The notes below the pieces were generated by a model. That model searched no databases. It was given only the letters and a program-made list of their open reading frames with translations, and was not told the DNA's origin. Below are positions 1 to 64,000 of a stretch of 64,000 nt of DNA, one piece after another; position 1 is the first letter of the stretch; every line of letters starts with the position of its first letter. Made by a program: the position numbers and the translations under genes. The DNA is from Balanoglossus misakiensis (Eukaryota > Animalia > Hemichordata), in the NCBI GenBank assembly GCA_040954595.2, contig CM082590.2, forward strand, positions 2,232,001-2,296,000, read 5' to 3'.

Positions 1-3000
1 TCCAGGGGTACTTATTCACTGGCCTAGCAAGGTCCAGAGGCACTTATTCACTGGCCTAGCAAGGTCCATGGGTTCTTATTCTCTGCCCTAGCAAGGTCCA
101 GGGGTACTTATTCTCTGCCCTAGCAAGGTCCAGTGGTACCAATTCTCTGCCCTAGCAAGGTCCAGGGGCACTTATTCTCAGCCCTAGCAAGGGCCAGGGG
201 TACCAATTCTCTGCCCTAGCAAGGGCCAGGGGTACCAATTCTCTGCCCTAGCTAGGTCCAGGGGTACCAATTCTGTGCCCTTGCATGGTCCAGGGGTACT
301 TATTCACTGCCCTAGCAAGGTCCAGGGGTACCAATTCTCTGCCCTAGCAAGGGCCAGGGGTACCAATTCTCTGCCCTAGCAAGGTCCAGGGGTACTTATT
401 CTCTGCCCTAGCAAGGTCCATGGGTTCTTATTCTCTGCCCTTGCATGGTCCAGGGGTACCAATTCTCTGCCCTTGCATGGTCCAGGGGTACCAATTCTCT
501 GCCCTAGCAAGGTCCAGGGGCACTTATTCTCTGCCCTAGCAAGGGCCAGGGGTACCAATTCTATGCCCTAGCAAGGGCCAGGGGTACCAATTCTCTGCCC
601 TAGCAAGGGCCAGGGGTACCAATTCTCTGCCCTAGCAAGGGCCAGGGGTACCAATTCTCTGCCCTAGCAAGGTCCAGGGGTACCAATTCTGTGCCCTTGC
701 AAGGTCCAGGGGTACCAATTCTCTGCCCTAGTAAGGGCCAGGGGTACCAATTCTCTGCCCTAGCAAGGTCCAGGGGTACTTATTCTCTGCCCTAGCAAGG
801 TCCATGGGTTCTTATTCTCTGCCCTTGCATGGTCCAGGGGTACCAATTCTCTGCCCTTGCATGGTCCAGGGGTACCAATTCTCTGCCCTAGCAAGGTCCA
901 GGGGCACTTATTCTCTGCCCTAGCAAGGGCCAGGGGTACCAATTCTCTGCCCTAGCAAGGGCCAGGGGTACCAATTCTCTGCCCTAGCAAGGGCCAGGGG
1001 TACCAATTCTCTGCCCTAGCAAGGTCCAGGGGTACCAATTCTCTGCACTTGCATGGTCCAGGGGTACTTATTCTCTGCCCTTGCATGGTCCAGGGGTACC
1101 AATTCTCTGCCCTTGCATGGTCCAGGGGTACCAATTCTCTGCCCTTGCATGGTCCAGGGGTACTTATTCTCTGCCCTAGCAAGGGCCAGGGGCACATATT
1201 CTCTGCCCTAGCAAGGGCCAGGGGTACCAATTCTCTGCCCTAGCAAGGGCCAGGGGTACCAATTCTCTGCCCTAGCAAGGGCCAGGGGTACCAATTCTCT
1301 GCCCTAGCAAGGGCCAGGGGTACCAATTCTCTGCCCTTGCATGGTCCAGGGGTACTTATTCTCTGCCCTTGCATGGTCCAGGGGTACCAATTCTCTGCCC
1401 TTGCATGGTCCAGGGGTACCAATTCTCTGCCCTTGCATGGTCCAGGGGTACTTATTTTCTGCCCTAGCATGGTCCAGGGGTTCTTATTCTCTGCCCTAGC
1501 ATGGTCCAGGGGTTCTTATTCTCTGCCCTAGCAAGGTCCAGGGGTACTTATTCTCTGCCCTAGCATGGTCCAGGGGTTCTTATTCTCTGCCCTAGCATGG
1601 TCCAGGGGTTCTTATTCTCTGCCCTAGCAAGGTCCAGGGGTACTTATTCTCTGCGCTAGCAAGGTCCAGGGGTACCAATTCTCTGCCCTAGCAAGGTCCA
1701 GGGGTACTTATTCTCTGCCTTATCAAGGTCCAGGGGTACTTATTCTCAGCCCTAGCAAGGTCCAGGGGTACCAATTCTCTGCCCTAGCAAGGGCCAGGGG
1801 TACCAATTCTCTGCCCTAGCAAGGGCCAGGGGTACCAATTCTCTGCCCTAGCAAGGTCCAGGGGTACCAATTCTCTGCACTTGCATGGTCCAGGGGTACC
1901 AATTCTCTGCCCTTGCATGGTCCAGAGGCATTTATTCTCTGCCCTAGCAAGGTCCAGGGGTACCAATTCTCTGCCCTTGCATGGTCCAGGGGTACTTATT
2001 CTCTGCCCTTGCATGGTCCAGGGGTACCAATTCTCTGCCCTTGCATGGTCCAGGGGTACCAATTCTCTGCCCTTGCATGGTCCAGGGGTACTTATTCTCT
2101 GCCCTTGCATGGTCCAGGGATACTTATTCTCTGCCCTTGCATGGTCCAGGGGTACTTATTCACTGGCCTAGCAAGGTCCTGGGGAACTTATTCTCTGCCC
2201 TTGCATGGTCCAGGGGTACCAATTCTCTGCCCTTGCATGGTCCAGGGGTACTTATTCTCTGCCCTTGCATGGTCCAGGGGTACTTATTCACTGGCCTAGC
2301 AAGGTCCAGAGGCACTTATTCACTGGCCTAGCAAGGTCCATGGGTTCTTATTCTCTGCCCTAGCAAGGTCCAGGGGTACTTATTCTCTGCCCTAGCAAGG
2401 TCCAGTGGTACCAATTCTCTGCCCTAGCAAGGTCCAGGGGCACTTATTCTCAGCCCTAGCAAGGGCCAGGGGTACCAATTCTCTGCCCTAGCAAGGGCCA
2501 GGGGTACCAATTCTCTGCCCTAGCAAGGTCCAGGGGCACCAATTCTGTGCCCTTGCATGGTCCAGGGGTACTTATTCACTGCCCTAGCAAGGTCCAGGGG
2601 TACCAATTCTCTGCCCTAGCAAGGGCCAGGGGTACCAATTCTCTGCCCTAGCAAGGTCCAGGGGTACTTATTCTCTGCCCTAGCAAGGTCCATGGGTTCT
2701 TATTCTCTGCCCTTGCATGGTCCAGGGGTACAAATTCTCTGCCCTTGCATGGTCCAGGGGTACCAATTCTCTGCCCTAGCAAGGTCCAGGGGCACTTATT
2801 CTCTGCCCTAGCAAGGGCCAGGGGTACCAATTCTATGCCCTAGTAAGGGCCAGGGGTACCAATTCTCTGCCCTAGCAAGGGCCAGGGGTACCAATTCTCT
2901 GCCCTAGCAAGGGCCAGGGGTACCAATTCTCTGCCCTAGCAAGGTCCAGGGGTACCAATTCTGTGCCCTTGCATGGTCCAGGGGTACTTATTCACTGCCC

Positions 3001-4417
3001 TAGCAAGGTCCAGGGGTACCAATTCTCTGCCCTAGCAAGGACCAGGGGTACCAATTCTCTGCCCTAGCAAGGTCCAGGGGTACTTATTCTCTGCCCTAGC
3101 AAGGTCCATGGGTTCTTATTCTCTGCCCTTGCATGGTCCAGGGGTACCAATTCTCTGCCCTTGCATGGTCCAGGGGTACCAATTCTCTCCCCTAGCAAGG
3201 TCCAGGGGCACTTATTCTCTGCCCTAGCAAGGGCCAGGGGTACCAATTCTCTGCGCTAGCAAGGGCCAGGGGTACCAATTCTCTGCCCTAGCAAGGGCCA
3301 GGGGTACCAATTCTCTGCCCTAGCAAGGTCCAGGGGTACCAATTCTCTGCACTTGCATGGTCCAGGGGTACCAATTCTCTGCCCTTGCATGGTCCAGGGG
3401 TACTTATTCTCTGCCCTTGCATGGTCCAGGGGTACCAATTCTCTGCCCTTGCATGGTCCAGGGGTACCAATTCTCTGCCCTTGCATGGTCCAGGGGTACT
3501 TATTTTCTGCCCTAGCATGGTCCAGGGGTTCTTATTCTCTGCCCTAGCATGGTCCAGGGGTTCTTATTCTCTGCCCTAGCAAGGTCCAGGGGTACTTATT
3601 CTCTGCCCTAGCAAGGTCCAGGGGTACCAATTCTCTGCCCTTGCATGGTCCAGGGGTACTTCTTCTCTGCCCTAGCATGGTCCAGGGGTTCTTATTCTCT
3701 GCCCTAGCATGGTCCAGGGGTTCTTATTCTCTGCCCTAGCAAGGTCCAGGGGTACTTATTCTCTGCCCTAGCAAGGTCCAGGGGTACCAATTCTCTGCCC
3801 TAGCAAGGGCCAGGGGTACTTATTCTCTGCCTTATCAAGGTCCAGGGGTACTTATTCTCAGCCCTAGCAAGGTCCAGGGTTACCAATTCTCTGCCCTAGC
3901 AAGGGCCAGGGTTACCAATTCTCTGCCCTAGCAAGGTCCAGGGGTACCAATTCTCTGCACTTGCATGGTCCAGGGGTACCAATTCTCTGCCCTTGCATGG
4001 TCCAGAGGCATTTATTCTCTGCCCTAGCAAGGTCCAGGGGTACCAATTCTCTGCCCTTGCATGGTCCAGGGGTACTTATTCTCTGCCCTTGCATGGTCCA
4101 GGGGTACCAATTCTCTGCCCTTGCATGGTCCAGGGGTACCAATTCTCAGTCCTTGCATGGTCCAGGGGTACTTATTCGCTGGCCTAGCAAGGGCCAGGGG
4201 TACCAATTCTCTGCCCTTGCATGGTCCAGGGGTACCAATTCTCTGCCCTTGCATGGTCCAGAGGCACTTATTCTCTGCCCTAGCAAGGTCCAGGGGTACC
4301 AATTCTCTGCCCTTGCATGGTCCAGGGGTACCAATTCTCTGCCCTTGCATGGTCCAGAGGCACTTATTCACTGGCCTAGCAAGGTCCAGGGGTACTTATT
4401 CTCTGCCCTAGCAAGGT
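1..4417. repeat. 32-bp minisatellite array (consensus ~TCCAGGGGTACCAATTCTCTGCCCTAGCAAGG), ~138 units, running off the left edge of the window
   Basis: Direct 32-bp periodicity with a few variant positions (ACCAA/ACTTA, TAGCAAG/TTGCATG, GGTC/GGGC). The variant order at 1-75 recurs at 2273, and near-identical ORFs sit at 376 and 2648, giving a 2272-bp (71-unit) higher-order period. All ORFs here are repeat artefacts. Confidence 0.97.
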
Positions 4418-5357
4418 GGTAGAGTCGTAGCACCATAGTTTCTTATTCTCATCGTACTGGCCATCTCACCTTTTATAAAAAAAAAAATCAAAATCCAACA
4501 GAAGAAACAAAAAATAAACCTATGTGAATTGTCTGAAAAAATATTTGGTTACCCATGATCATTTGCAAACTCTAATTTTTATAGCAGGAAAAAACATATT
4601 TTAGATCATTCTTGTATCAAAGAAGATTTTTTTAAAAATTAGGAGAGGTAAATATTCAAAATATGTTGATAGCAAATATTTTTTTGGTTGTTCATTGGAA
4701 AACATAAAAATTCAGGATATCTCATTTTACAAAAATATTTCTCATGGTGTTATATGCTTGTAAAATGCCATGTTATGAACGACATTTTACTTTTAGTCCG
4801 CACTTAAAGTCAGTTGTCAACAATAACACTGCTGATTATTGTATATTAACTGTGGGGACAAGCTGAATACTTGCATTATCAACATGATGTAGGAGGTAGA
4901 ACAAGGCACTGTAGGTGACACACAGCACAAAAATAGTTAAACAATTATCAAAAGTAATGTGCCGTTAAAAGTACGAGATCAACATTGAATGGTTACTGGA
5001 TATGCCATTTGAAAATCATACAATCCATTTGTCTGACTTTAATTATTCAACTAGAAACTTAGAGCGGGGATGACACTTGTGAAATCAGAAACACCTTTGC
5101 TTGGCTATTTAACCGCTTCTTTTAGAAGCAAGGATGTGGTAAAAATGGTCTTATGCACGGAATTCTTTGCTACGCGAATCAGTGCGCCAGACACTAATAC
5201 CAAATTTGAATTGCAGACTCATTACTTTTCTCGAACATTGTATACTCACCAATATGGAGCATTGTTATTGTGCTTTTTATTTACAGTACACTGGTACAAA
5301 TCAAGTTACAAGTACAAAATAGATGATGTGAAGATCTTTATAGTGATATTTTTGCAT

Positions 5358-5498
5358 TAAGGGAGGGTCATAAATTTTTGTGCTCACGTTTGGGGGGAGG
5401 GCCATATTTTTTCTGAGTCCGTAACTTGGGGAGGGTCCTTAATTTCTGGCCATTGCTTTCGTCAATCCCCCTCCTGGTAATTTACGTCCAGTCCCTTA
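5358..5498. mobile_element. Small MITE-like relic
   Basis: TAAGGGA (5358) and TCCCTTA (5498) form short inverted termini, with three internal GGGAGGG(T/C)C motifs. Family not assignable. Confidence 0.35.
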
Positions 5499-6189
5499 CT
5501 TGCCTTTGTTTTGGCAGCTGCAGGCCAAAAAGTTTTACTACCACGAATAAATCTACCCTAATCGATTATTCATAAAAGTACAACATTTTTGGAACTACCG
5601 TCGACATTGCAAAAACCCCAGGTAGTAACTTGGGGGTGAAACAAGGCAACTCTTAGTAGCTCCTGGGAACAGTTCAATTTCATGGTCATATCATTACATG
5701 TGGGGGTCCAGTCAAATGAATGGGTCTCATGAACATTCCCCAATTCATGACTCATCACCAAGGTCCTTGGAAAGAAGCACATTTTAAAACAGGCACCTGG
5801 TCTGGTCTTTAGCTTTGTCAACTTTGGACAAGCTTTAGCCTTGCATGCCTTGTAAGTCACAATGCACATTAGACATCAACATTACTTTAGAACATGGTGA
5901 ATTTTACACAGTGTATAGGTTATATTATTGACTGCTACAATATTTTTAGTGTTTATGCTGTAAAATGAACTCAGACGGCTGGCAGTTGAAACACTGCTGA
6001 ACAAACAGCTTCATGTTAATATAATCCAGACATTATCACTGAAGAGGTGTGAACGAGCGAAGGCATTCAGGAGACTCCTCTGTGCAAACACTGCCCTTGG
6101 CTACCAACTGTGAAGTGATATGATAGAATTGTACCACATCAACTAGCAAGGCCCTGTACTGTAAGATGTTAAGTGTTATTTTTTGTGTG

Positions 6190-6680
6190 TTTTATTTGGT
6201 CCCATTTGTATAGGTATATACAGTGGGACCTTATGGGATTGGTTGCGTCTGTATGTATGTATGGACATATGGACGGATAGATGGATGCATGTCCGTACAC
6301 ATCAAAAACTTGAAAAGCATTGCGCCAATACCCTCGATATTTGGTGTGTAGATGCATGCTAGGCTGTAGATGGGAGTTTGTTTAAACGAAGTTGTCATTG
6401 CCAAAAATATGCAAATTAGCTGGGAAAAACCTTAATTTGGTCAAAACTCAGAAACTCAACAAGTCCTGGTCATATTGATTTGAAAAAAATGGTATGATAG
6501 TACCTTATATTAGCCTCACACATTTCTGTATGTTTTAAGCTAATAGTGTGAATTTTCTATTTGTTATGCATTTTTTTGTCTTTTTCCACATTTCTGGTAA
6601 AAAATCTACTTTTCTGGAATTGATCAGCCGACTTCTGTGAAATTTAGTATGGAGCTTCATATAGGTGATCTGAGTTACAT
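6190..6680 (+). mobile_element. Truncated Helentron-associated (HINE/DINE-1-like) non-autonomous element
   Basis: T-rich flank, imperfect palindrome GGTCCCATTTGTATA-GGTA-TATACAGTGGGACC (6198-6230), then a (GTAT)/(GGAC/GGAT) microsatellite and an ATATGCAAATTAG core motif whose reverse complement is in the HINE repeats at 54 kb. No 3' stem-loop found and the right boundary is approximate. Confidence 0.45.
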
Positions 6681-7184
6681 GATGGATACCAACATAATAT
6701 CACATATTGCCACCTGTCAAATATGCTGAAAACAGTGTCATATTTGCTACAGAAACAGATCCTACTGTATCCTTCAACAACCCATTAGGGAACATGTATT
6801 CAAAGCATAGTAAGTTTCCACAGGGGAAAAAAATTACATGCAGTAAACGTCACAGTGCATTGTTAACAATGCATAAATTAGATAATTAAAGGGACAAAGT
6901 CTCTCTCTTTTTGCCTTCAAACTCCATTAAATACTTACTTCAAATCCATTATTATGACATATAATGACCACACATTGCTTGAAGAATACCTTGAACTACG
7001 TTTTCGCCGTTTAGGCTAAAGACTGGATTTCTGCCTGGCCGTGCGCGCGATTTCGACCGACCGCCGTGTTGACCTCCCGCGAAGTGAAAAACTACGCATA
7101 TTGCGGTTGCGTCACAATGTCAACACACACATGTGCTTCAGTCAATGACCTGGTCACGTACGTTCATGACCCTGGATCACAACA

Positions 7185-10100
7185 ATGGAATGCGAGGTAA
7201 GTACATATACGAATACTTATAGAATTCTGTAAACTAGAGAAAATTAGTAGAGAATGCTTTTTATGAATGACATTGACATTGACAATGATAAAGAAGGTAA
7301 ACTTTACAATGTCAGATGGAGATGCCTGTGATTTACCGTACATCGCGACGTTCATTTGTTTGTTTTGATTCTTGTTTTCACGTTCCGGGATTTATCTAAA
7401 TTTTCGCTGAGTATTTACGGTTTCTTTAGGCCGCTTTCTTGTTCCACGGTGCACTGATTTCTATTTCAAATATGACGTGATCACCAGTTGTAAACTCCTA
7501 ACGAAAATACACGTAAGCATAAGTACGAGTCGACGCCGGGTTGCACTGGGGTTGCACTATGGTGACATCGACAGCTGGCAGCTAGCTGTAGTTGCCGTAA
7601 TGTACATGAACTAGACCGGATGCCAATCGGCCCCTATCGAGTACTCAGTATCATCTGCTCACGCGCTAATGGACAGGGGGATTATTATTATGAATAGAGC
7701 AAGTGCATGCACTTGCAACCTGTTAACAAAGCTGATGCGACGAGCAAAAAAGAAGTATTTTTGTGATAAATTGCAACTGTCTGTAGCCTCTGGGAAGGAC
7801 CACAAAAATGGCAAGTCATCAATGAAATCCTGAACAAAAATTCAAAGGTTAATGCTCCACAAAAAATAAAAGATGACAAAAACCCTGGGAATTTTGTTAC
7901 TAAAAATATTGATATAGCTGACGCTTTTAATTCTCTTTTTGTCAACATTGGACAAAATCTAGCATCACAAATACATTGTAGCACTAATTTCAATGATTAC
8001 CTTGGTATTCGTCATTTTAATTCTTTCTTTTTCCATCCTGTGCATCCTGGTGATATACTCAGAGAAATTAATTTATTAGACCATTGTAAAGCTGCTGGTT
8101 TTGATGAAATATATCCAAAACTTGTAAAGGAAGCAGCTGATTATATTACAGAACCATTTGCTCATATTGTTAATATTTCCTTGTCACAGGGTATTTTTCC
8201 AGAGAAACTGAAAATGGCAAGAGTAACACCAATTTTTAAAAAGGGCTGTGTTCATGAAATAGGAAACTACAGACCTATCTCTGTCTTGCCAATATTTAGT
8301 AAGCTGTATGAGTCTATTGTAAATAAGCAACTGTGTTCTTTTTTCGAAAAATTTGATATTCTCACTAACAGCCAATATGGATTTCGTAAGAAATATAGTA
8401 CTAAGTTAGCTTTAGCAGATCTCACAACTGAAATATCAAAGCACATTGATAACGGTCTTGTTACCTTTGGTATCTTTATTGATTTTAAAAAGGCATTTGA
8501 TACGATTAACCACACAATTTTGTTAGCTAAGCTATGCCACTATGGGATTAGGGGATCCACACTTAATTGGTTTAAGACTTATATAGAAGACCGACAGCAG
8601 TATGTCAAGGTCAATAATTGCACTTCAAAAGCGAAAAGGATCTCCTGTGGGATTCCACAGGGATCAATTCTAGGTCCACTTCTTTTTTTAGTATATATAA
8701 ATGATATCTGCAGTTCCTCAGACTATTTTCAATTCAGGTTATTTGCTGACGATACCAATTTATTTTGTTCAGATAAGCAGGACAAAATTGATCTTGCCAC
8801 TCTGAATGTTGAGCTAACTAAAGTACAGACCTGGTGTAAGTCAAATAAACTTACTATTAATATTGACAAAACAAACTATGTTATTTTCAAAACAGCCCAG
8901 GCGAAGTTTAAGCCTGAGGGAGATTTATATGTCTCTGATTTACCATTACACAATGTTTATTCTGCTGTTTATCTTGGAGTTACTCTTGACTCATCATTAT
9001 CCTGGAAGTCTCACATCAACATTATTTTTAAGAAGGTTAGCCAAAAAATCGGTATTATTTCATATGTACGCCATTATCTCCCTAAGTCTATAATTTTATT
9101 ATTATACAATTGTCTTATCCTTCCCCATATAATGTATTGTATCGAAATATGGGGAAATGCGTATAAAACCTATTTAGATTGTATTTTCAAATTGCAAAAG
9201 AGACTTGTAAGGCTTATAACATTTTCTAGCCCCAATACACATAGCGCACCACTTTTTCAGCAACTTGGAATTCTTAATGTTTACAAACTCTGTAAATTTC
9301 AAACTTGTGTTTTTGCGTATGATCTAAAGGCAGGGCATTACGCCCACTCACTAGATCGCTATGCTTCATTTGTATCACACAAATATTTTACAAGATTTGC
9401 CTCTACTGATAAGTTTACGCTTCCCAAAGTAAAACTTACTTCATCTCAAAATAATTTATACTATTCTATTGCCAAGCATTGGAATGAAATTCCCACACAA
9501 ATAAAATCAATTCAATCAAGGAATTTATTTAAAAGCTCTCTGAAAATGTATCTGTTGAGCATAGATTAATTTAACCTCTTTTATAAACCTGTTTACTTTG
9601 TCACCGCGTTGTTTGACTACCAACTATTGTTTTGTGATATGAATTGGCAATTATATTAATTGTTTCAATGATTTGTATGTATTTAGGGCCAGGGACACGA
9701 CTAGTTCCACTAGAACTACTTCCCTGGTCCGCACCAGTTATGTAAAATGCATCTTTCTGGTGAAATAAAACTATCTATCTATCTATCTATCTAACTTGCA
9801 CCGGGGAAAAATATGCATAGAATATTTCGAATTAAAAGTTTGCGAGTCATGCTTGGTAACTGTTGCACAGCATGTTGTTGACATTTCTTTTGTATCAAAG
9901 CGTCATGAACACGAACAGAGACAGGAAATGGATAATGATCGTTCAAATAAAGCTATGTATCACTATGGATGAAACGATAGTCGAAACCCGTGTTCTAAGA
10001 AAACAAACAAAGGCTGGCCAAAAATTACGTGTCATAAGTTTAGCGGAACTTTTATAGGTGAATAAGAAAAAAAAAACTGTTAGGTCTACATTTCAATTGG

Positions 10101-12924
10101 CTTTGAACACGAAGTTATGCGATCGCAGGTATTTTATAGTGATTGTTGCATTACACATGATGTACACAAGAGGTTATTAAATTCATTGATTCTGTGATCT
10201 GAAGAAGCAGTGAGTGAAAACCAAGTGATAAAAAATAGAACCAAGCAGTGGGCTTGAATTTGAATGGCATGCATTTACAGGGGATATGCACCATGCCCCA
10301 TCCCTGTCCAGAAGAAACACAAACTTATTGATTTTCTTAGGGGAGAGATGTTACTGTTTGGGTTAGTGAGCAAATTTGATTATTTTGGTAGAGGGCAATC
10401 ATTGTACACGTCTGGATGTTACATGCATATGAATAATGGATTTATGTTCACAAATTTCACCTAATTCATGAAATTGCATGATTTGCAATATTACTGCATG
10501 TACAAAATTATTTATTACAATTTTTCAATTTAAAATCTTATTTTTTTTCCAGACAAGTGAAATAGATAACGCAGAAAGAGAATCCAGCCCAAGTACAAAT
10601 GAAAGAGGTAGAGGACAACGTGGTAGAAGTCGAGGCCGTGGTATGGGTAGAGGTCGAGGTGGTGAGACTGAGAGAGGAGGAAGTGTTGCAGATCGGGGGA
10701 GTACAAGTCGAGGCCGTGGTAGGGGTAGAGGTCGAGGTGGTGAGACTGAGAGAGGAGGAAGTGTTGCAGCTCGGGGGAGTACAAGCCGACGACGTGGAAG
10801 GGGTAGGAGGGGTGCAACATCCGTATCTGTTGGAGATGCTGTTGCCCAACTACAACAAAGGAGACAAAGAATGGAGGTAAACTTTAAAAACATACATTTA
10901 TTTCATACATATATAAATAAAACAAAACAATAAAAATGAAATGAAATTGTTAACAATCTGTCCACAGGCTGCTGTTGAACACATGAAAAACGATGAACTG
11001 CAAAGAATGGTGCTACAAATGGTTGATTGGCAGCCTGGTTTGATGTTTAATCTCATATTCCCAGTAACACTAGAACAGCAGGGATACCACCCACCCTCAG
11101 CAACTCAATCACCTGACTGGTGCATTTGCAGTCACTGTCAGCAGATGCCAACAGAAATGGAGAAAATGTGCTGCGATAAACAGCCACAAAACTGCATCTC
11201 AAGATCACCGGTAAGTCAAGTAAGCTTTTGGATTTTAACTTGTACACGAATATAATTCTACAAGGACTCACTACTAAACCACTATGAACTGAAAATTTGA
11301 ACTCTAAGTTAAATTGAACACATTCAGTTCCACTAACCTGGCTACAGTCAAACTGTACTTCCTGTAACATTTTTGCAAAGTATATCCACAATGGTTTGCA
11401 TATAGCAAAGCAAAGCTGGTTGTTTGTGTGTTTTTGTCAGAAGTTTTAGAGCCACAATATCATAACGTAGGGAGATAATCCAATGCAAACAGTTTGACCT
11501 GAAGGGTTGTGAAAAGAGTGCATGTGTTGAGGACGGAACTTTGGAAGAACAGGTCACAAACTCAAAGTATACAGAAATATGTATTTGTAACACGATACAG
11601 GAATTTATAATTTGTGCATTATGCATATATTGAGACGTCTAGTGTTAGATTCTGCATATACCAATACAGAGGTCAGATAAACATTGAAATTTAAAGAGAC
11701 ACTGGAAACACACCACTATTATTCAAAACCTGAGATTGCTTTCTGAAGTCAAGAAAACAATGATATAAAAATTCCCTTTGGAAGTTGGTGTTGACATCAA
11801 CACAACTAAATATATATATAAAAAAAATTCTGTGAAGTACTGGTGGCCAGTGCAGCTTCATTGTCACATTTGGCATGGCAGTGTAAGGAAATCGTCGAGT
11901 AGTGTGCTATAGAAAACATCTTTGTTGACAAATTTACAAAATCTTCAGAACAAAACATCAATACAAACTGATTATTCTAAAGTTAAAGGGACAAAGTCTC
12001 TCTCTCGCTGCCCTTTTTCCATTAATTATGTTTGATACAAGACACTATTTATGTTAATTTACATGTGGATATGTAGTGAATCAACGCTCAACCACACACA
12101 CCTTCCATCCCACTTGTATCATGCGAAGTAAAAACTTGCCCAGAATGAATAAATGGTAGAGACCGTTTATTTATTTTGGTGAGTTTTTCACTCTTGTGTC
12201 TACAAGCAGGAATGGGAGGTGTGTTTGGTCGAATGTTGATTCACTATATATCCACATGTAGAATAACATGAACAATGTCTTGTATCAAGCAAAATCACTG
12301 GAAAAGGGCAGTGAGAGAGAGAGACTTCGTCCCTTTAAAAATGTTACATTTTGGTAAATGACAACAGCATGCCATCTATGTCACTGTCAGTAATAAAACT
12401 TCAGTGATTACAATATGAGTTGAAAGTCTTGTAAATATTTCATTAAATTTGCTTGTGGTTTACACTTTATGTGAATGAATGTAAATGTGGAAAAAAAACT
12501 ACTGTAATCTTGAAGGAACAAATCCAGTGTTGCGGGCAAATGGGTCAGGAAATCGGTCCTGGATCTTCCAGACACAGCAACTATAGAGAGGTTTGACTGT
12601 AGGCTCTTCCTTTTTTTTTACATATTATGAACCTAACTTTTGTTATCTTTCTGTCACCAGGATTTCAATGTGCTTGTGCTCAATGAGGCTGTGTTGGCCT
12701 TGGCTAGGACCTACAGGCGAGAAATCTTTGCTACTGATGATGATGATGACAATAACACAGATAACCGACATGCTGCCTATAGGCAGTATGTCATGTGGCA
12801 GTATGGTCGTTTAGGTGCAGGAAACCGTGTGGTCATTCCCAGTTGCTGTGTCTGGGAGATCCGGGACCGATTTCCTGACCCATTCGCCCGCTACACTGGA
12901 TTTGTTCCTTCAAGATTACAATAG
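7185..12924 (+). CDS. KolX-type accessory protein (~280 aa): RG/RGG-rich N-terminus plus P2X7 C-terminal ballast-like Cys-rich Zn-binding domain
   Basis: Exons 7185-7196 (MECE|gtaagt, least certain), 10553-10876, 10968-11210 and 12661-12924, all GT-AG phase 0 with the frame open. Motifs WCICSHCQQMPTEMEKMCC, RHAAYRQYVMWQYGRLGAGNRVVIPSCCVWEIRDRFP and YTGF match the P2RX7 C-terminal/KolX family. No P2X channel domain is present. Confidence 0.85.
7718..9793 (+). mobile_element. 5'-truncated non-LTR retrotransposon (CR1/L2 group, Crack/Daphne-like) in KolX intron 1
   Basis: RT ORF, 3' UTR stem-loop CCAGGGA...TCCCTGG (9689-9727), AATAAA at 9764-9769 and a (CTAT)n tail. Candidate 7-bp TSD ACTTGCA at 7711-7717 and 9794-9800. 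No endonuclease domain or ORF1 present. Confidence 0.9.
7723..9569 (+). pseudogene. LINE ORF2 fragment: reverse transcriptase and C-terminal region
   Basis: Motifs NYRPISVLP, FIDFKKAFDTINH, GIPQGSILGPLLFLVYINDI, FADDT and YLGVTLD. The frame is open from ~7809 (WQVINEILN) to 9569. The upstream piece LTKLMRRAKKKYF (7723-) is shifted by one base near 7804-7808. No start codon because of 5' truncation. Confidence 0.88.
10627..10785 (+). repeat. 78-bp (26-codon) in-frame tandem duplication encoding RG-rich repeats in KolX exon 2
   Basis: RGRGxGRGRGGETERGGSVAxRGSTS occurs twice, with DNA copies starting at 10627 and 10705. Confidence 0.9.
11987..12334. mobile_element. Fold-back (fully palindromic) Kolobok MITE, copy 1, in KolX intron 3
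   Basis: TTAA at 11983-11986 and 12335-12338. Termini AGGGACAAAGTCTCTCTC...GAGAGAGACTTCGTCCCT. The two ~170-bp arms are imperfect inverted copies, and both resemble the autonomous element's right end (~25812-25997). Confidence 0.9.
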
Positions 12925-12956
12925 TTTTTTTTGTCTACATGTATTTACATATGGAA

Positions 12957-15900
12957 TCATTCAGGCAATTCTCTGGTTCGTCTCAATATTTTTTCTTTTA
13001 CTAGATCAGTTGTTGGTGGTGGTGGTATTTGAGCCAGATGCATGGATATTCTCCTAGGATCTGTAGTTTCTAGTTCTCTCTTTTTCTTCATTCCTTCTCT
13101 ATCTTGAAGTCTCTTCTGCAGAATATCTTTTATCAGTGGCCTGATGTAGGGATAGGACTTGGCTTCTTTTACTGGAGCGGCGGACCATCTGTTGCTCTTT
13201 TTGTTGAATTTTCTGTGGTACCTTTGATTGAAACGCAGTGATCAAAAACTTAGTTTGTGCAATCATTTTTACTTCACTTACTGTATTGTTTTTATATGCA
13301 ACAATACCACATGCTGTATGCATGCATTTCTTTTTTACCACGATTTTACACCTTTCAATTGTTATTTTGAATTTTGTTTTTAAACTGCTTGTCTTTCACA
13401 GAATGACATTTTGTTTTCTGCAAAAGCTACATTTTAAAAGTGATTACTGTGGTTATATTAAATGTGTTTTGGCATTCATTTACATTTGAAGATTCTGCAA
13501 TAAAGTGTTGTTTGGACTCACATTTCTTGACCATCTTTAGTTTTCCTTGTTTCCCTTTCTAGGTGCGCATTGTGGTCTAAGGCGGCCAAGATATTTCTGG
13601 CCCTGTATGCTGGTGGTGAGTAAGCATACCTCTTGGAAGCGTACATTAGAATGTGTTGTTGGAAAGATTCCAATTCAGCCGTCGATCTGCAGAAGAACAG
13701 ATAATAAAACTTCTGTTCAGTCTATTTGTCTTCAAATTGGGTAAGACTGCTGTCAAAGGCAACCAAGTTCATGGCCACAAAAGCCTGTATATGAGACTTA
13801 CATAAATAAGTATTTGTTGTCATACTACACAATTTGGGTCATGATACCATCTACAGTGACAAAAAAATATTTTACAACCTATAAAACAAGGATTTTGTTT
13901 AGTGACCCTTTTACTTTTAAATGTCAACTACCGGTAACTCATTTCCAAGCTAATATTGACAGGTTTCTCGCAAAAATTAGCATTGATTTTGGCAACAAAA
14001 TGCCACAGGAAATGCCAGAGTATGTATGGCCCTATTTATTGGTGTCTTTTGGCCAAATGACCAATTTTGTTACCTGAAATTCAGAAGATAGTGGATCTTC
14101 TTTAGGAATGCTTTGTCAAACACGACATTTCTCAATGCCAAATGGGCTGCACCGTTTTTCTTTAAGTAGTTCCTTTCAGCGTCCCCAGTATCAGCAAGTG
14201 GTCCATGGTCGCATTCCATGGCATTGCTGTTGCCATAGTTCACATGCCATGTGTGTTCATCTACCACGTGATGTATAACACCACCCCAAATCTCCTGCAC
14301 AACAACATACAGTCTCTATATCACGATTTTTGATTATATCAGTAAAGTTTACAATCCCATAAATCACTATTGCAATAACATGAACTATGACATGTTCAAT
14401 GCACAGCAAAACAGCAGCAACCAATCCAATTGAATGTTAAAACATGTCTCAATATTTATTATCAAATATTAATTTTTAAGATTACCCTAAGAAGTCTCTA
14501 TAGTATCACACATTTTAACATCTAGGCTAGCTGATGATAAGTAATACTTACCAGAAACTTGTCCATATCTGATGCTTTTTGACAACAATACCAAAAGTGG
14601 TTCACAATGTGGGTCACCCATTTCAGCAGTGGTTTGCACTCTTTGTTTTGTGCAGCCTTAAAAAAACACAGAATACACTCATGATTGTGATGTCCGGGGA
14701 GGGGTTATTGACAGTCGACAACGACGGAGTTCCACAGAAGTGATGTTTATTGAATGACAACCACGCGGGAACTAACAGTTACAGGAAATCACGTATACAG
14801 ACCATGTGACAATCACGTGATCATGACAATACTATCACATCTCCTCAACTTTAGAAGAAAACTTGTACTTTAAGTTTACAACTCGCTTTGGAAAGTATGA
14901 AATTTGCCAACACTGTCAAATTGTAATGCTTTGTGAATGATCATGTTCTAACAAACGAAAACAAACAGAACCTTAACCTTAACAAGAACTTGAGAACTTC
15001 ATAACTAGGAAAATACAAATCTCCAAGAGAAAATTTGCTCTACAGAAACTCATTCCATAATGTTTGTGTACAGTCTTATGTCAATATAATCTATCCTTCT
15101 GGCATGCAATAGTCTTTGTGCCAAGGAGGTTTAGATTTTATTCTTGTTGAGCGTCTCACATCAGTACTATTGGGGTTTACATTTGTCTTAGGTGAATTTG
15201 TCACTGGCATTGTTGGAGGAACATTTACAATCGTTTCCAACGATGCTGTACCAGTAGGTGAAACAGGACTAGGACATGCTGGTCCAGTTGATTTCTGACT
15301 AGAACAGACGGGTTATACTGGCAAGTTATCCAGGTTGTTATGTGTAGACAAATCATGGATATGGGGGTTACAGGATGGAACACCATTTTGAACCCTTTGA
15401 GGTTGTTCATATGTCAAATGTTTGGAGTTCCATTCAGTGCCCTGGAAGGAAAATTCTGGATATTCCTCAACATATTTCTTTACATGTCCAGTGGACCTTC
15501 TTTTTACACCTTTGGAGTTTTCCAATACTAACGCACCTCCATCTTTCTGGATGACTTTGTATGGTTCTGTCTCGAAATTGGGAGTGAGTTTGTTTTGCCT
15601 AAATGCTTGCTGGAGCAAAACAGTATCACCTTCCCTGATATCTGAGGAAGTGGCATGTCTCCTGTTGTCGGCATAGAACTTTTGTTTCATTTTCATTCTG
15701 TTGTTTCTTTCTCTCATTTTGATTTGCCAATCAGACTCATTGATTGTTTGGGATGGAATTCTCAGTCTAGGAATTTCGTCCCTAAACTCTCTTCCCATCA
15801 GAGCCATAGCAGGAGATATGCCTGTCACAGTATGGGGTGTATTTCTATATTCAAATAGAAAATGTGTCAAATCTTTGTACCAACTTTTCTTTTGCAATTT

Positions 15901-18900
15901 AGCAATTCGTACAGACTTCAAAATTATTTCATTCAGCCTCTCAACACTTCCATTGCTCTGAGGCCAGTATGGAATGGAATATTCATGATCAATACCTAAG
16001 TAATCAAGGAAACCTTCAAACTCGGCTGAGGTAAAAGGTGGACCATTGTCTGATTTGACACAGTAAGGCAACCCATGTGTAAGAAACATAGCTTCCATGG
16101 CTTTTATGACATGGGCAGCATCTGTTTTCTTTAACAAAACTACTTCAGGCCATCTAGAGTATAAATCAGTTACCACTAGTAATTTCTCACCATCACATAC
16201 ATCCAAAAGATCAACTGCTAAATCGAACCATGGTCCTTCAGGTAACTGTGTGGGTAATAATGGCTCTGGGTTTGGCCTGGCACTGACCAATTGACATGGA
16301 TGACAGGATCGTATCAGTTTTTCCACATCCCTGTCCATTCCTGGCCACCAAACTCTGTCACGTAAACGAGCCTTTGTCCTCACAATTCCCTGATGACCCT
16401 GGTGTGCAATTTTCAAGATTTTTCTTTGCAAAACTTGAGGAACAACCAATCTGTTACCACGCATGATCAATCTGCCATACAACCATAATTCGTCTTTCAC
16501 ATGCCAATAGGGTGAAGACTTCAATTTTGACCAATTTGCAGAGGTAATACACTTTTCAACCAATTGCAAGCTCTGGTCTTTTGCAGATTCTCTCTCAATA
16601 TCACGTGGGGTGATAGCAGATGGCATAGCCTCTAAAACAACACTACATGCAAAATCTTCAGTCTCTCTACAATAGTTGTCAGATGGTTCGTCCACGGGCA
16701 ATCTACTCAACATGTCCGCATAATTATTCTTTCCCTTGATATGGGTGATATGATAATCAAATTGTTGCATATATAACAGCCATCTCTCAATTCTAGCTGA
16801 AGGGGGCCTGGAGTTAGGGCTGAATACTTTCAATAAAGGCTTATGGTCAGTTCTGACCTCAAAATGACTGCCTAGCAGAAACTGCTGAAGTTTCTCACAT
16901 GCCCATTTAACTCCAAGCGCCTCTCGCTCAAACTGAGAGTACCTTGACTCAACATGTGTAAGCTTTCTGCTAACATAGTACACTGGTTGATATGAACCAT
17001 TACTTTGCATTTGTTCAAGGATTGCTCCAACACCAACGGGCGATGCATCAGAAGTGACTCGAGTTTTAGCACCCTGCTTGAAATAAGCCATGAATGGACT
17101 TGTGGTCAATTTATGTTTGATGAGATTGAATACTTTCTCATGCTTGGGAAGCCATTTCCACTTTGCATCTTTGCGAGTCAAATCCCACAGTGGGCTTGTC
17201 ACTGTTGCAAATTTATCGACATATTTTGAGCAAAATTGAGCCAGCCCCAAGAAACTTCTCAATTCTGATTTGTCAGTTGGCGTTCGAGCTTTTACAATAG
17301 CTTTGACCTTCTCATCAGTGAGTTTCATACCCTTGGCCGTCATCAAGTGACCCATGAATATCATACTGTCTCCTAGCTTACATTTTGTAAAGTTCAGCGT
17401 TAAACCATGCTCACTAAAACGCTTGATCACTTTCCCAACTCTGGCATGCAGCTGCTCATAATTTTCAGCTACTACTCTAATATCATCATGCATGTTGTGG
17501 GCACCCTCACAGCCCTTCAAAACCTGGCTAATTAGATTTTGAAACTTTTCAGTCGCCATGTTCACACCAAAAACTAAACGCTTGTAGCGATACAAAGAGT
17601 TGGGCCCTGAAAAGGTTGTAATATCCCTGCTCTTTTCATCGAGCTCAATTTGATGGAAAGCCATATTCATATCAAGCTTGCAAAATACCTTGGCCCCTGA
17701 AATTTCCTCTAGCGTTTCATCCATGGTGGGAACAGGGTGTCTTTCCCTAACAATGGCTTGATTTGCTTTTCTCATGTCCAGACATAGTCTGATATCCCCA
17801 TCAGGCTTTTGTACTGTTACAAGGGGGTTGACCCAAGAGGTCGGACCCGAAACCTTCTCTATTACTCCCAGCTTTTGAAGCTCGTTGAGTTTTTTCAACA
17901 ACTTTAGCACGGCGGTTGAAAGGAATTCGCCGGTACTGGGCTATGGGTTTGACACTCTCATCAATATGCAAATGGAGCTTGTAGCCCTTTAACTTACCCA
18001 ACCCATTAAATACCTCAGGATATTTCCTCCGCAATTCTGCAAGAATTGGCGAAGAATTATCAGCAGATATTGAATTTATCGTGTACAGATTCACATTTCC
18101 AACTCTCAACATATCTAAATTCTCAGAAGTACTCCGACTCAACAAAATCGGTTGATCAGCCTTGATCACTATAAAATCAGCAATACATTTCTTTTTAGTA
18201 GGCGCTTCAACATGTAAGGCACATTTACCCAATATATCTAAAGGTTTACTAGAACCATAGGTAAACACTTTATTGTTACAATTTCGAACTTTCACACCAC
18301 GCTTTTCAGCAAGTCTGCGAAATTGTCTTTCACCAATGAGATTACATGTAGCACCACTGTCGATGATAACCGGCACGTGTTGATTCTCGATCTGAATACC
18401 TGTATCAGTGAGGTCCTTCCCACTGGAAGCACGGAAAGCAGCATTGAAAGCATAGTACGCTTTCTCCTCGTCAGTCTCGACGTCTGCATGGCCACCATCG
18501 GCGTTTGCATCAGTAGTCGTCTGAGCTACCTTGTGTGTACCGCGACCATCACCACGCGTACGGCCACGTCCACGTGCGCTGCGGTTACCACCACTGCCTC
18601 GACTGTTGCCATTTTCACTGTCTTTAGACGGACAGTCTTCCCACTTAGCACGACAGTCTGCAGCTCTGTGTCCCGGTTTTTGACATCGGAAACACCGGTC
18701 GGATTTTTGTTCGGCATTGCGAGAACTACCACTTGTACTGGCGCGACATTCACGTTGCATGTGACCTTTCCTTCCACAACGGAAACAGGCTAAGTCCGCC
18801 ATTTTGTTTTTGGCGCGCGTACGTTTACCGCCAATATTGACTGCATTTGCACTCACAGCTTGAGTACCAGACACCAAAACTAGTGCATCTTTGTCGTGAT

Positions 18901-21900
18901 ACGACCGTATGATTTGTAGTAGTTTGGTAGTGTCCAAATTCTTTTCACGATACAGCTTGCTTTTTAGCACCTTGTTGCTGATGTAGAGCAAGACACGATC
19001 TCTTATCTGGTTGTCTTTTTCCGTCTCGGGAAAATCACAGTCTTTCAGTAGGTTCTTGAGACGTATTACGTAGCTGTCGACCGTCTCCCCGGACGTGGGA
19101 GTTGCGCTGTAAAACTTCTGTCTCGCCATAGGAACGTTTTTCTGCAGTTGAAAGTGTTTATCCAAACATGCTATCAACGTTGCGCAGTTTGTGACGTCAC
19201 CAGTTTCATCTTCAGATTTAGTGCTAACAATGTCTCTGATGCCCGCTCCAGCCATGTGCAAAAGTAAGGCACGCTTCTGCGCATTATTTGAAACACCAGA
19301 AGCTGCTACGAACAGTTCAAATTCCTGAAGCCAACGCTCCCACCTTTGCTGAAGAGCCTCCGGTTCGCCTTCACAGTCGAATCCCGCCACTCCTGGCAGT
19401 CCGGACAGCGTTACGGGTGTAGACATTTTCATGCACTCAAATCACGGCTAAAAAGTCACCAAATCTCGTAAAGGTTGCTTGCGTATGTTCTTCGATAGTT
19501 AATTTAGACAACTAAATCCTCGTCGCCATTTATGTGATGTCCGGGGAGGGGTTATTGACAGTCGACAACGACGGAGTTCCACAGAAGTGATGTTTATTGA
19601 ATGACAACCACGCGGGAACTAACAGTTACAGGAAATCACGTATACAGACCATGTGACAATCACGTGATCATGACAATACTATCACAATGATCTGATATAA
19701 ACTGATGGTTCATAACTATTCACCATAGACCTGAACTTGTTTGTGACATTTACTGATGCAAATAACAACTGCACAATTTGAATATTGCCATAACTATTTT
19801 CAAAGGTAGTTTGACACCCACCCCACCCAAAATGATAGAAGGATCAGTTAGTAACATTCTATACCCTTACATTTTTATGTGTCAGTGTCACACATATTTA
19901 GAAGATAAATGAAAACTGAATACAAGAATAAAAGTTTGTCTAACCTTTATGATCTTCTTTGACAAGTTCTTGGCAGCATGCCAAATGTCATGAGAATGTT
20001 TTATGTCTGGGTGATCGTCTCCTATAAGAGTGGGTAAATGTGATTACAAATGGAGTTTCAAAATGACAGTGTTATGATTGCCAAATACATTATCTCAGAA
20101 AAACAAAATCAACATTGACCTGTATAACAGCTTTGCTTTTGGCATTTCAAAGCAACATATAACCCAAGTTAAGATGGGTCCCTAGGATCTTTTTGCTCGT
20201 TGCTATGGGCCTTTATAGGACACTACACTCAATTTTGATCGAAACCGTTATGAACGTCCGACAAGGGGCTTGTAACTAGTTAAAAATACGCACGATTGTG
20301 TGCACACCCCCTGTCCGAGTATGGTTACGGCAGCTACCGCCCGGCCATAGGCCGCCACGCTAATACGGCAAAGCAGCAGTCACCGATAGCGTGCGCGTCC
20401 TGTAACCACAGTAACTGGATCGAACGCTAAAAATCCAATGTTTTGTACACAGAGATTTTGTACCGTTCACGAAAATCCCTAAGGCTTTTTTCATAGGCGA
20501 CGTAGGCCAGCCAAATTTGACCTGCTTGTTGAGAACGCACTTCCGCATAGTGTGACGGATCGTTTTTTCGGTTTTCGTCGTGCTAAGAAGCGATACCGGT
20601 GGAAGAGTGCGTCCAAAAACACCCACAATCGATGACTTTTTCAGGTGTGGTACGGGTATGCTGAAATCGTAGGATACAACGATAATATTCGAAAACAAAA
20701 TCCGTCACGATCTTCCCTGGTTCAAGCAACTAATGAATACGTATCAAGTTCGTTTTTGAGGTCACGGAATAAAAAGCCTTAGGCTTTTGAAATTTGACCT
20801 AGCTAATTTGCATATCAATGGCGTCAGGGGGCGCGCGCTCACAATCGTGCAGATTTTCAACTAGTTACCAGCCCCTTGTTAGACTCTGAAAACGGCTTAG
20901 TCCAAATCGGGGTGTAATGTCCTATAAAGGCCCATAGCAACGGGCAAAAAGATCCTAGGGACCCATCTTAAAATCATAAAATTACACTTACTCATCAGAG
21001 CTGTAATCTGCATGTGGGCATCTGTTACGACTTCTTTGACATTTACACCTTTCTCCTGAAGCTGGTTTAGACTTTTAACAAGGCAGGCCTTTTCCATGTT
21101 TGTTGACTTCTTCTCTGTTTCTCTTTTGTCCATGGTTATTATCGACAGAATTTTCTTGGTGGTTTCCTCCATCACAGTATAGGTGCAATATTGCGCACAA
21201 AAACCCGGGGAATCCATTCGCCCATCACCTGAGACATAATCAAGTAAATATGTCAGTCAAATTATACATAAGTATGCATAAGTGAGAACATTTCCAATTC
21301 AATGATTTTACAATGAGTATGAAATGATGCAAATGAGGAAGTAAATGCCACCAAATAATAACTATTGTATTCTCTTTTCTAAATCAGCAGAATAGAGTGT
21401 GTAAGTATAAACTTTTAGACATAAATTACAAGTGCATTGGCAGACATGTGATGGATAATCAGTGGGGTGAGCCAATCAGATTAGGTGCGTGTCATTAACA
21501 ATGAAGCTAAAAACTTACCCAGTAAAACAAGTTCTTGGCCATCAAATGAATCAATGATGTCTTGTTGTTGTCGTATCCAAAATTCATCAAGACATGGTAT
21601 TAGATAAGCTTTCTGAATTCTATTGTAAGTATTCTGGGAGCAAATTCTGAGTGACAGAATGCTTGCCAAAAAATTAATTTTGGCATAATTATTACCAGAC
21701 AATAGAATGGCAGCTGCTGTGAAGAGATCACCACTATGAAGTCTCCTGTTCAAAATTGGTTGTGAACACCATTCGTACTCAAGGTGACCAGCTGAGCATT
21801 CCTGAAAAAAAAAAGTTTAGAGATTCATGCTTATTTGATCATTTCATGTTGATTTCTCCAAGACACGATAAAACAGATGTTAATACCGATAACTTTGTAA

Positions 21901-22289
21901 TTTCAGTTGACTATTGTTTTTTATTATAAACCTAAAGGAACAATGTGCACCCACATAGGATTATAACTAGAGTTTCCTGTTCATCTAAATAATACTGGCA
22001 TAGTGATTGTCCATACAATGCACACTACAGTTGGTATAGTTTAACAATAATTGTCAAGAATATACCATATTTAGTTCACACTCACCCACTTTAGATATAA
22101 AGCTGAGCCAACAAACTTTGAAGTAGAGGATATCAATCCACTGCAAGACTTCAATGCACAGACTTGCCTAATAGATTTTTTGCCAAGGGCCAGAAGCTGG
22201 TTAAAAAAAAACAGACATGTTGTAGAGTCACCAAGGAGGCTTTCCCCATCTTCTTCTGTGACAACTCTCTGCAGACCCGGTGATGGTGT

Positions 22290-22332
<43 letters not shown>

Positions 22333-25300
22333 CCACCGTCACTTTCAATATCGTCGTCACCAATGGCAGGAACCACCTGCACGCCATTAGTTCTGAGAAA
22401 TGGACAAAAAATCCTAACAATGCTCATGACTTGTCCATCAGAGTTTGTCAGTCAGCTGTTAGTACAAATGTTGTAAGTTGATGTTTCATTCATAAAAGAA
22501 AATTTATCATATATATGAATTTTAGCGTCCAACACTTAGGCTTTTTTTAACCATGAGGATATTTTGCCTTCCATTTGTTGTGTACCCATCCAATAAGGAA
22601 CTTTGATGATAGTGATAAATGCGCACTTACATTATAGAAATATCAAAGCTCGGCTCATAGTCATAATCATCATCGTCACATAGGTTCATGTCTTCCTCTT
22701 TGTCTTCCTCAGAAATATCAATGCTCAACCTGGTAGTAATAAAACCAAGGAATTAATCTGAATAGTGGGACAATGCTGCTCACTAAAAATACATATAGTC
22801 ACTCATAAGCACAAAAAAGAAAGAAAACATTTCCCATGAATTTAAGTACAAGCAAATGTTCTGACACACGTGATGCATGTCATGAAACTGATTTTCCCAA
22901 CAAATTTAAATTTAGTGTAACAGGAGAAAAGAAGCAATCGAAAAGGCTTGCTCAAGCAAGGGATACATGCATGCCGTATATGACAATAGAATAAGGAAAA
23001 CTTACTCAAATGGATTGATGAAAGACTCAGACAAATTTCTTGGAAATCTTACACGGCCGCTGGAGAAAAAAATGACAAAATAGGCACACATGAGACGGCA
23101 ATATGTACTGAACTAATTTACAGCTGTGAACTAAATATAACACACATGAAAATTGAACTCTGAAACAAAGTGACAGGGGCACACAGGGACAGCAGCATCA
23201 CTGCTTATTTTTACAGGTTCCTCTCTATCTTGGTTTCACACAAGTAAATTTAGGGTGCTTGGTAAACATTTGCCATTTTGCTTACTAAGAAATATTTTCA
23301 TGTTGATAGCTACACAGAATAACTTATTCACACAAGCATAAGCAAGGGAGTTAGAAATTAGTACATTTACATGTATGTAAAGCAGTCGCTCCTGCTTTTG
23401 TCCTAAAGCAGGAGATTAATGTTTATCACAAAAGGTACAAAAGAGGGGGGAAAGCCACATTTCACTATAAAAGTTTACCTAACTACAGTTTATCTTCAGA
23501 TTATTAGAATCTCACACTCCCAAGGACCTGGGATCACATTTCTCACAAGAGTTGGGGATTTTCTGTCCCACACGAGCCGCAGGCTCGTGTGGGACAGAAT
23601 ATCCCCGACGAGTGTGAGAAATATGATCCCAGGTCCTTGGTGTGTGAGATTCTTTTTCTCACACGGTCACAAATTAGCCAAGTTCGTTAAAAACATTGAA
23701 TAAATGACTCTGGAATTGTTGTCTGGGGGCACGTTGTAGTCTCTGTGCCTGTAATACACATCGCGCCATTGGATAACATTTAGTGCGCGTAGCGACAGAA
23801 CACTTTGTCAACCAATCAGCACTCACGTCATATACAGCTTTCTATTCAGTGAGATTGTGAGAACAATTTGTTCCCACACTCTGTTCTCACACTCCCAGCG
23901 TACGGGGAGTGTAAGAAAAGATAGTGTCATACCTTTCACTTTGTACTGGCTGTGATGGGCCTTCTGTAGATTCCATAGGTTTCTCTTGTGATGATTCTCC
24001 TATCTCCTGAACATCTATCTCTGCAATTCCAGAGATGGAAGAAACCCTGTACAAAGAAAAAAAAGACTAAAATTTGATACATGACAAACTAGGTCTGCAC
24101 AAACGTTGTAGGTTCCAGTTCCCCCTAATCCCCCAACCAGTAAGCAGTGAAAAACCTATGTTTGCTGGATTAAAACCATAGACGTGAATGTCTTGGTCAA
24201 CACACTGAATAAATTGTATAGGATGATTTTGGTTGTTTATTGGAGGGCAAATGTCAGGTATACTTCGCCATTGTTATGTTGATTATTGTCACCTGAGAGT
24301 TTGAGCAGAGGCTTTTCCTCATACTACAGATTGTGGCTAGAAGCATTGAAATTATCATGTAATGTAAAAAAACAGTGCTTAAACACCTACCTGACTGATG
24401 ATATTTCTGATGCAACTAATTCTTCTAAATTTTTTTCGATATCACAAAGATGGCCATTTCCTGGCGTTGATGTCATAGGAAAAGTTTGGGTGGCTTGTCC
24501 TTGATCATCACGTTGCCTATAAATTTTAAGAAACAAATATATACTTTTAGGTATTCCCATCTATCACACAGATAACTATGTGGAATGCAACATTTCATTG
24601 TTTCATTTCTATAAATTATATTACGGACACAATTACTTTTCATGAGCCATAAAAACATGTCACCTCTTTAAAACAATATACATCATGTATACTGCAAGAG
24701 CCCCATCAAATATGAAAATCTATTGTGTACTATACAAAGCTCAAAGTATCATGATCAAAATTTATTTGGTACCTAGTTTCCATAGACGGTGCAAATACTT
24801 GCAGTGTTTCTTGGCCACTTGGAGATGATGCAGGCCTGGTAAATTCTGCATCTGTTGTTGCTGTAACTTGATGTTCATAATACCTGTCCACACAAATAAT
24901 AAGACACAATGAACCTTTTTTGCCTTTACAATGGCTTGTTTATGTAGCCAATTTCTGTCTTTAGAATGGATTACACACAGCCATAATTTGCCTCAGAGGA
25001 CATGTTACAGACACGTAAGGTGAGAATAAGATAACTACGAGAAAATAGCCAAATTTTTCTTCAGTTCATATACAGCTCAAGAAATGTACACAACTGGCTA
25101 TAACAAAACGGAAGTTGTAGCAGAACAAAGAACAACCAAATTCCGCTATAAGCATATTGTCTCGTATGTTCGATAACAGTAATACATGTAGATTGTCCGG
25201 AGGAAAAAAAAGAAAAAAAAAAAAATTGCAGTACCGTACAATTTATCTCGCATAGTCATACATTGATACAAACGGTCCAGCGTACTACATACAACTGCTG

Positions 25301-25705
25301 GTCGAGGGCGAGGTATGCGCTGGGCAAAATCACTAAGTGAAATACGACTTGAAACAGCACATTTAGAATTACATTGAGATGATGCTCGCAGTGATTCTGT
25401 GAGACACAGATTCTAAATTCATGTACACAATTCATGCCGTATCTTTGGCTATGGAGTACGTACACAGTGAATGCACGAATATGTACTTACCGGTCGATCA
25501 GTACCTTTGCGACCTGGCGGTTCGTTTCCAATACCAAGGAGCGTTTGATTTCATTCCAACGATGAATTTCCGAGAAAATGTTTATCTGACCTACTTGTTT
25601 CAGCAATTGTTTACGTTTTTTTGCCGAAGCAGTGGTTTGTGGGCGGCCACGAGCACGTTTACGTTTACCACTGCTACTGGGAACAGACGCCAAAGCATCC
25701 GCCAT
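12957..25705 (-). CDS. Kolobok DDE transposase (~792 aa, 14 exons)
   Basis: Exons 25705-25491, 24883-24773, 24516-24391, 24046-23933, 23059-23006, 22729-22631, 22392-22086, 21801-21519, 21228-20992, 20021-19945, 14656-14552, 14294-14074, 13686-13522 and 13221-12957. All are GT-AG and phase-compatible, total 2379 nt, with no internal stop. Motifs GDGRMDSPG (D1), VVTDAH (D2), HDIWH, NHFWYC, HH..H..CDH, STAELESF (E), LAALDHN and DPRRI..PPP. Exons 2-6 (low complexity) are less certain than the catalytic exons. Confidence 0.88.
14686..14839 (-). repeat. Gypsy 3' LTR
   Basis: TGTGAT...ATCACA, identical by eye to 19533-19686. AATAAA on the - strand at 14746-14751. Purine tract AGTTGAGGAGA immediately upstream (14840-14850). 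Confidence 0.95.
15091..17910 (-). pseudogene. Gypsy pol (RT, RNase H, integrase) with a premature stop
   Basis: RT motifs LDMRKAN, LDMNMAFHQI and MHDDI. RNase H motifs DASPVG, EREAL and TDHKPL. Integrase HHCC plus the SDNGPPF...VER core. After the TAA at 15315-15313 the same frame continues to RRSTRIKSKPPWHKDY and a TAG at 15093-15091. Confidence 0.88.
17801..19432 (-). CDS. Gypsy gag-protease (two CCHC knuckles, aspartic protease)
   Basis: CFRCGRKGHMQREC, CFRCQKPGHRAADC and IDSGA. Reads into the RT N-terminus (PIAQYRRIPF), then leaves the pol frame at an A6 run near 17890-17895. Confidence 0.9.
   Translation of the reverse strand: MKMSTPVTLSGLPGVAGFDCEGEPEALQQRWERWLQEFELFVAASGVSNNAQKRALLLHMAGAGIRDIVSTKSEDETGDVTNCATLIACLDKHFQLQKNVPMARQKFYSATPTSGETVDSYVIRLKNLLKDCDFPETEKDNQIRDRVLLYISNKVLKSKLYREKNLDTTKLLQIIRSYHDKDALVLVSGTQAVSANAVNIGGKRTRAKNKMADLACFRCGRKGHMQRECRASTSGSSRNAEQKSDRCFRCQKPGHRAADCRAKWEDCPSKDSENGNSRGSGGNRSARGRGRTRGDGRGTHKVAQTTTDANADGGHADVETDEEKAYYAFNAAFRASSGKDLTDTGIQIENQHVPVIIDSGATCNLIGERQFRRLAEKRGVKVRNCNNKVFTYGSSKPLDILGKCALHVEAPTKKKCIADFIVIKADQPILLSRSTSENLDMLRVGNVNLYTINSISADNSSPILAELRRKYPEVFNGLGKLKGYKLHLHIDESVKPIAQYRRIPFNRRAKVVEKTQRASKAGSNREGFGSDLLGQPPCNSTKA
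19516..19528 (-). promoter_or_regulatory. Primer-binding site of the Gypsy element
   Basis: TGGCGACGAGGAT, 4 nt downstream of the 5' LTR, a PBS type common in Mag-like elements. Confidence 0.8.
19533..19686 (-). repeat. Gypsy 5' LTR
   Basis: 154 bp, identical to 14686-14839. Confidence 0.95.
20173..20967. mobile_element. Non-autonomous TTAA-specific element (probably a second Kolobok family), 795 bp, in transposase intron 9
   Basis: TTAA at 20169-20172 and 20968-20971. Termini GATGGGTCCCTAGGATCTTTTTGC... and its reverse complement (GA...TC, RR...YY). The TIR is near-perfect for ~55 bp and imperfect to ~140 bp. No recognisable coding sequence. Confidence 0.85.
22291..22331 (-). repeat. (GAT)n coding microsatellite giving a poly-Asp tract in transposase exon 7
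   Basis: (TCA)n on the + strand, in frame as GGDDDDDDDDDDDDDE. Confidence 0.9.
23506..23920. mobile_element. Hairpin-ended non-autonomous element in transposase intron 4 (Crypton-like or Helentron-like, unassigned)
   Basis: ~148-bp palindrome at 23506-23653 centred on CGAGCCGCAGGCTCG, and a small hairpin TTCTCACACTCCC...GGGAGTGTAAGAA at 23884-23917 sharing the TCTCACAC motif. No clear TSD. Confidence 0.55.
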
Positions 25706-26325
25706 GACTGTCGCTACAGCTATAATTATATGTATGACGTTTCATTTTGTGTATATACCCTTGCACATGCGCACATTGGTAATGATCGAAGCCCGGCCCG
25801 CGTCCGCGCTCGAATAAATGGTAAAGAACGATTATTCATTTTGGTGATTTTTTTACTCTCGTGTCTACAAGCGGGATGGAACTTGTGTGTGGTCGAACGT
25901 TGATTCACTATATATCAACATTTAAAATAACATACACAGTGTCTTGAATGAATCAAAATTAATGGAAAAAAGGCAAAAAGAGAGAGACTTTGTCCCTTTA
26001 AGTCAAAGGCTGATATTTCTCACTGTGTGTGACCAGGGTATCATTTTAAACACAGACTGGACTTTGACTACTGTGTCCAATGGAAAAAATACATCAGCAT
26101 CTATGTCTGCAAAAAGGTGTCAAAACTGACATATCTTATCATGTATGTCATCAAACTCAAAGGATAATATCTTCATTTCATGTGACCTGCCTGGTTAAAG
26201 TTTACCGCCAACATTTCACCATGCTTTACCCACCCACCCATGGCACAGTGTGTCAAATCCAATATTTGGTTCGATGAATGAACCATGAAAGTTTCCGAAT
26301 TGGTACTACCCGAAAACTGCATGGC

Positions 26326-26960
26326 AAGCTAAATTTGGAATTTGGATGGGGTGGGGAGGTAAAGCTAACCTAACGTACAGTCGTTTAGATTTAACATTAT
26401 GCCTGTGAGTTACATGTTAATATTTTCTGCATGTCTGTCGCGTACAATGCGTCGGTGCGGAAAAATGATCACAGGTACTATTCAGAAGAATTCCGCTGAA
26501 TCATGGTGACGATGTGCATGGAAAAATCCTGATTATGATCTAACTGATAAACAATAGCATGATATTAATAAAATATACACATTAACCAATGAATGAACCA
26601 TCGTGAAGATTGTGCCCCAACACTTATTTAAGCTTTTATCATTATTATACCTTTGTCATTACTAAATATATCAACAGCCCTGTACACCAAAGCTATCACC
26701 ACATTTGTTAACCTTTATTACACCATTCATATGAAACCCTTCACCATCATCAACCTCTATTATATTCATTGTTTTGGCCCATTATAATCTGTGTACCCTC
26801 AATTTTACCACAAACCATCACCACATTAGTTAACTGTTTATTAAACACTTCCACATGTGTTGCCCATTATTATACCATTGAAATTTATAAATCGATCATC
26901 ATACCTATCATACAAGCAATTGCTGATTGCTGTTAACCCTTGTGTACCACAAGCCATTAT
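26326..26960 (+). repeat. Dispersed direct repeat, copy A (copy B at ~49489-50220)
   Basis: AAGCTAAATTTGGAATTTGGATGGGGTGGGGAGG...TGTCTGTCGCGTACAATG...AATATACACATTAACCAATGAATGAACCA is shared with 49489 onward and followed by a degenerate TTATACC-rich tract. Confidence 0.8.
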
Positions 26961-27761
26961 CATGAAATAGGCAACATGAATTTCACATAACACAGTTTGT
27001 CAGCTCTGAGAATATTGTTCTCAGGACCATGTCCCACGCTTAATAAAAGTGTTGTGTATGTGGTACAGTTTAGATTCCTTGTCAGATTTCCCATAACACA
27101 GTTCGTGAGCCCCGAAAAGTACCATAACACAATTCTCATGAACATTTCCCATGATCAATAAAAGTGTTGTGCGTAGCATAGTCATTTTTCCGTTTGCTGT
27201 GACATTTGTCTCCGTGTGAGAGTTTAAGTAAATGTGGAAACACGCAAATTAGGCAACATCAATATCCCGTACAGAATTCAGTGTGTTTTGTTCGCATTTT
27301 TGGTTGCCATTTTGAAAATGAACAAAGGACTTTCCATTGACCAACACCCGTATGAATACGTCCAAATTACCCAACTTTAATATTCCTTAAATAATTGGTC
27401 AGCTGTGCAAATATTTTTCACCTGACCACTTCCTTTGCTAAGCAAGAGTGTTTTTTATGTAATAATATTAATATAATATTTATAACGTATGTAGCACATT
27501 AAATCTCAATGTGCTTTAAAGTTGTCCCATGGTCATTTGATTTAGGTCGTTGGACATAAATATTCCATTCAACTCCCTGGGGAGCAAACAACATCTCACC
27601 ATCTTTAGAAATGTCAAATTACAGTGCTTTTGGCCACGTATTAACCTGGGGATTTACAGTTAACTTTAAATACACATGCATATGCATTTAATCCCCATGT
27701 GACTATAAAACAGTTTGTAAATGTGAATATGTCCACATTACACAACTTGAATTTTACTTAA

Positions 27762-28092
27762 AGGGACAAAGTGTCTCTCTCGCTGCCCTTTTTACCATTA
27801 ATTATGTTTGATACAAGACATCGTTTATGTTGGCTGTATAGTGAATCAATGTTCGACCAAACACAACTTCCACCCCACTTGTACACACAAGAATGAAAAA
27901 ACTCGCCAAAATGAATAATCGGTGTTTACCATTTATTCATTTTTGCGAGATTTTTACTCTCAGATTCTACAAACGGGATGAAAGTTGTTGGTTGAATGTT
28001 GATTCACTATATAGCCACATGTAGAATAACATAAATGGGTTCATGTATCAAACTTAATTGAACAATGGTGGCGAAAGAGAGACTTTGCCCCT
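27762..28092. mobile_element. Fold-back Kolobok MITE, copy 2
   Basis: TTAA at 27758-27761 and 28093-28096, with the same palindromic body as 11987-12334. Paralogous empty sites (CCTTAAATAATTGGTCAGC near 27386, CCTTAAAGAATTGGTCAGC near 29388) carry a single TTAA. Confidence 0.88.
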
Positions 28093-28164
28093 TTAAACAA
28101 TTGGTCAGCTCTGCGAATATAGTTCACCTGACCACTTCCTTTGCTAAGTAAGAGTGTTGTTTAT

Positions 28165-28505
28165 ATAATGATATCAATATAATATTTATTACTTATATAG
28201 CACATTACACAATAAATCTCAATGTGCTGCTTCAAAGTGTTTCCCATGGTAATTTGACCTAGGTCGGTGGACCTAAAATATTCCATCCCACTCCATGGGG
28301 AGCAAACAACAGCTCACATGTGCAGCTTTTATATCAGCACAGCAGACCTAAACATACTCATTACAATATCGGATCCACCAAATTACCTTTTCTTATGGGC
28401 GGGGAGAGGCAAGGAGATGTAAACACCACAACACCACAACCATGCCAGGGATCAAACCCTTGATTCTTTGATTATGGGTCTGATGCTCTAACGACTGGAC
28501 TATGA
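28165..28505 (-). mobile_element. Degenerate tRNA-derived SINE, with partial 3' copies at ~27460-27595 and ~30105-30235
   Basis: On the - strand, an A-box-like TAGTCCAGTCGTTAGAGC (from 28502) and a B-box-like GGTTTGATCCC (28458-28448), a CTCCCCA(G/T)GGAGT core and an AT-rich (TAT)n-like tail. Confidence 0.5.
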
Positions 28506-29469
28506 CTTTATGTGGCACAATGACCTTTCCATTTAGTGCCTTGTTCAGCTCTCAGTCAGGGTTTAAGCAAATATGGAAACATGCATATTAGGCTCTTTGA
28601 ATGTCCAAAAATTCAGTGTGTCAGCTCCCATTTCCCAAGACCAGTTCCCGTGCTAAATAAAAGTGCTGTGTGTGGCATAATCATTTTTCCGTCTGCTGTG
28701 ACATTTGTCTCCCTGTGAGAGTTTAAGTAAATGTGGAGACACGCAAATTAGGCAATCCCATATATCCCATACATAATTCAGTGTGTTTTGTTCACATTTT
28801 TGGTTTTTATTTTGAAAATGAACAAAGGAGTTTCCTATCATTGAGCAACTCACTCCATTAACAGTTGCTCGATATGCAGGCTAACTTGCTAGATCACTAA
28901 AGACTTAAAGCATGTTGAGGTTGGTGCCCCAAACCCTCTTGAAGACAACTGGTTGCTAACGATTGCCAATTAGGCAATTTGGATATTCTACACATAACAC
29001 AGTTTGTCAACTTTGAGAATACTGTTCTCAATACTATTTCCCATGCTTAATAGAAGTGTTGAGTAACAGTATGTGGTAGAATGGCATTCCTATACGTTGC
29101 CTTCTTTTGCTCATTATCACGGTTTCAGTAAATTTAGAGACACGCAAGTTTAGCAGCTTGAATTTCTCATAACACAGTTTTGAGCTCCGAGAACACAGTT
29201 CTCATGAACATTTCCCATGCTCCATAAAAGTGTTGTGTATGTCTTACAATGATCTTTCCATACGCTGCCTTGTATAGCTGCTGTTAATAATTCAAGTTAA
29301 TGTGGAGACGTATTAGGCAACATCAACGTCCCATACATAACACAGTTTGTAGGTATGAATACATCCAAAATACCCAACTTTAATTTTCCTTAAAGAATTG
29401 GTCAGCTCTGCAAATATATTTCACCTGACCACTTCCTTAGCTAAGTAAGAGTGTTGTTTATGTAATATT

Positions 29470-30102
29470 ATCATACATGCAACGCCTGTATTTAACACTT
29501 TCTATTGTTCTCGCCCCGAAGATATTTTACGGTATTTCACAATGTGAAAATATCGCGTCCACGTCTCGGCGTGACAGTTCACTGCGCGCGCGAGCGACAC
29601 ACGGGGCATAGTGGAGAGGGGTGTTGTAAAATTCGGTTATTAGAAGCTGTAATAAAGTTTTCAAAGCTGGCGGTTTTGTCATGTTGAATGCATCATTTTT
29701 AGTTCTTCGAAATTCTCAATGCAAAATAATTGTTAACATGATATTTTGAAAGAGAACGTAGACAATTTTATTTAGAATGTGGATGTGCCCATCGTAATGA
29801 AAGCTGCCAACCCCCTTAAAATGATACTACGGCCCACACGTCATACGTCACAACATGGCTACTGCCGTGATCCCAGCGCCCGGTTCAAATTTGAAATTGT
29901 TTTTCTCGGCGCATTTCTGCAAATCGTACTGTTTTATAGGTAGGCATGTATGATAAAGAGGTTATTACACGAATTTTGGTCGATAACGCGACGCATTCTC
30001 GTGATGTCTGTATTTTGACTCGTTGCGAAGCGCAACTCATCAAAATACGGACATCACTCGAATACGACGCGTTATCGACCAAAATTCGTGTAATAACCCC
30101 TA
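29470..30102. mobile_element. Non-autonomous element with a large terminal hairpin (Crypton-like by architecture, unassigned)
   Basis: 139-bp palindrome at 29960-30098 with a GCGAAGC loop. An 11-bp inverted pair ATCATACATGC (29470) / GCATGTATGAT (29944). AATATT direct repeat at 29464-29469 and 30103-30108. The paralogous site near 27460 lacks the insert. Confidence 0.7.
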
Positions 30103-30247
30103 AATATTAATATAATATTTATAACTTATGTAGCACATTAAATCTCAACATGCTTTAAAGTTGTCCCATGGTAATTTGACCTAGGTCGTTGGACCTTACT
30201 ATTCCATTCAACTCCCTGGGGAGCAAACAACATCTCACCATCATTAG

Positions 30248-33200
30248 AAATGTCTAATTACAGTGCTTTTGGCCACGTATTAACCTGGGGATTTACAATC
30301 AACTTTAAATCCACATATGCACCATATTCCAATGTCAATGTGAAGGGCTTGAAATACCATCTACCCTGATGCATCATCAAGTTTGTTTCGACAACTTTAA
30401 ATCCCCTTCAGCAAGCATTTTATACCCATGTCAAAGTGCAGAGCTTGCATCACCATCTATCCTGATGCATCATCAAGCTGCTTCGCCATTTGCCCTGATG
30501 CAAAGAATCAGATATAGTGTCACCATTGCATTAGCAATGTCAAATTACAGTGCTTTTGGCCAGGCATTAACCTGGGGATTTACAATCAACTTTAAATCCC
30601 CATATGCACTATATTCCAATGTCAATGTGAAGGGCTTGAAATACCATCTACCCTGATGCATCATCAAGTTTGTTTCGACAACTTTAAAGCCCCCTCAGCA
30701 AGCATTTTATACCCATGTCAAAGTGCAGAGCTTGCATCACCATCTTTCCTGATGCATCATCAAGCTGCTTCGCCATTTGCCCTGATGCAAAGAATCAGAT
30801 ATAGTGTCACCATTGCATTAGCAATGTCAAATTACACTGCTTTTGGCCATGTATTAACATCGGGATTTATAATCAACTTGAAATCCCCATATGCTTTTTA
30901 TACCCATGTCAAAGCGAAGTGTTTGCATCACTATCTACAGTAATGCATCGTCAAGCATGCTTCGCCATTTGCCGTAATGCAAAGAATCAGATTCAATGTC
31001 ACCATTGCATTCGCAATGTCAAATTACTGTGCTTTTGGCCACATATTAACCTGGCGATTTACAGTCAACTTTAAACATCAGTGCATATGCATTAAATACA
31101 CATGTCAAAGTGCAGTGTCTCCATCACCATTGATCCTGATGCATCATCAAGCATGCTTCGTTATATGCCCTGGTGCAAAGAATCAGATTTAGTATCACAG
31201 TAGCATTAGCCATGTCAAATTACAGTGCTTTTGGCTATGTATTAACCTAGGGATTTACACTCAACTTTAAATCCCCATATGCATTATATGCCAATGTCAA
31301 TGTGAAGGGCTTGAAATACCATCTACCCTGATGCATCATCAAGTTTGTTTCGCCATTAACCCTGATGCAAATAATCAGTGTCACCATAGCATTAGCAATG
31401 TCAATTTACTGAGCGTTTGGCCATGTATTAACTTGGGGGTTTACAATCAACTTTAAATCCCCATATGCATTATATTGCAATGTTAACTTGAACGGCTTGA
31501 AACACCATCTATACTGATGCATCATCAAGCTTTCTTTACAATTTACCCTGATGCAAAGAATCAGATTTAGTGTCGCCATAGCATTAGCAATGGCAAATAA
31601 AAGTGTTTTCGGCCACATATTAACCCAGGGATTTATAATCAACTTGAAATCCCCATATGAATTTTATACCCGTGTCAAAGCGAAGTGCTTGCATCAATAT
31701 CTACCGTGATGCATCATCAAGCTTGCTTCGCCATTTGCCCTAATGCAAAGAATCAGATTCAATGTCACTGTAGCATTAGCAATGTCAAATTACAGTTCGT
31801 TTGGCCGTATACTAACCTGGGGATTTACAATCAACTTTAAATCCCCATATGCATTATATTCTAATGTCAATGTGAAGGGCTTGAAACACCATCTATCCTG
31901 ATGCATCATCAAGCTTGCTTCACCATTTTCCCTGATGCAAAGAATCAGATTTAGTGTCACGGTAGCATTAGCAAATCCCCATATGCATTTAACACCCACG
32001 TCAAAGTGAAGTGTTTGCATCCCTATCTACCGTGATGCATCATCAAGCTTGCATCGCCATTTACCCTGATGCAAAGAATCAGATTCAATATCATCGTTGC
32101 ATTAGCAATGTCAAATTACAGTGCTTATGGCCACGTATTAACCTGGGAATTTACAGACAACTTTAAATACCCATGCATATGCATTAAATACCTATGTCAA
32201 AGTGCAGAGCTTGCATCACCATTTACTCTGATGCACCATTAGGCTTGCTACGCCATTTCCCCTAATGCAAAGAATCACATTCAATGTCACCATTGCATTA
32301 GCAATTTTAAATTACAGTGTTTTTGGCCATGTATTAACCTATGGATTTGCAATTAACTTTAAATCCCCATATGCGTTATATTCCAATGTCAAGTGAAGGG
32401 CTTGAAACACCATCTATCCTGATGCATCATCAAGCTTGCTTCACAATTTACCCTGATGCAAAAAATCACATTCAGCGTCACCATTTCATTAGCAATGTCA
32501 AATTACAGTGCTTATTGCCACGTATTAACCTGGGAATTTACAGACAACTTTAAATACCCATGCATATACATTAAATACCTATGTCAAAGTGCAGAGCTTG
32601 CATCACCATTTACTCTGATGCACCATTAGGCTTGCTACGCCATTTCCCCTAATGCAAAGAATCACATTCAATGTCACCATTGCATTAGCAATTTTAAATT
32701 ACAGTGTTTTTGGCCATGTATTAACCTATGGATTTGCAATTAACTTTAAATCCCCATATGCGTTATATTCCAATGTCAAGTGAAGGGCTTGAAACACCAT
32801 CTATCCTGATGCATCATCAAGCTTGCTTCACAATTTACCCTGATGCAAAAAATCACATTCAGCGTCACCATTTCATTAGCAATGTCAAATTACAGTGCTT
32901 ATTGCCACGTATTAACCTGGGAATTTACAGACAACTTTAAATACCCATGCATATACATTAAATACCTATGTCAAAGTGCAGAGCTTGCATCACCATCTAC
33001 TCTGATGCATCATTAGGTTTGCATCGCCATTCCCCCTAATGCAAAGAATCAGATTCAATGTCACCCTTGCATTAGCAATTTTAAATTACAGTGCTTTTGG
33101 ACATGTATTAACCTAGGGATTTTCAATCAACTTTAAATCCCCATATGCGTTATATTCCATTGTAAATGTGAAGGGCTTGAAACACCATCTGTCCTGATGC

Positions 33201-36200
33201 ATCATCAAGCTTGCTTCACAATTTACCCCGATGGAAAGAATCAGATTTAATGTCACGGTAGCATTAGCAATGTCAAACTACAGTGCTTATGGCCACGTAT
33301 CAACCTGGGGATTTACAATCAACTTTAAATCCCCATATGCGTTATATTCCAATGTCAATGTGAAGGGCTTGAAATACCATCTACCCTGATCCATCATCAA
33401 GCTGCTTCCCCATTTGCCCTGATGCAAAGAATCAGATATAGTGTCAACATTGCATTAGCAATGTCAAATTACAGTGCTTTTGGACACGTATTAACACAGG
33501 GATTTATAATCTACTTGAAATCCCTATATGCTTTTTATACCCATGTCTAAGCGAAGTGTTTGCATCACTATCTACTGTGATGCATCATCAAGCATGCTTC
33601 GCCATTTACGCTGATGCAAAGAATCAGATTCAATGTCACCATTGCATTAGCAATGTCAAATTACAGTGCTTTTGGCCATGTATAAACATCGGGATTTATA
33701 ATCAACTTGAAATCCCCATATGCTTTTTATACCCATGTCAAAGCGAAGTGTTTGCATCACTATCTACAGTAATGCATCGTCAAGCATGCTTCGCCATTTG
33801 CCCTAATGCAAAGAATCACATTAAATGTCACTGTTGCATTCGCAATGTCAAATTACTGTGCTTTTGGCCACGTATTAACCTGGCGATTTACAGTCAACTT
33901 TAAATCCCCATATGCATTATATTCCAATGTCAATGTGAAGGGCTTGAAAAACCATCTACCCTGATGCATCATCAAGTTTGTTTCGCCATTAACCCTGATG
34001 CAAATAATCAGTGTCACCATAGCATTAGCAATGGCAAATAAAAGTGCTTTCGGCCAAATATTAACCCAGGGATTTATAATCAACTTGAAATCCCCATATG
34101 AATTTTATACCTATGTCAAAGCGAAGTGCTTGCATCAATATCTACCGTGATGCATCATCAAGCTTGCTTCGCCATTTGCCCTAATGCAAAGAATCAGATT
34201 CAATGTCACTGTAGCATTAGCAATGTCAAATTACAGTTCGTTTGGCCGTTTACTAACCTGGGAATTTACAATCAACTTTAAATCCCCATATGCATTATAT
34301 TCTAATGTCAATGTGAAGGGCTTGAAACACCATCTATCCTGATGCATCATCAAGCTTGCTTCACCATTTTCCCTGATGCAAAGAATCAGATTTAGTATCA
34401 CGGTAGCATTAGAAATGTCAAATTACAGTGCCTATGGCCACGTATTAACCTCGGGATGTACGGAGAACTTTAAATACCCTTACATATACATTTAATACCT
34501 ATGTCAAAATGCAGAGCTTGCATCACCATATACTCCAATGCATTATTAAGCTTGCTTCACCATTTTCCCTGATGCAAAGAATCAGATTAAATGTCACCGT
34601 TGTATTAGCAATGTCAAATTAAAGTGCTTTTGGACTTGTATTAACCCGGGGATTTACATTCAACTTTTAATCCCCCTGTATACATTTTAAACCCCGGTGT
34701 CAAAGTTTAGTGATTGCATCACCATTGACCCTGGTGCATCATCAAGCATTCTTCAGAATTTGCCCTGATGCAAAGAATCAGATTCAATGTCACCCTTGCA
34801 TTAGCAATTTTAAATTACAGTGCTTTTGGACATGTATTAACCTAGGGATTTACAGTCAACATTAAATACCCATGCACATGCATTAAATACCTATGTCAAA
34901 ATGCATAGCTTGCATCACCATCTACTCCAATGCATCATTAAGCTTGCTTAGCCATTTCCCCTAATGCAAAGAATTACATTCAATGTCACCATTTCATTAG
35001 CAATGTCAAATTACAGTGCTTTTGGATGCGTATTAACCCAAGGATTTGTAATCAACTTGAAATCCCCATATGCATTTAATACCCATGTCACATTAAACTG
35101 TTTGCATCACTATCTACCGTGATGCATCATCAAGCCTGCATCGCCATTTACCCTTATGCATAGAATCAGATTCAATGTCACCGTTGCATTAGCAATGTCA
35201 AATAAAAGTGCTTTTGGCCATTATTAACCTAGGGATTTACAATCAACTTTAAATCCCCATATGCATTATATTCAAAAGTCAATGTGAAGGGCTTGGAACA
35301 CCATCTATCCTGATGCATCATCACGTTTGCTTCACCATTTATCCATATTCAATGTCACCCTTGCATTAGTAATTTTAAATTACAGTGCTTTTGGCCATGT
35401 ATTAACCTCGGGATTTAGAGTCAACTTTAAATATCAATGCGCATGCATTAAATACCCATGTCAAAGTGAAGTGTTTGCATCACTATCTACTGAGATGCAT
35501 CATCAAGCTTGCATCGCCATTTACCCTGATGCAAAGACTCAGATTCAATATCATCGTTGCATTAGCAATGTCAAATTACAGTGCTTATGGCCACGTATTA
35601 ACCTGAGGATTTACAGTCAACATCAAATACCCATGCATATGCATTAAATACCTATGTCAAAGTGCAGAGCTTGCATCACCATCTACTCTGATGCACCATT
35701 AGGCTTGCTACGCCATTTCCCCTAATGCAAAGAATCACATTCAATGTCACCATTGCTTTTGGCCATGTATTAACCTGGGGATTTACAATCAACTTTAAAT
35801 CCCCGTATGCGTTATATTCCAATGTCAATGTGAAGGGCTTGAAACACCATCTATCATGATACATCATCAAGCTTGCTTCACAATTTACCCTGATGCAAAG
35901 AATCAGATTTAGTATCACGGTAGCATTAGCAATGTCAAATTACAGTGATTATGGCCACGTATTAACCTGGGGATTTACAGACAACTTTAAATACCCATGC
36001 ATATACATTTAATACCTATGTCAAAATGCAGAGCTTGCATCACCATATACTCCGATGCATTATTAAGCTTGCTTCACCATTTGCCCTGATGCAAAGAATC
36101 AGATTAAATGTCACCGTTGTATTATCAATGTCAAATTACGGTGCTTTTGGACTTGTATTAACCTGGGGATTTACAGTCAACTTTTAATCCCCCTGTATAC

Positions 36201-39200
36201 ATTTTAAACCCCGGTGTCAAAGTTTAGTGATTGCATCATCATTGACCCTGGTGCATCATCAAGCATTCTTCAGAATTTGCCCTGATGCAAAGAATCAGAT
36301 TCAATATCACCCTTGCATTAGCAATTTTAAATTACAGTGCTTTTGGACATGTATTAACCTGGGGATTTACAGTCAACATTAAATACCCATGCATAGGCAT
36401 TAAATACCTATGTCACAATGCATAGCTTGCATCACCATCTACTCTGATGCACCATTATGCTCGCTACGCCATTTCCCCTAATGCAAAGAATGACATTCAA
36501 TGTCACCATTGCATTTGCAATTGTAAATTACAGTGCTTTTGGCCATGTATTAACCTAGGGATTTTCAATCAACTTTAAATCCCCATATGCGTTATATTCC
36601 ATTGTCAATGTGAAGGGCTTGAAACACCATCTGTCCTGATGCATCATCAAGCTTGCTTCACAATTTACCCCGATGGAAAGAATCAGATTTAATGTCATGG
36701 TAGCATTAGCAACGTCAAACTACAGTGCTTATGGCCACGTATCAACTTGGGGATTTACAATCAACTTTAAATCCCCATATGCGTTATATTCCAATGTCAA
36801 TGTGAAGGGCTTGAAATACCATCTACCCTGATGCATCATCAAGTTTGTTTTGACAACTTTAAATCCCCCTCAGCATGCATTTAATCCCCATGTCAAAGTG
36901 CAGAGCTTGCATCACCATCTATCCTGATGCATCATCAAGCTGCTTCGCCATTTGCCCTGATGCAAAGAATCAGATATAGTGTCACCATTGCATAAGCAAT
37001 GTCAAATTATAGTGCTTTTGGACACGTATTAACACAGGGATTTATAATCTATTTGAAATCCCTATATGCTTTTTATACCCATGTCTAAGCGAAGTGTTTG
37101 CATCACTATCTACTGTGATGCATCGTCAAGCATGCTTCGCCATTTGCCTTAATGCAAAGAATCAGATTAAATGTCACTGTTGCATTCGCAATGTCAAATT
37201 ACTGTGCTTTTGGCCACGTATTAACCTGGCGATTTACAGTCAACTTTAAACATCTGTGCATATGCATTAAATACGCATGTCAAAGTGCAGTGTCTCCATC
37301 ACCATTGATCCTGATGCATCACCAAGCATGCTTCGCTATATGCCCTGATGCAAAGAATCAGATTTAGTATCACAGTAGCATTAGCCATGTCAAATTACAG
37401 TGCTTTTGGCTATGTATTAACCTGGGGATTTACAATCAACTTTAAATCCCCATATGCATTATATTCCAATGTCAATGTGAAGGGCTTGAAATACCATCTA
37501 CCCTGATGCATCATCAAGTTTGTTTCGCCATTAACCCTGATGCAAATAATCAGTGTCACCATAGCATCAGCAATGTCAAATTACTGAGCATTTGGCCATG
37601 TATTAACTTGCGGGTTTACAATCAACTTTAAATCCCCATATGCATTATATTGCAATGTTAACTTGAACGGCTTGAAACACCATCTATACTGATGCATCAT
37701 CAAGCTTTCTTCACAATTTACCCTGATGCAAAGAATCAGATTTAGTGTCGCCATAGCATTAGCAATGGCAAATAAAAGTGCTTTCGGCCACATATTAACC
37801 CAGGGATTTATAATCAACTTGAAATCCCTATATGAATTTTATACCTATGTCAAAGCGAAGTGCTTGCATCAATATCTACCGTGATGCATCATCAAGCTTG
37901 CTTCGCCATTTGCCCTAATGCAAAGAATCAGATTCAATGTCACTGTTGCATTAGCAATGTCAAATTATAGTGCGTTTGGCCGTATACTAACCTGGGGATT
38001 TACAATCAACTTTAAATCCCCATATGCATTATATTCTAATATCAATGTGAAGGGCTTGAAACACCATCTATCATGATGCATCATCAAGCTTGCTTCACCA
38101 TTTTCCCTGATGCAAAAAATCAGATTTAGTGTCATGGTAGCATTAGCAAATCCCCATATGCATTTGATACCCATGTCAAAGTGAAGTGTTTGCATCACTA
38201 TCTACCGTGATGCATCATCAAGCTTGCATCGCCATTCACCCTTATGCAAAGAATCAGATTCAATGTCACCGTTGCATTAGCAATGTCAAATTACAGTGCT
38301 TATGGCCACGTATTAACCTGAGGATTTACAGTCAACATTAAATACCCATGCATATCCATTAAATACCTATGTCAAAGTGCAGAGCTTGCATCACCATTTA
38401 CTCTGATGCACCATTAGGCTTGCTACGCCATTTCCCCTAATGCAAAGAATCACATTCAATGTCACCATTGCATTAGCAATTTTAAATTACAGTGTTTTTG
38501 GCCATGTATTAACCTATGGATTTGCAATTAACTTTAAATCCCCATATGCGTTATATTCCAATGTCAAGTGAAGGGCTTGAAACACCATCTATCCTGATGC
38601 ATCATCAAGCTTGCTTCACAATTTACCCTGATGCAAAAAATCACATTCAGCGTCACCATTTCATTAGCAATGTCAAATTACAGTGCTTATTGCCACGTAT
38701 TAACCTGGGAATTTACAGACAACTTTAAATACCCATGCATATACATTAAATACCTATGTCAAAGTGCAGAGCTTGCATCACCATTTACTCTGATGCACCA
38801 TTAGGCTTGCTACGCCATTTCCCCTAATGCAAAGAATCACATTCAATGTCACCATTGCATTAGCAATTTTAAATTACAGTGTTTTTGGCCATGTATTAAC
38901 CTATGGATTTGCAATTAACTTTAAATCCCCATATGCGTTATATTCCAATGTCAAGTGAAGGGCTTGAAACACCATCTATCCTGATGCATCATCAAGCTTG
39001 CTTCACAATTTACCCTGATGCAAAAAATCACATTCAGCGTCACCATTTCATTAGCAATGTCAAATTACAGTGCTTATTGCCACGTATTAACCTGGGAATT
39101 TACAGACAACTTTAAATACCCATGCATATACATTAAATACCTATGTCAAAGTGCAGTGCTTGTATCACCATCTACTCTGATGCATCATTAGGTTTGCATC

Positions 39201-42200
39201 GCCATTCCCCCTAATGCAAAGAATCAGATTCAATGTCACCCTTGCATTAGCAATTTTAAATTACAGTGCTTTTGGACATGTATTAACCTAGGGATTTTCA
39301 ATCAACTTTAAATCCCCATATGCGTTATATTCCATTGTCAATGTGAAGGGCTTGAAACACCATCTGTCCTGATGCATCATCAAGCTTGCTTCACAATTTA
39401 CCCCGATGGAAAGAATCAGATTTAATGTCACGGTAGCATTAGCAATGTCAAACTACAGTGCTTATGGCCACGTATCAACCTGGGGATTTACAATCAACTT
39501 TAAATCCCCATATGCGTTATATTCCAATGTCAATGTGAAGGGCTTGAAATACCATCTACCCTGATCCATCATCAAGCTGCTTCCCAATTTGCCCTGATGC
39601 AAAGAATCAGATATAGTGTCAACATCGCATTAGCAATGTCAAATTACAGTGCTTTTGGACACGTATTAACACAGGGATTTATAATCTACTTGAAATCCCT
39701 ATATGCTTTTTATACCCATGTCTAAGCGAAGTGTTTGCATCACTATCTACTGTGATGCATCATCAAGCATGCTTCGCCATTTACGCTGATGCAAAGAATC
39801 AGATTCAATGTCACCATTGCATTAGCAATGTCAAATTACAGTGCTTTTGGACACGTATTAACACAGGGATTTATAATCTACTTGAAATCCCCATATGCTT
39901 TTTATACCCATGTCAAAGCGAAGTGTTTGCATCACTATCTACAGTAATGCATCGTCAAGCATGCTTCGCCATTTGCCCTAATGCAAAGAATCACATTAAA
40001 TGTCACTGTTGCATTCGCAATGTCAAATTACTGTGCTTTTGGCCACGTATTAACCTGGCGATTTACAGTCAACTTTAAATCCCCATATGCATTATATTCC
40101 AATGTCAATGTGAAGGGCTTGAAAAACCATCTACCCTGATGCATCATCAAGTTTGTTTCGCCATTAACCCTGATGCAAATAATCAGTGTCACCATAGCAT
40201 TAGCAATGGCAAATAAAAGTGCTTTCGGCCACATATTAACCCAGGGATTTATAATCAACTTGAAATCCCCATATGAATTTTATACCTATGTCAAAGCGAA
40301 GTGCTTGCATCAATATCTACCGTGATGCATCATCAAGCTTGCTTCGCCATTTGCCCTAATGCAAAGAATCAGATTCAATGTCACCCTTGCATTAGCAATG
40401 TCAAATTACAGTTTGTTTGGCCGTATACTAACCTGGGGATTTACAATCAACTTTAAATCCCCATATGCATTATATTCTAATGTCAATGTGAAGGGCTTGA
40501 AACACCATCTATCCTGATGCATCATCAAGCTTGCTTCACCATTTTCCCTGATGCAAAGAATCAGATTTAGTATCACGGTAGCATTAGCAATGTCAAATTA
40601 CAGTGCCTATGGCCACGTATTAACCTCGGGATGTACGGACAACTTTAAATACCCTTACATATACATTTAATACCTATGTCAAAATGCAGAGCTTGCATCA
40701 CCATATACTCCAATGCATTATTAAGCTTGCTTCGCCATTTTCCCTGATGCAAAGAATCAGATTAAATGTCACCGTTGTATTAGCAATGTCAAATTAAAGT
40801 GCTTTTGGACTTGTATTAACCCAGGGATTTACAGTCAACTTTTAATCCCCCTGTATACATTTTAAACCCCTGTGTCAAAGTTTAGTGATTGCATCACCAT
40901 TGACCCTGGTGCATCATCAAGCATTCTTCAGAATTTGCCCTGATGCAAAGAATCAGATTCAATGTCACCCTTGCATTAGCAATTTTAAATTACAGTGCTT
41001 TTGGACATGTATTAACCTAGGGATTTACAGTCAACATTAAATACCCATGCACATGCATTAAATACCTATGTCAAAATGCATAGCTTGCATCACCATCTAC
41101 TCCAATGCATCATTAAGCTTGCTTAGCCATTTCCCTTAATGCAAAGAATTACATTCAATGTCACCATTTCATTAGCAATGTCAAATTACAGTGCTTTTGG
41201 ATGCGTATTAACCCAAGGATTTGTAATCAACTTGAAATCCCCATATGCATTTAATACCCATGTCAAAGTGAACTGTTTGCATCACTATCTACCGTGATGC
41301 ATCATCAAGCCTGCATCGCCATTTACCCTTATGCATAGAATCAGATTCAATGTCACTGTTGCATTAGCAATGTCAAATAAAAGTGCTTTTGGCCATTATT
41401 AACCTAGGGATTTACAATCAACTTTAAATCCCCATATGCATTATATTCAAAAGTCAATGTGAAGGGCTTGGAACACCATCTATCCTGATGCATCATCACG
41501 TTTGCTTCACCATTTATCCATATTCAATGTCACCCTTGCATTAGTAATTTTAAATTACAGTGCTTTTGGCCATGTATTAACCTCGGGATTTAGAGTCAAC
41601 TTTAAATATCAATGCGCATGCATTAAATACCCATGTCAAAGTGAAGTGTTTGCATCACTATCTACTGAGATGCATCATCAAGCTTGCATCGCCATTTACC
41701 CTGATGCAAAGACTCAGATTCAATATCATCGTTGCATTAGCAATGTCAAATTACAGTGCTTATGGCCACGTTTTAACCTGAGGATTTACAGTCAACATTA
41801 AATACCCATGCATATGCATTAAATACCTATGTCAAAGTGCAGAGCTTGCATCACCATCTACTCTGATGCACCATTAGGCTTGCTACGCCATTTCCCCTAA
41901 TGCAAAGAATCACATTCAATGTCACCATTGCATTAGCAATTTTAAATTACAGTGCTTTTGGCCATGTATTAACCTGGGGATTTACAATCAACTTTAAATC
42001 CCCATATGCGTTATATTCCAATGTCAATGTGAAGGGCTTGAAACACCATCTATCATGATACATCATCAAGCTTGCTTCACAATTTACCCTGATGCAAAGA
42101 ATCAGATTTAGTATCACGGTAGCATTAGCAATGTCAAATTACAGTGATTATGGCCACGTATTAACCTGGGGATTTACAGACAACTTTAAATACCCATGCA

Positions 42201-45200
42201 TATACATTTAATACCTATGTCAAAATGCAGAGCTTGCATCACCATATACTCCGATGCATTATTAAGCTTGCTTCACCATTTGCCCTGATGCAAAGAATCA
42301 GTTTAAATGTCACCGTTGTATTATCAATGTCAAATTACGGTGCTTTTGGACTTGTATTAACCTGGGGATTTACAGTCAACTTTTAATCCCCCTGTATACA
42401 TTTTAAACCCCGGTGTCAAAGTTTAGTGATTGCATCACCATTGACCCTGGTGCATCATCAAGCATTCTTCAGAATTTGCCCTGATGCAAAGAATCAGATT
42501 CAATATCACCCTTGCATTAGCAATTTTAAATTACAGTGCTTTTGGACATGTATTAACCTGGGGATTTACAGTCAACATTAAATACCCATGCATAGGCATT
42601 AAATACCTATGTCACAATGCATAGCTTACATCACCATCTACTCTGATGCACCATTATGCTCGCTACGCCATTTCCCCTAATGCAAAGAATGACATTCAAT
42701 GTCACCATTGCATTTGCAATTGTAAATTACAGTGCTTTTGGCCATGTATTAACCTAGGGATTTTCAATCAACTTTAAATCCCCATATGCGTTATATTCCA
42801 TTGTCAATGTGAAGGGCTTGAAACACCATCTGTCCTGATGCATCATCAAGCTTGCTTCACAATTTACCCCGATGGAAAGAATCAGATTTAATGTCATGGT
42901 AGCATTAGCAATGTCAAACTACAGTGCTTATGGCCACGTATCAACCTGGGGATTTACAATCAACTTTAAATCCCCATATGCGTTATATTCCAATGTCAAT
43001 GTGAAGGGCTTGAAATACCATCTACCCTGATGCATCATCAAGTTTGTTTTGACAACTTTAAATCCCCCTCAGCATGCATTTAATCCCCATGTCAAAGTGC
43101 AGAGCTTGCATCACCATCTATCCTGATGCATCATCAAGCTGCTTCGCCATTTGCCCTGATGCAAAGAATCAGATATAGTGTCACCATTGCATAAGCAATG
43201 TCAAATTACAGTGCTTTTGGACAAGTATTAACACAGGGATTTATAATCTATTTGAAATCCCTATATGCTTTTTATACCCATGTCTAAGCGAAGTGTTTGC
43301 ATCACTATCTACTGTGATGCATCGTCAAGCATGCTCCGCCATTTGCCTTAATGCAAAGAATCAGATTAAATGTCACTGTTGCATTCGCAATGTCAAATTA
43401 CTGTGCTTTTGGCCACGTATTAACCTGGCGATTTACAGTCAACTTTAAACATCTGTGCATATGCATTAAATACGCATGTCAAAGTGCAGTGTCTCCATCA
43501 CCATTGATCCTGATGCATCACCAAGCATGCTTCGCTATATGCCCTGATGCAAAGAATCAGATTTAGTATCACAGTAGCATTAGCCATGTCAAATTACAGT
43601 GCTTTTGGCTATGTATTAACCTGGGGATTTACAATCAACTTTAAATCCCCATATGCATTATATTCCAATGTCAATGTGAAGGGCTTGAAATACCATCTAC
43701 CCTGATGCATCATCAAGTTTGTTTCGCCATTAACCCTGACATTGCGAATCAGTGTCACCATAGCATCAGCAATGTCAAATTACTGAGCATTTGGCCATGT
43801 ATTAACTTGCGGGTTTACAATCAACTTCAAATCCCCATATGCATTATATTGCAATGTTAACTTGAACGGCTTGAAACACCATCTATACTGATGCATCATC
43901 AAGCTTTCTTCACAATTTACCCTGATGCAAAGAATCAGATTTAGTGTCGCCATAGCATTAGCAATGGCAAATAAAAGTGCTTTCGGCCACATATTAACCC
44001 AGGGATTTATAATCAACTTGAAATCCCTATATGAATTTTATACCTATGTCAAAGCGAAGTGCTTGCATCAATATCTACCGTGATGCATCATCAAGCTTGC
44101 TTCGCCATTTGCCCTAATGCAAAGAATCAGATTCAATGTCACTGTTGCATTAGCAATGTCAAATTATAGTGCGTTTGGCCGTATACTAACCTGGGGATTT
44201 ACAATCAACTTTAAATCCCCATATGCATTATATTCTAATGTCAATGTGAAGGGCTTGAAACACCATCTATCATGATGCATCATCAAGCTTGCTTCACCAT
44301 TTTCCCTGATTCAAAAAATCAGATTTAGTGTCATGGTAGCATTAGCAAATCCCTATATGCATTTGATACCCATGTCAAAGTGAAGTGTTTGCATCACTAT
44401 CTACCGTGATGCATCATCAAGCTTGCATCGCCATTCACCCTTATGCAAAGAATCAGATTCAATGTCACCGTTGCATTAGCAATGTCAAATTACAGTGCTT
44501 ATGGCCACGTATTAACCTGAGGATTTACAGTCAACATTAAATACCCATGCATATCCATTAAATACCTATGTCAATGTGCAGAGCTTGCATCACCATTTAC
44601 TCTGATGCACCATTAGGCTTGCTACGCCATTTCCCCTAATGCAAAGAATCACATTCAATGTCACCATTGCATTAGCAATTTTAAATTACAGTGTTTTTGG
44701 CCATGTATTAACCTATGGATTTGCAATTAACTTTAAATCCCCATATGCGTTATATTCCAATGTCAAGTGAAGGGCTTGAAACACCATCTATCCTGATGCA
44801 TCATCAAGCTTGCTTCACAATTTACCCTGATGCAAAAAATCACATTCAGCGTCACCATTTCATTAGCAATGTCAAATTACAGTGCTTATTGCCACGTATT
44901 AACCTGGGAATTTACAGACAACTTTAAATACCCATGCATATACATTAAATACCTATGTCAAAGTGCAGAGCTTGCATCACCATCTACTCTGATGCATCAT
45001 TAGGTTTGCATCGCCATTCCCCATAATGCAAAGAATCAGATTCAATGTCACCCTTGCATTAGCAATTTTAAATTACAGTGCTTTTGGACATATATTAACC
45101 TGGGGATTTACAGTCGACATTAAATACCCATGCATATGCATTAAATATCTATGTCAAAGTGCAGAGCTTGCATCACCATCTACTCTGATGTACCATTATG

Positions 45201-48200
45201 CTTGCTACGCCATTTCCCCTAATGCAAAGAATGACATTCAATGTCACCATTGCATTTGCAATTTTAAATTACAGTGCTTTTGGCCATGTATTAACCTAGG
45301 GATTTTCAATCAACTTTAAATCCCCATATGCGTTATATTCCATTGTCAATGTGAAGGGCTTGAAACACCATCTGTCCTGATGCATCATCAAGCTTGCTTC
45401 ACAATTTACCCCGATGGAAAGAATCAGATTTAATGTCACGGTAGCATTAGCAATGTCAAACTACAGTGCTTATGGCCACGTATCAACCTGGGGATTTACA
45501 ATCAATTTTAAATCCCCATATGCGTTATATTCCAATGTCAATGTGAAGGGCTTGAAATACCTTCTACCCTGATGCATCATCAAGTTTGTTTTGACAACTT
45601 TAAATCCCCCTCAGCATGCATTTAATCCTCATGTCAAAGTGCAGAGCTTGCATCACCATCTATCCTGATGCATCATCAAGCTGCTACGCCATTAACCCTG
45701 ATGCAAATAATCAGTGTCACCATAGCATTAGCAATGGCAAATAAAAGTGCTTTCGGCCACATATTAAACCAGGGATTTATAATCAACTTGAAATCCCCAT
45801 ATGAATTATATACCTATGTCAAAGCGAAGTGCTTGCATCAATATCTACCGTGATGCATCATCAAGCTTGCTTCGCCATTTGCCCTAATGCAAAGAATCAG
45901 ATTCAATGTCACTGTAGCATTAGCAATGTCAAATTACAGTGCTTTTGGCCATACAATCAACTTTAAATCCCCATGTGCGTTATATTCCAATGTCAATGTG
46001 AAGGGCTTGAAACACCATCTATCATGATACATCATCAAGCTTGCTTCACAATTTACCCTGATGCAAAGAATCAGATTTAGTATCACGGTAGCATTAGCAA
46101 TGTCAAATTACAATGATTATGGCCACGTATTAACCTGGGGATTTACAGACAACTTTAAATACCCATGCATATACATTTAATACCTATGTCAAAATGCAGA
46201 GCTTGCATCACCATATACTCCGATGCATCATTAAGCTTGCTTCACCATTTGCCCTGATGCAATGAATCAGATTAAATGTCACCGTTGTATTATCAATGTC
46301 AAATTACGGTGCTTTTGGACTTGTATTAACTCAGGGATTTACAGTAAACTTTTAATCCCCCTGTATACATTTTAAACCCTGGTGTCAAAGTTTAGTGATT
46401 GCATCACCATTGACCCCGGTGCATCATCAAGCATTCTTCAGAATTTGCCCTGATGCAAAGAATGAGATTCAATATCACCCTTGCATTAGCAATTTTAAAT
46501 TACAGTGCTTTTGGACATGTATTAACCTGGGGATTTACAGTCAACATTAAATACCCATGCACATGCATTAAATACCCATGTCACAATGCATAGCTTGCAT
46601 CACCACCTACACCAATGCATCATTAAGCTTGCTTAGCCATTTCCCCTAATGCAAAGAATTACATTCAATGTCACCATTTCATTAGCAATGTCATATTACA
46701 TTGCTTTTGGACGCGTATTAACCCAGGGATTTGTAATCAACTTGAAATCCCCATATGCATTTAATACCCATGTCAAAGTGAACTGTTTGCATCACTATCT
46801 ACTGTGATACATCATCAAGCCTGTATCGCCATTTACCCTGATGCATAGGATCACATTCAATGTCACCGTTGCATTTGCAATGTCAACTAAAATTTCTTTT
46901 GGCCACGTATTAACCTAGGAATTTACAATCAACTTTAAATCCTCATATGCATAGTATTCCAATATCAATGTGAAGGGCTTGAAACATCATCTATCCTGAT
47001 GCATCATCAAGCTTGCTTCACCATTTTCCCTGATGCAAAGAATCAGATTTAGTATCACGGTAGCATTAGCAATGTCAAATTACAGTGCCTATGGCCACGT
47101 ATTAACCTCGGGATTTACGGACAACTTTAAATACCCATGCATATACATTTAATACCTATGTCAAAGTGCAGAGCTTGCATCACCATTTACTCCGATGCAT
47201 TATTAAGCTTGCTTCACCATTTTCTCTGATGCAAAGAATCAGATTAAATGTCACCGTTGTATTAGCAATGTCAAATTAAAGTGCTTTTGGACTTGTATTA
47301 ACCTGGGGATTTACAGTCAACTTTTAATCCCCCTGTATACATTTTAAACCCCGGTGTAAAAGTTTAGTGATTGCATTACCATTGACCCTGGTGCATCATC
47401 AAGCATTCTTCAGAATTTGCCCTGATGCAAAGAATCAGATTCAATGTCACCCTTGCATTAGCAATTTTAAATTACAGTGCTTTTGGACATGTATTAACCT
47501 AGGGATTTACAGTCAACATTAAATACCCATGCACATGCATTAAATACCTATGTCAAAATGCATAGCTTGCATCACCATCTACTCCAATGCATCATTAAAC
47601 TTTTAGCCATTTCCCCTAATGCAAAGAATTACATTCAATGTCACCATTTCATTAGCAATGTCAAACTACAGTGCTTTTGGGTGCGTATTAACCCAGGGAT
47701 TTGTAATCAACTTGAAATCCCCATATGCATTTAATACCCATGTCAGAGTGAACTGTTTGCATCACTATCTACCGTGATGCATCATCAAGCCTGTATCGCC
47801 ATTTACCCTGATGCATAGAATCAGATTCAATGTCACCGTTGCATTAGCAATGTCAAATAAAAGTGCTTTTGGCCATGTATTAACCTAGGGATTTACAATC
47901 AACTTTAAATCCCCATATGCATTATATTCAAAAGTCAATGTGAAGGGCTTCAAACACCATCTATCCTGATGCATCATCACGTTTGCTTCACCATTTATCC
48001 ATATTCAATGTCACGCTTGCATTAGTAATTTTAAATTACAGTGCTTTTTGCCATGTATTAACCTCGGGATTTAGAGTCAACTTTAAATATCAATGCGCAT
48101 GCATTAAATACCCATGTCAAAGTGAAGTGTTTGCATCACTATCAACCGGGATGCATCATCAAGCTTGCATCGCCATTTACCCTGATGCAAAGAATCAGAT

Positions 48201-48715
48201 TCAATATCATCGTTGCATTAGCAATGTCAAATTACAGTGCTTATGGCCACGTATTAACCTGAGGATATACAATCAACTTTAAATCCCCATATGCGTTATA
48301 TTCCAATGTCAATGTGAAGGGCTTGAAACACCATCTATCATGATGCATCATCAAGCTTGCTTCACAATTTACCCTGATGCAAGAATCAGATTTAGTGTCA
48401 CGGTAGCATTAGCAATGTCAAATTACAGTGCTTTTGGCCACGTATTAACCTGGGGATTTACAGTCAACATTAAATACCCATGCACATGCATTAAATACCT
48501 ATGTCAAAGTGAAGTGTTTGCATCACTATCTACCTGGCTGCATCATCAAGCTTGCATCGCCATTCCCCCTAATGCAAAGAATCAGATTCAATGTCATCGT
48601 TGCATTAGCAATGTCAAATAAAATTGCTTTTGGACACGTATTAACCCAGGGATTTCAGTCAACTTTTAGTATCCCTGTATGCATTTTAAACCCCGGTGTC
48701 AACGTTTAGTGATTA
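30248..48715. repeat. ~194-bp satellite array (~95 monomers) with ~6.2-kb higher-order repeat
   Basis: Monomer ~AATGTCAAATTACAGTGCTTTTGGCCACGTATTAACCTGGGGATTTACAATCAACTTTAAATCCCCATATGC...TGATGCATCATCAAGCTTGC...GCAAAGAATCAGATT...GCATTAGC. Dimer spacing is 387 bp. Matching variant blocks are offset by 6175 and 6199 bp (30977/37152/43351). Confidence 0.97.
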
Positions 48716-49060
48716 ACTTCTTTGCTATTTAAACATTACATTTTGAGTAAAAGGGGTGAAATGGGATTAAAGTTTATAGTGACATATCGAAAAGAATCTA
48801 TTTCAATTCGTTCATTTCTGAAATCATATCGAAAAGAATCTATTTCAATTCGTTCATATCTGAAATATGATAATACGAATATGCATGTTTTATTCGCCAT
48901 ATATGAACACCAATGAAAAGTTATGTTTCCAGCTTAGGTATCGGTGGATTTGAACCACCTGACATCAGAAGACGCCTCCAGAATACCTTTAAATTGGTTG
49001 CATAATTTTCATGTGAATGTTCATAATATAGCGAGTGATTAATCCCTAATTTATTGTTTT

Positions 49061-49098
49061 GGCGGGGGGGGGGGGGGGGGGGGGGGTGGGGGGGGGGG
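49061..49098 (+). repeat. Poly-G run
   Basis: About 36 G with two interruptions. Confidence 0.9.
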
Positions 49099-49488
49099 AA
49101 GTTCAAGTAGCATATCTTGCAGGCCAATTTGAAACAATGTGTCATGTGGTTAAACTGAAAGAAATTAACCAATATAGTTTCAGCTCTTTTTGAAACAAGG
49201 TGTCATTTGGTTGAACAATGGGCCAGTCAAAATAGCATCTGCTAATTATGCACACAATAGTGTGATGGGTTAGTGGGTTAAGTTTACTTTTACCTTAGCG
49301 TTATATAACACACTATCGTGTACATAATCTCGCAGAGCTCATTCACAATTGTTTTAAAATAAAGCAAGATAACTACATGTATGATAACACACATCTAATT
49401 TACGCGCCTAAAGGGCAGTTAAAAAACCTCATACCAATTACAAAAGAGGGAAAAAAAACTGTCCTCTCCTCCTCTCACCCCATGATCT

Positions 49489-50220
49489 AAGCTAAATTTG
49501 GAATTTGGATGGGGTGGGGAGGTTAAGCTAACCTAACATTGTGCTAACATTTTCTGCCTGTCTGTCGCGTACAATGTGTCGATGCGCGAATACAATCACG
49601 GGTACCGTTGCGAGAAATTCCACCGAATAACGATGCTGACGAGTATTATCTATCTGAGAAATAATAGCATGTTATTCATAAAATATACACATTAACCAAT
49701 GAATGAACCAACATGATTATTAGACCTTGGACACTTATTTAACATTTTATCATTATTATACCTCTGTCATCATCATCAATATTAACACCCTTTTTATACT
49801 TAATATCACCATAAGCCATCACCACAATTATTAATCGTTATTATACCCTTGCACAATTGTTACCCTTATTAAACCCCAAACAGTTATTACTATTATTATA
49901 CCCTTCTCATTCATATACCCATTATAACCTGTGTACACAAGCCATCATCATATTATAAACCCGTTATACCTTTATACCACATTTGTTACCCTAATATTAT
50001 TCCCTTCATACAAGCAACCGTTGTTACCCCTTTATAACCTGTGTACACTCAAATTTTACCATAAAACCATCATCACATTTGTAACCCTTTTATTAAACCA
50101 AATTCAAATTTGTTCACCGTTATTATACCATACACATTTCGGAACCTATTATCATACCCTGCACAAAGCCATTGCTGTTAACCTAATTTTAAAACAAGTA
50201 ATCACTACCAATTATTAACC
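49489..50220 (+). repeat. Dispersed direct repeat, copy B of 26326-26960
   Basis: Same anchor motifs as copy A, in the same orientation, with a longer TTATACC-rich tract. Confidence 0.8.
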
Positions 50221-50319
50221 CGATTTATTGGACTATTAAGTTTTATATTACGATCACCTCGTTTTGTACGTCTATATTACTCTATCTTATAATTTTGGTC
50301 AATAGGATATTATGTTGAA

Positions 50320-50850
50320 ACTCCACTTCTCCATTCTTCCACTTCTCCATCCTTTAGGTTGACGCTCCATCCATCCATCCATCAAAGTTTATATTAGTAG
50401 GTTGACTATGGTTGACTCTCCGCTCCATCCTCCCATCAAATTTTACGTTAGTTGGTTGATTATGGTGTTACCAGTGTGCCCTACAGGAAAGAAAAAGAGG
50501 AAAAAACAGAGAAAAAACTCCACTTCTCCATCCTTCCACTTCTCCATCCTTTAAGTTGACGCTCCGCGGCACCATCCATCCATCAAAGTTTATATTTTAG
50601 TAAGTTGACTATGGTTGACGCTCCGCTCCATCCATCCATCAAAGTTTATATTAGTAGGTTGACTATGGTTGACGCTCCGCTCCATTCATCCATCAAAGTT
50701 TATATTAGTAGGTTGACTATGGTTGACGCTCCCCTCCATCCATCCATCAAAGTTTATATTAGTAGGTTGACTATGGTTGACACTCCGCTCCATCCATCCA
50801 TCAAATTTTACGTTAGTAGGTTGATTATGGTGTTACCATTGGGGCCTACA
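50320..50850. repeat. 54-bp minisatellite within a small local duplication
   Basis: GTTGACTATGGTTGACGCTCCGCTCCATCCATCCATCAAAGTTTATATTAGTAG occurs about 4 times at 50580-50830 and once near 50360-50470, followed by a purine-rich tract. Confidence 0.85.
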
Positions 50851-53641
50851 GGGAAAAAAAGAAAAAAAAGAGAAAAGAAGAGAAAAAAAGAAAGAAAGAA
50901 AGAAAGAGAGAGAGAAGGAGAAGAGTACCGGTGGGACCTACAAAAAAAAAAGAATGAAAGAATTAAATGCATGAAATCAATGATAATAATAGGATTAATT
51001 TGGCAAGCCAGCCCAACCCAACATACTGCGGGTCAAGGGGTACATATCGTCAATTAATGAAAAGAAAATAAAGTGCAACAAACATTGGCTAGGTCAAAGC
51101 AATTCCTATGGATACCAGAGAGTGCCAATGCTGTATCTGCTATGTATATAGGAAAGCAGATCAAAGGTCACCAAGAGCTCACCCAAAATTGTCAACAAAT
51201 GTTTCTTCCAAAATTATCAGTGTAAAATGAAAAACAAGACTTCTGGCTCTATTGGTTAACCTGGTAATTAGGTGTTCCAGCCCTCAAAATTTGAAGGCGT
51301 TATCTGCTGTGCATGCCAAGGCAGGGAAAATAGGTTAAAGGTAACCAAAGCTAACAAAAATGTCAGAAAAAAATGTGATCGCATACTGGTGAATGTTCAA
51401 GAAAACCCAGACTCAAAGCTTCATTATCTAGTCTACAATTACGTAAGCACATATTTATAAGGTTATCATTGGTCAAGAAATTCAGCAAAAAAATTAAGTC
51501 CAATAGTAGAGCATGTTCATAAAAAATTCAACCTGTAACAATATGGGTAAGCTCAGCATTAGATATTCACATATTTAATAAGCTCAACATTGGTCCAGTG
51601 GATTCCAAATGTAACAAAAAAAGCTAAGTCCCATACTTGTCCATATACATCAAAAACCAAACCTCTAGTGCTATTAGTCTAGTCGCCATAAGATATTCAG
51701 AAAAGAATACAGGTGCCAAACTTAGGACAAAGTTCAATGCCAATATTATCAAAAAAATTGGGTTATGTCCTGGCAGCAGTACTATTCGTGTGAAAAATAA
51801 ATCATCACTGTTTTGCTTTTCAACAAGAGGCATATCCACGAATAATTAAGTTCTGAAAAAAAAATGGATCAAAGTACATGCGAAAGTTGCCAAAAAATGC
51901 AACGTATTCTGGTCATATGGTGACTCGTATCTATAAAAAGAATTGGTGTGCAATCAAAGTTTTTAATCAGAATTCATAAAATCCAATTTGGCTTCAATAA
52001 ACTTTAATTAAGTTCTGAAAGATCTGGATCAAAAGACAAATGAAAGTTGCCTAAAAATTTGTATTATTAAGTGTTGGAAAAACTGGATTAAAGGACATGT
52101 GCAATATGCCAAAAATGGTAACATATTCTGGTCATATAGTGAGTCATATACATATAAATAATGTTTGTGCTATCAATGAGTAGGCCATAAATAGGAAATC
52201 TTAGTTTTAAATCGTTGTTCAGAAAATCCAATTTGGCTCCAATAAGGTTTAACCAATCACAATTCACTTGAAAACTTGATTAGAAAAAGTGTTTTAATGA
52301 TATTTTTCAAAAATCTAATAAGGAATTCTAAGTCACATGACTACTAGCAATATTACAGTCAAACTTTGAACTGCACAGTATATTCGAACTTGATTGTCCC
52401 TGTAGTTTTGGAAAAGAACTGTCATCTTTTAAAGGTTATCAGAAAATCCAATATGGCCACCCTGAAGAAGACAATTAAAGGAACATGCAGCATTACAGGG
52501 ACCAAAGCAGTTAGCATGGTTCCAACAGAAAGCAAACTCTGTATCTGTTGTGGATGCTTAGAAATGGTAGGTAAGCCAGAGGTCACGGAAATTTGTGGCA
52601 ACAAATTTTGACATCAAACTGATCAGTGTTCAACAAAAAAACAGACTTTTATTCTCAATTGGTTAACTAGAAAAAGCTTATGTACACAACTTTTGTGTTA
52701 AAGTTTAATACTTTATTAGGTGTTTAAGGCCTAAAAATCTGAAGGCTGTATCTGCTGTGCAGGCCAGGTTATGGGAAAGTACATCAAAGGTCATTGCCAA
52801 AATTATCAAAATATTTGGGTTATGTCCTGGCAGCAGTAGTACTCTTTGAACAAAATCATGACTGTTGAGCTTTTTATCAAGAGCCATATCCACATAAAAT
52901 TAAGTTATGGAATTACTGGATCAAAGGACATGCGAGAGTCGCCAACAAATTGTTTAATCAAATACTGAAAAAAAACTGGATCAAAGAACATATGAAAGTT
53001 GTCAAAAAATGTAACATATTCTAGTCATATGGTGACTCGTATCCACAGAAAGAATTTGTGTGCTTTCAATGAGTAGGATAAAAAAAGGAATTTTAGCTTT
53101 TAATCGGAGTTCAGAAAATCCAATTTGGCTCTGATAAGGTTAAACCAATCACAATTCACTTGAAAACTTGATTAGAAAAAGATTTTCGTAATTTTTGAAT
53201 GAGATTTTTAAAAAATCCAATAAGGCACCAAAAGTCACATGACCACTAATGATATTTTATCAAACTTTCAACCGCACAGTAAATTAGAACTTGATTGGCC
53301 CTGTAGTTTATGAAAATGTCAACCTTTAAAGCTTATTAGAAAATCCAATATGGCCGCCATGAAGAAGACAATTACAACTAAAAGTAGCATTGGAGGGACC
53401 AAGGTGTTAAGCATGGTTCCAACAGAAAGCAGAGGCTGTGTCGGTTGTGGATGCCCAGAAATGGTAAAGTACGCCAGAGGTGAGGCAAAATGTGCCAACA
53501 AAATTTGATACCAAACTGATCAGTGTCCAACAAAAAGCAGACTTCTACGCTTTATTGGTTAACTTTAAATAGCTCATATACATAATTAGTGTGTTAAAGT
53601 TAACACATGCACTTCATTAGGTGTTCCAGTCCTCTAAATTT

Positions 53642-55585
53642 ACAAGTGACCTATTGGTCAAATGAGCTCTGCTGACCTTAACAGTGTAACCTGGGCGATG
53701 ATATGAATTCCCTAGGTTTTAATTCATAACAATTGTATTCTATTGAACAAAACCAAACATAGACATCACAAGTATTTATCCAAATTCAGCTTGATTCATT
53801 GCACTAAAGAAAGAAAGAATTTAATTCTAAAGAACAACATCAAAAGGAAGTACCAATGTTCTAATTTGCATATTCATGACCCCATCAAAATTCCAATAAA
53901 ACAAAATCAGGTAGGGGCACCATAACACACATTCTACCAAATTTCAACTCCATCGTACATGTATTTAGGGAGAAGATTTTTTTACCAAAAATTATATTTT
54001 TAGATCTAATTTGCATATTTATGACCCCATCATATCCAAATTAGCAAAATCAGGTAGAGGCACCATAACACACATTCCTACTAAATTTCAGCGCCATCGT
54101 ACATGTAGTTAGGGAGAAGAAGATTTTTGACCAAAAATTCTATTTTTAGATCTAATTTGCATATTTATGACCCCATCATATCCAAATTAGCAAAATCAGG
54201 TAGGGGCACCATAACACACATTCCTACTAAATTTCAGCGCCATCGTACATGTAGTTAGGGAGAAGAAGATTTTTGACCAAAAATTCTATTTTTAGATCTA
54301 ATTTGCATATTTATGACCCCATCATATCCAAATTAGCAAAATCAGGTAGGGGCACCATAACACACATTCCTACTAAATTTCAGCGCCATCGTACATGTAG
54401 TTAGGGAGAAGAAGATTTTTGACCAAAAATTCTATTTTTAGATCTAATTTGCATATTTATGACCCAATCAAATCCAAATTAACAAAATCAGGTAGGGACA
54501 CTATAACACACATTCCTACTAAATTTCAGCTCCATCGTACAAATAGTTAGGGAGAAGAAGATTTTTTACCAAAAATTATATTTTTAGATCTAATTTACAT
54601 ATTCATGACCCGATCATATCCAAATTTATAAAATCAGGTACGGGCATCATAACACACATTCCTACCATATTTCAGCTCCATCGTACATGTAGTTAGGGAG
54701 AAGAAAATTTTTGACCAAAAATTATATTTTTAGATCTAATTTGCATATTTATGACCCCATCAAATCCAAATTTACAAAATCAGGTAGGGGCACCATAACA
54801 CACATTCCTACCAAATTTCAGCTCCATTGTACATGTAGTTATGGAGAAGAAGATTTTTTACCAAAATTCTATTTTTAGATCTAATTTGCATATTTATGAC
54901 CCCATCAAATCCAAATTTACAAAATCAGGTAGGGGCACCATAACACACATTCCTGCCAAATTTCAGGTCCATTGCACATGTAGTTGTGGAGAAGAAGATT
55001 TTTACCAAAAGTTCTATTTTTAGATCTAATTTGCATATTCATGACCCCATCAAATCCAAATTAACAAAATCAGTTAAAGGCACCATAACACATATTCCAA
55101 CCAAATTTCAGCTAAATATGCCCAGTTGTTTTAAAGAAGAAGATTGAAATACAAAAAGTTGACGGACGACAGACGACTGACGACAGACGACGGACGACGG
55201 ACGGACACTTATCAACCTACTGCTACAGCTCGGCTGACACAAGTGACAGCAGAGCTAAAAATCAGGTAGGGACACCATAACACACATTCCTACCAAATTT
55301 CAGCTCCATCGTACATGTAGTTAGGGAGAAGAAGATTTTTTTACCAAAATTTTTATTTTTAGATCTAATTTGCATATTCATGACCCGATCAAATCCAAAT
55401 TAACAAAATCAGGTAAGGGCACCATAACACACATTCTAACCAAATTTCAGCTAAATATGCCAAGTAGTTTTATAGAAGAAGATTGAAATACCAAAAGTTG
55501 ACGGACGACGGATGACAGACGACGGACAGACATTTATCAACCTACTGCTACAGCTCGGCTGACACAAGTGACAGCAGAGCTAATA
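53642..55585 (-). mobile_element. Helentron-associated non-autonomous element (HINE/DINE-1-like) with an internal 146-bp tandem array and a duplicated 5' module
   Basis: On the - strand: TTAGCTCTGCTG palindromic 5' end, a (CGTC/TGTC)n microsatellite, about 10 core repeats of 146 bp (TAGATCTAATTTGCATAT at 54001, 54147, 54293), subterminal IR CAGCAGAGCT, stem-loop TGACC-AATA-GGTCA and terminal CTTGT. The empty site CCTCTAAATTTA|AAAGCTGTATC is seen near 57500. Confidence 0.85.
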
Positions 55586-58444
55586 AAAGCTGTATCTGCT
55601 GTGCATGCCAAGTTTTGGAAATGTAGATCAAGGGTCATTGCCAAAATTATCAAAATATTTGGGTTATGTCCTGCCAGAGTAGTACTCATGTGAACAGAAT
55701 CATGACTGTTGTGCTTTTTAACAAGAGACATATCAATGTACAATTAAGTTCTGAAAGATCTTGATCAAAGGGAAAATGGAAGTTGCAAAAAATTGTATAA
55801 TTAAGTGTTAAAAAAAGGATCAATGGACATGTGAAAGTTGACAAAAATTTTTAACATTCTGGTCTTATGTTGACTCTATCCATAAAAAGGCTTGGTGTGC
55901 TATCATTCAGTAGCCTACAAATAGGAAATTTTAGTTTTTAATCGGAGTTCAGAAAATCCAATTAGGCTTCAATAAGGTTTAACCAATCACATTTTACGCG
56001 AAAGCGTGATTAAAAAAAGATTTTGGAAATTTTTCATGGGATTTTTCAAAAATCCATAATAAATCCAAATTCACATGAACACTAACAATATTATTTTAAA
56101 AAATTGGAACGTACAGTAAATTAGAACTTGATTGGCCTTGTAATTTTTGAAAAAAAATGTCAACTTTTAAAGGTTATCAGAAAATCCAATATGGCCACCA
56201 TGAAGAAGACAATTAAAAGAACATGCAGCATCACAGGGGCCAAAGCAGTTAGCATGGTTCCAACAGAAAGCAAACTCTGTATCTGTTATGGATTCTTAGA
56301 ATGGTAGGTAAGCCAGAGGTCACGGAAATTTGTGCCAACAAATTTTGATATCAAACTGATAAGTGTCCAACAAGAACCAAACTTCTAAGCTCAATTGGTT
56401 AACTTTAAATAGGATTTAAGTAGATCATGGCCAAAATTATCAAAATATTTGGGTTATGTCCAGGCAGCAATAGTACTCATGTGTACAAAATCATGACTGT
56501 TGTGCTTTTTAACAAGAGACATATCCAAGTAGATCAAGGGTCATGGCCAAAATTATCAAAATATTTGGGTTATGTCCTGGCAGCAATAAAACTCATGTGA
56601 ACAAAATCATGACTGTTGTGCTTTTTAACAAGAGACATATCCAAGTAGATCAATGGTCATTGCCAAAATTATCAAAATATTTGGGTTATGTCCTGGCAGC
56701 AGTAGTACTCTATGAACAAAATCATGACTGTTGAGCTTTTTATCAAGAGCCATATCCACATAAAATTAAGTTATGGAATTACTGGGTCAAAGGACATGCG
56801 AGAGTTGCCAACAAATTGTTTAATCAAGTTTTGAAAAAACTGGATCAAAGGACATGTGAAAGTTGCCAAAAAATGTAACGTATTCTAGTCATATGGCGAC
56901 TCGTATCCATAAAATTAATTTGTGTGCTTTCAATGAGTAGGCTAGAAATAGGAAATCTTAGTTTTTAATCAGTGTTCAGAAAAATCCAATTTGGCTCCAA
57001 TAAGGTGACACCAATCACAATTCACTTGAAAACTTGATTAGAAAAAGATGTTCTGTAATTTTTTAATGAGATTTTTAAACAATCCAATTAGGCACCCAAA
57101 GTCACATGACCACTAATGATATTTTTGTCAAACTTTCAACCCTACAGTAAACTAGAATTTGATTTGCCCTGTAGTTTATGAAAATGTCAACTTTTAAAGG
57201 TTATTAGAAAATCCAATATGGCCACCATGAAGAAGACAATTAGAGCTACAAGCAGCATTGGAGTGGCCAAAGCGGTTAGCATGGTTCCAACAGAAAGCAA
57301 AGGCTGTATCTGTTGTGGATGCCTAGAAATGGTAAAGTATGCCAGAGGTGATGCAAAATGTGCCAACAAAATTTGATACCAAACTGATCAATGTCCAACA
57401 AAAAGCAGACTTCTACGCTTTATTAGTTAACTTTAAATAGCTTATATACATAATTATTGTGTTAAAGTTAATACATGTACTTCATTAGGTGTTCCAAGCC
57501 TCTAAATTTAAAAGCTGTATCTGCTGTACATGCCAAGTTATGGGAATGTAGATCAAAAGTTACTGCCAAAATTATCAAAATATTTGGGTTATGTCCTGGC
57601 AGCAGTAGTACTCATGTGAACAAAATCACGACTGTTGTGCTTTTTAACAAGAGGCATATCAACGTAGAATTAAGTTCTGAAAGATCTGGATCAAAAGACG
57701 AATGAAAGTTGCAAAAAAATTGTATAATTAAGTGTTGAAAAAATGGATGAAAGGACATGTGAAAGTTGATAAAAATTGTTTAACATATTCTGGACTTATG
57801 GTGACTCGTATCCATAAAAAGGATTGGTGTGCTATCATTCAGTAGCCTTGAAATAGGAAATTTTAGTTTTTAATCGGAGTTCAGACAATCCAATTTGACT
57901 TCAATAAGGTTTAACCAATCACAATTCACTTGAAAGCTTGATTAAAAAAGATTTTGGAAATTTTTCATGAGTTTTTGAAAAAATCCATAATGAATCCAAA
58001 TTCACATGACCACTATAAATATAATTGAAAAAAAAAATGGAACGGCCAGTAAATTAGAACTTGATTGGCCCTGCAGTTTAGAAAAAAATGTCCACTTTTA
58101 GAGATTATCAGAAAATCCAATATGGCCGCCATGAAGAAGACCCAACTATAAGCAGCATTGGAGTGACCAAAGTGGTTAGCATGGTTCCAACAGAAAGCAA
58201 AGGCTGTATCTGTTATGGATGCTGAGAAATGGTAAGTAAGCCAGAGGTCAGGCAAATTTGTGCCAACAAATTTTGACATCAAACTGATAAGTCTCCAACA
58301 AGAACCAAACTTCTAAGCTCAATTGGTTAACTTTAAATAGGATAAGTACATAATGATTGTGTTAAAAATTAATACTTCATTAGGTGTTCCAGTCCTCTAA
58401 ATTTGAAAGCCGTATCTGCTGTGCATGGCAAGTTATGGGAAAGA

Positions 58445-60500
58445 AGATCATGGCCAAAATTATCAAAATATTTGGGTTATGTCCTGGCAGCAATAGTACT
58501 CATGTGTACAAAATCATGACTGTTGTGCTTTTTAACAAGAGACATATCCAAGTAGATCAAGGGTCATGGCCAAAATTATCAAAATATTTGGGTTATGTCC
58601 TGGCAACAATAAAACTCATGTGAACAAAATCATGACTGTTGTGCTTTTTAACAAGAGACATATCCAAGTAGATCAAGGGTCATGGCCGAAATAATCAAAA
58701 TATTTGGGTTATGTCCTGGCAGCAATAAAATTCATATGAACAAAATCATGACTGTTGTGCTTTTTAACAAGAGACATATCCAAGTAGATCAAGGGTCATT
58801 GCCAAAATTATCCAAATATTTGGGTTATGTCCTGGCAGCAATAAAACTCATGTGAACAAAATCATGACTATTGTGCTTTTTAACAAGAGACATATCCAAG
58901 TAGATCAAGGGTCATTGCCAAAATGATCAAAATATATGGGTTATGTCCTGGCAGCAATAAAACTCATGTGAACAAAATCATGACTGTTGTGCTTTTTAAC
59001 AAGAGACATATCCAAGTAGATCAAGGGTCATTGCCAAAATTATCAAAATATTTGGGTTATGTCCTGGCAGCAATAAAACTCATGTGAACAAAATCATGAC
59101 TGTTGTGCTTTTTAACAAGAGACATATCAAAGTAGATCAAGGGTCATTGCCAAAATTATCAAAATATTTGGGTTATGTCCAGGCACCAATAGTACTCATG
59201 TGAACAAAATCATGACTGTTGTGCTTTTTAACAAGAGACATATCCAAGTAGATCAAGGGTCATTGCCAAAATTATCAAAATATTTGGGTTATGTCCAGGC
59301 AGCAATAGTACTCATGTGAACAAAATCATGACTGTTGTGCTTTTTAACAAGAGACATATCCAAGTAGATCAAGGGTCATTGCCAAAATTATCAAAATATT
59401 TGGGTTATGTCCAGGCAGCAATATTACTCATGTGAACAAAATCATGACTGTTGTGCTTTTTAACAAGAGACATATCCAAGTAGATCAAGGGTCATTACCA
59501 AGATTATCAAAATATTTGGGTTATGTCCTGGCAGCAATAAAACTCATGTGAACAAAATCATGACTGTTGTGCCTTTTAACAAGAGACATATCCAAGTAGA
59601 TCAAGGGTCATTGCCAAAATTATCAAAATATTTGGGTTATGTCCTGGCAGCAATAAAACTCATGTGAACAAAATCATGACTGTTGTGCTTTTTAACAAGA
59701 GACATATCCAAGTAGATCAAGGGTCATTGCCATGATTATCAAAATATTTGGGTTATGTCCTGGCAGCAATAAAACTCATGTGAACAAAATCATGACTGTT
59801 GTGCTTTTAACAAGAGACATATCCAAGTAGATCAAGCGTCATTGCCAAAATTATCAAAATATTTGGGTTATGTCCAGGCAGCAATAGTACTCATGTGAAC
59901 AAAATCATGACTGTTGTGCTTTTTAACAAGAGACATATCCAAGTAGATCAAGGGTCATTACCAAGATTATCAAAATATTTGGATTATGTCCTGGCAGCAA
60001 TAAAACTCATGTGAACAAAATCATGACTGTTGTGCTTTTTAACAAGAGACATATCCAAGTAGATCAAGGGTCATTGCCAAAGTTATCAAAATATTTGGGT
60101 TATGTCCTGGCAGCGACAAAACTCATGTGAACAAAATCATGACTGTTGTGCTTTTTAACAAGAGACATATCCAAGTAGATCAAGGGTCATGGCCAAAATT
60201 ATCAAAATATTTGGGTTATGTCCTGGCAACAATAAAACTCATGTGAACAAAATCATGACTGTTGTGCTTTTTAACAAGAGACATATCCAAGGGATCAAGG
60301 GTCATTACCAAGATTATCAAAATATTTGGGTTATGTCCTGGCAGCAATAAAACTCATGTGAACAAAATCATGACTGTTGTGCTTTTTAACAAGAGACATA
60401 TCCAAGTAGATCAAGGGTCATTGCCAAAATTATCAAAATATTTGGGTTATGTCCTGGCAGCAGTAGTACTCTTTGAACAAAATCATGACTGTTGAGCTTT
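58445..60500. repeat. 116-bp tandem array (~18 near-identical units), with shorter arrays at ~56420-56760 and ~62480-63340
   Basis: AGTAGATCAAGGGTCA starts at 58551, 58667 and 58783, giving a period of 116. The unit is a sub-segment of the 0.9-kb macro-repeat. Confidence 0.95.
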
Positions 60501-61046
60501 TTATCAAGAGCCATATCCACATAAAATTAAGTTATGGAATTACTGGATCAAAGGACATGCGAGAGTCGCCAACAAATTGTTTAATCAAATACTGAAAAAA
60601 AACTGGATCAAAGAACATATGAAAGTTGTCAAAAAATGTAACATATTCTAGTCATATGGTGACTCGTATCCACAGAAAGAATTTGTGTGCTTTCAATGAG
60701 TAGGATAAAAAAAGGAATTTTAGCTTTTAATCGGAGTTCAGAAAATCCAATTTGGCTCTGATAAGGTTAAACCAATCACAATTCACTTGAAAACTTGATT
60801 AGAAAAAGATTTTCGTAATTTTTGAATGAGATTTTTAAAAAATCCAATAAGGCACCAAAAGTCACATGACCACTAATGATATTTTATCAAACTTTCAACC
60901 GCACAGTAAATTAGAACTTGATTGGCCCTGTAGTTTATGAAAATGTCAACCTTTAAAGCTTATTAGAAAATCCAATATGGCCGCCATGAAGAAGACAATT
61001 ACAACTAAAAGTAGCATTGGAGGGACCAAGGTTCCAACAGAAAGCA

Positions 61047-61550
61047 GACCCCATCAAAATTCCAATTAACAAAATCAGGTAGGGGCACCATACCACACAT
61101 TCCTACCAATTTTCAGCTCCATCGTACATGTAGTTAGGGAGAAGAAGATTTGTTTACCAAAAATTTTATTTTTAGATCTAATTTGCATATTCATGACCCG
61201 ATCAAATCCAAATTAACAAAATTAGGTAGGGACACCATAACACACATTCCTACCAAATTTCAGCTCCATCGTACATGTAGTTAGGGAGAAGATTTTTTTA
61301 CCAAAAATTTTATTTTTAGATCTAATTTGCATATTCATGACCCGATCAAATCCAAATTAACAAAATCAGGTAAGGGCACCATAACACACATTCCAACCAA
61401 ATTTCAGCTAAATATGCCAAGTAGTTTTATAGAAGATAAGATTGAAATACCAAAAGTTGACGGACGACGGATGACGGACGACAGACGACGGACAGACATT
61501 TATCAACCTACTGCTACAGCTCGGCTGACACAAGTGACAGCAGAGCTAAT
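61047..61550 (-). mobile_element. Second, 3'-deleted copy of the same HINE
   Basis: Same 5' palindrome, microsatellite and about 2.7 core repeats, with the same right-hand flank as 55585. The left side is fused abruptly to macro-repeat sequence at ~61047. Confidence 0.8.
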
Positions 61551-64000
61551 AAAAGCTGTATCTGCTGTGCATGCCAAGTTTTGGAAATGTAGATCAAGGG
61601 TCATTGCCAAAATTATCAAAATATTTGGGTTATGTCCTGCCAGAGTAGTACTCATGTGAACAAAATCATGACTGTTGTGCTTTTTAACAAGAGACATATC
61701 AATGTACAATTAAGTTCTGAAAGATCTTGATCAAAGGGAAAATGAAAGTTGCAAAAAATTGTATAATTAAGTGTTAAAAAAAGGATCAATGGACATGTGA
61801 AAGTTGACAAATTTTTTTAACATTCTTGTCTTATGTTGACTCTATCCATAAAAAGGCTTGGTGTGCTATCATTCAGTAGCCTACAAATAGGAAATTTTAG
61901 TTTTTAATCGGAGTTCAGAAAATCCAATTAGGCTTCAATAAGGTTTAACCAATCACAATTTACGCGAAAGCTTGATTAAAAAAAGATTTTGGAAATTTTT
62001 CATGGTATTTTTCAAAAATCCATAATAAATCCAAATTCACATGAACACTAACAATATTATTTTAAAAAATTGGAACGTACAGTAAATTAGAACTTGATTG
62101 GCCTTGTAATTTTTGAAAAAAAATGTCAACTTTTAAAGGTTATCAGAAAATCCAATATGGCCACCATGAAGAAGACAATTAAAAGAACATGCAGCATCAC
62201 AGGGGCCAAAGCAGTTAGCATGGTTCCAACAGAAAGCAAACTCTGTATCTGTTATGGATTCTTAGAATGGTAGGTAAGCCAGAGGTCACGGAAATTTGTG
62301 CCAACAAATTTTGATATCAAACTGATAAGTGTCCAACAAGAACCAAACTTCTAAGCTCAATTGGTTAACTTTAAATAGGATAAGTACATAATGATTGTGT
62401 TAAAGATTAATACTTCATTAGGTGTTCCAGTCCTCTATATCTGAAAGCCATATCTGCTGTGCATGTCAAATTATGGGAAAGTAGATCATGGCCAAAATTA
62501 TCAAAATATTTGGGTTATGTCCAGGCAGCAATAGTACTCATGTGTACAAAATCATGACTGTTGTGCTTTTTAACAAGAGACATATGCAAGTAGATCAAGG
62601 GTTTGATATCAAACTGATAAGTGTCCAACAAGAACCAAACTTCTAAGCTCAATTGGTTAACTTTAAATAGGATAAGTACATAATGATTGTGTTAAAGATT
62701 AATACTTCATTAGGTGTTCCAGTCCTCTATATTTGAAAGCCATATCTGCTGTGCATGTCAAATTATGGGAAAGTAGATCATGGCCAAAATTATCAAAATA
62801 TTTGGGTTATGTCCAGGCAGCAATAGTACTCATGTGTACAAAATCATGACTGTTGTGCTTTTTAACAAGAGACATATGCAAGTAGATCAAGGGTCATGGC
62901 CAAAATTATCAAAATATTTGGGTTATGTCCTGGCAGCAATAAAACTCATGTGAACAAAATCATGACTGTTGTGCTTTTTAACAAGAGACATATCCAAGTA
63001 GATCAAGGGTCATGGCCAAAATTATCAAAATATTTGGGTTATGTCCTGGCAGCAATAAAACTCATGTGAACAAAATCATGACTGTTGTGCTTTTTAACAA
63101 GAGACATATCCAAGTAGATCAAGGGTCATTGCCAAAATTATCAAAATATTTGGGTTATGTCCTGGCAGCAATAAAACTCATGTGAACAAAATCATGACTG
63201 TTGTGCTTTTTAACAAGAGACATATCCAAGTAGATCAAGGGTCATTGCCAAAATTATCAAAATATTTGGGTTATGTCCTGGCAGCAGTAGTACTCTTTGA
63301 ACAAAATCATGACTGTTTAGCTTTTTATCAAGAGCCATATCCACATAAAATTTAGTTATGGAATTACTGGGTCAAAGGACATGCGAGAGTTGCCAACAAA
63401 TTGTTTAATCAAGTTTTGAAAAAACTGGATCAAAGGACATGTGAAAGTTGCCAAAAAATGTAACGTATTCTAGTCATATGGCGACTCGTATCCATAAAAT
63501 TAATTTGTGTGCTTTCAATGAGTAGGCTAGAAATAGAAAATCTTAGTTTTTAATCAGTGTTTAGAAAAATCCAATTTGGCTCCAATAAGGTGACACCAAT
63601 CACAATTCACTTGAAAACTTGATTAGAAAAAGATGTTCTGTAATTTTTTAATGAGATTTTTAAACAATCCAATTAGGCACCCAAAGTCACTTGACCACTA
63701 ATGATATTTTTGTCAAACTTTCAACCCTACAGTAAACTAGAATTTGATTGGCCCTGTAGTTTATGAAAATGTCAACTTTTAAAGGTTATTAGAAATTCCA
63801 ATATGGCCACCATGAAGAAGACAATTAGAGCTACAAGCAGCATTGGAGTGGCCAAAGCGGTTAGCATGGTTCCAACAGAAAGCAAATGCTGCATCTGTTG
63901 TGGATGCCTAGAAATGGTAAAGTATGCCAGAGGTGATGCAAAATGTGCCAACAAAATTTGATACCAAACTGATCAGTGTCCAACAAAAAGCAGACTTCTA

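Follow-up and report, generated by a model that had tools for sequence, protein, structure and literature searches.

The first exon of a Kolobok transposase gene in the hemichordate Balanoglossus misakiensis codes for a domain of animal proteins that has no name so far and is predicted to adopt a ribbon-helix-helix (RHH) fold, and this domain recurs in predicted host-type genes of three animal groups. The gene belongs to a 19.1-kb element within a 64,000-nucleotide stretch of DNA (hereafter the window). The element is an ordinary, intact-looking copy of the Kol0 (Kolobok) lineage; the first exon of its transposase is not ordinary. Kol0 elements, their KolX gene and the domestication of Kol0 genes have already been described, and the candidate for something undescribed is the N-terminal domain.

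The Kol0 element and its transposase gene

The two ends of the element are identical at 32/32 nucleotides, TTAA included, and the 28-bp terminal inverted repeat (TIR) reported in an earlier note on this DNA is present in two perfect copies with a TTAA beside each (Table 1). Besides a target duplication of TTAA and TIRs whose ends read 5'-RR...YY-3', the element has the other marks of Kol0, namely a DDE transposase with a C/DxxH motif placed after its second D and before its E, and a second gene, KolX, with similarity to the P2X7 ballast. The coding stretches of KolX lie near 10472-10930, 10917-11252 and 12637-12921, and its frames match the Pfam family PF20478 at E values of 7.2e-9 and 9.2e-21; a KolX gene with P2RX7-type similarity is a hallmark of the Kol0 lineage (PMC9587614). 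The described Kol0 elements (type Kolobok-1_XT; PMC9587614, PMC6004289) thus share with the window's copy the TTAA, the 5'-RR...YY-3' ends, the D-x-x-H DDE transposase and a KolX with the P2X7 ballast fold. The window's transposase differs from them in that it has no THAP domain and instead begins with a hook followed by a predicted RHH-like domain.

Other transposable elements have inserted into this copy, all of them in its non-coding parts: an LTR retrotransposon, whose LTRs are identical at 154/154 nucleotides, whose flanks carry a duplicated ATGAT and whose assignment to the Ty3/Gypsy type was made by eye from its gag/pol frames; a LINE-type frame placed upstream of the KolX coding stretches; and several MITEs. 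A second TTAA-flanked MITE of the same kind as the nested one lies outside the element, at 27758-28096. The intact frames of the Kolobok element and its identical TIRs suggest that it is young.

The transposase gene is read from the minus strand. Exon 1 opens with its ATG and ends in phase 2 before GTAAG, directly behind a D-R pair, and exon 2 begins after CAG and contributes R-Y-Y, which confirms the frame as it had been quoted from these two exons. Prediction from splice signals and homology gives 13 GT-AG exons that join into 2325 nucleotides, coding for 774 amino acids and a stop with 0 internal stops. Two contig runs of one sample overlap parts of the gene without joints and are uninformative on splicing. 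In the predicted protein, the N-terminal module is followed by an acidic linker (residues 75-270; 196 residues, 29% D/E) and then by the Kolobok core, with D420, D488, D509-I-W-H512 and E638 assigned as its catalytic residues by motif and alignment. The identification of the gene as a Kolobok transposase is borne out, since the DDE core with DxxH, the TTAA, the TIRs and KolX are all found. A Cys/His cluster is also seen at C300-H330.

Table 1. Features of the Kol0 element, in window coordinates
Feature	Position	Strand	Remarks
5' TIR, 28 bp (25970-25997), starts AG, with TTAA at 25998-26001	25970..26001	-	
TTAA (6886-6889) with 3' TIR (6890-6917)	6886..6917	+	identical to 5' TIR
Transposase exon 1, residues 1-72	25491..25705	-	RGRP hook and basic stretch, then the domain predicted to be RHH-like; ATG at 25705
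AT-hook-like core R19-G20-R21-P22	25640..25651	-	
Core with predicted ribbon-helix-helix-like fold: strand at Q40-I43, helices A (~44-56) and B (~62-71)	25491..25588	-	AF2 models, fold searches, homodimer model
Transposase exons 2-13, overall span	12957..24883	-	
Transposase exons 2-5	24883-24773, 24516-24391, 24046-23933, 22729-22631	-	
Transposase exons 6-9	22392-22086, 21801-21519, 21228-20992, 20021-19945	-	
Transposase exons 10-13	14656-14552, 14294-14074, 13686-13522, 13221-12957	-	
KolX accessory gene	10472..12924	+	convergent with transposase; Pfam P2RX7_C PF20478
Ty3/Gypsy-type LTR retrotransposon, nested	14686..19686	-	in transposase intron 9
LINE-type reverse-transcriptase frame, nested	7770..9566	+	assigned by eye
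TTAA-flanked MITE, nested	11983..12338	.	ends resemble the element's 5' end

Kolobok transposases usually bear an N-terminal THAP domain (PMC6004289). The claim that this one has none stands: the C2CH spacing is absent from the 774-residue model and from every stop-free segment of the minus strand between 22000 and 26000, the model lacks the THAP set of C2CH zinc ligands, P/W/F residues and AVPTIF box, and the first 130 residues contain 0 Cys. A hidden first exon coding for a THAP was considered and rejected, as only 292 nucleotides separate the ATG from the end of the element, and the first ~190 of these agree with the non-coding termini of related MITEs. Other than the N-terminal module, no recognisable DNA-binding domain was found in the transposase model.

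The first-exon module and its predicted fold

Residues 19-72 begin with an RGRP hook, continue with a basic stretch and end in a domain of ~35 residues for which a scan of 14 frames of the element gave no Pfam family. Of the two parts proposed for this region in the earlier note, the AT-hook holds up partially. The R-G-R-P core (R19-P22) is present with a basic flank, KRKRA, in front of it, and its G-R-P is invariant in 13/13 rows of one alignment of relatives (A1). It is less canonical than had been supposed: the Pfam AT_hook model (PF02178) matches weakly in 3/13 of these rows (best E 0.034) and has no match at E<=1 in the window's copy, and no row from a teleost, shark or ray has the hook.

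The small domain behind the hook proved to be conserved, recurring in relatives, and is predicted to be ordered, with a pLDDT of 77-80 in the AF2 models. A phmmer search with exon 1 against 1.84 billion representative proteins gave 12 matches at E<=0.001 (best 1.1e-8), and two profile searches gave 7 matches among 7986 candidates and 21 among 7995. Nine proteins from outside the profile scored 43.8-61.8 bits, as against a maximum of 5.4 bits in the shuffled and reversed controls (459 run, 209 of which gave any score); the phmmer matches and these nine scores, lying far above the controls, argue that the domain is not a chance resemblance. Names were looked up for the first 10 of the 12 phmmer matches; four had one, and the closest named relatives among these ten are proteins of Ptychodera and Glandiceps. 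Conservation is concentrated in the G-R-P, the basic stretch, an (R/K)-I-N-I strand pattern, an invariant R49-W50, and the residues A66, L69 and D71. The strand alternates polar and hydrophobic residues, and helix B begins with S/T in 20/27 rows. The outward positions of the strand are polar and mostly basic or amide: most rows carry N at position 42 and R/K at position 40, the window's own residue at the latter being Q40. Five of the 12 phmmer matches terminate exactly at the D-R with which the window's exon ends, which suggests that the exon boundary at this point is common to the relatives.

No search connected the domain to a named family. A word-index search with exon 1 alone brought up 64 candidates and none at E<=10; the ESM Atlas returned 30 clusters of short eukaryotic proteins, none of them named and three with scores of 0.92-0.94, and no family; a named-only Atlas search with the domain of the Ptychodera protein P0001 had no usable match; and scans of PHROGs and NCBIfam produced scattered weak rows and no family. 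Among the PDB sequences the only matches, at best E values of 0.029 and 0.75, were short ones to a coiled-coil segment from a virus, and they were discarded as chance. At the level of sequence, no match to an RHH or TCP family was found in Pfam, PHROGs and NCBIfam at E<=10 or among PDB sequences, these being single-sequence scans that are insensitive at such a length.

The first AF2 model, of 72 residues including the hook (pLDDT 77), is dominated by an extra N-terminal helix and gave no clear match: Foldseek gave one PDB row at E 8 and 20 rows of the viral library at E 5-10, none meaningful, and VIA-align reached at best Z 3.1 on unrelated chains, with RHH rows at ranks 16 and 32 only. The trimmed model, of 44 residues and built on a 27-row alignment (pLDDT 80), is helical at model positions 16-28 and 34-43; the pTM values of the two monomer models are 0.38 and 0.50, and neither has an assigned strand. 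With the trimmed model, Foldseek returned four rows at E<=10 from 350,542 chains, namely the antitoxin VapB11 and, at ranks 1-3 (TM 0.54-0.60, rmsd 2.0-2.3), the chains 7vp4, 7vp5 and 7vp7 from entries of AtTCP10 bound to DNA (PMC9841405). VIA-align, over 48,161 chains, placed TCP or RHH proteins in all of rows 1-13 of the 50 listed, with TCP at ranks 1, 2 and 6; they include 5zkt (Z 3.9, rmsd 4.2, 40 aligned), nMazE9 (Z 3.8, rmsd 2.1, 35 aligned) and NikR (Z 3.7, rmsd 2.2, 35 aligned). At least 30 of the 50 rows are what we take to be TCP or RHH, going by entry titles and by what is generally known of these proteins. None of these scores is strong, Foldseek E lying at 6-10 and Z not exceeding 4.0, and they are under the tool's own trust level, as is expected at 35 residues; because of this the argument for the fold is one of uniform ranking and not of significance. 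Neither ZNF692 or ZNF653 nor any other human domain appeared in the fold lists, which excludes nothing.

A two-copy prediction of the domain scored 0.68, the best control reaching 0.02, with a pLDDT of at least 87 and at least 97% agreement in contacts between runs. The mark for a dimer is reached by 21/30 solved pairs and 0/23 single chains among microbes and by 17/29 solved pairs (7/16 in animals) and 0/30 single chains among eukaryotes; for eukaryotic pairs with no older solved relative the figure is 1/7. The predicted cross-chain contacts (I41-I41', N42-Q40', I41-I43', L69-L69' and W50-A66'/I70') are, in our reading, those of an intertwined RHH dimer. The model may have passed because it had learned RHH dimers already solved, and the result speaks for likeness and not for binding. 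The earlier suggestion of a strand and two helices in an RHH-like arrangement is therefore supported by modelling: the predicted monomer superposes on RHH and TCP structures, which make up 4/4 Foldseek rows, and the predicted homodimer passes its controls.

To our knowledge, RHH domains have been described from prokaryotes, with the plant TCP domain as a eukaryotic look-alike. We compared the predicted domain with the bacterial and archaeal proteins Arc, CopG, NikR, ParG, the N-terminal domains of the MazE, VapB and ParD antitoxins, and PutA52. In most RHH rows of VIA-align the predicted strand-helix-helix superposes at 2.1-2.9 Å over 34-35 residues, and the predicted intertwined homodimer, the alternating strand and the S/T before helix B are likewise shared. 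Unlike these prokaryotic domains, that of the window comes from an animal, is bounded by an intron, is fused to a DDE transposase with a hook and basic stretch in front, and has a shorter strand; identity is 0-24%, and the single-sequence scans gave no profile match. The TCP domains (OsPCF6, 5ZKT; AtTCP10/15, 7VP1-7; PMC9841405) were the top structural match in both searches, with weak scores, and they too, as eukaryotic proteins, form an RHH-like dimer, whose ribbon is short and whose basic extension at the N-terminus makes additional contacts with DNA (PMC9841405). We nevertheless rejected the assignment of the domain to TCP, as the signature residues are absent: there is no R-V/I-R saddle or D-R-H loop (PMC9841405), and the strand reads Q/R/K-I-N-I in most rows. 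Helix A has the invariant R-W of the window's family, identity in the structural alignments is 8-14%, and there is no Pfam TCP match. We consider it quite improbable that the plant TCP domains go back to a transposon as well, an idea whose one basis is their rank in the fold searches.

Occurrence in transposases and host-type genes

Outside the window, the domain heads a Kolobok core in the Ptychodera proteins P0003 and P0020 (85/159 identical in the first core segment) and in six teleost models. The oyster model P0021, which stops early, is probably a further Kolobok protein headed by the domain, with 18/53 identical in the alignment and no BLAST match to the core. The first catalytic D is lost in 6/6 of the teleost proteins, and five of the six have 3-9 C2H2 fingers. 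Proteins of Sebastes, Anarhichas and Lycodopsis join a whole dead core to a C2H2 array, and P0033 and P0035, from the different genera Anoplopoma and Cebidichthys, share an identical truncation of the core followed by such an array. Because a dead transposase core is retained, these sequences indicate well a direction from transposase to host for the fish fusions, which would make visible a path from a transposase to a factor consisting of the domain plus C2H2 fingers.

In the Ptychodera protein P0001 the domain is followed by an acidic linker and seven C2H2 fingers, with the Kolobok core absent; its domain is the nearest to that of the window (62% over 42 columns). An otherwise unrelated shark/ray protein has two or three copies of the domain in Mobula, Pristis and Pristiophorus. 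The Fundulus protein P0034 combines it with HTH_Tnp_4 and DDE_Tnp_4 and has it behind what appears by eye to be the end of a THAP, indicating that THAP and this domain are not always exclusive. Short domain-only proteins are annotated in Glandiceps and Ptychodera and may be truncated gene models; the host-type fusions are likewise database gene models and could be chimeric.

A tree of the domain (32 rows and 42 columns, unrooted, leaving out the eight isoforms or near-duplicates P0013, P0014, P0015, P0017, P0020, P0025, P0026 and P0030) is mostly unresolved. It gives a hemichordate group only 86/85 support and a teleost clade 100/100, and the spacing from the hook to the R-W is 29 residues in all hemichordate rows as against 33-34 elsewhere. 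In this short, unrooted tree the host-type proteins cluster with the transposases of their own lineage, and such lineage-wise grouping fits separate captures by the hosts. The earlier note's proposal of a passage from Kolobok to a host factor is accordingly supported, on these sequences, as one of repeated host capture, both by the presence of the domain in host-type genes and by the fish fusions with their dead core; this support does not extend to the direction of transfer in the human genes.

There are precedents for the domestication of Kol0 genes in the P2X7 ballast and Nanor, derived from KolX (PMC9587614), and in the Xenopus XKol-Tpases (PMC6004289). These known host genes stem from KolX or from THAP-bearing transposases, and not from an RHH-like domain. 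The available text of PMC9587614 and PMC6004289 makes no mention of an RHH-like N-terminal domain, and the term 'N-terminal' occurs 0 times in that of the former.

Candidate roles and the proposed link to ZNF692 and ZNF653

We think it probable, with some room for doubt, that the N-terminal module is the DNA-binding unit of the transposase, serving to bind the element's ends and to pair its chains. One thing that makes it a candidate for DNA binding is its N-terminal position, where Kolobok transposases usually have THAP. To read DNA, the THAP domain places a beta element in the major groove and a basic arm in the minor groove. It occupies the same position in the Kolobok and P-element transposases, and the window's domain differs from it in having no zinc ligands, another fold and a predicted obligate dimer; by analogy, the module would be a zinc-free functional stand-in for THAP. 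We infer DNA binding, a binding site and a route of capture by splicing along the following lines. Two transposase chains would pair through their N-terminal domains as an RHH-type homodimer, in which the two short strands (Q40-I43) would form an antiparallel ribbon that reads a terminal or subterminal site through its major groove, with the hook and basic stretch gripping the neighbouring A/T-rich minor groove and backbone. The acidic linker of ~200 residues would tether this module to the DDE core, which would cut the element's ends and insert at TTAA. We further propose that the module is found repeatedly before C2H2 arrays because it takes up just one exon, the first, with a phase-2 intron behind it, and could easily be spliced onto downstream host exons. 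In a comparison of 8-mers between the two subterminal regions, six shared motifs were observed, a count reached by 34/500 shuffles, and no binding site was found.

This last result would agree with a different role, in which the RHH fold serves for dimerisation and nuclear or nucleolar targeting only and the ends are recognised by the C300-H330 cluster or the core. The absence of the hook from all teleost and shark/ray rows also favours such a role, as does the N-terminus of ZNF692, reported to be a nucleolar signal and NPM1 contact (PMC10710265, PMC10956046), provided that it is the same domain. We consider it improbable in view of the polar, mostly basic or amide residues at the outward strand positions, the invariance of G-R-P in the invertebrate rows of A1, and the lack of a further recognisable DNA-binding domain in the transposase model. 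A still smaller chance attaches to the idea that the domain binds DNA mainly as an autorepressor of its own promoter in the 5' subterminal region, comparable to Arc, an RHH protein, in IS605 elements (bioRxiv 10.64898/2026.09.24.754181). The related MITEs keep ~190 nucleotides of the 5' subterminal region, which is equally compatible with end recognition, and the short domain-only proteins of Glandiceps and Ptychodera could be free repressors if they are not truncated models; the domain itself is fused to a transposase and not free-standing.

Equally remote, in our estimate, is the reverse flow from host to transposon, by which Kolobok lineages would have captured an old host transcription-factor domain, such as that of P0001 and perhaps of ZNF692 and ZNF653. 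The closeness of the window's domain to that of the host-type protein P0001, in a tree without a root and with few columns, is what one could cite for it. Against it, the Kolobok core accompanies the domain in hemichordates and teleosts and probably in a mollusc, the host-type proteins fall beside transposases from the same lineage (by the spacing of 29 versus 33-34 and by the 100/100 teleost clade), and the teleost series keeps the dead transposase.

The earlier note had also likened the domain to the N-termini of vertebrate ZNF692 and ZNF653, a likeness that we treat as putative. The published layout of human ZNF692 and ZNF653 (Zip67), with a conserved N-terminus, an acidic disordered middle and five C2H2 fingers, is found again in P0001 and in the truncated fusions of teleosts. 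In ZNF692 the N-terminus is conserved, the Glu-rich middle poorly conserved and the five fingers C-terminal (PMC10710265); the N-terminus holds a nucleolar signal (PMC10710265) and contributes to NPM1 binding (PMC10956046). A table of human transcription factors lists ZNF653 as 'C2H2 ZF; AT hook' and ZNF692 as 'C2H2 ZF', and contains no RHH class (PMC11601247, Table S10); the fit given by these published descriptions is one of architecture. From the pattern given in the note and this matching architecture, we lean towards homology of the domain with the ZNF692 and ZNF653 N-termini, and, given homology, a Kolobok origin of these N-termini is likely. The alternative is that the likeness is an artefact or a convergent short amphipathic pattern, the domain being confined to Kolobok and recent fusions; it concerns the human link only and is compatible with the transposase-module explanation. 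ZNF692 and ZNF653 account for 0 of the 12, 0, 7 and 21 matches of the phmmer, word-index and two profile searches and for no named Atlas cluster, as this alternative would have it. These searches depended on shared 5-residue words with ~8000 candidates each or on a single 72-residue query, too shallow or crowded to exclude homology, and the 7-match profile search missed even P0001, a member of its own alignment; with the published architecture of both human proteins matching that of P0001, we regard an artefact or convergence as unlikely, if by no means negligible.

The broadest claim to be drawn is a joint one: that an unrecognised animal RHH family rides on THAP-less Kolobok elements and has repeatedly been given to hosts, in acorn worms, sharks and rays, teleosts and, as the N-termini of ZNF692 and ZNF653, at the base of the vertebrates. 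We hold it tentatively, at a little under even chances. Within the literature covered, with most subscription journals and Repbase reports outside that scope, no pairing of RHH with Kolobok, ZNF692 or ZNF653 was found. A classification of plant transcription factors counts RHH among the classes absent from mammals (bioRxiv 10.1101/2022.11.22.517060), the terms 'RHH', 'ribbon' and 'TCP' are absent from the human table as available (PMC11601247, file 3), and the available text of PMC13538051 on transposon-derived human DNA-binding domains does not name this one. A metazoan RHH family, if real, would be a new DNA-binding fold for animals and would give Kolobok transposases a second, zinc-free means of recognising their ends. 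Should the human link hold, humans would carry a transposon-derived RHH dimerisation and DNA-binding domain that transcription-factor catalogues have missed, the N-termini of ZNF692 and ZNF653 are predicted to mediate dimer formation and may offer an additional surface for reading DNA or RNA, and the published N-terminal deletions of ZNF692 would need reinterpretation.

Domain-bearing proteins outside the Kolobok element

The predicted ribbon-helix-helix (RHH)-like domain of the transposase N-terminus recurs in an uncharacterized protein common to Mobula, Pristis and Pristiophorus (gene models P0018, P0022 and P0024), which contains two to three copies of it per protein and no other recognized domains. 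We consider its gene a candidate for one that was domesticated long ago in sharks and rays; the copies within one protein could form a predicted intramolecular RHH pair. In the Fundulus model P0034, an apparent THAP tail is followed by the domain and then by an HTH_Tnp_4/DDE_Tnp_4 transposase; this is either a chimeric model or a second superfamily using the domain.

Insertions and element ends

Two TTAA-flanked MITEs in the window resemble the 5' end of the Kolobok element at each of their ends, with no such resemblance to its 3' subterminal region. This pattern suggests that everything needed for mobilization resides in the 5' end alone. The Ty3/Gypsy-type retrotransposon is accompanied by an ATGAT duplication, has identical 154-bp LTRs and encodes gag and pol in different reading frames that overlap near 17804-17940. 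Its presence may disturb the splicing of the transposase.

Insertions in or near the Kolobok element (window positions)
Feature	Position	Transposase intron	Note
MITE	11983-12338		TTAA-flanked
Ty3/Gypsy-type LTR retrotransposon	14686-19686	9	transposase orientation
Inverted-repeat insertion	20169-20971	8	
Inverted-repeat insertion	23506-23653	4	
MITE	27758-28096		TTAA-flanked

KolX and the surrounding repeats

The 3' coding end of the accessory gene KolX is duplicated in inverted orientation (92 bp, 12491-12582 versus 12841-12932, 95% identical), with the duplication situated between the stops of the convergent KolX and transposase genes. The KolX coding stretch 10472-10930 (+) also includes a repeated, RGRG-rich low-complexity segment that is RGG/AT-hook-like.

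Outside the element, positions 1-4400 are tandemly repeated and GC-rich (55%) with long open frames, and from 30100 to about 48500 the sequence consists of a long tandem array whose ~190-bp repeat units have diverged and which has a strong C-over-G skew (repeat scan covering the stretch up to 36000).
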